Assembly: GCA_010909165.1 (NCBI GenBank) | Contig: MU008167.1 | Span: 992,001 to 1,056,000 of the forward strand | Direction of reading: 5' to 3' | DNA: 64,000 nucleotides | Origin: Anthoceros angustus | Taxonomy: Eukaryota; Plantae; Anthocerotophyta | Part shown: one piece after another, positions 1-64,000 of the stretch | How positions within the stretch are numbered: the stretch's first letter is position 1 | Layout: every line of letters begins with the position of its first letter | Made by a program: the position numbers and the translations under genes | The notes under the pieces: model-generated | The model's input: only the letters and a program-made list of their open reading frames with translations | What the model was told of the DNA's origin: nothing | The model's database searches: none

Positions 1-739
1 CTTGCGTGAGTCGCCAATGCGTGGTGGACCGGTGATGGTCAATCGGCAACAAGCAGATGGAATTGGTATTCCCACCTTTATAGCCTAGCATTCTGAGGGT
101 CCTTCGCCGTGAAAGTGGTGATTGAGGCCGGATAGGTCTAGGAAGTTGTGGAGGAACCACGAAAACAATGGTGTTGGTCAAGAGTCACCAAGTGGCGTGC
201 AAGAGCATATATATATATCTTGGAAGACGTACATGTTTGTAGATAAAGCCAATTGCATCGTGGCAACAAAGCCACGATCTTTGAAGGGATAGAGGACGCT
301 TGAACTATCCAAAATTCCAATTAATTTGTCAATAAAATCAAACACTTATATATGCAAGGTATGAGAGGTAGTAAGGGTTAGCACATATATATTACTATAT
401 AAACAAGTCTTGATGCCTATATACATACATATATACGTATACAAAGGAGGCATATAAATACACTAATATAATAGAAGTATAACGGATGGATGTGTACATA
501 TATGTACACATACTTATGTCTTGAAGCCTATATACATATATATGTATACAAAGGTATATGCAAAGGAGGTAAAATAGGAAGGAAGGACCCAGAGAGAGGT
601 CCTTGTTACAATCATGTTGCAAGAGGAAGAGGGAAGAGTATAAAATGGTTGTGATAGGGGAGGTCCTTCTCACGGTCATGAAGGAGGAGAAGTGAAAGAG
701 TATAAAAGGGTGTGATAAGGGGCAATAAATAGCGAGGTG

Positions 740-1150
740 AGGTGAGAGGAGAGAGACCAAGCATTGTGTTAAGATGGGGTGAGAAGGTGGATAAGAAAGG
801 ACACCGAACACCAAGCCACCATAAAGTGTTGCAATTTTGAAGTGGTACATGAAGTGAGAGACCAAGCATTGTGTTAGGATGGTGGGAGAAGGAAGAGAAA
901 AATGGACCAACTTAACACCAAGCCATCAAAACATGTTGCAAGTTGGAAGTGTTACATAAAATTGCAACACGTAATAAGGCGGTGGGGAAATTATTAATAA
1001 TGCTTGTGAGAGAGGGGTGTACCGGAAGGGTGAGGTGGGGAAGAGAGTGCCGAGTTCGTGTTAAGATGGCAGCAGACGAGAACTAACAAACTTAATACCA
1101 AGCCTCCAAAACATGTTGCAATGTGGAAGTGTAACAAAAAATTGCAACAT
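740..1150. repeat. Degenerate dispersed direct repeats (gagagaccaagcattgtgtta...; accaagcc...aaaacatgttgcaa...gaagtg..aca)
   Basis: gagagaccaagcattgtgtta at ~751 and ~857; accaagcc(a/t)..aaa(g/c)(t/a)gttgcaa blocks at ~810, ~917 and ~1097. Overlapping ORFs are low-complexity. Confidence 0.5.
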
Positions 1151-1358
1151 CGACTGTAACATGGGGTGCCCTTTTCTAGTAGGGAAGAGAACCTCGGCAA
1201 CCAGAGCTAGCCTCAGCTGACCACACTATGGCACTTATCCCACGGTCGTTCAGTACGTAGGTTCGATTTCAAGAGAGATTTTAAATCCCCAAGCGCAGCG
1301 TCAATGATGACCCCCCTTCTTCAATTTTCTATCACTCGGCTTCCTTCTTCAAACCTCT

Positions 1359-1535
1359 ATCACTCAGCTTTCAATTCTTCCTCTGTCACTCAGCTTTCAA
1401 TTCTTCCAATATCACTCAGCTTTCAATTCTTCCTCTGTCACTCAGCTTTCAATTCTTCCAATATCACTCAGCTTTCAATTCTTCCTCTATCACTCAGCTT
1501 TCAATTCTTCCTCTATCACTCAGCTTTCAATTCTT
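1359..1535. repeat. Tandem repeat, 26-bp unit ATCACTCAGCTTTCAATTCTTCCTCT, about 7 copies
   Basis: Directly visible head-to-tail units with minor variants (cctct/ccaat). Confidence 0.9.
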
Positions 1536-1850
1536 GAGCTCTTTGTCCCCTATCCACAAGAAGGCACAACTCTCCACCCCCGATACGGGGGAACATCCTA
1601 GGTTAGAGTATCCCACCAACCATGCGGACACTCCTCCTTCCTTTTATGGCCAACATAATCCGGGCTGCGCAGCACCCCTCAGCCCCAGGCGCGACCTCAT
1701 ACATGATGCTGAATCCACAAGATGACATAAGGAACTCCACAGCTAAGCGCCCTGCAGGGCGGATCAATGTTGGGATGGGGAACCATCCTATCACAATCGT
1801 TCAATGCTGGAATGGGGAACCATCCTTTCACAACCTTTCAATGCGGGGAT

Positions 1851-2057
1851 TAAAGAAACCACTAGAGCGAATGAATTTGCATTGATAGATAAGGTATTTA
1901 TACAAGTGTGTTCGTGTAACTACTGAGCAGTTGATACTCTACGAAGTAACTTGCCTAACTGTTGGGAACTGAAGCTTAAACATTATTTTCCAGGCATCTA
2001 TGTGAAACGTGCCCTAACTCAGATCCGCCAGCGCCTGCATCGTGCTATGTCGCAACA
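1851..2057 (-). repeat. 3' LTR of copia-A
   Basis: Matches 7239-7446 with about 15 differences counted by eye (~7%). Confidence 0.95.
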
Positions 2058-2399
2058 CTCCCCTCGCTGATCCCGAGCTCATCATTCCCCTCGCGATGGC
2101 TTCCGTCACACATCCTCATGTCCAGCTGGTCCTTTGCTTTCCTTGCAGTGCCTGTTGGCATCTCTAGCCCGCGAGTCACATGACCTCTGGTGCAATGCCG
2201 GAGTCTCAAGCGTGCTAGAGTACCCAAACTCAGACATGGAGAAACTGGAAACCGATGTGCAAAGGCGCATCTCGAGAGTAGCTTCGCAGCAAACATGGCA
2301 GGGCATCAGTATGGAAAAGTTCATGAAATGTGGATGCCGAACCTCTGCCTCCAGATGGTGAAAAAGAGCTGGTGGAGTGGCCTTGGGATGGAGAGCTAG

Positions 2400-2830
2400 T
2401 TGCTGAGCTTGTAGGCTCCCCCTGAAGCGGAGAGTGCTTGTGCGGACACCATTTAGATACTCCTCCTTGCTGAGCAATCCAATGCCACTTACATGCTTCT
2501 TGTGCAATGCCTTGGAGAGTCCCTTGGTAAGCAGATCTGAGGTATTCTCGCTTGTGTTGACAAACTGTAAAGAACCTTCTTCTCTGCGACTACCTGACGG
2601 ATAAAATGAAGCTGGATCTCCACGTGTTTGGTCCTCGCGTGCAGGATGGGGTTGTGTGTCATCGCAATTGCTGATTGGCTGTCGCAAAGCAACTTGGTTG
2701 GCTGATCTTGCTTCTGGTTGATGTCACTTAGGAACTACCGAATCCATAGGATTTCCTTCGCAGCTAGGGATGTGGCTGCTTACTCTGCCTCCGTGGACGA
2801 CAAGCACATGGTTTGCATCTTCTTGCAGCC
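2400..2830 (-). pseudogene. copia-A RNase H domain (frameshifted)
   Basis: LCDSQSAIAMTHNPILHARTKHVEIQLHFIRQVV and NTSDLLTKGL motifs split across frames. Confidence 0.9.
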
Positions 2831-4066
2831 CTAGGAGACAAGCCCATGATTGATGAGCATACAATAGGCTGCAGTGGACTTCCGAGCGTCTGGATCACCT
2901 GCCCAATCTTCATCGGAGTAGGAGGTTAGTGTGAGTTTGCAAGATTGGTCACCTATGTATACCAATCCGAGTGTCTTGTGGCCCTTCAGGTAGCGGAGAA
3001 TGCGCTTCATGCTGGTCCAATGGGCCCTTCCTGGGTTGGCGAGATATCTTGATGCAATGTTGACAGCTTGGGAGATATCTGGCCTGGTCCAGATTGCCAG
3101 ATACAGAAGGCTGCCCACAGCTTCACTGTAGGGCACTTGTGACATCTCTTGGGTCTCCTCTGGAGTTGAAGGGCAGTCCTCCATGGATATCTTCTCACCA
3201 GATGCGATGGGAGTTGAGACAGGCTTGGCATCCTTCAATTTAAATCTTTCGAGCAACTGATCGACATAGTGTTCTTGATGTATGAAGAATGAGCTCTTCG
3301 CAGGGTTGTGTTCAAACTGCACTCCGAGGGCAAATCGAAGGGGTCCCATGTCGACAACTTCGTACTCCTTTGACAGCAGGTCTTTGACTTCTTGTATTGC
3401 AGCAAGGCTGTTCCCAAAGATAAAGTTGTCATCAACATACAGGGTGATGATGACAAGCTTGCCTTGTTCTTGCAGGACATAGACGCTGGTGTCGGAGGGC
3501 AGTGAGGTGAAGCCGCATTTCTTCAAGTACAAGTCGACAGTCTCGTTCCACACTTGTGCTGATTGTTTCGAGCCGTATATGGACTTGAGAAGCTTGCACA
3601 CTTTGATGTCCTCATGTAGAGTGCCGTATAGAAATGCTATTTTAACATCTACCTGGTGTATGTGCAGGTGATGATGGGCTGCAAAGGCTAGCAGTATTCG
3701 GATTGAGGTTGCTTTAACCACAGGACTGAAGAGTCTATTCTCTTCATAATCAAAGCCTGGTACCTGGGTGAAACCACTGGCTACCAGTTTGACCTTATAC
3801 CTGGATACTGTACCATCTGGATTGAGCTTCCTGCGAAAAGTCCACTTGCAGGATATAGGCTTTCTACCAGCAAGTAAGTCTGTGAGCTTCCAGGGTTTAT
3901 TGGCAATTAAAGAGTCGTACTCTGACTTGACTGCTGCGGTCCATTCAGGTGTACTGAGTGCCTTTTGGATGTTGGCAGGGACATCTTGCATCTCTATTGC
4001 AGAGAGAGCGTGATAAAGGGCAAGCTGAACTGGATCATTATCAGAGGCTTGTGCTAGTGCTGGCAC
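2831..4066 (-). CDS. copia-A reverse transcriptase (RVT_2 type)
   Basis: RKPISCKWTFRRK, RYKVKLVASGF, HQVDVKIAFLYG, LYVDD, YSEAVGSLLYLAIWTRPDI. Confidence 0.95.
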   Translation of the reverse strand: MPALAQASDNDPVQLALYHALSAIEMQDVPANIQKALSTPEWTAAVKSEYDSLIANKPWKLTDLLAGRKPISCKWTFRRKLNPDGTVSRYKVKLVASGFTQVPGFDYEENRLFSPVVKATSIRILLAFAAHHHLHIHQVDVKIAFLYGTLHEDIKVCKLLKSIYGSKQSAQVWNETVDLYLKKCGFTSLPSDTSVYVLQEQGKLVIITLYVDDNFIFGNSLAAIQEVKDLLSKEYEVVDMGPLRFALGVQFEHNPAKSSFFIHQEHYVDQLLERFKLKDAKPVSTPIASGEKISMEDCPSTPEETQEMSQVPYSEAVGSLLYLAIWTRPDISQAVNIASRYLANPGRAHWTSMKRILRYLKGHKTLGLVYIGDQSCKLTLTSYSDEDWAGDPDARKSTAAYCMLINHGLVS

Positions 4067-4300
4067 ATCTTCAGGTGGAATGGCTGTATGACGGGAAAAT
4101 GACTCTCTAGGAACAGAAGGTGGATTCCTCCATAGGTGACTTGGTGGTCGATAACGTGTAGAACGCCTCAGAGGTTCGGGTTCTGGAACAGGTACGGGCT
4201 CTGGTTCTGGATTGAGAGGTGCAATTGGTTGCAGAGGAGGTGGTACCTGAGGCTGTACCTGTGCGTATGGTAGTGCCTAGATGGCTTGCTTAGGAGGAGG

Positions 4301-5419
4301 CTAGACTGGCTGCTGGGCTGCTGGTTGCTGTGGCTGAAACTGGATTTCCTCTTGAGCTTGGAGCTCATCTTCGTCATAGAGTGTTTCCCCCTCAAGGTCG
4401 AGAGGGGAATCCGAGTGAAGGAAACCTGACATGCTAGGGGCAGGAAGAGGAGACGAGAGGGAAGCTAGGTAGGAGTTAAGTAGCAAAGATTCATGGAAAT
4501 GAGCGTTACGGGAAAGAATTACCTCACAGGTGGCAGGGTCAAAGAGGCGATAGCCCTTGGATTGGTCTGAGTACCCGATAAAGAGGAGTTTCCTACCCTT
4601 GTTGTCCCACTTCTTCCGGTTCACATCAGGGATATGGGCGAATGCGGGGCTGCCAAATATTCTGAGATGAGAAATGCGGGGCTTGTGCCCGGTCCATCAT
4701 TCAAACGGAGTGATGTTGGGCAGCTCCTTTGTTGGCAGGCGGTTCTTCAAGTAGTTGGAGGTTGCCACAGCCTCGGCCCAATAACCTCGAGTGAGCCCAG
4801 AAAGCTTGAGAATAGATCTGGAGATCTCAAGCAAAGAGCGATTCAGGCGCTCTGCAAAAGGATTCTGGGAGGGTGTGTGAGGTACTGTGAGTTGGCGAAG
4901 GATCCCTTTGGATCTACAGAAGTCCTGGAAGGCATGGCTTGTGTACTCCCCAGCATTGTCAGTGCGAAGAGTACAGACCTGGAAGCCTGTTTGCCTTTCT
5001 GCTGCCAGGACAAATTCTTGGAAGCATGTAAGTGCGTCATCCTTGTGCTTCAGGAAGAAAATATGGCAGTACCTGCTCCATTCGTCCAAAAAAGTCAGGA
5101 AGTAGGAGTGGCCTCCAAAGGAGGTGCTCATGGGTCCGCAAATATCTGAGTGAACGACTTCAAGGAGGCGTCGAGCTCGAGTAGGTGAGGGATCTTTGAA
5201 TGGGAGCTAATGCAGCTTTGAGTACTTGCAAATTTCGCAGAAGAAGTCTTGGGGTACCTTGATGTTGACTGGATCTTTGTACATGTCCAGGTTGGAAAAT
5301 GTGCTGAGGTACCGTGGATTGATGTGTTCTGCTCGACAGTGCCAGAGTTTGGTGTTGTCGAGGTTGCTAGATGAGGAGCTATCGATGGCCAGTGCTGATG
5401 AGGACTGAATATTAAGCAA
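4301..5419 (-). pseudogene. copia-A GAG-pre-integrase and integrase (interrupted)
   Basis: LWHCRAEHIN...CEICKYSK, FLDEWSRYC, LRTDNAGEY, AERLNRSLLE, KLLFIGYSDQSKGYRLFDP. Confidence 0.9.
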
Positions 5420-5458
5420 GTACAGGTCGTTGAAAGGGAGTCCGTGTGTGATTGCAGT

Positions 5459-5945
5459 TTACGTCTTGTCTTTTAAATGAAAGATGGAGCAATGATTGCC
5501 TTCGAAAGTGATGATGAGGTCATGCTCCATTGCAAGCTTACGGACTGATAAGAGATTCTTTGTCATAGCAGGAACATGGAGAGCGCCATTGATTATAAGG
5601 GTCTCGCCGTTTGACAATCGCAGCTGTACTTCGCTGCTGCCTTCAACTGGGAGAGAGCTGTCGTCTCCGAGGAGGACGTGTTGGTCGAAGTGAACAGTGT
5701 GATAGAATGTGAACATATCCTTGCTGCTGCAGATGTGGGTTGTGGCTCCCGAGTCTAGAAACCATCTGCAACTGTCCGTTCTGGTGACTGTTAAACAAAC
5801 AACTAGAATTAAGCTTGCCGAGGGTGACTTGATGGATGTAGTCACGTTGGACTCATTTCTGGGTGAGTCTCGTCGGGGTTCTCCCGACTGTTTCTTTCTG
5901 CATTCGTGCTTGAAATAGCCTGGGATCTTGCACCAATTTCAGGGT
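5459..5945 (-). pseudogene. copia-A zinc knuckle remnant and aspartic protease
   Basis: WFLDSGATTHIC; NWCKIPGYFKHEC (degenerate CCHC) read from ~5890-5940. Confidence 0.85.
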
Positions 5946-6149
5946 CCTTGCCATTCTTCTTATATGATTGTTCTGATTATATCTGTTGTAGCCTCCAGAT
6001 GACTGCCGTTGTGAGTCGAAAGGTCGCCGATCGGAGAAGTTACCGCGTCCTCTGCCTCTTCGACCCCCTCGGCCTCGAGAGGTGAAGAGTGCGGAGTTGG
6101 AGCTACCTTGGCCAGCACGTGGGTTGGAGCCACCGCAAGACTCAATGTC

Positions 6150-6447
6150 ATAAATAAATGCAACCAAACTGTTCTACCAAATCAAGATGAAGCACACTGA
6201 AAGCGTTGAGCAGCACATCAGCAACTTTCAAGCTTCCAGGGCTCGCCTCACCGCAGCCGGCACCACCATCACCGAGCATCAAGCAGCAGTAATACTCCTT
6301 ACATCTCTGCCTACATCTTACAAAACGTTTGTTAGTTCCCAGAGCTCTATCCTCCGACAAGCCACACGAGCAGGAGGTGCACCAGCAGCTGGCATCTTCT
6401 CCGAAGTTGTGGGAGCACTACTCGAGGAGGAATCAAGTAGAGATTAG
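6150..6447 (+). pseudogene. Inverted gag segment of copia-A
   Basis: Plus-strand LFYQIKMKHTESVEQHISNF...AVILLTSLPTSYKTFV...ALLEEE is gag-like, while the flanking gag parts are on the minus strand. Confidence 0.85.
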
Positions 6448-6751
6448 AGCATTGCGCGTACATTTTTCCTTCTTAACCCAGGCTGCAATTGTATCAGGTG
6501 TACCAACGGGGTTGGTAGCGGGCCCGGGCTTCACAAGTGTGCCGTCCGCAATCTCCATCAACTAGTTCTTCAAGAAGGGCAGTAACTCGCATCTTCCATA
6601 CACCAAAATCTGTTCCGCTGAATCGGTCACGATCGCGGAGCTCAATTTTGGTGGTTGGTGTTACCATGATTACTTGTTTCTTAGTCTTTCTTTTATAATT
6701 CTTAAGGGGATCGAACGCTAACATACGCCGTCTAGGATGCTAGGATACTGT

Positions 6752-7111
6752 CTAAAATCTACAGATTCTCTCTAATGTTAGGTGGAGCGACTCGATTTGG
6801 TACTCGATTGCTGAAAGTTGCGACTTCAGGTCTTCATGAGTGATGATTGTCTTGGCAGGGAAGGTACTTGGGTGATTGCAAGATGATCCTGCAAACGGTG
6901 AGTTAGGAAAACGTCGAGATGATGGTGAGCTACGAGGTGGCAGCGATGATGGGCTTGAGTAGCTTGTGCGGTATGCTGGAGTAGGTGCACGTCGAGGTTT
7001 GAATCCAATACCGTGCGTCATTTCTGCGACGCAATCACTGCAGATGACTTGCCTTGGGGGCGGGGCCTGGCCAAGAGGTGAGTAGCACGCTGGTGTGCGC
7101 TTCCTAGCCAT
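6752..7111 (-). CDS. Extra ORF between PBS and gag in copia-A (119 aa, C-terminal coiled-coil-like)
   Basis: Open frame in the 5' leader ending EDLKSQLSAIEYQIESLHLTLERICRF; no recognised domain. Confidence 0.4.
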   Translation of the reverse strand: MARKRTPACYSPLGQAPPPRQVICSDCVAEMTHGIGFKPRRAPTPAYRTSYSSPSSLPPRSSPSSRRFPNSPFAGSSCNHPSTFPAKTIITHEDLKSQLSAIEYQIESLHLTLERICRF

Positions 7112-7238
7112 GTTGCCAATTTCAAGATCGTTGGCGCTAATTGCCTTTTGTTCTGTGCAGCGCCATAGCGACGGATCTTGGAAGACCAGGTGCGAGGCGC
7201 GCTTGATGCACGGCGAGGGGAGCGCTCACCTCGATACC

Positions 7239-7446
7239 ATAAAGAAACCACTAGAGCGAATGAATTTGCATTGATAGATCAAGGTATTTATACAAGTGTG
7301 TTCGCGTAACTGCTAAGCAATTGATACTCTACGAATTAACCTACCTAACTGTGGGAACCGAAGCTTAAACATTATTTTCCAGGCATCTATGTGAAACGTG
7401 CGCTAACTCGGATCCGCCAGCGCCTACATTGCGCTATGTCGCAACA
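7239..7446 (-). repeat. 5' LTR of copia-A
   Basis: Begins TGTTGCG (minus strand), ends ...TTCTTTA directly before the PBS. Confidence 0.95.
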
Positions 7447-8496
7447 GGGATGGGAAACCATCCTTTCACAATCTTTCAGCCCGATTGGGCAAAAATATCA
7501 ATCTTTAGCCCGGTTGGGCGCGCAGGCCTCCCTAACACCTCATTGTGTTCACCTGGGCACACCGGCCTCCCTACACCTATAAAAGGTGCTGATTATAACA
7601 AGTTCAATACCATTTCCAAGCTTTTTGTCTCTCATGTGCACTTTCCACTAAAGAATATAGGTACTTTTATAATGAGATTTACTAGGAATTTTATAACCTT
7701 ACTTAATAACTCATTGTAAATCTAAGCGTAGTAGTACATGTTACACTAATATAGAATTTATTATAGATTTTATAACATTACTTAATAACTCATTGTAAAT
7801 CCAAGCATAGTAATGCATGCTGCACTAATAACGTTGTAAATCATAGAATACTTGTGCCACTTATGCTACCCTCCTTTGTCATTTTAAATATTGGTTGTAA
7901 ATTAGGTTCGGCATACACTAGCTTGCCACGCCAACTTACAACACAACAATTGTCTTGATTAACAATGAACATTTACAATGAGGGTCTAGTTAAGTATAAT
8001 TAGTTAACTAGTATGTGGTTGGGTGTAGTTACTTAACTATAATTACTACACTATAGTTATTTAACTAGGTTAGTTAATTATAGTTATCAAACAATCATTA
8101 TTTAACTAGAGTTAGTTAAATAACCACAGTTTATTAACTATAGTTAGCTTGTGGTTAGGGCAATCAGTTCCCATCCTACAAATATATATAGTGAGAATAA
8201 ATTATTAATCTACTTATTATTCCGGATAAACCGTAAATGGTAAATGAAATTAAGCGATTTAAAAAGACAGACTTCGGCCGCACGGCCTAAACATGCGAAG
8301 AAGAAACCAATTTGCAAATTCTATATAGGGTGAACCCACTGGTGAGGATGAGAATTTTCCATAAGTCTTGGGATTTCTGCCAAACCCCAATTCCATGCAC
8401 CATGTCGAACCCCATGGAGGTGTTAGGGTTGGGGACACGGCCAAGGACATGAACCCTGTACACGGCCACGAAGATGGCGCCCATAGCAGGCGTTGT

Positions 8497-10594
8497 TGTT
8501 ACGCCTATCCATCTAAACCCTAATCCACATCTCCACGGCCATTGCCTGAAATATTCTTCTATTAGTAACAACGTGTAAAACTGCCCAAACTGAGGACAAG
8601 TAGACCAGGGCTAGGTAGGTGTGTGAAGTGTATGCAATAGATTGTCCAAGCTAAATTCCTTGGGATCAAACCTACGTACGAGACGACCGTGGGATAAGTG
8701 TGGCCAGCGAGACTACCTCTGGGCAGCGGGGTTTTCCTACCACAATCATGACACCTTCATTACTGGCCATGTCGACATGCCAGCCATTGTTAGAGTACTT
8801 AATCAACACTCGCTTACCTATGGTTAGTTTAATAGGTCAGTTATATATCGAAGAGACACATTAGGAGTATTTAAGTGAGAATGACTAATTGTATATCATG
8901 GCTTATTTTTATTCAATACAACTCCTGTTTTTGTTCCTCTCTTCTCGCCCAGCTCAAGACCCAAACATGGTATCAGAGCTCTGGGATTGAGTGATTGTAT
9001 ACCATCTTGATCAGATGGAGATGCGGCGATATCTTGGTCGGTCATGGGATAGGACAAGTCTGATCTTACGTCTATGGACTGCAGCTATTGATATTATGTT
9101 ACGCCTATCCATCTAAACCCTAATCCACATCTCCACGGCCATTGCACGAAATATTCTTCTATTAGTAACAACGTGTAAAGCGCTAAGCGAGGACAAGTAG
9201 ACCAGGGCTAGGTAGGTGTGTGAAGTGTATGCAATAGATTGTCCAAGCTAAATTCCTTGGGATCAAACCTACGTGCAGGGCAATAGTGGGATAAGTGTGG
9301 CGAGACTACCTGCAGGCGTGGGGTTTTCCTACCACAATCATGACACCTTCATTCTTGGCCATGTCGACATGCCAGCCATTGTTAGAGTACTTAATCAACA
9401 CTAAACGCTTACCTATGGTTAGTTTAATAGGTCAGTTATATATCGAAGAGACACATTAGGAGTATTTAAGTGAGAATGACTAATTGTATATCATGGCTTA
9501 TTTTTATTCAATACAACTCCTGTTTTTGTTCCTCTCTTCTCGCCCAGCTCAAGACCCAAACATGGTATCGAGCTGGGATTGAGTGATTGTATACCATCTT
9601 GATCGGATGGAGATGCGGCGATATCTTGGTCGGTCATGGGATAGGACAAGTCTGATCTTACGTCTATGGACTGCAGCTATTGATATTATGTTCTGCCTAT
9701 CTGATCGGTATCATCTTACTACCAAGGGGAATTATGATCAAGTATATTGACTGGATCGACGGCCATATACGAGCCTTGATCTCTCAATACATTCCCTTAC
9801 ACTTCCGCTGCCGGGTAGTATGAGAAATTGAAACAACAAGAATTAATCACTCTGCTTTGAAGGCGAAACAGAGATTTTGGCATACTCTTTTAGTCATGTC
9901 TTCTCCTCCACCCCCACCATTGCGTGGAGCGCTCACTCCTGTCTTTACATCTGAGCTTAAGGAAAAAGACCGCTTCAATGGGCAGCGATATGAGGTCTAG
10001 AGGGTCAAAATGAAATCCACACTGCTTGCTAGGAATGTCTGGGGTATTGTAGATGGGACCATTAAAGAGCCATTAGTTACAGCAACTAAGGGAGAAAAGG
10101 ATAAGTGGGAACATGCCAACAGTGTGTGTGTAGCTCTTCTTATCAGTGGCCTTGCTCAAGACCTCATCCCTGATATTGAGTATCTCACCAAAGTCAGTGA
10201 GATTTGGAATCAACTTGCTAGCACATATCAAGCACGCAACGTGTTAACTCTTTGTGCTGTCAGGCAAGAATTCTATTATTTAAAGATGAAAGAAGATGAC
10301 AAGATACAAACACATACCAGCAAGTTTCGACATCTTCGAGCTGAGCTGGCATCACTTGGAACTAAGATGGATGAGATTGATGTTGTTGCACAGTTGCTCA
10401 CTAGTCTACGTCGACAACCTAGTACTTAATCAACACTTGCTTACCTATGGTTAGTTTATTAGGTCAGTTATATACCGAAGAGACACATTAGGAGTCTTTA
10501 AGTGAGAATGACTAATTGTATATCATTGGTTATTTTTATTCAATACAACTTCTGTTTTTGTTCCTCTCTTCTCGCCCAGCTCAAGACCCAAACG
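8497..10594 (+). mobile_element. Internally deleted Ty1/copia (copia-B): tandem LTR+PBS, gag pseudogene, partial 3' LTR
   Basis: LTR TGTTACG...CCCAAACA 8497-8967 with PBS TGGTATCAGAGC; repeated at 9097-9562; gag from ATG 9896 with TAG at 9998-10000; gag joins the LTR interior at ~10421 and runs to 10594. No matching TSD. Confidence 0.88.
9896..10420 (+). pseudogene. copia-B gag (truncated)
   Basis: ELKEKDRFNGQRYEV*RVKMKSTLLARNVWGIVDG...QEFYYLKMKEDDKIQTHTSKF...VVAQLLTSL. Confidence 0.88.
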
Positions 10595-10599
10595 GCCAC

Positions 10600-10900
10600 C
10601 AATCTAGGGGAGTTCACGATCGAGATTCCATGTGAAACAAAGCCAAAAGTGTAGAAGCTTCGCCGGCCCTTTCCCAAGCACATGAAGGAGGTAAAAGAGG
10701 AGGTGTATAGATTGCTGGTGGCAGGCTGCATTGAAGCTGTCACTTACCCAGAGTGGGTATCATCGATCATCATCTCCATGACGAAGAATGGAAAGATCAG
10801 AATTCGTGTGGATTTCCGAGAGTTGCACCGTCCACAACAAAGAACAAGTTCCCCCTTCCTTTTACGAATGAAATTCTAGATGAAATAGCAGGCCGTGAGC
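10600..10900 (+). pseudogene. Ty3/gypsy reverse transcriptase N-terminal fragment
   Basis: KEVKEEVYRLLVAGCIEAVTYPEWVSSII...KNGKIRIRVDFREL, then frameshifted KFPLPFTNEILDEIAG. Confidence 0.8.
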
Positions 10901-12278
10901 TTTAGCGACTCGTAGGTGGACCCAGGCAGTTGTGCCGCAAGCGCGAGTTGGGGCCAGAGAGCTTGAAGTGGTATAAGATTAGGAGGATGATGAGTTGTGT
11001 TGAGTGTTGAGAATGATGTGGAGCTGAATATTGAGTAGAGGAATAGAGAGTAGGACTTAGAAGAAGTTTCCGAGCGCTCTTGGGTCCAAGTCTTGCCCGG
11101 CAGGTATCCCCATGAACCAGGTCACGTTTCGGCGTGCACCGAGCCAAGTGGCGCACCAACTCCACACAAAGAGAAAAAACAAGTCACTAGATGTTTTCTT
11201 TTGAACTTCTTTGACGAGATCGGTACATCATGTTACCCTACCCTCATATTACTGAAACTAATACTTCACCACGGGCATACCGATGAAATTGTTGGAGCAA
11301 ATTCCTATTAGGCCCAATGGCACATAGAGAATCTCGTAGAATTCTCGTTTATAAAGTGGTAGCCGAAAAATACAGTCCGCATCCCGAGAAAGTCCAAGGT
11401 GGAGGGTGGAGGAGGACGTGATCCTGTCGACACCGCCCTCGTATGAATAAATATTAAAATAACACATGCACTACCTTTAAACAACTCTACAAGTCACATA
11501 TAAACAAGTCCACCGCTGCCACATGGTCATGGTTACCGTGAGGCCTTCAGCGGTAACTACGCTGTCACACATAATCCTCTTTCGACGCACGAGCTTTTCT
11601 CTTCTGCTGCATGCTGGAACCAAAAGGGAGAAGATGAGTGCCAGCCTCTGATGTCATAGCGCGCGGGGGCTCGGCTCGGCTCGGCTCTGGGGCTGACGTA
11701 GCGCGCTTGCTTCGGATCTGCAGGTGTGCGCAATTTGGTTCCAGTGATCACATGTGTGCAGTGCAACTAGTGTCTTCCTGTGGTGCGGTTCCGGCTGATT
11801 GAGCCGCACTGCACGCACCGCAGTCTGCGGGATGCTCAGTTTGTTAGGGCGGCGTGTTGCGAAATTTCGATTTTCGTGATTTTCAATGCTTGATTGGACC
11901 CCGGCGGTGCAGGATTGAAGACATCTAGCAGAGGGAAGGGGATCTGGTGTGGCAAGGCATTGCACACGGTTGATGTTGCAGGTGTTTGGTGTTTTGAGAT
12001 AGAATCGGTGGAGTGGAGCTTAATTTCGAAGCAGGATGGCATCTGCGTTTGGAGGAACCTTTTGCGCTTCAGGTGCTACTGAGGCGCCAATTGGAGACCT
12101 GTGGTGCTGGTCTACTAGTGGCCATTGAGGCCCGAGTTTGTAAGACTTCCTCGGGTCAGTGGAAGGTCGAGCTGACCGGTTGTTGAGGGCTTCACGGGGT
12201 GCCTCGCTTGCGGAGAATTAGGTGGCGTGTGTTTGGAGGATTCTGCTCTGGAATTGGTTTTCCGACCACAGAAAAAAA

Positions 12279-14515
12279 ATGCGTAAATCCGCACTATATC
12301 GAAGTGGGCAGGAGGAGATATGGCGACGCCAGATCGGAGACCTTCGACCTGAAGCATTCTCGCGTAAAATTGGAGGTTGCCTGGTACGGTTGAAGGAACA
12401 CTGAATTCCAGGCGGCGTTTTTCTCCGGCTTTTCAGCTGATTTGCTAAAACCTAAGGTTGGCCTTTGGTGATGCAGGACCTTATTCAGCGCCTCGAGCAG
12501 TTCGCTAACCTGGAGTATCATGAAGGATGTGTAAATACCGTGCACTTTAGTCCGAACGGCGACTTGCTAGTGTCAGGATCGGATGATAGGGACATTGTGT
12601 TTTGGGATTGGGCTGCAAGGTCGAAGAGGCTTCACTATGACTCAGGCCATGAAAGCAATGTCTTTCAGGCCAGAATCATGCCATTCTCGGATGATAGACA
12701 TGTCATCAGCTGTGGCGCAGATGGCCAGGTAGTGGTCAAGATTTGTGGTTTTTCTCATTAGGTGCTACAGTACTAGTACCATCTTGCTTACGAGGCAAGT
12801 GTGTTGACGTTCCCATTTGAAGGTTCGACACGCTGAAATTTTGGAGAACGGGAAGATAGCCACCAAGAAACTTGCAAAGCACAGGGAGCGTGCTCACAAG
12901 TTGGCTATAGAGCCTGGGAGTCCTCGTACCTTCTTCAGTTGTGGGGAGGATGGTGTCGTGCGACATGTAAGTTTGGCTGTTCATTTCCCTGCGTAAGTTT
13001 GAGGGGTTTGTAGTGGATCTCTTGTCAGCCACATGATCTTCGTTGATAAGGAACTAGAGTTGCGCAGTCTACTGGAACTTTTGTAGTGATATGTTGTACA
13101 CGTGCAAATATCTGACAGCACCTTGATGCACAGTCTCTAGCTCATGATGCACTGTAATTTCGGATTCTTGAGGTGGCGTGTTGGATGTGATTTCTGTTGC
13201 AACTGTTATATTTACATGACAAGACGGAAGGCTGTGGTTGGTAAAGAGGATGGAAGGTGCATGCAGTTATATAAAGTTGGCCTGCTTGGTTATGAGGAGT
13301 TTGTGTGTGTCCTGAATGTCTCAGCTTCCAGATGAGCAGTGGAATGTCTGATTGATTGGATTGCCGTATCTGACCTTGTTTCTGCTTGCCTTTGCTGAAG
13401 CTCTTTTTGATCTTGCTGTGGGTTTCCAGTATGATCTACGAGAGAGCAAAACTACAAAGCTGTTCACTTGTCAGCCTATTCATTCTTCAAAGCCCAGGAG
13501 GCATCATAGTTCTGTCCGCCTGAATGCAATAGTAATCAATCCACGAAACCCCAACTATTTTTCTGTCGGGGGATCAGATGAGTATGCTAGGGTATACGAC
13601 ATCCGCAGAGTGGATGTGGATGCATCTGGTTCCGAAGACAAACCAGTTGAGGTGTTTGCTCCAGCTCATTTAGTTGGAGCCGGTGCTGGAGCTGTTACCA
13701 TCACATGTGTGGCATACTCTTTGCAAGAGGAGCTCCTGGTCTCTTATAATGATGAGCAAATATACCTGTTTGACAAAGATATGGGCCTGGGACCAAATTC
13801 AAAGCCTTCATCAGAGGAGAAAAGTAGTGAGCCGGAGAAACCTGCTCCCCAAGTGTACAAGGGCCATCGGAACTGCAAAACAGTCAAAGGTGTCAACTTC
13901 TTTGGTCCGAATACAGAGTATGTTATGAGTGGTTCTGACTGTGGGCATATCTACATTTGGAAGAAGAGGGGAGGACAACTGGTGTGGATGATGCGAGGTG
14001 ACAATCGTGTGGTTAACTGCCTGGAACCTCATCCTTATGCTACCATTCTTGCCACGAGTGGGTTTGAGAAACATGTTAAAGTGTGGGCTCCTACTGCTGG
14101 AAAGATTCAGTCACTTCCCGCAGATGCAGAACGGGTGAGCTCTTGTTTCTTTGTGACTGAGTAGATACTGCTTTCTAGAGTCTGTGTGCTGGAAATCTGC
14201 TGCTGTACAACGAAGGCAGTGGTTGATTGCGTGATGGTACTATTTATTGCTTCATTCCCTCTGCAGGTGATGGAGGCAAACAGACGTCGGAGGGAGGACC
14301 GGGGTCACATCTCCCTGACACCAGATGTGATCATGCATGTCTTGCGCCTTCAGCGCCGGCAAGCACAAAGTGACATGGAACAACGGAGTTATTCTCGAAT
14401 GGAATCTGAGGCGGATGAGGATGAGGATGACTATCTGAGCAACTTCTACGAAGACGATGACTCTTCTGATGAAGGTAGTAGCCATGTGCGTCTGCGCGAG
14501 TGTATTATAAGTTGA
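12279..14515 (+). CDS. DCAF8: WD40-repeat protein, DDB1-CUL4-associated factor 8 (WDR42A)-like; exons ~12279-12383, 12477-12728, 12823-12966, 13430-14134, 14267-14515
   Basis: HEGCVNTVHFSPNGDLLVSGSDDRDIVFWDW, GHESNVFQARIMPF, HKLAIEPGSPRTFFSCGEDG, YKGHRNCKTVKGVNFFGP, VVNCLEPHP; GT-AG junctions keep the frame. Confidence 0.9.
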
Positions 14516-15469
14516 GGAACACTGTACGTCTGTAGATAGCTGTCGCACAGCTACTGCCGACTGTAGGCAGATTAGCAGTGTGTAAATATCAGGGCAATGG
14601 TCATGACAACGTGGTGGCGATGGTGTGGCTTGAAACAATCTAAGCCTCAGTTAGTACCGGATGTTGTTTGTTGCAGATGGTAGGGAAATGCTGTTGGATT
14701 GGGAAATCGGAATTGAGGGTCTAATTTGAAAGCGGAGCAAGTAAATGATGCTGCCTTTTATGTTGAGAGAGGCTCGCTTAGAGCCACTGTGAACAACCCA
14801 GAAGGCTGAGCCTGTAGCCTAGTTCGACAAGCCATGTAGATATGGCAAACCAAATCTGTTGGAAAGGCAGGAAGGTGCATGTTTGCCAGCCCCTTTCCGG
14901 TGCTGGGGTGAGGCAACATTGCAGAGGCCACAAGCTTTGACTGTTTCATATTCTGGTACCAGAGGCTTTGTCCATGTAGAGTACTGCTTCTCCTTTAATG
15001 CAGATAAAACATGCGAAGTTATACTCGCTATTACGTGCTGTTGTAGACCACTGTTGCTGAACGTCTTCTCAATTCTTGCACGTCGTTGGCAGAAGTCACG
15101 TTGTAGTTGTTTCCTTGCACAAGTACTGTTGCATGTATGCAAGAAATGAGCGAGGCTAAGCAGGTATCTTGGGGTCCGGTCCTGTCCGTCCTAGTCTCAG
15201 TCACCTAATGCGTAGGGCCTATTCGGGAACTTTCTCAGGAACATTAGTAGTGCACTGCTGCCAGCGGTATTTGCAAGGGGACTGAAAGTGATGCTTCAGG
15301 GAGCATGAAGAGTCAGAATAACAAAGCTGGTGCGTGCATTTGTCTAGAGCCTTGGAAATGCGGAATGGGCCCAGCTGCTGCCCGGACAGATCCTCAACCA
15401 GGGGAGGAGCTTGAAGCCAGAACGCAAATGGCTTCGGACGTACTCTTGAAACAAAAGATCGCTAAAACA

Positions 15470-15543
15470 TCTCCACGGTGACGCAGGGCTGGAACATCTC
15501 CACGGTGACGTAGGGCTAGAACATCTACACAGTGACGCAGGGT
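15470..15543. repeat. Short tandem repeat (~26 bp, AACATCTCCACGGTGACGCAGGGCTG), 3 copies
   Basis: Visible head-to-tail copies. Confidence 0.75.
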
Positions 15544-15745
15544 AGCAAGGTCAAGAAGGCGGTAGGTGGGACGTACGGGTATGTAAGGTACTGGCCTGCC
15601 CTGTTAATATTGGTTTTTAAATCCCGGTTGGATGTAGGCCAGCACTGGCAGTCCGGACACCAGCCCGGCCAGCCACAGCCACTGATTCCTCTTGGTCCGA
15701 GCGCGTGACACTGCTCATCACTCAAGCTCGCACTTGCCAAATACG

Positions 15746-15850
15746 TTTCTTTAATTGGACGACCTTTTCTTTGTTTCTTTAATTGGACGACCTTTTCTTT
15801 GTTTCTTTAATTGGACGACCTTTTCTTTGTTTCTTTAATTGGACGACCTT
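15746..15850. repeat. Tandem repeat, 28-bp unit TTTCTTTAATTGGACGACCTTTTCTTTG, about 3.8 copies
   Basis: Perfect head-to-tail copies. Confidence 0.9.
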
Positions 15851-15892
15851 TAGCAAGCTGGGGTTTAGCCCACAAGTTCCGTGAATGTAGAG

Positions 15893-15972
15893 CAGGTATT
15901 GAGGCTGAGGATGTTTAATATCACTCGGAAGTGAACGCCCAATTGAACGCTCCTACTCAGCCTCAATACCTG
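15893..15972. other. Short inverted repeat / hairpin (17-bp perfect arms)
   Basis: CAGGTATTGAGGCTGAG (15893-15909) is the reverse complement of CTCAGCCTCAATACCTG (15956-15972), with further imperfect pairing inside. Confidence 0.8.
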
Positions 15973-16169
15973 TTTAGGTAAGAGCTTTATATTCTACCTC
16001 TGATGAACTCAAGATAAGATTTGTTTGCTTCTTACATCATCAACTTACGGAAGCTCCAGCTAACATAAAATAATATGCGGAAATAATTTTCTGGTTTCGG
16101 TATAAGAGACCCAATCAGCATCTACAAAACCAATTACGGCGAACTCTTTGCGACTTGTGGAAGTACGGA

Positions 16170-16459
16170 AAATGCCATATGTGAAGGTGCCACTCAGATA
16201 CCTCATGTAGAAATAAGCATTTATTTATATACAACCCTAACTAATGATTGTATTAGGGTAGGGTTATACGAAGCGTTATTATGAAACGCTGTCTTAAGTT
16301 AGAGTTACATATTTTCTTTTAGGTCATACAACCGTCATAACTCTTTGCACCACCTTTTTGTACCACTCACACTTTTCTCAATTCACTCTTTCTTTTGTGC
16401 AATCCTTTGACGACTGCTCTGGGCCTGCTTGTGCCATAATTGTTTATGGTATCAGAGCC
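16170..16459 (+). mobile_element. Probable orphan LTR end followed by tRNA-Met PBS
   Basis: TGGTATCAGAGCC at 16447-16459 preceded by ...TGTTTA; upstream TATA-like and CT-rich sequence. Left boundary is a guess. Confidence 0.4.
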
Positions 16460-17193
16460 ATACAAATGCTTGCACGCATGTAGCGAGACCTATAATTGGG
16501 CGCAATATATAGTAACCATCATCCTGATGGCCACTGCATTCTGTGCCCAATACAGGCCACACCACCTGCAAACAAGCATTCAGATTAACAATTTAATGAA
16601 TTTTCATAGGAATCTAGCTTCTCTAACCCAGCAGGCCTACTCTACATGAAGAGGTGTAAAACAATGTAGACATTAAGTTCACGCTATAAGATGCAAGCGG
16701 TAATAATGGCCCCCCCTGTGATTCGAATCCATCTGCTAGTTTAGCTGCTGATAAACCCTAATTCCATGCAGTTTAGCAGTGGAGAGTGGAACGGGGTGGG
16801 GTGAAGTGTATGAATATGCTCGGCATCAGGGCAAACTGTGAACACACGTGTCTTCATTCAAACATTCACAGATTGAGGCCAGTGTGTGATCAGGTGCGTT
16901 GTGCGCGGTGCTGCCTGCTCCCAGTACAAGCTTCCACAGTGGAGAGCACAACTAGTCACCATCGGATTCCAGCTTCAACGCCAACAAATTACGTGAGGGT
17001 AGCGCTATCTGATCCGATCTTCTTTTCGGCTATTGGCGGCTCAATTTCCAGGTTCGTTGCGCCTTGTTCAATCAACTTTCTCAATTTCACTGTAGCAATG
17101 ACAGACCGGTTTTGAAGGTGCTGTTGCACGAATTGCGTTGGCTGAATTATGCCGCATGAAGTAACCACAGGAGTTGCTTTTGTGGAATTGTAG

Positions 17194-17805
17194 GTGATGG
17201 CTATGGGAAGAAGGAGTAAGAAGGATCAGGGTGACCCGATCCCGGATCCCCCCGAGCCTACACAGAAGGCGAAAAAGACAAGGGCGAACGGAAAAGGAAA
17301 TTTAAAAGCACCCATGGAGAAGAACCTTGTTGAAGGTTTGCAGGGAAGACCTATTTCTGCCTCTGTTGCATGGGCACATGCTAGCCTGCCGGCTACGGCT
17401 GGAACGCTTCCTGTTATGGGAGGACAATCGAAGTCCGAGAGCCTAACATCGGCGAAAGCAAGCATAACAAAATCAGGAGCACATAGAGAGAAGGAGGATA
17501 AGGATGGAAAGAGGGTGGTTCCCATTCCATCATCATACAGTTTCGAGGAGACAGTTTACATCATATGTCTTGGGGCATAGATGGATTCAATCAAGCTATT
17601 GGACAAGGATTGGATGGTTGTTCAAGATCCGGAACCAAAAGACGAGGGTGTTTTTTGGACACCTTTGTATAAGTTGTGGATCATAGGATACAAGGACGCT
17701 CTACCAAATCAAAGAGCCAGGGCTGGATTGCTAGTATGGGCAACGTTAAACATGTCAAATAGGGATAAGGAGGCTTCGTATCATTTATATGGGATGAGAC
17801 TAACA
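17194..17805 (+). pseudogene. N-terminal half of a beta-class DNA N4C/N6A methyltransferase-like gene (split by CACTA)
   Basis: Lys-rich N-terminus, then YIICLGA*MDSIKLLDKD (resembles IICGDCLEVLKKLPD). After a frameshift, GGFVSFIWDETN continues in frame across the CACTA empty site into 29347. Confidence 0.65.
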
Positions 17806-18439
17806 CACTACTACAAAACGGGACGGTTTATGACAAGCAGGAAATGACAGGCGCCTATTCTGCATCACTTCGTCATTAAAGAATGTCGGGGTCGGTGGCA
17901 AATGACATTGTGCATGCGGCTGTCACAGGGTGTTTATGACAGATGTATTCCTCGTGTTTCCTCTGTCATTGGGCCCCATACTAATCTTTGGATTCCATCC
18001 CGGTCAATATCGGTTACGGTGGGGGTTGTTGATTGTGTGTCTGTTGTCTGGAGTTGGCCTTCCCGTTCGCGGTCTGTCGACTCAGCGGGGTTAGTGTGCG
18101 ACCATTGTCGAATAAGCAGTAACCATGTTTCGATCCTGCGGGCGTGCCTTTGGTGGGAGAGGATGGCTGACACCATTCCCAGCGTCCGTTGTTGCCTCCA
18201 ACGGCGGAGGACCCAACGTCTCCCGGTAGGCGTACCTTAGTTGTGAGCGGGACTCTCACCACCTTCTCTGTGAACTCCTCTTTTACTCGCAAAGGCCTTT
18301 GCACCCAACTCCGCCATAGCGGGCATCGGGTGAGGTGCTATGGATCCTCCTTACACCACCGTCAAATACCTCGGGTCATACTGCATTGCCACAGTTGCGA
18401 AGGAACCACACACCCCATCCAGCCGCTGGCCGTCACATC

Positions 18440-21300
18440 CGTTCATGGGCGCGCCTGCTCGCCGAGGTGAGGCGGTATGTCCCGGTGGCCAATCGCCGCT
18501 CTTGGCGTAAACCGTCGAGGCGGGGCAATATTGTTTGCTTGTCTCAGCGCCGTCGAAATCGAGTAGATCGAGGTGTCGGGGCCTATGTGCATCCACGGTA
18601 GGCGGGCGGGGTTGGGGCTCGTGTCGGGCCACGCCTCAGCCCCTCCGGTTGGGGCTTGTCGTCTGCGGCCGAGTTTGTTGATGAAGTACCATTGCCGACA
18701 TGGCGGTAGTCTGATTCGGCGGAGCGCTTGCGAGTTGATGCAAGACTTCATAGCGGTGCTCGGGAGGGACAATCCAATTTGGAGGAGGAGGCTGCCAAAC
18801 CCTTATGGTCGGTCTCGGGCGGAGGAATCCATGCATAGTCGTGTCCTGGCATTCCTTAACATCCAAGACCGTATAAGATATAGATACTGCCATGTCGCAA
18901 TCTTGACCTCCTTTCTTCGTCGGTGTTGCCGAAGACCAACAGTATGCCGAAGGCAAGGTCGGATGTCCGTAAGATGATGCTACGTCGGGCGATTAGCGTC
19001 TGAATTGATGCGTGTTGGGGCTGTTCCTTGTTTTGGGGCACGAGGGCATTAGAGACCTCTTGCCACGTTTGCGGCGAGCCCAGATATCGCGAGGGTGCCA
19101 CTGGGCAACCTATTTCGCGGAAGACAATGTTTTATTTCCCGCTGGCGGATCGCCTCCGCCGAATGTATGCGTGCTCTTCAACAGCACGTGAACTGATATG
19201 GTGGAAGGACCATAGGAGCACCGATGGTCAAGTGCGGATAATGGCCGACACACCCGCCTGGCAGGCCTTGGATAGTGTAAGTGCCTTCGGTCTGGAAGAC
19301 CGAAATCTTCGCCTCGGTATCTCTGACGGCTTCAATCCAAGCGGCCATCGTTCTTCCTCGTACTCCATCTGGCCTGTTCTCATTTTCATCCACAATTTTC
19401 CTCCTTGGCTCACGACAAAGAAGCAGCGGATTCTTATGCCTTTAATCATCCCGGGGCCGAAACAGGTCAAGAATATGGATGTGTATCTCCAACCTTTGTT
19501 GGAGGCTGGCGACAATAGGTGGGTGTCCCATGTGATCATTCCAAAGGCGTGTCGGCCGGGTCGCTTTTTCATCACGAGGGCTGGGTGCTTCACGCGACAT
19601 GTGACTACCACGGACTCGGGCGCGCTTGCAAGTGAGAGGCTATCGTTGTTGTGTGGTGCGGGGGCTTCGAAGCTAGATGGTCCCGGCTTTGGAGAAAGTC
19701 ATTTGCGATGGGCACCGAGATGGTGCCCCGTCACCATCGAAGCGCATGATGACCACCGTGAGTTTTTCGACAATGCAAGTGATATGCGGCGCCCCTTCCG
19801 AACCGTGCGGGACATCATTGTGAGATGGATGCTTGGGAAAATGCGACCGGGTGGCGGGCGGCTGCATGTCATGGGGTGTCAGCGCGCTGCTTCGTTAAAA
19901 TGCTGCCCTACTTGCCTATTCCAGTTGTGGTGAAAGACGTGATGCACGGAAGTTAACAAGCTGCCGAGCTTTTGGAACATATGGAGTGGCAAATGGGACA
20001 CCCACAATGCTAGGGTTGACCTTATGAATGTGGCCTCCAAGCCGTGGCTGTGGCCTGTTCTGGATGACGCGGGTGAGGCCCACCTCCCCCCTGCGTCATA
20101 CACATTGAGCAAAGATGACTTACAGCCGTGAAAGCGGAGCTATGCAGGATCAAACCACCAACGGCATTTGGGTCCAACCTTGCAACCAGCTTTGGTGGGG
20201 CAACAGTCACAGGGCTGAAGAGTCACGACTGGCACTTGCTCCTCCAATTTTATTTTCCTATTGCACTACGCCACCGTTTGAGAGGCCCAGAGTACAAAGC
20301 CTTCATACAGCTGAGCTCCATCTACCGATGGATTTGTCAGAAGGCAATCAAGCCCACAGAAATCCCTGCGATGCGGGCTCAGGTTGTGGATACAATGGTG
20401 GCCTTGGAGCGGTATTACCCTTCCGTGTTTTGGAATCCGATGCAGCACCTCTTTATCCACCGCTAGATGAAGTTGCCACGCACGGCACGGTGCATGTTCG
20501 ATGGATGTACCCTATCGAGCGGCATATGAATGTCTTGAAGCAATCAATCCGCCAGAAAGCCCGGCCCGAAGGAAGTATGGCCACTGGGTACTTGGCAATG
20601 GAGAGCATGTTTTATGCAGCGGACTACCTGGCGGCAAGGAATCCGGCTCAGACTCATTTGTTCCAGCGTACATCTATAGACCGGGATGCAGAGCGTCCCA
20701 TCAGGAAAGCGCAACCCAGAACCCTAACAGCCATGGAGCAAAAGCGTATGCACTGGCATTTCCTGCTCCATTCGGAAACTTTGGATGGGATTCGAATGGA
20801 GTTTGATGTTGAGGGACAGCACCGGGCCACTTTCCTCGAGTGGGAAGCCGTGTGAATCGGCGTTGGCAATCCACAGAGCAGTACAACGATATTCGGGCCA
20901 TGGTGAGCAGGCCGTAAGCGGGTCAGCGATTCTGAGGGGTTGGAGACAATGGGGTACCATTACACTGTAGCCGGTGACACCGTCGCTCCACAGGGGCATT
21001 GGGTTTTGGGACCTTTGACATGGAAGACCAACCTGTTCAGTTTTTCGGCCAGGTTGAACAGATTCTGGATGTGACTTTCGAGGGGGCAGACTTTTGTGCC
21101 TTTGTCCTCCAAATCAAGTGGTTTTTGTGTGACGTATCTTCAAACCCAAAGTCTATGGAAGAAGACATGAGCGGTTTCATGGCTGTGGACACAAGGAAGG
21201 TGTACCGATATCGAAGTGACCACAAAACCGGGCCATTCACGTTTGCCCGACACGTCCACCAGGCGTTAGCACACCGGATGTGGGAGAAGGCCGGGGAGGG
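18440..21300 (+). pseudogene. CACTA TnpD-like transposase (Transposase_21, DUF4218- and DUF4216-like regions), frameshifted
   Basis: CHVCGEPRY, YFPLADRLRRMY, NLRLGISDGFNP, SIWPV, IIPGPKQVKNMDVYLQPL, GLKSHDWH, RWMYPIERHMNVLK, RPEGSMATGY, FFGQVEQIL. Confidence 0.9.
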
Positions 21301-21468
21301 TAGTTCATTTGCACACCGGTGCCTTCTCGGTGGGATTTGCTATTGGAAAAAGACATGTAAACCCACGATCACTGGGATGTACAGAGCTTCATTGAAATGT
21401 AAAACCACCAAGTGCCTCCATGTCACGGGCACACGTGCGGTCGTGCCATCTGATGGCCCTGAACAAAG

Positions 21469-24400
21469 CTAACCAAAGAGAAAATCCGACTTCGAAAGGC
21501 CGCGACGGACTTGCACCTCCAACGGACTATTGAGGTCTGTCGGCGTAAACACAAAGGCAAAGGTTGCCCCAACAACCAAAGCATGCCCTTTCCTACTGCC
21601 GATGCAGTGACAACACTTCACAATCAAATCACATGCTTCCATGACATGGAAGATCCCTTCGTCATTCAGACGGAAATCGGCATATGCAATGAAATGGTGG
21701 CAATGGTCGATACGAAGGGATCTTGTGTTGAAAGCCCACACACCACCGTCATCAACCTCCTTCTTCGAATGGCGAGCTTCCCACCAACCTTGGATCTGCA
21801 GACACCAATCCTACCACACCCTTTTGCATCACAACGTCATGCGCTCCTCATCCCATCTTGGCCCGACAGTGCGCTCAAGCATTTGCCATCCGTGGTCGCT
21901 CCACTTCACCCACCGCAACTCGCTCAGGATGTCTTCCTTCAAACTGTTTTCGGCGGTTAAACGTCTTGCCGGCTTCGGCTCGTCCAAGAAGCAAGGTGCG
22001 AGCTCTATAACTCGGATGTCATATCGGTTTGCGGCAAGGCGGCAATGAAACAGAACACAGGTTGATGGAGTGCACACCTCCACGAAGGTGGCAATCGTTT
22101 TGAGGTATTCCCGCTTCTTCATCTCATCCAGGATGTCGACGACAAAGTCAGCAATCTCCGTCGCGCGTTCCATGATGCCCTTGCCCAACCTGGGATCACA
22201 TCCCACATACCAAGGCTTGGGGATCTTCCACTTGTCCTTCGTACGCACATTCCAGGGGCCAGCATCATTGGTTGATAACGGGATCAACCAATTCTTCTTC
22301 TCCGAGGTGAATAGGCCAGACGGCCCTACAAGCTGGAATGCCCACCGTTCGCGCCCAGAGGGGCCGAATTGCAGTGGTGGGACGTCCCCCAGTCGGTACG
22401 CATGTGCAACCGCGTAGTCCCAGCCAGAAAGAGCAATTGCATGATCCCACTGCCAAATTGGCCCGGTGCGCTCAAGCATTTGCCATCCGTGGTCGCTCCA
22501 CTTCACCCACCGCAACTCGCTCGGATGTCTTCCTTCAAAGCTGTTTTCGGTTAAGCGTCTTGCCGGCCGGCTCGTCCAAGAAGCAAGGTGCAGCTCTATA
22601 ACTCGGATGTCATATCGGTTTGCGCAAGGCGGCAATGAAAGCGAACACAGGTTGATGGAGTGCACACTTCCACGAAGGTGGCAATCGTTTGAGGTATTCC
22701 GCTTCTTCATCTCATCCAGATGTCGACGACAAAGTCGCAATCTCGTGCGCGTTCCATGATGCCCTTGCCCCAACACGGGATCACATCCCACATACCAAGG
22801 CTTGGGATCTTCCACTTGTCCTTCGTACGCACATTCGGGGCCAGCATCATTGGTTGATAACGGGATCAACCAATTCTTCTTCTCGAGGTGAATAGGCGAC
22901 GGCCCTGGCTGGAATGCCCCGTTCGCCCGGAGGGGCAGTGCGATGGTGGGACGTCCCCGGTCGATGCGCATGTGCAACGTAGTCCCGGAGAGCAATTGCA
23001 TGATCCACCGCCAAATTGGCTGGGCGGGCGTTGATCATTTGCGCCGGGCGCGGTCATATCCCACAATGCGGGTCCTTCAAGCTTCGTGCCGCGACTCCCC
23101 AAACCACCGTCGCTAGATGGGCTCTCGAAGGCGTTCCAAGTGTTGCATCGGTGAGTCACAAGGCTCACTCTCGGAATGGCGGTAGCCCAGTCATGCAATC
23201 GCGTGCCCATCTTGGCTTTCCATCTCGAACACCGCGCAAGGGTGGCAGCAAGTGAATGTCGGGCGGCGGCTTTGGTGATATGCAGCGCGAGGCGATGGCT
23301 TGGAGTGAAGGTCGAACCTCCACGGTGTCCGTTCCGCTGTTCCTATAGGCGTGAGCGGACTAGGTGGTACGAGCAACACACGGCACATAGCGCACGGCTA
23401 GCAAAATAGTCACCTACGGGAAAAGCCCGAAATTGGCTATTTCCCTCCCCTCATCTGGACTAAGCCAAGCCGATGAACCCTACCCGGTCACGCATACATG
23501 GATATACGGCCTAGTCAAACTTCCACTGCAGTCCACCGTGCCACCTCAACTCCAAAGCGAGGACATGGTGTGTATTGCGTGAATGCAGATGCCAGGAATG
23601 CATGCACTGTCATATCGGACATGGCAGCTGGCACGTGTGAGACTCACGCCTGATCAGGCATCGCGCACGCTGCGTTAATGACATCTTGGATGACATCCGG
23701 CGGGATTCGGATAGTGATGGGTCGTCCGTGTGTGAAGCGCCCGCTTTATATCTCGGAGGTGTAGACTCATGGCGTTGCCCATTGGGGTGGTCGGGGATGG
23801 ATTCGCAAGCATCAATCCCTAGATTCGCCTTGGAGTGGCACGATGAGCAAGAGAGGACTCCTCAGCGCCCGACCTCGCATTCCGCTACCACCACCGAGCT
23901 GTTTGGGAATGAGCAGATAAGTCCATGTCTTTTGGATCTTCGCAATTGGCCATACATAAGGTAGGAGGTGAGGCAGGAAGGCGATGGCCTTGATGGTGCA
24001 CACCCAGAGCGATTCCATGTTCGTTTCGCCGTTTTGGGTGCGATTGTATGTTTTGAACATGTACACACATGAGGTTCTCCACATTGCTCCGTTGCCGTGT
24101 GTGAAGCGCCCGCTTTATATCTCGGAGGTGTAGACTCATGACGTTGCCCATTGGGGTGGTCGGGGATGGATTAAGCATCAATCCCTAGATTCGCCTTGGA
24201 GTGGCACGATGAGCAAGAGAGGACTCCTCCAGCGCCGACCTCGCATTCCGCTACCACCACTGAGCCTGTTTCGGGACGAAGCGAATGGGAGTCCATGTCT
24301 TTTGGATCTTCGCAATTGGCCATACATAAGGTAGGAGGTGAGGAACCGGGCGATGGCCTTGATGGTGCACACCCAGAGAACGATTCCATGTTCTGGTTTC

Positions 24401-24600
24401 GCCGTTTTGGGTGCGGATTGTATGTTTTTGAACATGTACACACATGAGGTTCTCCTCAGTATCCGTTGCGAGTGTGAACCCATGGGCGAAACCCCTAGCA
24501 CAGGCAGCAAGATCAAGGTGAGCAAAGGCTGTCCAAGACTACTCGGTTCATTGTCATCACGCTCATAAGTCTCAACGGTACATGCGGCTAGCCATTTCGC
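21469..24600 (-). pseudogene. Unidentified passenger coding region inside the CACTA, antisense to the transposase, partly duplicated
   Basis: One frame from ~22465 to 21469 (~330 codons) with two in-frame stops (21829 TGA, 21811 TAG). More coding-like, duplicated pieces at 22467-23010 and 23750-24530. No domain recognised. Confidence 0.5.
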
Positions 24601-25749
24601 TCCTTGTGGTAGGGTTGGAGGAGGCCAGGTTGTCCCACCTAGCCAGCGGTTACCATTCCTGCATGCCCCAGTATGACTACCTTCCCAAGGTAGCAGCAGC
24701 TTTCACAGTGCTTTGGTGACATGGGTGAAGAGCTCCCGAGGAACCGCGGTAGTGAGTCGTGAGCCCTGGCCGATCTCATCCAGTGCCATGGATGTCGATC
24801 CAGGAATTGCATTGGTCCTCGGCATGGATGCGCCGCAATCACCAGCTTCAAACGGCTGGCGTGGACGTCCTGTAATTCCCACAATTGCTTCCCTTGCCAG
24901 ACTTGAGGTATCGTCGGTGTAGCAAGCACCAACTTTCACCTTCTTTGCTCCTCTTCTCCTCTCCGCTCACCTTGTACATCACATATTCTTTGCCCATTAA
25001 TGTGGCACCTATCTAGAAATTCTGCCCTTCAACAGAATATGTTTGGTACTCTTATTAACAGTACCTTAATCACGAGCCACCGATTCGTGGTTGGAATCTT
25101 GGGTGATCCTCTCCTTGCTAGTATTATGGAGGATTGTGGAACCCAAAGCTCTACCCTTGTATATTATTAGCATTCTATTCATTAAGGATATGGCTATATA
25201 TGATTAGGCAAAGCTGCGGGCACGGGAGCGTGAGAGCGGCGGCGGCGGCGGCGGCGGCAGCGGCGGACGTCTTACGCAGCAAAGGCGGGCACGGAATGCG
25301 TGGGCGCGGCCTTCTGACTGGAAGGTCAGAGGGCGGGAAGCGGCGATGGAAGAGCGGCGGTTGTCAGCCGAGCCGCGGCGGGCGTGGAGACCGGGCTGGG
25401 GATGGGTTGGGAGGTCGTCCCGCGGGCCTCAAACACATAGCACGTTGGGGCCGTGCAAGTCCCGGAGCATCTGGGCGTGGAGGTCCGTACACTGCGGAAG
25501 AGGCGTTGGTGCGCCGTCGTGGCCGCCACACCGTTAGAACTACCAATGCCGTGCTCGGAGGAGGCTCCGATCTGACCGGCTCGGTGGTGAAGTGTGGCGC
25601 TCCCGATCCTTCCATCCGAACTTTGCCCACCGTGGCTGTCGTGGACATGACCGCGGGAGCCAGGCGGGCGATGGCGAGCACGGCCATCACCGGCGGGGCG
25701 GGCGGGAGACTCCGGCGTTAGCATGACATCGAATAAGACACAAGGCATG

Positions 25750-28566
25750 GCAGTGCAATGATCGGCACCTTGATCCGAGCTCTTCGTTCAAATTTGAGTG
25801 CATTTTGAGATCACCAGCGCCTTGGCGGTCCGCAATTTGCTAACGGCGAGCAAACCCAAGGCGCGTGCTACCAGACCCGCACCCACCGCTGCGGGTTGTG
25901 AAATCTAGGGAGGAGCATCCGTGCATCTGAGGGGCAAGAGTGGAACAACTCCTAACCGATCTCGTCGCTTGATTGGGGAAGACATGACGGCGGGGCGGCA
26001 AAGCAGTGACGGGCTTGCAACATGGGCGAGATGGGGAAGGCGAGGTAGATGTCACTGCTCGAGAATGAGGGCGACATGCTCCCCGGACATGCAAGAAGTT
26101 TCGAGGAGAAGAGGCGGCGACACACAAGCTCACAGTCGCGGCAGGATGGGCAGGACTCGGCCGAAGGTCCCGTGGGGAACACTTGTGTCAGCGTCGTGCC
26201 GAGCCAGGTTGTTGGACCTTCTTGCCGGAATTGCCAACAGAGGTCATCGGTTTGATCGGGACTCATGGGCATCACAAGATCTATATGATTGGCCGCCCGA
26301 TTGTGTGCGAGGCGGACAAAGGCGGACTTACTTGTCATGTGACGGAGGGGTCATCGGGCGGACAAATTGTCCATGGAGAAGAGGATCCGAGGAATTGGTT
26401 CTTTGCCAAGACTTGTGTTTTTGAAGTGCTGGACAAAGCATGATGCAGCGCTTCGGTCTGAGCTTATGGACGTAGTGGCGGAGGAGTACCCAGCTGTGAC
26501 CAATCGAGAAGTCATCCGAACAAAGTTCTCGAATTGTACCAGGGCGCGGTGCTACAACCACCTGAAAAGAGTGAAGAAAGGGGCCAGAATTCTGCGAACA
26601 TCAGGGAAGAGGGCACCTGTGGCCCGGTTGCGGCCCGACTCTGTGACGCCGGAGGTGTGGTGGGAGGCAATCGAGTGGGGTGTCCAACAGTACGAGTTGG
26701 GCAATGGAAATTGGCCAAGATGTCCACAAATAATGTGGAAGCAAGATTGAGAAGCATGGGACAGCTGGACAAACCCATTTAGGCGGAGGAGCATCCGTGC
26801 ATCTACGAGGCAAGAGTGGAACAACTCCTAACCAGTCACGCTTGATTGGGGAAGACATGACGGCGGGGCGGCAAAGCACGGCAGCGGGCTTGCAACATGG
26901 GCGAGATGGGGAAGACGAGGTAGATGTCACTGCTCGAGAATGAGGACGACATGCTCCCCGGACATGCAAGAAGTTTCGAGGAGGAAAGAGGCGACACACA
27001 AGCTCACAGTGTCGGCAGGATGGGCAGGACTCACCAAGGTCCCGTGGGGAACACTTGTGTCCGCGTCGCCGAGCCGAGTTGTTGGACCTTCTTGCACGGA
27101 ATTGCCAGAGGTCATCAGGCTTGATCAGACTCATGGGCATCACAAGATCTCGCAATTGGCCGCCCGATTGTGTGCGGAGGCGGACAAAGGCGGACTTACT
27201 TGTCATGTGGGAGGGGTCATCAGGCGGACAAATTGTCCATGGAGAAGAGGATCCGAGGAATTGGTTCGTAAGACTTGTGTTTTGAAGTGCTGGACAAAGC
27301 ATGATGCAGGCCTTGATGCAGGCTTGGACGTGGTGGCGGAGGTACCCCAATGTGACCAATCGAGAAGTCATCCGAACAAAGTTCTCGAATTGTACTAGGG
27401 CGCGGTGCTACAACCACCTGAAAAGAGTGAAGAAAGGGGCCGATTGCGAACATCGTGGAAGAGGGCACCGTGGCCCATTCTGTTGACTGTGGCCGGAGGT
27501 GTGGTGGGAGGCAATCGAGTGGGGTGTCCAACACGAGTTGGGCAATGGAAATTGGCCAAGATGTCCACAAATGACGGCCGTGGAAGCAAGATTGAGAAGC
27601 ATGGGACAGCTGGACAAACCCATTTGGGCGGAGCAATGGACTTGATGAAAGGTCACGAGGAGGTATCGGTGGCGGTAGAATGTTGCGGAGATCCAATGGG
27701 CAGCCAAACATGGCATGGACGGCATACTGTGTTTTTCAGCAGCAATGAAGACGGTATGTGACCTCCTTCCCTCCTCCCCCTCTACGGATCAAGGGAACCG
27801 GCTTCTGGTCAGGACATTGCATCGTCATGTTCTTGTTGCCACACTCGGCTTCTCTGTATGCGATCTGACCACTGGAAAAAATGGCTAGCAGGGCAAGCTG
27901 TCGAGGAAAGACATCAGAAATGCGTCACACGAGGTAGGTGCATCGCGTAAACCTAGTGGAGGGCTCCTTTGGTTGTGCTAATGCAATGGGGAGGGTCACG
28001 TGGCCACTCCTAAACCAGGGTAGTTGCATATGGCCGACCGGCACGCTTGTGACGCTCTGTATTTCCTTTGTCCAGGAGAAGGGGAAGCTAACCAGGTCGG
28101 AAATGGAGATGAAGAACATACAGGTAAGTAAATACCCCTGTTCCCGGTAAGTGATTGTGGCTGGCCATGCCCGATAGAACTTGGTGCATACGACAGTCTA
28201 ACTGAGTGCTCTGTGGTGTGTTCGCAGATGCAAACACACCAAAGAGGGGAGGAGGGAAGCGCCGTGTGCAAAGGACCATGTGCAATGCAACCCCAGTGCA
28301 AACGCAAAATCTTGCGGAGGTGGACATTGTGCAGAAACGCAGTTCGCCAAAGAACTCCCACCCGAGAGTCAGCAGCGCCCTCGGATCGAGATGCAGAGGG
28401 GCTTGTAGATGGGTGGGATGGGCCCGAACCCCCTGCGAAACGGAACGTGGGCTGCCCAACGAAGAAACGAAAGGACGCACCCGCACGCAAAGGAGCCACG
28501 AAGAAGAAGAAAGTGCAGGCGTCCTCCGAGGGTGTTTCAGCGTGTAGGTCTAGCATAGATCACTGA
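25750..28566 (+). pseudogene. Second CACTA ORF (TnpA-like position), duplicated and frameshifted
   Basis: Coding-like KCWTKHDAALRSELMDVVAEEYPAVTNREVIRTKFSNCTRARCYNHLKRVKK...VWWEAIEWG in 2-3 copies; Lys-rich tail at ~28430-28520. Assignment is by position only. Confidence 0.45.
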
Positions 28567-29343
28567 TCCGGCTTTTTTTGACTGGCGAACGTTCAAGTGG
28601 GGTGGCTGGATGTGCATGTGGCGGCATCCGATAGGACTACACGGCTAGGGACGACTGTTGGCTCAAAAGATGGACGGATGTGTCGATAGCCTTTTGTTTT
28701 GCCTAAACAACAGAAATAATGGGTAATAATCTGCGGTTTCCCAAAGTGATCATGACACTTTTAGTATATATAAATAGATATTCATTAAACGCATAACGCG
28801 GTTGCCAGCATGGAAATTCCGGCAGGCGACGCCTGCATGCGCTTGACCACGGAGGCCTCACGCTGAATGTGCTTGCTCGATGGGGCCATCAACCGTACGA
28901 CGAACGCATAATATGGAAAGGACAAACGTGCTGCACTTCCGGACACCAATGGGTATCCACGTGGCAAACCCACCTCCCCGTGCGGATAGGATGCCCATGC
29001 CACGGACGCGTCCCCACATTCCTGCGTGCGACGAAGACGACGGCGGCATTGACGAACCCTACCCGCAGGATGTTGCGAACACTGCGAACACTGCGGTTAG
29101 AACTGGAACAGCCGCGACCTGCGGCAAGTGAGAGAGTGGTTGGCAGGGACGGGAATCCCGCCAACAGGAATCGCGAACGGGAAAATTCACTGTCGTGAGA
29201 CACCGTCATTCGGAAATCGAGCACGATATTCTTATGACGAACAAACCACAAATTTCCGGCCGAGTGAGCTTGTCATAAACGAGACACAAATGTCACATCC
29301 TTGTCTTTAATTTCGTCATATTCTGCCTCCTTTTGTAGTAGTG

Positions 29344-30080
29344 AACATGAACAACGACAGAGGCGGATTTGAGACTGTGGAGTACGTTACAGTGGGATGG
29401 GGTATTAAAGGAGGATGTGCGAAGGAAAGGGCTGCCATGATGCCAAATGCGATGCACGGAACTTTCAATTGAAGGTCCATTATTGGACACCCTATTGTCG
29501 TGAAGAAACATGTTTACCTCTCTCATGCAAGTTGGTGGTGTGCCCATACCAGCGACCAATGGGACTCATGATGAAACTGGTAAGGACATTCTTCAAGGAA
29601 GGGGACTGGGTTATTGATGCATGTGCAGGCAGCGGGACTATGACACTAGCTCCGTTATTGTGTGGCCAGAACTGTATTGCAATTGAGGGGGATTTGAGGT
29701 GCGCAGGTTATATTGAACAACGCATACATGGTGTTGATCGTGATGTCCTGCCAGATGCAGAGGAAGAGTTGACTTTTAAGTCGCATCGGAGGAGGCCATC
29801 TCAGTTCTGGGCAAAGGAGGTTTGTATTAGTGAAAAGGACTGCTTAAAAGCCCAAGTTGTTGCATTGAGTGCAAAGAGGTTGAAGATGACAACCGGCGAA
29901 CTTATGGATGATGGCCAGCAGACCTTGGATGCTATTTGACAAGTGACCCTGATAGATGCCGACCCCCAGAATGATATCAATGAAGACGAGCAGGCGTTAG
30001 GGGAGAATGACAGCTTTGACGCGCAGGAGATGGAATGCATGCGCAATTTGGCAATTGTTGTAGATTCAACCTCGATGTAA
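29344..30080 (+). pseudogene. C-terminal half of the beta-class DNA amino-methyltransferase-like gene (SAM-binding motifs)
   Basis: CPYQRPMGLMMKLVRTFFKEGDWVIDACAGSGTMTLAPLLCGQNCIAIEGDLRCAGYIEQRI (from 29541) matches the HPTQKP..L...GDxVLDPFxGSGTT...GRxxIGIE pattern. An acidic tail continues past TGA 29937-29939 to TAA 30080. Confidence 0.85.
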
Positions 30081-30497
30081 GAAATGGTCGACTCGCAGAT
30101 AAGCCCTCATGAGGGACCATTGTAGACTCTGTGTAGCAAATCCTCCCTCAGGAGTTTGAGGAAGTAGATTTTAATCATTGCTTGTATTAGCAGTATGGCT
30201 ACACCTAAATGTTTTTGTTCTCTCCGAACCTTTTAAGTCAAACCGTTTTTCACAACTGTGGGTGTAACAGTATGGCTAGTTTGTTCTGTGCAATGGCGCC
30301 GAGTGGCCGGTGCCATTGCTGGGTCCGTGAGGGGGTTTTCCTTACAAATTCACCCTTTCGCCGAACATTTGTACTAACGAAGGGTGTATTTGTTTTCAAA
30401 ACCAGGCGATTCCTGCACTTTGAGAATGATGCCTTTTCCGTCAAAAGGGTTTTTTTCCAATTGAAGGGGGTTTGTATATTCCCCCTCTTCAAAGTTT

Positions 30498-30736
30498 ATG
30501 GTGTTAAGAGCGTATCTCCACTATGCAAATCTCCATAATGATGCGAATTTGACTATTGCAATCATACAAGGTGTCATACACACCTACGAGGGGCTTCTCC
30601 CTTTAGTATTATATTTGCAACTGGACACCACATGCAGGGAAAATAAGAATCAGCTGCTATTTATGTACCTCAACATGCTAGTGGAACTACAGATATTTAA
30701 GAAGGTTAAGGTGGGGTTTCTGCTCGTGGGACATAC
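30498..30736 (+). pseudogene. DUF7869-like (RNase H-fold, DDE-type transposase-related) fragment
   Basis: HNDANLTIAII...LPLVLYLQLDTTCRENKNQLLFMYLNMLVELQIFKKVKVGFLLVGHT resembles the LYLQLDNCxRENKN...FLxVGHTHEDID family; cut exactly after GHT by an LTR. Confidence 0.7.
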
Positions 30737-31446
30737 TGTGGCGCTACTTTTGCTGACGGCTAGCCGGGCGTGCACCAGTCCTGTGTCGTTGCAATATGGG
30801 GTCCGTTCCCAAGGGAATGACTTGTTTCGTTTGTGCACATTTTCCTACTCGGCACCCTTCGTCGTCGAGGGACAATGGCTTACCCGCGGTCACCCACCCC
30901 TACGCGTCAACCCACACGGACTGCGGTTAATCTACCCTTCACCTATGTCACCCTGCTTACTCACCGTACACGCCCAGGATGGCCAAACGTTTAAGGACCC
31001 GTTCTCGTCCGAAATCTTCCTCTCTTCACTTACCACCCTCACTTCGTTTATCCTACCACTCTCGTTCGCACCCAAGAATCGAAGTTCACGGTCGGGTGTA
31101 TTTAGGTTGCAGACCTCCGTCGCCCACTACAGTGCGTTGCTCTACGCCCTTCTTGGAGTCCGGCTAATCGCGCCCACTCGATTAGCGGCCATGGGACCTT
31201 GCTCCGGAGGAGCAGGGGTCCTGAGTCCTCCACACCTGCACTCACCACCACGTTTAGGGTGCGTCACCAGGACCTGGATCAGTCTCTCCGGAGTAGTCTA
31301 CCCGCTCAGTGACTCGGGACTCGCATTAGCAATAGACACACAAGGGCCTGCAAATGTAACACGACATCAACCCCAAAAGAAAGATCCCTTCACTCGAATG
31401 GCAATCTCCCTCTTATACTACGTATTGAGGGAGTGTCTTTATTACA
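30737..31446 (-). repeat. LTR (~710 bp) of a truncated minus-strand LTR retroelement
   Basis: TG at 30737, CA at 31445-31446; on the minus strand a purine run (AGGGG) precedes TGTAATAAAGAC. No partner LTR found. Confidence 0.6.
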
Positions 31447-32767
31447 CCCCTAATTCAAGCTAATGGCCAGCTCACTATGCCCAAGCAAGTGGATCTCCAC
31501 TTCCCATATTTTCCTACCTACGTCTACGGCGGTGGGGCTGTGGTTGACTACGATTCCCTCCTGGCGCTGGCAGTCCAATCCCCAGCTCTGGCACCTGTGG
31601 AGCACCCAATCCGATGATTCGTGGCCCCCAGAGTCCCGCGAAGGCTCTTCCCCTATCCCTAGTGCAGCCGGCTGCGCCCTGAGGTGGTGTGTGGCTATTA
31701 CCGCTAAATCCTCCTCCTCAGTCACGGCGTACAGGGACCCCACCCTTGGTCCGTCCGAGCCCATTCTTCTGGCACAGTGGTGACTCTCAACCACCCTTAC
31801 CCCCACTCCCAGGGTCCAAACTACTGGGCTCATTCCCCCCTCTTGAGTCCGGACCTCGGGGTCCGTCCTCGCCTCCTGAGTCCAGACCTTGGGGTCCGTC
31901 CTCGCCTCCTAATCCGGACCTCGGGGTCCGTCCTCTCCTCCTGAGTCCGGGATGCTGGACTCGGGTCCTCCACCGGTCTCTGGACGTCAAGTTCGGAGTC
32001 CCTCCCAAGGGTCCGGCTTCCAAGCCCGGACCCACTCTCCCATCGTCCCCCTGCCTCATCTCCTCCAGCGCTATGTCCCTACCCGTTCCTCCTGCGTCCC
32101 TTCCTGCGTCCTCCTCCGGAGCTCTCTCTTCCTCTCTCTACTCCGGAGCTATCTCTCCCCCTTTCGACGTTGGGTGCGATGGACCTTTCTCTGGTCTTGT
32201 TGTCTCCGCTTCCGCCCTCCTCCTCGGCGTTCCTCCTCAGGGCCTCCCGCTCACTCCTAATCCGCGAGCAGGCTCCCAGATTCCCACAATGGTGCGCTCT
32301 CCCCTAGCTAGGCCTTCATCTCTCCAGGCCCCCTTCGACTCCTCTGGCGTGTTAGAGTATGAAACCTAACATAGTTTATAGCTAGTTACATAGTTATTAA
32401 TCCAAGAGACACGTTTCATTTTTGTACTTAAAGAGACATCTCTCTCATTTTATTAATTCAATGCTTTTATTTACAAAGCACGCTTCCGCGTTACTTAGCA
32501 TGGTATCAGAGCACTAGGCTCTTCGATTCATGTTTACATTGATCTAGGCTGCTTTATTAGATTAGATGCTATGCATAAGATGAGATAGAGGTCTCAACGT
32601 AATTCTGTGTGTATTTCTAGATACGCACAGCACTATGGTGAATTATCTATCACATCTCCTGCATAACATCGTCAGTCTAGAATTGGTGGGACTACTCTAA
32701 GAAGAAACACTTCAATGTTTGTCTCACTAAAAGCAGTGAGGATAGTATGTCGGTCTAAAGCAGTATC

Positions 32768-33322
32768 GTGTTCCTTTTGTGGCGAGATGATCCGAAATGC
32801 TCGCTACGCTGGAATCGACGCCTTGACACCTCACCCAGGAGTGTCACTAGACGGAACCCTCAGGTGCCTCCTTCCTCAATTGCAGCTAGGCGGTTGAATC
32901 GGGACGAGCATCGGGATCCGCGCCTCTGCTCCTACCACGCAGCACAGCGCATTAATTCACGGCAAGGATTGGCATTACGACCACAGAGAGAATACCGATC
33001 AGATGCAGATGAGGATCTGATTGTGGATGATTCTTACTCGGCACTTGAAGATCGTCTTCGCGATACACAGGTGTTGCTGTACAGGATGCGATCTGACCTT
33101 GCTCACCAGCTGGAATCGGCAATCTCTCAGATCACTGCCCTTACGGAGAATTTGTGCCTGCAATCAGAGGCCATACGAGTGCAATCAGAAACAACTTACA
33201 GAATTGCAACTTTCCTCAGGATCCCAGATCAAGGACATTCAGCAGTTCTCCCAAATGTTGCGCTCTATGTGCCAGCGCTGACGCCTCCCTCTCGTGAGCG
33301 TTCGGCTTCCGAGGCGGTGTGA
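32768..33322 (+). CDS. Extra ORF between PBS and gag in copia-C (184 aa, coiled-coil-like)
   Basis: Open frame containing LEDRLRDTQVLLYRMRSDLAHQLESAISQITALTENL; start codon uncertain. Confidence 0.45.
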   Translation: MFLLWRDDPKCSLRWNRRLDTSPRSVTRRNPQVPPSSIAARRLNRDEHRDPRLCSYHAAQRINSRQGLALRPQREYRSDADEDLIVDDSYSALEDRLRDTQVLLYRMRSDLAHQLESAISQITALTENLCLQSEAIRVQSETTYRIATFLRIPDQGHSAVLPNVALYVPALTPPSRERSASEAV

Positions 33323-33575
33323 TCAGGTCACGGCGCGGCCTGCAATTGATCGGCGGCAAGGCAAGATTGCTGCCTCCAACTCAATGGCGAGCACGGCGGT
33401 CAGCCAGTGCATCGAGCAGACCTCGGTGTGCCTCTCGGGTGTGATTGGCTCCACCACCACGAACGTATGTCTATTAGCAACGTTTCAAGGTTAGTTGCAT
33501 TGTTTCGTATCTAGCCCTACGTCTTGCTGGTTCGAAACGCCACTTACCAGTGTTCATGTCGTTTCGGCCTTCTTT

Positions 33576-36500
33576 ATGTCGTTCAACTTAAAGTGGCTTT
33601 TTGGAGATTCAGACTCAGAAAGTGATCTAGATGAGGATCCAGCTACAGAGCAGTCTTTTCTCCAGTCCTTGCAGGCACAATTCCCTGCATTCATCCCATC
33701 ACAGCAGTTAGTAGCCCCCATTCCACCCGTCATGGGTACCACAGCTCCTTCCAGCATCTATTCAGGTGAATTCAAAGAGAAAGACCGTTTCGACGGCAAG
33801 CCTGTGAACTACGAAAGCTGGAGAGCTCGAATGAAGGCAAATCTTAATGCTCGGGATGTGTGGGAGTTTGTGGATGGCTCTATTGCCAATCCCCACAAAG
33901 TACCTGCTACAGCACCCACACAACCCACTGCCGATGAGAAGGCGAAGTGGGACAAGGGCAATAAGGTGGCTTTTGCCATCTTGTTGTCTGGTCTTGATTC
34001 CACTACTGTCACAGAGGTCGAATTCCTGGAAACAGCTGCAGACATTTGGAATCAGCTTAAGGACACGTATCAAGTTAAAAACGTCTGTACTCTCATGACA
34101 GTTAGGAGTGATTTTCACTCATTCAGGATACGGGAAGGAGATCCTGTTGGGCCTGGAATCACCAAGCTGCGGCTACTACGAGCTCAATTGTCAGCGCTGG
34201 GAGCCCAGATTAGCGAGGTGGAGATGGTGGCTCAACTTTTACGACTCTTCACGCATCTTACGGACTTTTATTTACAGAATGCGCCCTTTCTGCTGCCTTG
34301 CTTTCGCGGTCGCCAATCAACCGTATGCTCTCAACTTTGAATGCATGGTGGGGCTCTCACAGAGGAGGCCGGTGACACAAGCAGTCGAACACTCGCTCCG
34401 GGCGAAGGTGTTATTGCGGCCGGGGAGCAAGTCGTTTCCGAAGGGAAGGGGGAAAGAGAAGAAGACTTACCAACAGCCATCCGGTGGCTCCAAGTCTTCA
34501 TCTCCCTCCGTCAAACGACAAGGCACCTGCAACTGGTGTCTAATTCCCGGCCACTGGGAGCGGGACCCGGAAAAAGAAGTCTGGTGAACCAAAGAAGGAC
34601 CCTCGTCCGGAGGCACATGTTGCTGCTGCTAAAGACAAGGGATCTACTCCACATAAGAGCAGCTCGACAGTTCTAACAGTCACTGTTTGCTTGTCGTCGT
34701 CTGCTGATTTTTCCACCTCCTGGTTTATAGATTCAGGGGCTACGTCTCATGTGTGTAACAACAAAGACCTGTTTTCCACACTCACCACAGAAGTTCCACC
34801 ACAGTCAGTCTATGTGGGGGATTCTAGAGGCGTTGATGTGCGTGGGGTAGGATCAGTTTCCATTACCTTGGCTAATGATGCTGAAATCCTTCTTGAGGAT
34901 GTCTTGTATGTTCCAGCTATGTCGAAAAATTTGCTGTCAGTACGTGCAGCCACCCAGTCTGGTAAGTATGGGTTTACGTTCGAACAGGGCCATTGCTGTC
35001 TTTATGATCTGTCCAGACCTGGTAGGTGCATAGCAAGAGGTCAGTTAGTTGATGATCTTTATCAACTTAAAAGAACTGCTGATTCAGAAACACTTGTTGC
35101 CTCTACTGTGTCTGAAGCTAATTTGTGGCATGCTAGGCTTGGACATATCAACAAAGAGAAGTTGAATCTAATGTCCTCATTAGATTGCTTCAGGGAAAAA
35201 CTCCCTTCATGTTTTAAGCATCTCCCTGTCTGCCAGTCTTGTGTCTTGTCGAAACAGAAGGAGCTTCCCTTCAAAAATAAGCGAGCAGGAGGGCACGGCG
35301 GTAGAACTTGTCCATGTTGACATAGCGAGGCAAGCTGCAGCTACTCAATTGCTCACTGTATCTGGGAGCCCGATTAGCGAGGTGGAGATGGTGGCTCAAC
35401 TTTTACAGCTCTTCACGCATCTTACCGGACTTTTATTTCCTGCACGGCCCTTTTCTCACAGATATGTCAGCCGCGGCCCAATCAACCGTATGCTCTCAAC
35501 CCGACCTGTGTGGCTCTCACTGCAAGAGGAGGCCGAGACACAAGCCAGTCGAACACTCGCTCAGGCGAGAAGGTGTTGTGCCTGGGAGCAAGTCGTTCAA
35601 GGGAAGGAAGAGAAGAAGACTTACCAACGACCATCCGGTGGCTCCAAGTCTTCATCTCCCTCCACAAAGCGATAAGGCACTGGTGAATCGGTGTTCCCGG
35701 CCACTGGGAGGCGGGAAGTCCGGTGAACCAAAGAAGGACCCTCGTCCGGAGGCACATGTTGCTGCTGCTAAAGACAAGGGATCTACTCCACATAAGAGCA
35801 GCTCGGCAGTTCTAATGATCCTTTGTTGCTTGTCGTGTCACTGATTTTTCCACCTCCGGTTTATAGATTCGGGGGCTACGTCTCATGTGTAACAACAAAG
35901 ACTGCTTTTCACACTCACCATGTGTTCCACCACAGTCGGTCTATGTGGGGATTCTAGAAGCGTTGATGTGCGGTAGGACTGCCCATTACCTTGGCTAATG
36001 ATCTTGAAATCCTTCTTGAGGATGTCTTGTATGTTCCAGCTATGTCGAAAAATTTCTGCCGATGACGATGCAACACCACCGTAAGTATGGGTTTACGTTC
36101 GAACAGGGCCATTGCTGTCTTTATGATCTGTCCAGACCTGGTAGGTGCATAGCAAGAGGTCAGTTAGTTGATGATCTTTATCAACTTAAAGAATCATTCG
36201 TTAAAACACTCCTCATGTGGTCTCAAGCTAATTTGTGGCATGCTAGGCTTGGACATATCAACAAAGAGAAGTTGAATCTAATGTCCTCATTAGATTGCTT
36301 CAGGGAAAAACTCCCTTCATGTTTTAAGCATCTCCCTGTCTGCCAGTCTTGTGTCTTGTCGAAACAGAAGGAGCTTCCCTTCAAAAATAAACAGGCACAG
36401 AGGGCACAGGCAGTATTAGAACTTGTCCATGTTGACATAGCAGGCAAGCTGCAAGTGAAGTCACTAGGTGGGGCTGAATACTATCTCACCTTAACAGACG

Positions 36501-39207
36501 ACTACTCACGTTACACTTGGGTGTATCCACTCCGCTTGAAAAGTGATGCATTTGAGTGTATTGAAACTTGGATTGCAATGGTCCAACGACAAACAGGACA
36601 TCTGGTAAAATGCTTCCGTTCAGATAACGGAGGAGAGTTTGCTGGACATCAGTATGATGTTCTCTTTGAGGCACATGGCATCATTCGTCAGCTCTCAATT
36701 CCCTATACTCAGCAACAAAATGGAGTAGCAGAAAGAAAGAACCAGACCCTTATGGGTATGACCAGAAGTTTGCTTGGCTGGGCAGGGTTGCCTAAGCAAT
36801 ATTGGGCTGAAGCTCTTACCACCGCAGCTTATATCTTAAATCGAGTGCTCACTACCAGTGTGCCCGGTAAGACACCATATGAAGCCTTCTGGAAGAAGAA
36901 ACCAAATCTGATGCACTTACGGGTATTTGGCTCTACAGCGTATGCTTATGTCCCTAAACAGAAACGCCGCAAGTTAGATGACAGGGCCCGGCCCTTACTA
37001 TTTCTCGGCTATTCTGAGGTCTCCAAAGCATACAAATTGTATGAGCCTGCAACCCGGAGAGTGGTGCTAGCTCGCAGTGTTACTTTTGACGAGATCTCTT
37101 CACCACGCAAAGGTTTAAAGACATACTAAATTTGGAACTAACATACCTGTTCTCACGGACTCTGAACAACAAAAGCCTGATGACGCTGACAGTGGGAGTT
37201 CTGATGTTTCAACTGGAGCACTTCCTACTTATGTACCTGCAGTCATGCCCCCACAACATGTTATCCCACAGCCAGCTGTTCATTACCCTGATTCTGATGG
37301 AGAAGATTTGTTACCTCCGCTGCATGATGACAACACTGTGGATGATGCTGCAGGAGATATAGGAGATCCTCCTGTTGAGCAAGGTTTTCTGGATGGTCAG
37401 GATGCCCGTTCAGACTCTACAGGCTCTTTACTGGGTTCAGAGGATGTTGAGGTTTATTCTGAAGCGGAGTTACCTGAAGTGGGAGTCCCGGTTCCTGAAC
37501 CTGTTGATGTAGATGAACCACGGTATCCAGTTCGTGAGAGAAGACCTTGTGAGCAATGGACTGAACCTCCTTATCAGTCTATTGACTTTCGTCGGGGTGC
37601 ACAGGCTCATGTTTCTGATCTTCATGTACCTGAGGTGCGTCCAGATCCACAGTCCTATGACGACGCTATCAATGGACCTGATGGTATTCATTGGACAAAG
37701 TCAATAGATGATGAATATGGGTCTCTGATTAAAAATAAAACATGGGAGTTAGTCGACCTACCAGCAGGAAGGAAACCTATAAGCTGTAAATGGGTTTTCA
37801 AAACCAAGCTCAAGGCAGATGGGACAATAGCTCGCTACAAGTCTCGTCTTGTCGCTCGAGGTTTCAGTCAGATTCCTGGCATAGACTACGGGGATACTTT
37901 TTCCCCTGTGGTCAAACCTCCCTCCATTCGTATCTTGCTGGCCATGGCAGCTGAATATGACCTGGAAGTCCAACAGATGGACGTGTGCACCGCCTTCCTG
38001 CATGGCGAGCTCGAAGAGGACCTGTACATGGAGCAACCCCAAGGCTATATTAGCCCCAAAACAGCAAAGAAAGTGTGTAAACTTCTTAAGACCATCTACG
38101 GGTTAAAGCAATCTCCACGTGCTTGGTATAAACGAATTATGAAGTATCTACGTAAACTTGGTTTTCTACAATCACCAGCGGACACCAATGTGTTTTACTT
38201 AGCTGATGGTTCTCTGTTTGTTATTCTTGCGCTGTATGTGGACGACTGCGTTCTTCTGAGCAATAGCACAGCTCAACTTGATAAAGTTAGAGACATGCTT
38301 CGCCAAGAGTTTGAGATGACTGACCAGGGTGATCTTCAGTTCTGTTTAGGTATACAGATCCTGCGCAGACGTTCTCATGGTCAGGTTATTCTCCATCAAA
38401 CAAAGTACATCAAGGAGATTCTTAAACGCTTTCACCTGGATGGGGCGAAGCCAGTGACCACTCCCTCTGCAGTGGGGGAGAAACTAACAGCCCTTATGTC
38501 ACCCCAAACTGATCAAGAGTCACGACATGCACTCCCATATCTGAGGCGGTGGTCGTCTTATTTTCACAGCTAATTGGACCAGGCCGACATCGCCTACCTC
38601 CTCTATGGTCTCGCAGTTTCTTAAGTCTCACAGTCACAGACTGGTCATGATTAAGCGTATATATCGATATCTCAAAGGGACTATTTCCTATGGGCTACAT
38701 TACACACGAACTGGAAGCAACAAGTTGGAGCTTATCTCTTTTGCTGACGCGGATTGGGCCTCGGATGCTGACACAAGGAAGAGCTTGTCAGCATATTGTT
38801 TTATCTTGGCCTCGGGGACTATCAGCTGGAGCTGCAAAAAACAGACTTCTTTGGCATTGTCATCCACTGAGGCTGAATATAAAGCCCTCACTGATGCCTG
38901 TAAGGAAGCTGAGTGGGAGAGGCAGTTTCTGGAGTCAGTAGATCAAACACAGACAGGTCCCACGATGATGATGTGTGACAACATGAGCGCAATTGCCCTC
39001 GTCTCTAATCCAAGATTTCATGCAAGGACTAAGCATATTGAACTCTATCATCACTATATTAGGGATGCTGCAGAACGGGGAATTGTAAAGGTTGAGTATG
39101 TGAGCACGCAAGACAATACTGCCGACATATTTACTAAGGGACTTCCAAAATCAAAGCATTTTCAACACATGGCTGCTTTGGGCCTTATGGAGTTCAGCTA
39201 TCCCTAA
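33576..39207 (+). CDS. copia-C gag-pol (apparent frameshifts and ~1.17-kb internal duplication)
   Basis: EFKEKDRFDGKPVNYESWRARMK, CNWCLIPGHWERD, WFIDSGATSHVC, LWHARLGH, LELVHVDIAG, FRSDNGGEF, YVDD, DADWASDADTRKS, RTKHIELYHHYIRD, ADIFTKGL. Confidence 0.93.
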
Positions 39208-39456
39208 AAGCAAAAACAGACTGCAACTCTGTGCAGGCCTAGGACTAGCTTCCTCTCAAGTTTTGTGCACACCACACAAGAAGGGTTGCACCTTAGTGGC
39301 ACTCACCGCATCTCCACTAGCGGACTTCAGTTGTCACGAGGAGCCACCTTTGGCTCATATCCCTCCTGTGCAGCACAGAGTAAGGTCGTCAGCATGGCTG
39401 TTTAGAGGATGAAGCATACAGATGAATTCAATCGTAAACAGTACATGGATAGTAAA

Positions 39457-40170
39457 TTACACATGGTTAGGTTCTTCACTCACAGGATACAGTCTCTTCC
39501 CACATAGCGGGCACAACTGGCTTCTGTAGGCACACACGCTGCAGTCTCTGCTACCACGGCGTCTTGTCCTGTCCTTCTCTATGTCGTCAAAGGCATGGTC
39601 AGCCATCGCCGCAGCTCGGGTCACCGCTTCTTCTACCAGGGCAGCTTGCTGACGAGCTACTTCAGCCTTCTTCACGTCTAGCAGGGCCTCCATCTCCGCC
39701 AAGGTGGCCATGACAGCTGCCACTTGTCTCTCTAGCACAGCAGCCTTGGAGATGCTCCCGTTGACTCCAACTTGAGGACGACGAGGGTTCACAGCAGCAT
39801 CTGAGTCCTCATCTGTGGTGTTAGGAGCAGGCTCGATGTTGGTCATCTCAGGCTCGGACTCCGATGAATTTATCTCAGCTGAAGCAGATGTAGCTTGCAG
39901 AGCATGGGCAGGAGGGCGCTCAGCAATTGGAAGTGCGTCCGCTGCAGGCTCCACAGCTAGCAGGGCTCCTCGGCGTGTTGCAGAACGCCCGCGTGCTCCA
40001 TTTCTTCCAGTGCTACTCGCTCCCTTCATGTTGGTGCTGCGAGGGGTGCGAGTAGGACCAGTGCTATGGGATGCCCCGGAGCGAGTTTTTATCTTCAGGT
40101 CTGTGCGAGAAATTGCTCTTGTAATCAGGATGCAAGCGCAACATAAAAGGAAGACCGTCAGGGGCTCCAT
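39457..40170 (-). CDS. Antisense ORF between pol and the 3' LTR of copia-C (237 aa)
   Basis: Intact ATG-to-stop frame; hydrophobic N-terminus, coiled-coil, C-terminal CSVC-x6-CPLC. Confidence 0.6.
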   Translation of the reverse strand: MEPLTVFLLCCACILITRAISRTDLKIKTRSGASHSTGPTRTPRSTNMKGASSTGRNGARGRSATRRGALLAVEPAADALPIAERPPAHALQATSASAEINSSESEPEMTNIEPAPNTTDEDSDAAVNPRRPQVGVNGSISKAAVLERQVAAVMATLAEMEALLDVKKAEVARQQAALVEEAVTRAAAMADHAFDDIEKDRTRRRGSRDCSVCAYRSQLCPLCGKRLYPVSEEPNHV

Positions 40171-41957
40171 GCCGCGTACGCTGGAAGTACGCTCTATTAC
40201 TGAGAGTAGCTGGGCGTAATTGTTAATGATGGTTGTGTAGACTCAAGTCAAGGTCATATAAACCATGTTGGTTTAGTGGGAGTGTTAGAGTATGAAACCT
40301 AACATAGTTTATAGCTAGTTACATAGTTATTAATCCAAGAGACACGTTTCATTTTTGTACTTAAAGAGACATCTCTCTCATTTTATTAATTCAATGCTTT
40401 TATTTACAAAGCACGCTTCCGCGTTACTTAGCATGGCGGTCCTTCAATCTCGGCAGCGTGGTGTACTGCTCCTACTGCCTTCAGGAGCTCTGCGTGATAA
40501 TACGTGAAATCGGAGGCGAACTGTTGGATGGCCTCCTCCACATGGGCTCGGAGCACTCGATATTCCCGCCGCCAGAGATTCTCCGGTAGCTAGGCGTGCC
40601 TGGTTGCTTGCTGCACCGTTCCCATCGCGAGGTCGTCAACGGTCCCGCCTCTCGTGAAGCCGTTAAGCGGCCGCCACCTTCCGAGTCGTTGCTTCTCCTT
40701 GGCGCGCTCCTCCTGCTGCTGCTTTTGCAGCTCTGCCAACTTTCGGCGACCCTCCTCTAGTCTCAAGCAGAGCTGGAGTCGCTCTATCTCCCGCTCATGA
40801 TCTCCGATCCGCCCTTGGAGGAGTCCATTCCGTTCTTCTACCACCCGGAGTCGCAGCTCCAGAGTCTCCTTCTAGCCTTCCACCTCCTGGCTCCTTCCAC
40901 ACTTCCATAGGAGTCGATCTCCTTCCTTAAAATCGACTCCTATGATATTGTAAACATTTGTGGTAGAAGAAGCCATTGCAGTGGAGATGTACTATGTTTA
41001 TACTTGCCCCGTGGATGCATGCAAGTGGATTGTGGGGATTATGAGCCACACTGCACCAGCCGCAACAACAACTTATAGCAAGGTATGTAACACCTGAGGT
41101 TAGGTTGAGATGTAACCAAGTGGTAACTGTGCTTTGTAGGAAATCGTTCCTGCCAACATACACCGTGACTTGCAGTCCGGTCTTTTGTCCCTAAAACAGT
41201 ACACCGCTTCATATCTGAGGGGGAGGAGGGGTTTGATCTCTCCGAAAAATTGAGGATTTGTTCCCTGGCCTACTATGAGAGCTCAAGCATGGAGATGAGA
41301 ATGTCAATCGTGACATGAATCTGGTTGATTGCTTCAAGAACCACCCCAGATGTCGATCGGGCATCCAATTACATTTGTAAGCTGTAGGCCAATTCCTTGA
41401 CCCAATGATGTTGGTTTGGGCACTGATTGGTGTAGGTCTTACGGAATTCCTTCTTTGGTTGAATCGTTCTTTTCCTTGTGAATTCCTCCTATCCAGATCT
41501 TGAGGCAGGGACACCCAATTTGGGTGAGTATTGATCTTGCTATGCCCACGTCGTGGGGGTGCAAACTTCAATTGGATTGCTGGGAAATTGTTCCTTCATT
41601 GTTGATAGGAGGGGCCATGCGCCGCGCGCCATTGCCCCTTCTCCTTCTCATACTTTATTTGATAAGCAAGTTAGTGTTTACGATACGCATCTTCATCACT
41701 TCAGTCCCGATCGAGGTTCTCGGCATCCCGCATCATGATCTGAGGATCAGGTGCTCGGATACCAAGTTATTATGAGCTGTGGCAAATATAAATACGAAAC
41801 CTAAATATTTCGTCCACGTTCTTGATCTTCCTTTCCTTCCCTTTTCTCTCGTTCTTCCTTCCCTCGTCCTTTACGGAGACGGTGGTCCTCGCCCCACCCC
41901 TCGTCCTTTACGCAAACGCTGGTCCCTGCCAGGGTGTCATTTTGAACCTTTTATGAA

Positions 41958-42100
41958 CCCTCGGTCCCCCAGGGTAATAGGGGACCGAGGGTGGGGACCG
42001 GACTCTTGAAGAACCTCCGGTCCCATGTTTTTTTTAACACATGTCGGGACCGGGACCGAGCTTGGGACGGGGTCAAAGTGACACCCTGGTCCCTGCCCCA
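41958..42100. repeat. Cluster of GGTCCC/GGGACC motifs with a 12-bp perfect inverted repeat
   Basis: CCCTCGGTCCCC (41958-41969) / GGGGACCGAGGG (41980-41991) and several more GGGACC/GGTCCC copies; resembles a DNA-transposon subterminal region. Confidence 0.5.
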
Positions 42101-42497
42101 TCGCCATCTATGGAGATGACATGTGGATGGGGCGAGAGCGGAAGTCTGGAGATGGGGCGCATGGCGATGCGATATGGATGGGGCGTGAGGTGGATAGATC
42201 GGTGAAGTTGGTGGGTCCCACGTCTACACACAAGTGCGCTAATATTAATGAACTTGACCAGTTTTTGGAGAGCATTAATAACGTTGACGAGTTTTTTTCA
42301 GCCGGCCGTATTGATCCGCTACCATTATACGCCGTCATGATGGCGGAACCAGCTATCTAAGCTAAGGCATGGTATTGGCAAGAGGTGGCAGAGAGACGAA
42401 GATTAAGAAGAATCGAGGGAAAACTCGGCTTTCTGATGATAATTAAGATAATTACGTAGGAAGATGTTGCACTGCATGAAACCTGGTAGAATGAACA

Positions 42498-45400
42498 CTA
42501 CTCGCTCTGAGAAGCTTCGTCATCACCTTCTTCCAGGGCTGCAGATCCATGTCCGGCCTTGTAAGCTGCCATCTGCTCTTGGTAGCGGTCTCTGGCAGCC
42601 TTTGCCTTTGCCTCGTAAGGCTCCCTTTCTTTGGCTGCAGGCAACGTAGGGCAGCAGGCAATCAATTACCCCACCACCTTGTGTTCGAGGTGGATTGGAA
42701 GCAAAGCAAAGCAAAAACTGCAAGGTTAATAGGTTCTTCACATGTACCTGACATATTTTTCCACCTCTCGCCCAGAATCCTGCCTACCTCCCCGAAAGAA
42801 GCTCCTGGCTTGGAGTTTTTGACACCCTGGAAAGCAGCCAAAGCAATTAGACGAGCCTCAGGGGCTTTTGTGACAGAACATGACCACGCTGTGAGAAGGG
42901 CTGTGGGATGCAGTGGCATGGTACCCCTCTGTGTTCCATCGAAAATGACATAAAGCTTGTAAGGGCCCGCTTGGGTGCATTTGGATCCTTTTTCTTTCTC
43001 TTCTTCTTCTGCCCACCATCTCTCTCTTCCACATCCTTCTTCTTGCTCTTTGTGGGAGGTCGTGTAGTTCCTTCTTTCCTTTTCTTCTCTATCTTGGATG
43101 GCCTTTCCTGCAGAGTAGACCATGCTGATGAGCACACAGATGTAAGTTGCCTATGGCGGGTCAACCAGAGACGTCACCTCTTCCTCCTCTAGAGGACCAG
43201 CACTTGCACTGGCACTTGCATCAGAGCCTTCGTCCTCTGAAGCATCAGTCGGAGACCCTGAATCATCCTTATCCGCCACGAAATCCTCATCCTGAAGGGG
43301 TATAAAAGTTTGAATCAGCAAATGCAAATAATTGCTATGCACAGCAAAAGCAAACTTCAGGTTGTACCTCCTCGTCACTGTTAACATCGTCCCCATCAGC
43401 TTCACGAGCATTACGAATTCGAGTAAGATGAGGGTCTACTCCTTCATCATCAGAGCTCGCCAACGCTGCCACCACTCCACTTGTACCTTTCGTATCTCCC
43501 AGATTTAAAATATTCAGCTTCTTAGAGCTGCAGACGGACAGACATTTGTCAAAACGTAAAAGCCAAACCCACCAACACCCAGCTCATATGTGACAACAGA
43601 TAAACCTGATGAAATTGAAGAGATGATGGTACTCATTTCGCTGAATGTTGCGAAACTGATATTCCTGCTCGCTCTTCAGTCGAAGAATCAAATCAAAATA
43701 GTGTGATGACATGCCAGTTGCACCTGCTGCTCCATGCCGCTCGAATTCAACATACTCAATCTGCAGGGGGGATAGCACTGACTCCTCATTTCCCAGAAAA
43801 AGAAGATCACCATGTTAATGCATAAGTTAATCTACTTATCTCACCTCATCGTGAAGAACAAGAGTAGGAGGCTTCGGCAAAAAGAAGAAACTCTTTTCGA
43901 GTGGGTACAAATTGCCTTCCTCCGCCTTAAGAGATGCTCGAACAGCCATACTTTTCTGACTGCTGAGAAATTTCCCTGGTCTGCTTACCTTCGAGCCGGA
44001 GAGTCCACATAGTATCTGGGTGAACACGTCGTGTGTATATCCCTTAGGACAAGGGACAAGGGAAGGTCACCGGGTCAGTTCGTTCAGCCAATTTTCTCTG
44101 GTGAATCACAAGGTTCCAGGTTCTAACCTTGTAGTTGGAATTCAACCGATCTTTATACTTGGTGCTGAGGAGTTCCTCGGAAATGGAAATGGGGCACTCC
44201 GACATTTCTTCGGTTGGAAACTACACGAAGGAGGTTGTATACAGGTCAGGATTCCATGGTTCGAACTGAGAATGCATTGAACAGGGAATGAGCAGCAATC
44301 AAGTATCAGACCTGTAATACTATGTGCGGGTAGAATGTCTGGCCCTTTCTGATTGGAGGATCCAAGGTTATCACCACAAATGTAAACGCCTGTGTGGGCT
44401 GTTACGAAAAGAAGCAACCTTGGATTAATAAAAGCAGACATGATAAGTATGCGTTGCACGCACAGGAGGGTCCATCCACAACACACAGAGAGCACCTTCA
44501 GGACGTGGGAAGATAATACCTTAGGTAACACAAAGAGGCGGACTATGCTACTGTACTGAATCTTGAAGTCATTAGCCCCCTGAAGCCTCAAAAACGATAT
44601 GTGGAATTCCACCGTATACTTGCCCCTACAACCGTTTGATTGGAGACAAAACTGAGAAGAGGCTCGAATGAAGTTGAGCCGTTTTGACTGTCAAATGACC
44701 AATGAACAATACCTTGGAGTCAAAATGCCGACTTCTTCAAACGTAGCAATAGCTTCTGCACCTGATGGTCCCACATCAGCCATCGCCAAGATCTTATCAC
44801 GAAACACCTGGGGCATTTCACGCCTTTAAGCTCTCAGCAACGCAAACTTTCGTAGAACCATCAAATATACATGCTCCGGACAATCAAAAGCATGAAACCA
44901 TCGAAATCTCTGCATTCCACCTCTGCAGAAGGACGCTCCTCATCACCAACATACGTGGCATTGGTGTTTGGTACATGGAAACTCAGCTCCATAAGCGTAT
45001 CTTTCTGGAAAACAAGACAAGGGTTGAACTCAGAAACAAAGTCACCCCGCACAGAACCCCTTCTGATCATCGTATTCTGTACCTCATTCGCTCCTGTGGT
45101 GTCATCCACATGAAACTCCAGCACAACATCATTTTTCCCTGATATCTGTGTCTGTGATACATCAGCTATGGACACCTCAAAAGCGTGCTTGTCCCCGACA
45201 ACAAAGGAAAGAGTATTTCCTGCAACAAAGTGAAGTCAGTTCAGTAACAGCAAGCTGACCCTGTCAGCAAAAGCTAAACAGAAACAATACCGTCAAGCTT
45301 GGCTTCTCCCCAATTTCGGCCCGCAATGGCAAGCTGCTTGTTCTCAGGCATAACATCCATGTGTAATGACATAAAATCATTGAGGCTCTGGACATCCTGC

Positions 45401-45825
45401 GAACCATTTTGGGCAGCTTAAAGACGTCAATGAATCGCAGATAAAGTGACACGGTATGAGGACCTGACAGCTGCAACAGCCCTGGAAATCAACCTGCTCC
45501 CGAAACCCATTGAACTGGACGTTTGAGCCTGCTTTCAACCTCAGGCCCAGCTGATAGCCTCGTGGTATCCGAGTCCACCATAGACCAGCTAGATCAACTT
45601 TGGATACTTCCACAACCTTGCCACCTCCTTGCTTCTTCCATACGAAACCTCCAATATGAATTCTGAACTGCCCTGAATGCTGCAAAGCGCATCACGCTCA
45701 AACTGAGCCAACATACTATTGGAGACTGAAATACGCAATTTCCTGGGCAAACGGCCGACGCACATCACCTGCCCGGAGCGTCCGCCAAGCAGGATGTTGT
45801 TCACGACCGGCCCAGCGTCGCCCAT
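42498..45825 (-). CDS. SSRP1: FACT complex subunit SSRP1 (multi-exon, C-terminal HMG box)
   Basis: [105 protein letters not shown]; TAG at 42498-42500. Confidence 0.95.
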
Positions 45826-46266
45826 CGTTTCTCCGGCCAAAGGACCGACCTTCTCGGGGTCCGTGCTGCTCAAATCTCTTCTACTGCTGAGTAGACGCGA
45901 ATTTCGTATTATGTTTTTTTTGTGTCAAATCCTTCGTCAGGACATGTCGTTCGGCGGCAACAAGTGCAAACACCATATATTGCAACCATAGCTGGCACAT
46001 CGTATGCTTCGTCGAACTGCCCTTCTGGGGCGTCACATTCCTGCAGCCTCTTCTTACAATTTTTCCAAGGGGTCCTAGCCTTCCTTCATGTTGGCAGCAG
46101 TGTCCCGGTTCCTAGGGCATCGGACGATGACAATGTAGACGCTCTATCATCTGAAACTATTTCATGTTTACTCCGAAGCTCCTCTACGCTGGGCTGTGCA
46201 GCCGAAGTGCACTGACGAGTTACATGAAACCGGAGCTTCTACATGGACTTCAGTGGACTTAGCCCA

Positions 46267-48368
<2,102 letters not shown>

Positions 48369-48720
48369 TCTTGCTAGAACACGATGCTCTGCACAGGATC
48401 CGGGAGCCGAGAAGAAGCTCTGCTGAATTCGGTGGAGGCGCAATCGAGACGCAGCTCGAATCTGTCAAATCCCGAGAAGGGAATTGGCGTGGAGAATATT
48501 AGAAAGCGCGCAGCGAGAAACGAGGCGGCGATGGCGAAGTGGCAAGCGGGAGTGCAAGAAATGCGCAGTCCGAATTCGGCGCGAGTCGTGAAAAGAGATG
48601 GTTACACGGCAATAGCTCGGCGGTGGCTGGAGCAAGGCCGAAGAAGGCGAGCAGGCGTGCCATTGCCACCTTCCGCTTCCTCTGCTCTCGCCACATGGGC
48701 AGGGGTCGTTGCGCTCATCT

Positions 48721-48780
48721 CGACACGTCATTTGCGTCACCCGCTTTTCCCGACACGTCATTTGCGTCACCCGCTTTTCC
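48721..48780. promoter_or_regulatory. Perfect 30-bp tandem duplication upstream of GAPC containing ACGT and TGACG cores
   Basis: CGACACGTCATTTGCGTCACCCGCTTTTCC x2; regulatory role inferred from motif content and position. Confidence 0.55.
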
Positions 48781-48954
48781 CCTGTTCAGCATGCAGGGAG
48801 CAACGGGCTGGAAGGAAGTCCAAAGCTGCCGAGGACCTACGACACTCGGAGGTGTAAAAATTCATCCTCACGGGACTTACAATAATGTGTTTGCATGTAA
48901 AAGTATGTAGATATGTACATGCAGGATTTGAGCTTCACGTCTGGAATGGGATCT

Positions 48955-51900
48955 CTACAGAATGAATCTGGAAACGTCGGTTTTGTGAAGGAGGTCTCCT
49001 ACGGATCGCCTGACCTTCTGCACCCGAACGAGTTTAATAACGGATCGCTCTGTCAGAACTGATTGATGGGATGGATGCGAAGATATAGAGAAACGGGGTT
49101 GGGATGGTAGAATACCTCCTTGTCGACAGTGTATGTCTGGCCCGACCTTTCAGGAGCATGGAAGCTGATGTCTTCAACGACCCTCTCTATTACCTGCACA
49201 GTTAAGGAGTAGGGAATCAGAAACGCTTCGCTGTGTCTTCCTCCTGCGTAGAGAGCTGCTGAAGGGCACTTACTGTGTGCAGTCTCCTTGCGCCGATGTT
49301 GTCCAGAGATCTGTTCACCTGGTGTGACCATGGAGAACGGGAGAGAGCGTGTCAGACCCTTGAGAGCAATGAAGTCAGTGCATCGATGGACCAAGATTTT
49401 CCTGCACGCACCTCTGCTGCAACAACGGCAAGCTCGTTGATTGCCTCGTCGGTGAATATCAGCTCAATGTCCTCAGTCTTCATCAGCAGTTGCTGTTGTT
49501 TGATCATGTTGGTCTCAGGCTCCGTCAATATACGATAAAGATCCTGAACAAGCCGCCCAGTAAGAATAATTTCATCCAAAACGGCCCGGGTCGCGTTTAC
49601 AGAAAATGCGGAAGATGTAAACTGCTGGCTGGTGCACCTCTTGAGTGAGCCCTTTGAGCTCCACACGGATGGGCAGCCGGCCTTGCAGCTCAGCTAGCAT
49701 GTCACTAGGCTTGCAGGCATGAAAGGCTCCACTGCAGATGAAGAGGATATGGTCGGTGTTCACATTTCCGTACTTGGTACAGACAGTGCTGAAACGTCAA
49801 TACGCCATGTCAGCTCAGCTCAGCAAAGCATACATATTAGAGGTTGCATTTGACGCAATATATTCTGATGAACCCGGAAAAATACCTGCCCTCAATGATA
49901 GGAAGCAAGTCTCTCTGGACACCTTCCGAACTAGCATCTGCACCATGTCTTGTCTCGCTGCTTGTTACAATCTTGTCTATTTCATCAATGAACACAATAC
50001 CATCCGACTCTGCCAACTGCGACAATGATTTAGCAAAACTCCTAGGCATTCCCAGTTGCTCTACAATACCGGAAAGAACTTGATCTGGTCAACATTGTCA
50101 CAACCTACCCCAACGCTGACCTGAATAGCATCTTTTGTAATCTGATCCGAGTTCAAATGCTTCTCCATCTCTATTTCAATCAGTAAAGGCCTTGCTTCCC
50201 CAATAGTTATCTCTCTCCTTTCTGTTTTATGAGACTTGAACACCTTCTCCATCTGCAAGAGTGAACGGTGACAACAAACACATCAAGAGCAAGACTATGG
50301 GCTGGATTGGCACCTTCCACAAGACATCCATCAATCTCTTCTAACTACAAAGCCACATCTGGGAACTAGAGTCAGCTTGAATGAGCTCACATCGAAAGCT
50401 AGCTTACCCTATAAATTAACTCATTAACTGCAAAGCCACCACCGCTACTCATGATATCCACAGGGACACGAACTCTTCCGTCAGGAATATCCAGCTGAAT
50501 TTTGCGATTATCTATGCTGCCGGACCTGTACAGTTTCCTAAACATTTCTGATGCATCTCGTGAACTGCCTCCAGAGTCACCCTGCTCGACAGAATATCAC
50601 AAAAGAAACTGCTCAGAGAAGCTCGCCAGAATCCAGCTCTCAAGTGACTTCTGCACGTCCGTATAGCAGAGGCAAATCAGCACCTCTGTCGACTGCTGTG
50701 CGCCAATCAAAGTATCCAGAATTCGATTTTCCACTGTCTTTTCAATCTCCTTTGCAATCCTCGTGCGCACCTGAATAAGATCATTCAGGCCAAACAATGC
50801 ATAAACTGCCACCATATGGCTCCTCCTAGCCCCCAGCACATGAAAAACTAACAATCTGCACCTGCAATCATACCTTTTGCCGCTGCAAGGATATCGCGTT
50901 ATCTACAAGGTCCCGGATGATCTGGTCCACATCACGACCATGAAAACCAACCTCTGTAAACTTTGTGGCCTCCACCTGCAATTGCAAATAGCTCCGATCA
51001 AGAAGATAACAAGAATCACTTCGCCCAAAAGGGGTAACCGTAGTTGAGCTGAACAGAAGCAGCTCTGCTTTGGTAACACCCAATGCGGGAAGGTGTGCAT
51101 ATCTATCGACTAGATAGCTGTACCTTCACAAAAGGTGCATAGGCCAATTTAGCTAAACGCCGGGCAATTTCTGTCTTCCCACACCCTGTGGGACCAATCA
51201 TGAGAATATTTTTGGGTACAATCTCTGCCCTAAGATGCGCAGGAATTTTGTGCCGTCGCCACCTGTTGCCTGTCAAGCATCATATAATCTATAAGAGCCT
51301 CCACACGGTACAGGGAAATCAGGCGTCCTCAAGCATAATCACACCTTCTGCAGATCGGTTGGAGGCGGAGGGGTTCTACACACAAGCTAAGTAATGGCTT
51401 TCACATCTGCTGGGCATGCAAGCACATTCCGGATTCGGTGCTAAGCATGACAACAGTGTAAAGATCACCATACAGAGTGACCTACACATTTGTGAAGTAG
51501 ATCACACAAGAGGCAGCAGCAAGGCTTGGAAGCGCATACGCAGAGCCACTGCCACCGCGCGTTTGGCTTCAGTTTGTCCAACAATATATCGGTCCAGCAT
51601 CTCCACGACTTTTGCAGGAGTCAGTGCATCCGCCCCACTATCATCTGCAGCCCACGCCCTCCCTCTGTAAACCTCCAAATCCAAAAAAAAATCACACACG
51701 ACACCAAATCACAGCTAAGACTCAATCCCACACAGTACCTGAAAAATCCGTTTCGGAGGCACCTTCCAGAACAGGGAAATCAGCATGATCGGGCGTTATT
51801 AGCACAGTCCCATCGACCTGTGCAGATCTGCAGCACAAGGCCACTGTCAACTCCAATTCCATCATCCAGACACCCTAACCAGTACCATCCCACACAAAGT

Positions 51901-52172
51901 CCATCCACAAACCCCATGCCAAATCCACAAAACAGCAATCTCTAACCTAATCCCAATTGCACACAATCCACACGCAAGGTCCAGAAAGCCACTAACGTCG
52001 ATAGCCGAAGGACGTCACACAAGGACGCTGCAGGCAAGAGCTGCAGTGGAGCAGACGCGGCACGCCAACCTCCAGCCCTGGTGCTCACCCGCAGTCTGGA
52101 GATGCGAGAGCCAGCCACGGCAGCGGCTACTGAGCCACGCAACCGCAGCCTGCGAGCCACGCCGATCATCAT
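48955..52172 (-). CDS. hslU: ATP-dependent protease ATPase subunit HslU/ClpY, with organellar presequence (multi-exon)
   Basis: [126 protein letters not shown]. Confidence 0.95.
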
Positions 52173-52964
52173 TTTCCCCAATCTGATCCCTGTCTTGCTC
52201 CGCAGGTCCGCCTCCAAGCCTATCACAGCCTACTACATCCAACGTCCCACGGCACCGACTCCTCTGCACTGATCTGCATGCGCCCGGGGATGGAATTGGC
52301 CCTGGCGACCTAACCGGGGCAGCAAGGCGGATGTGCGCAAATTGCGCACTCGAGGTAACACGGAATTCCTGCACGCAATCTACCACCTCTGCTGCCGCAG
52401 CAAAAATCTCCAGATTGCACAAAGCCGAGCCTTCAGGCGGGCTACGCCCGGTGGACACTGGAGGTAGACTCAAATTCTTAGCTTAATCCACCAGCGACCC
52501 AGCGCCCTGCTGAGATCCGGGACAACGCGCAGCGAACTTTCGTGGCTCGCCGCTTGCCACTGCCTACAGTATCAGCTTTTATGTATCGCGCTTTTTCTCA
52601 GCCAGTACGAAAGCTGGAAAGGTTGCAGAACTTACAGGCGGACGGTGACGTCGTGGACCTACAGCGTTGCCATGCGGACGCTTGCCAAAGTGCGTTGGAA
52701 GCGGGTTGAGATTTGGGAGGTTTTGAAGCTCCAATTATGATGCATATTCGAAACAAAAATATCAGCTGCTCGTAAAAAATGGTAGGTTATAAGAGCTGCT
52801 CGTAGTTAATTCTGTGCTTTATTGGAAGGGATATGTGTTAGGTACAAGAGATTGAGAGATAACCATCCACACGAAATCAAATCAATTCGGTAGTGTGAAC
52901 GATAAATCCCCTCTAGAGTACCTGTTGGAGGGATCCATTTTCCAATATCACGAACACCTCACAC

Positions 52965-53263
52965 GAGAAGATCCATGTAGCTTTACAAGATATCTTGGTT
53001 AGAATAGTATTGTAGGCACACTCTGAGAAGATCCATGCAGTTTTACTAGATATCTTGGTTAGAATAGTGTAGTAGGCACACTCAGAAGATCCATGCAGCA
53101 TTACTAGATATCTTGGTTAGAAAGGTATAGTAGGCACACTCTGAGGGGATCCATGCAACTTTACTAGATATCTTGGTTAGAATGGTATAGTAGGCACACT
53201 TTGAGAAGATCCAGACAGCTTTACTAGTTATCTTGGTTAGAATGATACAGTAGGCACACTCTG
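52965..53263. repeat. Minisatellite, ~60-bp unit, 5 copies
   Basis: GAGAAGATCCATGCAG.TTTACTAGATATCTTGGTTAGAAT.GT..AGTAGGCACACTCT repeated head to tail. Confidence 0.92.
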
Positions 53264-53722
53264 TATCAGGATATTTCTTCATGTCTTTGAAAGAAATAGT
53301 TTCAATAAGGACACATGAAATATATTGGATACAAAAATTCGTTTGAACAATTGGAGCTTGTCAGCCACTTCTCCAATGCGCTTCAAAATTTACAAAACAC
53401 TGTCTTGTTTCTCTTTGAAAGAAATGGTTTCAATAAAGACATATGAAATATATTACATATAAAAATTCATTCGAACAATTGGAGCTTGTAAGCCACTTCT
53501 CCAATGCGCTTCAAAATTTACAAAACACCGTCACATCTGGATGGAACGTTAGATATTTTAGTATGAATGGTATGTTAGGCATAACCTGAATCAGGATATT
53601 TCTTCATTCCATACCCTCTTCCTCTTGGTTTCGATAGAGACACATTGGATACATAAATTCATTTAGACAATTGGAACGTGTAAGCCACTCCTCCAATGCG
53701 CTTCAAAAATTACAAAACACCC
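53264..53722. repeat. Degenerate direct repeats (~130-160 bp), 3 copies
   Basis: ACAATTGGA.C.TGT.AGCCACT.CTCCAATGCGCTTCAAAA.TTACAAAACAC at ~53348, ~53477 and ~53668. Confidence 0.8.
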
Positions 53723-54126
53723 TCCACACCGCGGTGCAAGGTTGAGGTGTGGAGGGAATACTGGCCCAAGTGTGGATGGTTTTTTTGTGATAGACCGTAG
53801 GGTAAGAGACAATTTTGATGATAATCTCAAATACTTTTAATTTTAATCACACCTTGTTCCCTACATTAAAAGGTAGTTTATCTCCTATATGGCATCATTC
53901 TTTTTTTCTATAGGATTGAGCCCTGGCTAAAATTCCTTTGGCAATCTCAAACCTAACTTCAACGATCAAACTTGATCGTAATTATCCCTGTGAATCAGCT
54001 TTCAAGGATAATGATACTCAAGGTCAGACTTATCCTAGTGCATCTTAGGTTTCTAATGACTACGTAGTATTAGCTGTAACTAAGATCGACCAAACACACT
54101 TGAAAATTATGGCCTCGCACACTAGA

Positions 54127-54250
54127 TGGCCTACTAGGGGTAATCAATATGTCACTCTCGAGAACGCAAGTCTCTACAAAAGATTACTTGTGGCCTACTA
54201 GGGGTAATCTATATACCACTCTCGAGAATGCAAATCGCTATAACAAAAGA
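54127..54250. repeat. Two-copy 64-bp direct repeat
   Basis: TGGCCTACTAGGGGTAATC...CACTCTCGAGAA at 54127 and 54191. Confidence 0.75.
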
Positions 54251-54344
54251 CTTTAAATTACTTGAACGGTGGGAAGAGAACTCCTATGAGGCCACACCAC
54301 CACTTGGTTACATTTCTCTACGGTTTGAGGGATGAAGATCACAA

Positions 54345-54570
54345 ACTCTGGGCCTTATGACAAAACTTGTCAAAACATTCTCCCGGGAAGGAGACTGGGT
54401 TGTTGATGCTTCTGCAGGGGGCAGCATGACAAAATTGGCAGCATTATTGAGTGGCTAGAACTATATTGCGATTGAAGCCGATTTGAGGTGCGCGGGTACA
54501 TTGAACAACGCATACATGGTGTACAAGTCCTACCAGACGTAGAGGAAGAGCTAACGTTCGAGCCGCATCA
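54345..54570 (+). pseudogene. Second remnant of the amino-methyltransferase C-terminal (SAM-binding) region
   Basis: LGLMTKLVKTFSREGDWVVDASAG...LAALLSG*NYIAIEADLRCAG/YIEQRIHGV.VLPDVEEELTFEPH, collinear with 29556-29790. Confidence 0.85.
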
Positions 54571-54896
54571 ATGCCTCGTGAGAGGCTTTTTAGAAAGTTG
54601 CATATACATATGGTAACCCGTAATATAATCTGAATAAAGTATATAGTGTTGTTCAATATAATAATAGGATTTTATTCTAATTCTTTTTACCCTCATAAGA
54701 TTTAAGGTTTTGGGTTGATGATTTAGAATTTAGGATTGATGTGTCCTCCATACACACCAAAACATGAAGAAAGTTTTATCACATTTTTTAGGATGGGAGT
54801 TGTGCCGATGTTTGTTGAAATTCAATTAAATTAAAATTCTTTGAGTGAATTGGGGATGAGAATCCCACTTGCTTAGTCCAAATAGAAGAAGAAGAA

Positions 54897-55298
54897 GAAG
54901 AATTTTATTGAAGTCCACTAAGGACGGATTTCCGTCTGGAACTTGGTACTTAACAACTTGTACCATGGTGTGCCCCTAAGGTACTTGCACCAAGGGCATC
55001 CACTCTCTTCAAGCACCCCATCTAAGTACCGATCTAAGTGCAGGATGCTTAATCACTATGTTATAAATGTGTGTCCATTTGGCCTAAGCCATTTGGACCA
55101 AATAGCTTAGGCCAAATGGACACACATTTGTAAGAACCTCGTGATTAAGGATCCTGAGTTTAGATCGGTACTTGGATGGGGTACTTAAAGGGAGTGATGC
55201 CCTTGGTGCAAGTAGCTTAGGCACACCATGGTACAAGTTGCTAAGTACCAAGTCCCATGACGGAAATCCGTCCTTAGTGGACTTAAATAAAATTCTTC
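54897..55298. repeat. ~400-bp fold-back (long imperfect inverted repeat), MITE-like
   Basis: GAAGAATTTTATTGAAGTCCACTAAGGACGGATTTCCGTC pairs with GACGGAAATCCGTCCTTAGTGGACTTAAATAAAATTCTTC; pairing continues to the centre at ~55100. Confidence 0.9.
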
Positions 55299-55599
55299 AT
55301 TCTTCTTAGTTTTGTAAATCGTCATACGGGTATGTGATATGCGCCGATTTCCCATCTGCGATGCATAGATCCCACACCTTATTGTGCTGTGTGTGGTGGA
55401 TGGTTGTTCATCCCTGTCGCATGATAAAGAGCTCGCGATCTATTCAGCTTTGTAATTTGATGGTGTTTTGTGAACTGTGTGTGTGGGCAGGCGACGAGGA
55501 TATCCTGGCAGATAACGCTGCCACTTTCCTCTGAAGTCTGGTCAGTCCAGGCGGGGGGAACGGAGAGGCAAGGTGAGCCACGATCGCGTCGTAGTGGCT

Positions 55600-56836
55600 A
55601 TGGCGCCTCTTCCGCCACCGTCCTGCTCTGAGTCCTGGTCGCCAGCCGCGTCTGCATCGTCCGCGTCCGAATGCGGGTCGGAGAATGTCGGCAGATGGCC
55701 GCTGGAGGTGCGCTACAACGGAGGAGTGATCCGCGTGTTGCACCAGGCGCAAGCCCGGGGCCTGCCGCCGCTGCCGTCCGCGCTGCACGGCCTGCTGCGA
55801 GGTCACGGCCGCGCGCTGGCGGCGCGCCTGGCGGAGCTGCAACAGGGAGCTGAGCAGGCCATTTGCAAGGTCCAGGCTGCGGTGGACAGCGCCGTGTGCA
55901 AAGCCGTCACTTCCTGGTTCCAGCTGCCTGCCAACGCGGTGCGGCAGCAGGCAAGCTTCCTCCAGCCTGCTTTGCATCAAAGGATTGGATTGTCGTCTCT
56001 ACAGCTGCGAGGGATTCTTGCCATTTTCAGAGTGCTGTGTTTTGCTTTCCTTCGCTCCTTGAGCAGGGACGAGAGTGAGCTTTTTCCGGATGGTGTGATT
56101 TCGAGCTCCTGTGCGCAATGTCGGAGTGTGTGATGTCGTCTTGGCGAATTTTGCGTTCTAAGCGTTGCTTCGCCTCGCTGGCTTTCTTTGAGTGATGGTT
56201 TGTGGAAGGTTTTTAAATCTTCGCGTGTGCAGAGGGGGAAGGTTGCCAGCGGGAAGTCGTGCTCCTTGAGAGCGCACAATTTTGCAGCCATTATTCCGGG
56301 AGATTCAGTTGCGGAAGTGGTGGTCACGAGCAGCATCTTCAACTTCTTGAACATCTACAATACGCTGCTCATCACTCGTCTTGTCCTCACGTGGTTTCCA
56401 AATCCTCCCGAAGCCATAGCGAATCCCCTCAGGTCAGTTAGCCTTTGTGCTAGTGCTTGGGACGGAACAAGTACCATTGCTGGAGACGGAGCAAGTACCA
56501 TTGCTTGGGACGAAACACTTTCTGACACCGTGTTGTTGTGATTGCAGCACGATATGTGACCCCTACCTGAACCTCTTTCGTGGCATTATTCCTCCGCTGG
56601 GGGGTACCCTCGATCTTTCACCGATTCTGGCTTTCCTGGTTCTCAATGTTTTCACAAATACGGCTTCGGCCCTTCCGGCCGAGCTGCCAAGAGATGGCAG
56701 CAATGCTGGTCCTGGTGCGACTGCCTTCACAGATACCGCTGCAGAGGGAACCACATGGAGACAGCGGGCATACTCGAAGAAGGCAGGGATTCTTAGAAAG
56801 CAGGTTATCGCTGCTGATAAGGAAAAAAGTAGGTGA
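55600..56836 (+). CDS. YLMG2: YGGT/YlmG family plastid membrane protein (YLMG2-like)
   Basis: FAAIIPGDSVAEVVV...NFLNIYNTLLITRLVLTWFPNPP and TICDPYLNLFRGIIPPLGGTLDLSPILAFLVLN; 5' exon structure uncertain. Confidence 0.88.
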
Positions 56837-57033
56837 AGAGTTAGAGGTAGGTCAAGAGTTAGGGAATCACGACATCCTTTTACCTTTTGTTTTGTGCCTT
56901 GATGTATTCAAATGTACCTTCCCAAGGATTTCGCCTGTTCTCGCACCGATACGTGAAAGGTACTGGGCGCTCTGCTTTAGTCTATCTCAGTGGCAAACTC
57001 AAGTGTCCCTCTTTAATTCACTCAAAAAACTTC

Positions 57034-60000
57034 TTACACTTGAATCACTGCATATCGGTCCGAAAAGTCATGTCCTTTCTGCTTCTGGAACTGAATGTAG
57101 CGCTGAGTGTTGTTAAAGAACGCATCTACCATCGGATCCTTGGTTGCGTTCTCACTTTGCATCTCCGTCACAATCAGCTCTATAAGGCCCTGAATGATAC
57201 TGCTCGTCACTTGTGGGTTGCCTTTCTCGTAATAGTACATGTACCTAGCAAATTTTGCGGGAAGCCAATGTCAGACAATTGCTCGGTTTGCACGCATCCT
57301 GCAGACAGAAGTGAAATCCAAGGGCTCTTACTTGTTGAGAATCTCGACAAACAAAGTCATCGGACCGTTGCTGCCTCTGGTAGCACTCGACATTTGTTGT
57401 GCAGCGTTTGCAATTCTCAGAGCCCTCTTCAGGCACAGTAGCACCCTGAAGAAACACCACATCAGTTTTCACCTCTGTGCGGGGCAAGCAGAGTCTGCAG
57501 GAAAACCTTGTAGGAACGCTAGACGAACCAATACCTTTCGCCATCCTTTGTGCCACCTTCATCCTCGACCCAAAACAAGTGAGAGCATGCAAAAACTGCT
57601 CTACATTGGTCTGGCTTCTTTAAAAGCTTGGCAGAATACTGGAGGAAGTGCAGCGTGTTAGCTCTGCAAATCATTGTCCAAGTCTAAATAGACATGTACT
57701 CCTTGGGTATGAGAACTCACCCCCGTGGCCTTATGGGTTAGCGTGTCCCTATTCTCTACACCAAAAACGTTAGTTCTCTGCAGAGTACCGATAATCAACT
57801 GGATTGCCGTCACTTGAGCCTTTGAGTCCTGAATAGTCCAAATTCAGCAAGAGCGCCTGTTACAAGGTCGTAGCTGAACAAAAAGCACCTTACATAAAGT
57901 GCAACAAAGAACTCTGAAGCAGCCTCAAAAAGGTTGTATTCCAATATGCCATTATTGTAGCTCACCGCAATCTCTTCTTCGTAGATCATGAAGGCCTGAG
58001 TGAAGAACTCGTAGGCGACAGGTTCTAGGAAGCAGTCATTCGCGGCCTGTTCCAGAGAAAAACAGATACGTTCATAACCATAAACCCTAGTATCAATCAC
58101 AATAGGGAATCCAACAAAGCTGGCAGGGAATTTCGAACCTCAGCACACTGAAGGTAAAGCCGGAGGGCAAGTTCAGGTGTGGGCACCACTGCAAGGTCCT
58201 CGACTGTCTGTACACAAGCAAATATATACAAATGCTTCAGAGAAGCACAACTAGTTTAATGCAATCATACAACCAAAAATGCAACTACAGGTAGCTGGGA
58301 TGCCCAAAACAAGCTAAGTGACCACCTGATGCAAAAATTGAAAGATTTTATTTGATGACACTGAAGTTTGCTCTGTGGCAGCCTGGCTCTGAACGGACCT
58401 GACAAGCTGCACACAAACCAGCCAACCTCACACCATAAAACCTCGCAGCATATAAACCCCATAGCTGATCTTTGACAAATGAAGCCTCCTCCCTGTAACC
58501 ATAAAGCCTCCAGTTGCAGGCCAGGCTATTCCAAGACAAGCCGCACCTTCAAGGCTGCAAAAATGAGGGGGGGCAGGGTAAATTCTCTCCGCTTTGGACC
58601 ACCTTGACTGAAATGCTTCCTGGCAGTGTTGAGGATCTGGCACATGCAATTCAAGCAAAACTCACATCAGGACCTACAAATGCCCAAAGCACAGTCTGCT
58701 GTAGTCCATACACAGAACAGACATTTAAGAATCAGGCAAGTAATGTGAAAGACAAAGTTGAAAATGCAAGACACCAGTCCGGACCACTTACTTTGAACAT
58801 CTCACCAACGTCTTCATTGACAAGCATGTGAACCAATCGAGCCACTAGATTTTGCTCCTCCTTGAAATCTTCTTCATCCAACTACCACAAAAAAGTCAAA
58901 ATATGAGTTGAACCTCCTGACATATCAGACGCAGTGAACCGTCATGCGACATTTGGGCAAGACAAAAGCGACAAAAAAACTCACTGCTTACTTCTTCAAC
59001 TGCAGGGGCACCTTCACCGTCTTTGATTAATTCCTTCAAAAGTTCAAAAAGCGCTTCAACCTGCCAAGGAGCAACAGACATTGACACCAAAATTAATTAG
59101 CACCCAGACCTCCATCAAGGGGAAAGATTATCATTCAATCATAGTCTCACACCTTTTCAGCTGACGTGATGATAGTGTTGTTTTTCATTATACTTTGGAT
59201 GATGACAACAGCCATGACCTTGTTCGTGTCATAACTCAGATGCTCCATAATGCGAGGGTAGTTGGTTAGCTTCAAAACTGTGACTACATCATTGTACTTC
59301 TCCAATGGTGCAGACAGAAGGGCAACAATCTGCTTTGTTGCCTTGATATCTTTCACCTTCCCTTTCCCTTCAAGCTTCTTTACACAAGCTCCCTGAAAGG
59401 CGCCAAACAGAAATGTCAAACAAACTATTGTGCAAACAAAGTGGGACCAACTGGTGCACAACACGAGAGCAATGAAGAAGCTACAGTACCAGCACTTGAT
59501 CTACATAATCAAGCCGATCAATGTGGACCCGGAGAGTGAACGTCAGAAGAGCAACATGGAGACTGACAGCTCCAACCAGTGGCATATCGGGTTGTGCCTC
59601 AATAACCTACAAATATCGCATACATGATGAAGTGTCAGAAAGCTAAAGCTACGGTCACCCTTACCAACATCTTCATTCAAAATCCTGCTCAGCAGCCTTC
59701 ACAATGTACCCACCAGCATTTGGGGGCCAGGTACACCTCAATTATCACCTCAAAAACCTAACTAGGTGATCCATTGAAGGACGAACCTTAACAACAGCAT
59801 GGCTTAGCTTGGTGAAAGCCTCCACCTGCAGGAATTCTGGTAGCACCTGCCCAATGTATTCTTTCCCGTGAGAATTCCACCAGGCCAGCGAAAGTGTAAA
59901 AGGAGCCCAAAAGAAAACCTGAGTACCTCCGGTGAAGATACAGCATAGTTTGAGAGCCGTTCCATCAGCTGTGACATGACAGTCTTGATATCCACACTTG

Positions 60001-62328
60001 GCTGATACAAACACAAAATAACACAACTGAGCTTACCCAACGAAACGTAACATTGCCTGGGAACAGAATGAGCCACGAAAGTGGTTACTGTAACCAGCAT
60101 TAGAAATCAACCTGCATAAGTTGAGGATCACTTACTGACCTGAAGTTGAGGGCAAGCTCCTAGCAGGGTTTCTAAAGTCTGAAGATGGAAGTCATCTGGG
60201 AAAACTTGAATGATGCAATCCATCAGGTAGTACTGAGCAAGCTCATCCTTGCAGTTGACTACCTGCACAAGCCTCACACAAGTTTGTTCAATGCAACCAT
60301 GTACTACATGTGACTGCCTGGTTTAGCTTAGCCATACACTGTCTAAGACTGCTCAGAATCTTCACCTGCTCAAGAACACGAGGTAGCACAACATCCTTGT
60401 ACATCTCCAGATCCACCCCTTCCAGTTGACTTAAGACATGCAGATTTTTACCAACCTGCATGACTAGAAAGCTAGTTTTAATTTTTGGAGCACATCACCT
60501 TGTCCATCTTCTGCCGTGCTTGCAAAACTGGAAGCAAACATCCTTCCTGTATGACGCGCTCTTACCAAGTCACGCAGCTCACTTCTTTCCTTCTCCCGTT
60601 TGTCCTTCTCCCGAGCAGGTCCCTGCAGACCAGAAAATTTCTCATGAAGTAGCTTGGCACGACAGCATCACCTGACCTCACGTATCTCTCACAAGCACTC
60701 CTGCATGAGCACGACTACTGTTTAGAAATGCCTCAACTAGCTAAGTCAGTCAGGTCCTGCACAAGCATGAAGACATTAGAAAAGTGTACCTGATGCTGCA
60801 TCCGGACCCAGAGCTTATTCATTTCAGTGAAATTTTGCAAAACGAACTCCACTGCGTCCATCACAGTCCCACCCTCCCTACAGACAGGAGTCAGGTCAGC
60901 AGGGGCCACAGACATGTCACGACAATGCTCAAGTTTACAAGAACCGAGGTGTTCATGGCATTGCAAAATTGTTCCAGTGAAAAAGAAGCTCAACCATACC
61001 CTTACTATCAGAGCCAATATCAGCCAGTTTGTGCCCGCTAATGTGAGACAGCAAGCTTAAAAAATGGATACTTACCCTTCATATTCAGAGCCAACATCAG
61101 GAAGTTTGTCCCTGCTGATTTGAGACAGATAGCTCCGCAAAAACAGTCCTCGAATAGGGTGTTGAACACCACGGCTCATTTCCACTAGGTCCCTCAGCAC
61201 ATCTTTTGCAGGGGCCTCCTTAGACTTGATATACACTGAACCAACTGTACAAAGTAGGTACCTATATATGTAGACTCATGGTTAACTATGAAGACAGTTT
61301 TGTCAAAAGACCCTCCCATGCCCTACATTTGGGAAACTCTTGCAGCAGCTGGTGCATTCAGCCAGAAAACAAAGACTTACAGGCGTGGCAGTATATTGCC
61401 AGCATGTTGTACAAGTTCATACAGATCGGCATTTGTCCGGCCCCTCTTGGTCTCCTCTTTGAAAAAGACCTCCAGCTGTCGTAGTTCATCGAAAGTTCTC
61501 ATATCTGTGCTGGTTAAGGGCAAGCTTATGTTCTAGCTCCAACACTGAAAACTCATGGCCTGTCGAAAAGAAACACAGAAGGATACAAAGCTCGTAGTAC
61601 TTTTGAGGGGACAATTTTGACGTCCTCAACTCTGACAACATCTGAGCAGAAAATTTAAGGGCATCTCGGAGATTGTTGGCATCCTGCATTACCCACAAGG
61701 ACATATCGGAAAGCACCAGATCTAGTCAGGCGAACTCATCAACAGAACCATCTTCAGTCGTCATGAATGGAATCGGGAACCAACAAGTCACAGAATGAAG
61801 GACAAATTAAGTCAAGGGGAAAAAAACCCTGCCACCCGCCTATCCACACTGGCACGCTATGAACAAGACAGCATAAAATTGCATACAAGCTGGCCACACG
61901 AGAAGGGACCGGAAACCCGCACAGCGTAAAGGCAAGAAGAGTTAGCTCAGAATTTGCACATGAAGCCGGATCCTCCCTAACACATCCTTACCTGACCTAA
62001 CAGAGTCCATGCGTCACGGCTAATGGGACAACGGAAGTCCTTTTTCACTGCGCTGCATTTTCATGCAAACCAAAACTGGCCTTCGAAAGCATCAAAAAAT
62101 TTTCCATCCAGGTCAACCGAACTTCACAGTCCCAATACGACGCAAAACAATTCCCATTCCCTTTCCCGAAAACACATCCGAAGGCAAGCCAAAGCTGAAT
62201 CCAGACACATGAGCCAAAGAACGGACCAGGGCTCGGTGCATGAAGAAGGCATGGTGCTGCACGAGCGCCATGGCGTCAGCCAACCATTTCTCCTGCTCCT
62301 CCCCACTGGTGGACGTATCGTGCTGCAT
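57034..62328 (-). CDS. VPS35: Vacuolar protein sorting-associated protein 35 (retromer), multi-exon
   Basis: [119 protein letters not shown]. Confidence 0.95.
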
Positions 62329-63285
62329 CCTGCACCTGGAGGCGGTCTCCGCCCCGCACACACACGCCGCAAAATTTTTCTGCTCGCCACACCAAAAGTT
62401 TGTGCTAAGCCTAAAACAACATACGATTTATCCCCCCACACTTTCCATCCCAAGATCGCGCCATTTCAAATTCCGGCCACACGAGCTCCCGCATCTTCCC
62501 CTCCTCACAGGCACAATTCCCCGCAGCGTGGAGCTCCAATTCTGCAGCGGGCTCCTGTGCTGCAGCCTTTCCTCATCACTGCGCCAATCCGGGCCAGAAA
62601 AAATGCTGCAAGCAAATGACGGTGAGAACAGAACCCAAATGCGCACCAATCCGGGAGGCCGGCGAAAGCCCAGATCCGGCTCTGCCGCGCAATCGACGGG
62701 AGGAAAGCAAGGGGACTGACCAGCGACGAAGAATGAGGGGCGGGACGGCGTGTGACGGAGAGTGGGCTGAGCTGTGACGCCCGGCGCAACGGGATCAGGA
62801 CCCGGGCCCCAGCCCGACCCGTGAAAGCCTTTTCACGGCGTCTATGTGGACGGCGTTTAAATTACGAACAGCTTGGCGGCAAGCACGATTCAAATACATA
62901 GGATCTGGCTTTGTGTGGTCAGGCCCGGAGTTGAGGCTGAGGCTCACAGATCTGGTCTTTGGCCCTCCTGCCTTACGCTTTTCACGCTCCAGTGAAGCCG
63001 TGCTCTTCGAAGCCCTAGAGATCGTGAGGCGGTTTGGTGTTGGAGCGGAGCTGCTGGCGAACAAGGGAGTGGTGGAATTTGTGGCGGTGTGATGTGATTC
63101 TTTTGAGGAGGGATTGGGAGCGGGATTGATCTCTAAAGTGTCAGTGATGAATTCCTCCACTTCTCATCTCGAGAATGTACGGAGCTCTGTTTCCTTTGTT
63201 GTTTTGCTGAGATGAGCTCAATGTGGTGTTGACAGCAGCATTTGAAGTATATTGTGCTGTTTCTCCTTCCTCCAAGCTGGCGGAG

Positions 63286-64000
63286 ATGGAGGAGCAGGCC
63301 GGCGTGGCTGCTGAGCAGCCACAGCACGGACCCTACCTTATCGAGCAGCTTCAGGTCAGGCCTGTCTTGCTGTTGCGATGTCTCGGGGCGGAGCTCGTTC
63401 GTGTGAGAGAGATTTGAAGATGGATTCTAATGTGGATTTGCAGACTGTAGGCATTGCAGCAGCGGATGTCAAAAAGCTCAAGGAATCGGGGCTCTGGACA
63501 GTCGAGGCTGTGGCTTATGCTCCAAAAAAGGATCTCATCAAAATCAAGGGATTGAGCGAAGCGAAAGTGGATAAGATCACCGAAGCTGGTGCGTCTAAGT
63601 GGTCGCTAGGTTGAGGGTGGGAGCCTTGAGTGGGGTCTTTAACCTGAAGCCTGCCTTTGCGACAGCTATCAAGCTCGTGCCGATGGGATTCACAAGTGCC
63701 GCTATGATGCATCAGCAACGGGGGGAAATGATTCAGGTTACATCAGGATCGAAGGACCTCGATAAGATCTTAGAAGGTGAGTTTTGTGTAAAAGGATGGA
63801 ACAGTTGGTGGCCTAGAATGTGAGTACCTATCCCGAACAAATCTGCATTGCTGTGGCAGGTGGTTTTGAGACGGGTGCAATCACAGAGATCTATGGCGAA
63901 TTCAGGACTGGAAAAACGCAATTATGTCACACCCTGTGCGTGACCTGTCAGGTTCGTTTTCATTCTGGTAGGAAAGGTGCAAGAAAGTGGATGCTTGTTA
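63286..64000 (+). CDS. RAD51: DNA recombinase RAD51, 5' part (runs off the window)
   Basis: GPYLIEQLQ|[83 protein letters not shown]. Confidence 0.94.

Follow-up and report, generated by a model that had tools for sequence, protein, structure and literature searches.

The window, the whole 64-kb stretch of Anthoceros angustus DNA that was analysed, contains part of a DNA methyltransferase gene that is interrupted by a CACTA element and followed by a transposase fragment. The features of the locus are as follows.

17194–17768, + strand: left-flank open reading frames (K-rich, 17194–17577; MDSIKLL..., 17581–17805) without detectable homology to the methyltransferase family
17769–17804, + strand: 12 methyltransferase codons, GGFVSFIWDETN, at family-profile positions ~105–117, keeping W-x-x-x-N of the W-x-K-x-N block with K changed to E
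17806–29343, + strand: CACTA/EnSpm DNA transposon of 11,538 bp, from its TIRs, Transposase_21 and DUF4218
19028–19930, within the CACTA: Transposase_21 (tnp2), E 4e-28
20115–20852, within the CACTA: DUF4218, E 9e-14
29347–29514, + strand: methyltransferase relic in frame mod 1, MNNDRGGFETVEYVTVGW...IVVKKHV, at profile positions ~118–174, with an in-frame TGA at 29470–29472
29532–29939, + strand: PYQRP block (29544–29558), motif I VIDACAGSGT (29610–29639), then CIAIEGD...YIEQRI, from PF01555 and the family profile
29940–30080, + strand: acidic C-terminal tail in the frame of the SAM-binding block, from translation, ending in TAA (30078–30080)
30507–30737, + strand: DUF7869-type transposase fragment of ~76 aa, cut at both ends, PF25273 E 1.1e-22
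54336–54613, + strand: a further, shorter piece of the methyltransferase domain, limited to the motif I region, family profile E 5.7e-8

In a Pfam search, the segment 29532–29936 (+) matches the SAM-binding half of PF01555 (N6_N4_Mtase) with 29.1 bits against a gathering score of 26.7 (E 1.2e-6), the alignment covering model positions 163–212 of 221 (motif I, FxGxG region). A profile of 264 positions built from 15 eukaryotic relatives, the family profile, scores the same segment at 99.2 bits (E 2.9e-29 among 2,861 six-frame pieces of the window), so the SAM-binding block described in a first-pass annotation of this DNA is real. When the relic was spliced and frame-repaired, as had been proposed there, with X at each break, hmmsearch gave 115.8 bits over profile positions 105–256. 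The match is continuous across the CACTA junction: in the rejoined frames, profile positions 106–174 align directly upstream of 177–255. The profile match displays the family blocks W-x-K-x-N, E..T(I/V)G, VxKK, PYQKP and GDWV.D..(S/A)GSGT. A phmmer search with the relic against 1.84 billion representatives returned 272 matches at E ≤ 1e-3, the best relatives being 44–45% identical (top match 45%, E 2e-14).

The CACTA is bounded by TIRs at 17806–17834 and 29315–29343, found by repeat search (29 nt, 79% complementary), which start CACTACTACAAAA; the methyltransferase relic lies outside them. AACA is duplicated at the flanks of the element (17802–17805 and 29344–29347), and represents a target-site duplication of 3 bp with one further, ambiguous base, the flanks sharing AAC/ACA. 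Excision of the CACTA together with the 4-nt duplication joins ...FIWDETN to MNNDRGGFETVEYVTVGW (MNNDRGG) in one frame, whereas plain deletion of 17806–29343, which had been taken to restore the frame, is off by one base. Adding the 12 left-flank codons raised the score from 111.0 to 116.8 bits, a gain of ~6 bits that was matched by 7 of 3,000 random 12-mers from the window (p ~0.002). The intact TIRs, the flanking duplication, the in-frame rejoining and the randomization together identify the flanks of the CACTA as formerly contiguous. The earlier description of a gene split in two by an 11.5-kb CACTA is right about the insertion and the contiguity of its flanks but overstates how much of the gene remains, with only 12 recognizable codons to the left of the element.

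The catalytic half, motif IV included, is either missing or beyond recognition, these 12 codons being all that can be identified left of the CACTA. The stretch 17194–17768 has no match in Pfam or in an Atlas search and no significant match to 190 related proteins by phmmer (E at least 0.65), and its best score with the N-terminal half of the family profile is −3.3 bits in a search space of one sequence. With the same profile half, motif IV, (D/N/S)PP(Y/F/W), was detected neither in the left flank nor elsewhere in the 64-kb window, and neither Pfam nor comparison with relatives gave a ParB signal upstream of the relic. The strings YIICLGA*MDSIKLLDKD, QDPEP (~17623) and WTPLY (17656), put forward previously as motif IV or upstream parts of the gene, receive no positive N-terminal profile score, and the supposed Lys-rich N-terminal extension, the open reading frame at 17194–17577, matches neither the family profile nor any of the 190 relatives. 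The blocks that survive run from W-x-K-x-N onward to motif I in the expected order; motif IV precedes motif I in 15 of 15 aligned relatives. The copy is recognizable as the back half of a methyltransferase gene, a fragment of a family member and not a complete one. With no motif IV detected, its base specificity, N4C or N6A, is not callable, as the first-pass annotation had concluded.

The relic is disrupted by two in-frame stops and a single frameshift. Its reading path stays in mod 1 until ~29515–29531, just upstream of LVVCPYQRP, where it shifts to mod 0, and not at CEGKG as had been read. The SAM-binding segment closes with an in-frame TGA (29937–29939). Beyond this stop lies the acidic tail noted previously (29940–30077), which resembles those of relatives by eye; it ends in an ...IVVDS... 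string, and similar acidic tails with (I/V)V..DS are seen, by eye and unscored, in Ginkgo and other relatives. The earlier verdict of a dead copy stands; the count given there was at least two stops and two frameshifts. The locus cannot yield a functional product, and its alignments mark it as a dead relic of a beta-class (PF01555) DNA amino-methyltransferase interrupted by a CACTA element. The second fragment (54336–54613) is 76% identical in nucleotides to 29560–29787.

The DUF7869 fragment lies ~430 bp downstream of the methyltransferase relic on the same strand and ends ...LLVGHT, just short of the conserved HEDIDQ. It is 59% identical to part of a Riccia sorocarpa locus (L003, 14998–15114), in which a methyltransferase gene (10001–11538, +) is followed by a transposase gene (13957–15636, +). 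Both pieces in the window are collinear with that locus, in the same gene order and strand, and the spacing between methyltransferase and transposase differs by ~2.6 kb. Moreover, an 8.9-kb metagenome contig (L004) holds a DUF7869 transposase and a 789-aa relative of the methyltransferase inside one TIR pair (20–47 and 8844–8871; 28 nt, 96% complementary); tblastn with its transposase covers amino acids 89–164 at 43% identity (E 9e-12) in the fragment. The window yielded no TIRs or target-site duplication attributable to a carrier element. With only 76 aa, the fragment could in principle derive from a separate, adjacent dead copy. Both genes are multi-copy in this organism: contigs from its own DNA run are 85–99% alike to parts of the two, none at or above 99%, and at least one continues past the break at 30737 as HDQIDQ.

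Members of the family occur in Chara, Riccia, Adiantum, Ginkgo and a sea cucumber (Holothuria), along with metagenome relatives. Intact relatives present, in protein order, a D-x-P-Y-G catalytic loop, the W-x-K-x-N block, PYQKP and the FxGxG SAM pocket, and across relatives motif IV reads D-(I/F/L/V/A)-P-(Y/H/R)-G. The longer ones have an extra N-terminal region with a ParB-like look; hhalign places it weakly with bacterial ParB (E 0.046), and Pfam did not find PF02195 in them. The solved structures nearest to the family profile are N6-adenine enzymes (E 6e-13 to 2e-11), and its nearest prokaryote-like matches are ParB-methyltransferase fusions of ~390 aa. Arrays of palindromes (~25-bp units) adjoin the methyltransferase genes of the Riccia locus and the metagenome contig; no such array was observed beside the relic in the window.

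We assign a probability of roughly 0.8 to the reading that the locus preserves the decayed remains of a TIR DNA transposon with a DUF7869-type transposase, which carried a bacterial/phage-type beta-class methyltransferase as cargo. That the gene was cargo and not a hidden host gene is argued by the DUF7869 fragment collinear with Riccia, by the TIR pair that encloses both genes in the metagenome contig and by the diverged copies. The ancestral element would have combined a transposase with a beta-class DNA amino-methyltransferase gene, whose intact product, by analogy with published algal elements, would bind and methylate the DNA of its own element as 6mA or 4mC. Its decay may have proceeded through loss or replacement of the catalytic front half upstream of 17769, insertion of the CACTA at codon N of W-D-E-T-N, deletion of ~2.6 kb that separated the methyltransferase from the transposase core, a cut in the transposase between GHT and HEDIDQ, and accumulation of the two stops and the frameshift.

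An unlikely alternative makes the relic the pseudogene of a host enzyme, a domesticated 4mC/6mA methyltransferase of the plant nucleus that arrived through a single horizontal transfer, has nothing to do with transposons and just happens to sit in a region rich in them. Family members are indeed annotated in Ginkgo, Adiantum, Riccia and Chara, Marchantia has a host 4mC writer that is functional, and no DUF7869 gene lies within 10 kb of two Chara loci and one Holothuria locus, although in each Chara locus a quarter to a third of the letters are N. However, a host gene does not account for the order and strand shared with Riccia, the enclosure of both genes in one TIR pair, or the two fragments found within 64 kb and the diverged copies that the DNA run of this organism contains. 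The family is also patchy, reaching as far as an echinoderm, which is expected of a mobile element, and its D-x-P-Y-G motif IV differs from the TSPPY of MpDN4MT1. The proposal of a horizontally acquired plant-nuclear family survives in that the family resides in the nuclear genomes of Chara, Riccia, Adiantum and Ginkgo, but as transposon cargo instead of a host gene gained by a private transfer.

It is quite improbable that the relic and the DUF7869 fragment come from independent elements whose debris ended up adjacent by accident, with the methyltransferase having had another carrier, of CACTA/Plavaka type or of a type not known. Both pieces are short and truncated, their spacing is off from that in Riccia, the carrier's TIRs were not found in the window, and methylase cargo of red algae travels on Plavaka/CACTA-type elements. 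Against this, order and strand recur in Riccia, the pairing recurs in the metagenome element, and the relic is outside the TIRs of the local CACTA. Chance similarity or contaminating bacterial DNA in the assembly, to which the lack of signal in the N-terminal half might point, is refuted by E-values of 1e-6 to 1e-29, the plant-type CACTA inside the relic, the Copia and plant genes flanking it and the eukaryotic origin of its best relatives.

The sole value of the relic, read as debris of a cargo-bearing transposon, is as a marker that methyltransferase-carrying transposons colonized land-plant genomes too and left many copies. Going further, and from sequence comparison, the relic might belong to a DUF7869-transposon-borne methyltransferase lineage that spans streptophytes (Chara, liverwort, fern, Ginkgo and Anthoceros angustus) and in which some members could be active 6mA/4mC writers that mark, in land plants, the DNA of the transposons carrying them; we hold this broader proposal to be doubtful. 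Activity of some members is suggested by a D-x-P-Y-G loop and SAM pocket that have stayed intact and by the adjacent arrays of ~25-bp palindromes. The literature searched gives no land-plant description of such a lineage. Should some plant lineage express intact copies, these would be candidates for the origin of 6mA/4mC signals in plant DNA and a possible reservoir for the recruitment of host enzymes, which concerns the intact relatives and not the relic locus.

Among known systems, the relic shares its Pfam family with the bacterial beta-class N6-adenine enzymes M1.HpyAVI (DpnA-type, 5hek), M.MboIIA (1g60) and CcrM (6pbd), and with phage-type ParB-methyltransferase fusions (PF02195 + PF01555). 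The eukaryotic family departs from these bacterial and phage enzymes in having D-(I/F/L/V/A)-P-(Y/H/R)-G for DPPY, PYQKP for HPTQKP and long acidic tails. MpDN4MT1a/b of Marchantia and N4CMT of bdelloid rotifers are likewise PF01555-type, beta-class enzymes of prokaryotic origin in eukaryotic nuclei. The kinship that had been suggested to them is nevertheless weak: they carry TSPPY, the N4C signature, whereas motif IV in the relic's family starts with D; the nearest structures are those of N6-adenine enzymes; and rotifer N4CMT matches the family profile less well than N6A enzymes do (E 2e-8, C-terminal part only). Moreover, MpDN4MT1a/b and N4CMT are host genes of shown function, whereas the relic is transposon debris.

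Closer in kind are the accessory genes of algal transposons. In Bostrychia, Plavaka elements carry PAG2, an N6A methylase with a SET domain, and PAG3, a ParB domain with a 2OG oxygenase (bioRxiv 10.1101/2025.02.11.637652). The likeness lies in cargo with DNA-modifying enzymes and ParB-type DNA binding, and in inverted-repeat arrays beside the genes, as in the Riccia locus and the metagenome contig; the carrier is Plavaka/CACTA-like and not of DUF7869 type, the domain make-up differs and there is no array beside the relic. The Ectocarpus element Sola1-1_Ec32 has an accessory gene with a ParB-like domain and an N4C/N6A DNA methyltransferase, and its authors propose that the accessory protein binds and marks the DNA of its own element (Genome Biol 2025, PMC12477816). 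Compared by description, both cases feature a prokaryote-type DNA amino-methyltransferase as the second gene of a TIR DNA transposon. The Sola1-1_Ec32 gene encodes 1,104 aa with a ParB domain on the strand opposite the transposase, whereas the relic shares its strand with the transposase fragment, has neither ParB region nor catalytic half and resides in a land plant. Transposon-borne ParB/methyltransferase genes have already been published for brown and red algae, and transposons with bacterial-type DNA amino-methyltransferases for brown, red and green algae; the relic adds a dead land-plant copy.

The locus is best explained as a decayed copy of a DUF7869-type TIR transposon that carried a methyltransferase as cargo (probability roughly 0.8). 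Its main features are as follows.

17769-17804 and 29347-29939, plus strand: methyltransferase relic, in two parts
17806-29343: nested CACTA element, 29-nt TIRs starting CACTACTACAAAA
29470-29472: TGA in the recognisable relic
about 29515-29531: frameshift in the recognisable relic
29937-29939: TGA in the recognisable relic
30507-30737, plus strand (that of the relic): DUF7869 transposase fragment, Pfam E 1.1e-22
54336-54613, plus strand: second, 230-bp fragment of the same methyltransferase domain
56188-56833: YGGT-family host gene, split across two frames

The first-pass annotation had assigned the relic to the PF01555 amino-methyltransferases, and this is borne out. The ORF at 29415-29939 (+), which contains CPYQRP...KEGDWVIDACAGSGT...CIAIEGD...YIEQRI, matches PF01555 (N6_N4_Mtase) in Pfam over profile positions 163-212 of 221 (29.1 bits, E 1.2e-6; gathering score, 26.7 bits). 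The other four pieces named in that annotation matched no Pfam family, even at E 10. A phmmer search of 1.84 billion cluster representatives returned 272 proteins at E <= 1e-3 for the relic, the best being 44-45% identical across ~80 residues, and PF01555 was present in all 10 of the relatives scanned. Named relatives come from Ginkgo biloba (Gb_37443), Chara braunii (at least four proteins), Riccia sorocarpa (KAL3685543), Adiantum nelumboides (several proteins) and the sea cucumber Holothuria leucospilota (KAJ8049666; P0063 / P0322, locus L006). The presence of this animal protein, whose gene model spans 7.4 kb, in the same match set hints at movement of the family across distant eukaryotic lineages. 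Few extra relatives were gained by a word-indexed profile search. At only ~150 aa, the region common to the relic and its relatives is too short for a tree to identify a donor.

The DUF7869 fragment lies ~430 bp downstream of the methyltransferase tail and matches a 580-aa transposase exon of an 8.9-kb metagenome contig (L004) over residues 89-164. It ends ...LLVGHT, directly before a conserved HEDIDQ, and when the remaining transposase was sought in the window with the L004 and Riccia sequences the only match was at 30507-30737. Relatives of both genes also lie together elsewhere.

L004, 378-3534, minus strand: DUF7869 transposase
L004, 6015-8384, plus strand: 789-aa methyltransferase family member
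L004, 20-47 and 8844-8871: 28-nt TIR pair, 96% complementary, surrounding both genes
Riccia sorocarpa locus (L003), 10001-11538, plus strand: methyltransferase gene
L003, 13957-15636, same strand, downstream: DUF7869-type transposase

The window is collinear with the Riccia locus, 29547-29741 corresponding to 11305-11499 and 30507-30737 to 14900-15114, with the interval between the two genes ~2.6 kb shorter in the window. The rival reading, that of a hidden host methyltransferase gene, is made unlikely by the DUF7869 fragment, by this collinearity and by the enclosure of both genes within the L004 TIRs. No carrier TIRs were found around the relic, nor a DUF7869 neighbour within 10 kb of the Holothuria gene or at the Chara loci, each of which reads as N over a quarter to a third of its length.

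The CACTA element itself was correctly recognised in the first-pass annotation; besides its TIRs it encodes Transposase_21 and DUF4218. Its left border reads ...GAGACTAACA before CACTAC..., and its right border reads AACATGAAC... after ...GTAGTG. AACA occurs at both borders; of these four repeated bases, three represent the target-site duplication and one is ambiguous. The two flanks do share one frame, as had been claimed, but plain deletion of 17806-29343 leaves them one base off, and one AACA must also go. DNA lacking the element and one AACA reads ...FIWDETNMNNDRGGFETVEYVTVGW... in a single frame, and a CACTA-free copy or allele is expected to read ...GAGACTAACATGAACAAC... at the insertion site. 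In the rejoined DNA, positions 106-174 of the family profile (built from 15 eukaryotic relatives; 264 positions) align in that frame, immediately upstream of 177-255 in the next frame, and the path with X at the breaks scores 115.8 bits over positions 105-256. Inclusion of the 12 left-flank codons raises the family-profile score from 111.0 to 116.8 bits, a value equalled by 7 of 3,000 random 12-mers drawn from the window's six-frame translation. This gain, the intact TIRs and the duplicated flank bases jointly settle that the flanks formerly adjoined each other and that the methyltransferase reading frame was the insertion site of the CACTA element.

The two TGA stops and the frameshift confirm that this copy is dead. 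The frame switch had been placed at CEGKG; the family profile supports another path, with the shift at ~29515-29531. The proposed reconstruction of the front half finds no counterpart in any comparison. The family-profile alignment of the relic ends upstream at position 105. In the search for the N-terminal half, tblastn comparison of 151 relatives with 14000-17805 gave nothing significant, nor did phmmer comparison of left-flank ORFs with 190 proteins. An N-terminal sub-profile gave no positive score against the left flank, even when a single sequence formed the search space, and no match among all six-frame pieces of the window; the K-rich ORF returned nothing from the ESM Atlas. The upstream candidates (the K-rich ORF, YIICLGA*MDSIKLLDKD, QDPEP and WTPLY) are thus unsupported, having neither a positive profile score nor a significant match to a relative. 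A motif-I-like string, SWGIDGFNQAIGQGLDGCSRSGT, at 17565-17657 (+, frame mod 0; E 0.36 window-wide) has no DNA similarity to true motif I regions and is probably due to chance. As the back half retains 40-45% identity to distant relatives, a front half of equal age should be visible. We conclude that the front half was deleted or replaced upstream of ~17769, not merely mutated.

Some contigs from a DNA run of the organism, which holds the neighbouring WD40 gene, are 85-99% alike to parts of both relic genes, none at >= 99% identity, and one continues past 30737 as CATGATCAAATTGACCAA (HDQIDQ). Hence, that genome has other, less broken copies. RNA runs of the organism (two, both small) yielded no contig on the relic stretch, which is not proof of silence, and no run was listed for a 2.1-kb stretch as a run-search query. 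The ORFs downstream of the second methyltransferase fragment belong to the YGGT host gene and not to a transposase. A foldback of ~400 bp (54897-55298; nested arms 84-98% complementary), resembling a MITE-like hairpin, lies ~300 bp downstream of this fragment.

The host is a land plant, and a DCAF8-like WD40 exon of a host gene lies at 13352-14161 (best named matches: Taxus, 65%; Adiantum, 63%; Selaginella, 63%). After the abrupt transposase end at 30737, the stretch 30738-32345 is GC-rich and proline/serine-rich and includes tandem repeats of 32-33 nt (31825-31948); it probably represents a further insertion, which removed the remaining transposase. A young Copia LTR retrotransposon follows at 32350-40433, with ~151-bp LTRs that are 99% identical (32346-32503 and 40279-40436) and, at 32501, a primer site of the tRNA-Met type (TGGTATCAGAGC); its domains are gag, protease, integrase and RVT_2, and it has a ~1.1-kb internal duplication (34576-35287 repeated at 35715-36397). 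A further Copia-like pol fragment, at 4490-5764 (minus strand), came to light because it resembles a Copia of the Riccia locus. Short tandem arrays occur upstream of the left flank, at 15461-15542 and 15745-15851 (units of 27-28 nt), and near the window start, at 1328-1561 (units of 26 nt); they could represent the subterminal repeats of an element.

The 15 aligned relatives share a fixed order of blocks over ~260 residues: GD...L...Y(T/S)L..D-x-P-(Y/H/R)-G (motif IV, the catalytic loop), W(R/T).V.FHS, W-x-K-x-N, E..T(I/V)G, V.KK, PYQKP, GDWV.D..(S/A)GSGT (motif I, SAM-binding) and RN..(A/G)VE. Motif IV precedes motif I, which is the beta arrangement. Among solved structures, the family profile comes nearest to N6-adenine enzymes, namely DpnA-type M1.HpyAVI (5hek; E 6e-13), M.MboIIA (E 1e-11) and CcrM (E 2e-11), with rotifer N4CMT weaker (E 2e-8). 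Marchantia MpDN4MT1 has TSPPY, whereas the relic's family has D-x-P-Y-G. Members occur in a short form of ~420 aa and a long form of 590-790 aa, the latter with a common N-terminal region bearing the pattern LGGGH..EAR...C.VY.GLT..EA..GH.HN. This pattern looks ParB-like, but the region aligns only weakly with the N termini of bacterial ParB-methyltransferases (hhalign E 0.046), and Pfam made no ParB call in it. The literature searched, of incomplete coverage, contains no description of the family in land plants.

Methyltransferases borne by transposons are known from other lineages. A 21.5-kb Sola1 family in Ectocarpus has a second gene that combines a ParB-like domain with an N4C/N6A DNA methyltransferase (PMC12477816), and in Bostrychia, inverted-repeat arrays adjoin Plavaka accessory genes, among whose products are an N6A methylase and a ParB domain (bioRxiv 10.1101/2025.02.11.637652). 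Clusters of ~25-bp palindromes likewise adjoin and separate the methyltransferase and transposase genes in Riccia (5506-5534, 6738-6881, 7974-8337, 10145-10395 and 13525-13549; for example, GACGTCCATGA..TCATGGACGTC) and on L004 (3614-3642 and 5716-5941); no such arrays were found around the window relic. By their resemblance to the inverted-repeat arrays beside ParB-type cargo genes of red algae, these palindromes could be candidate binding sites for the cargo protein. The relic is a new but dead example of an already known kind of element, and the interest lies in its family, widespread in streptophytes, with an odd motif IV and palindrome arrays alongside, rather than in the window copy.
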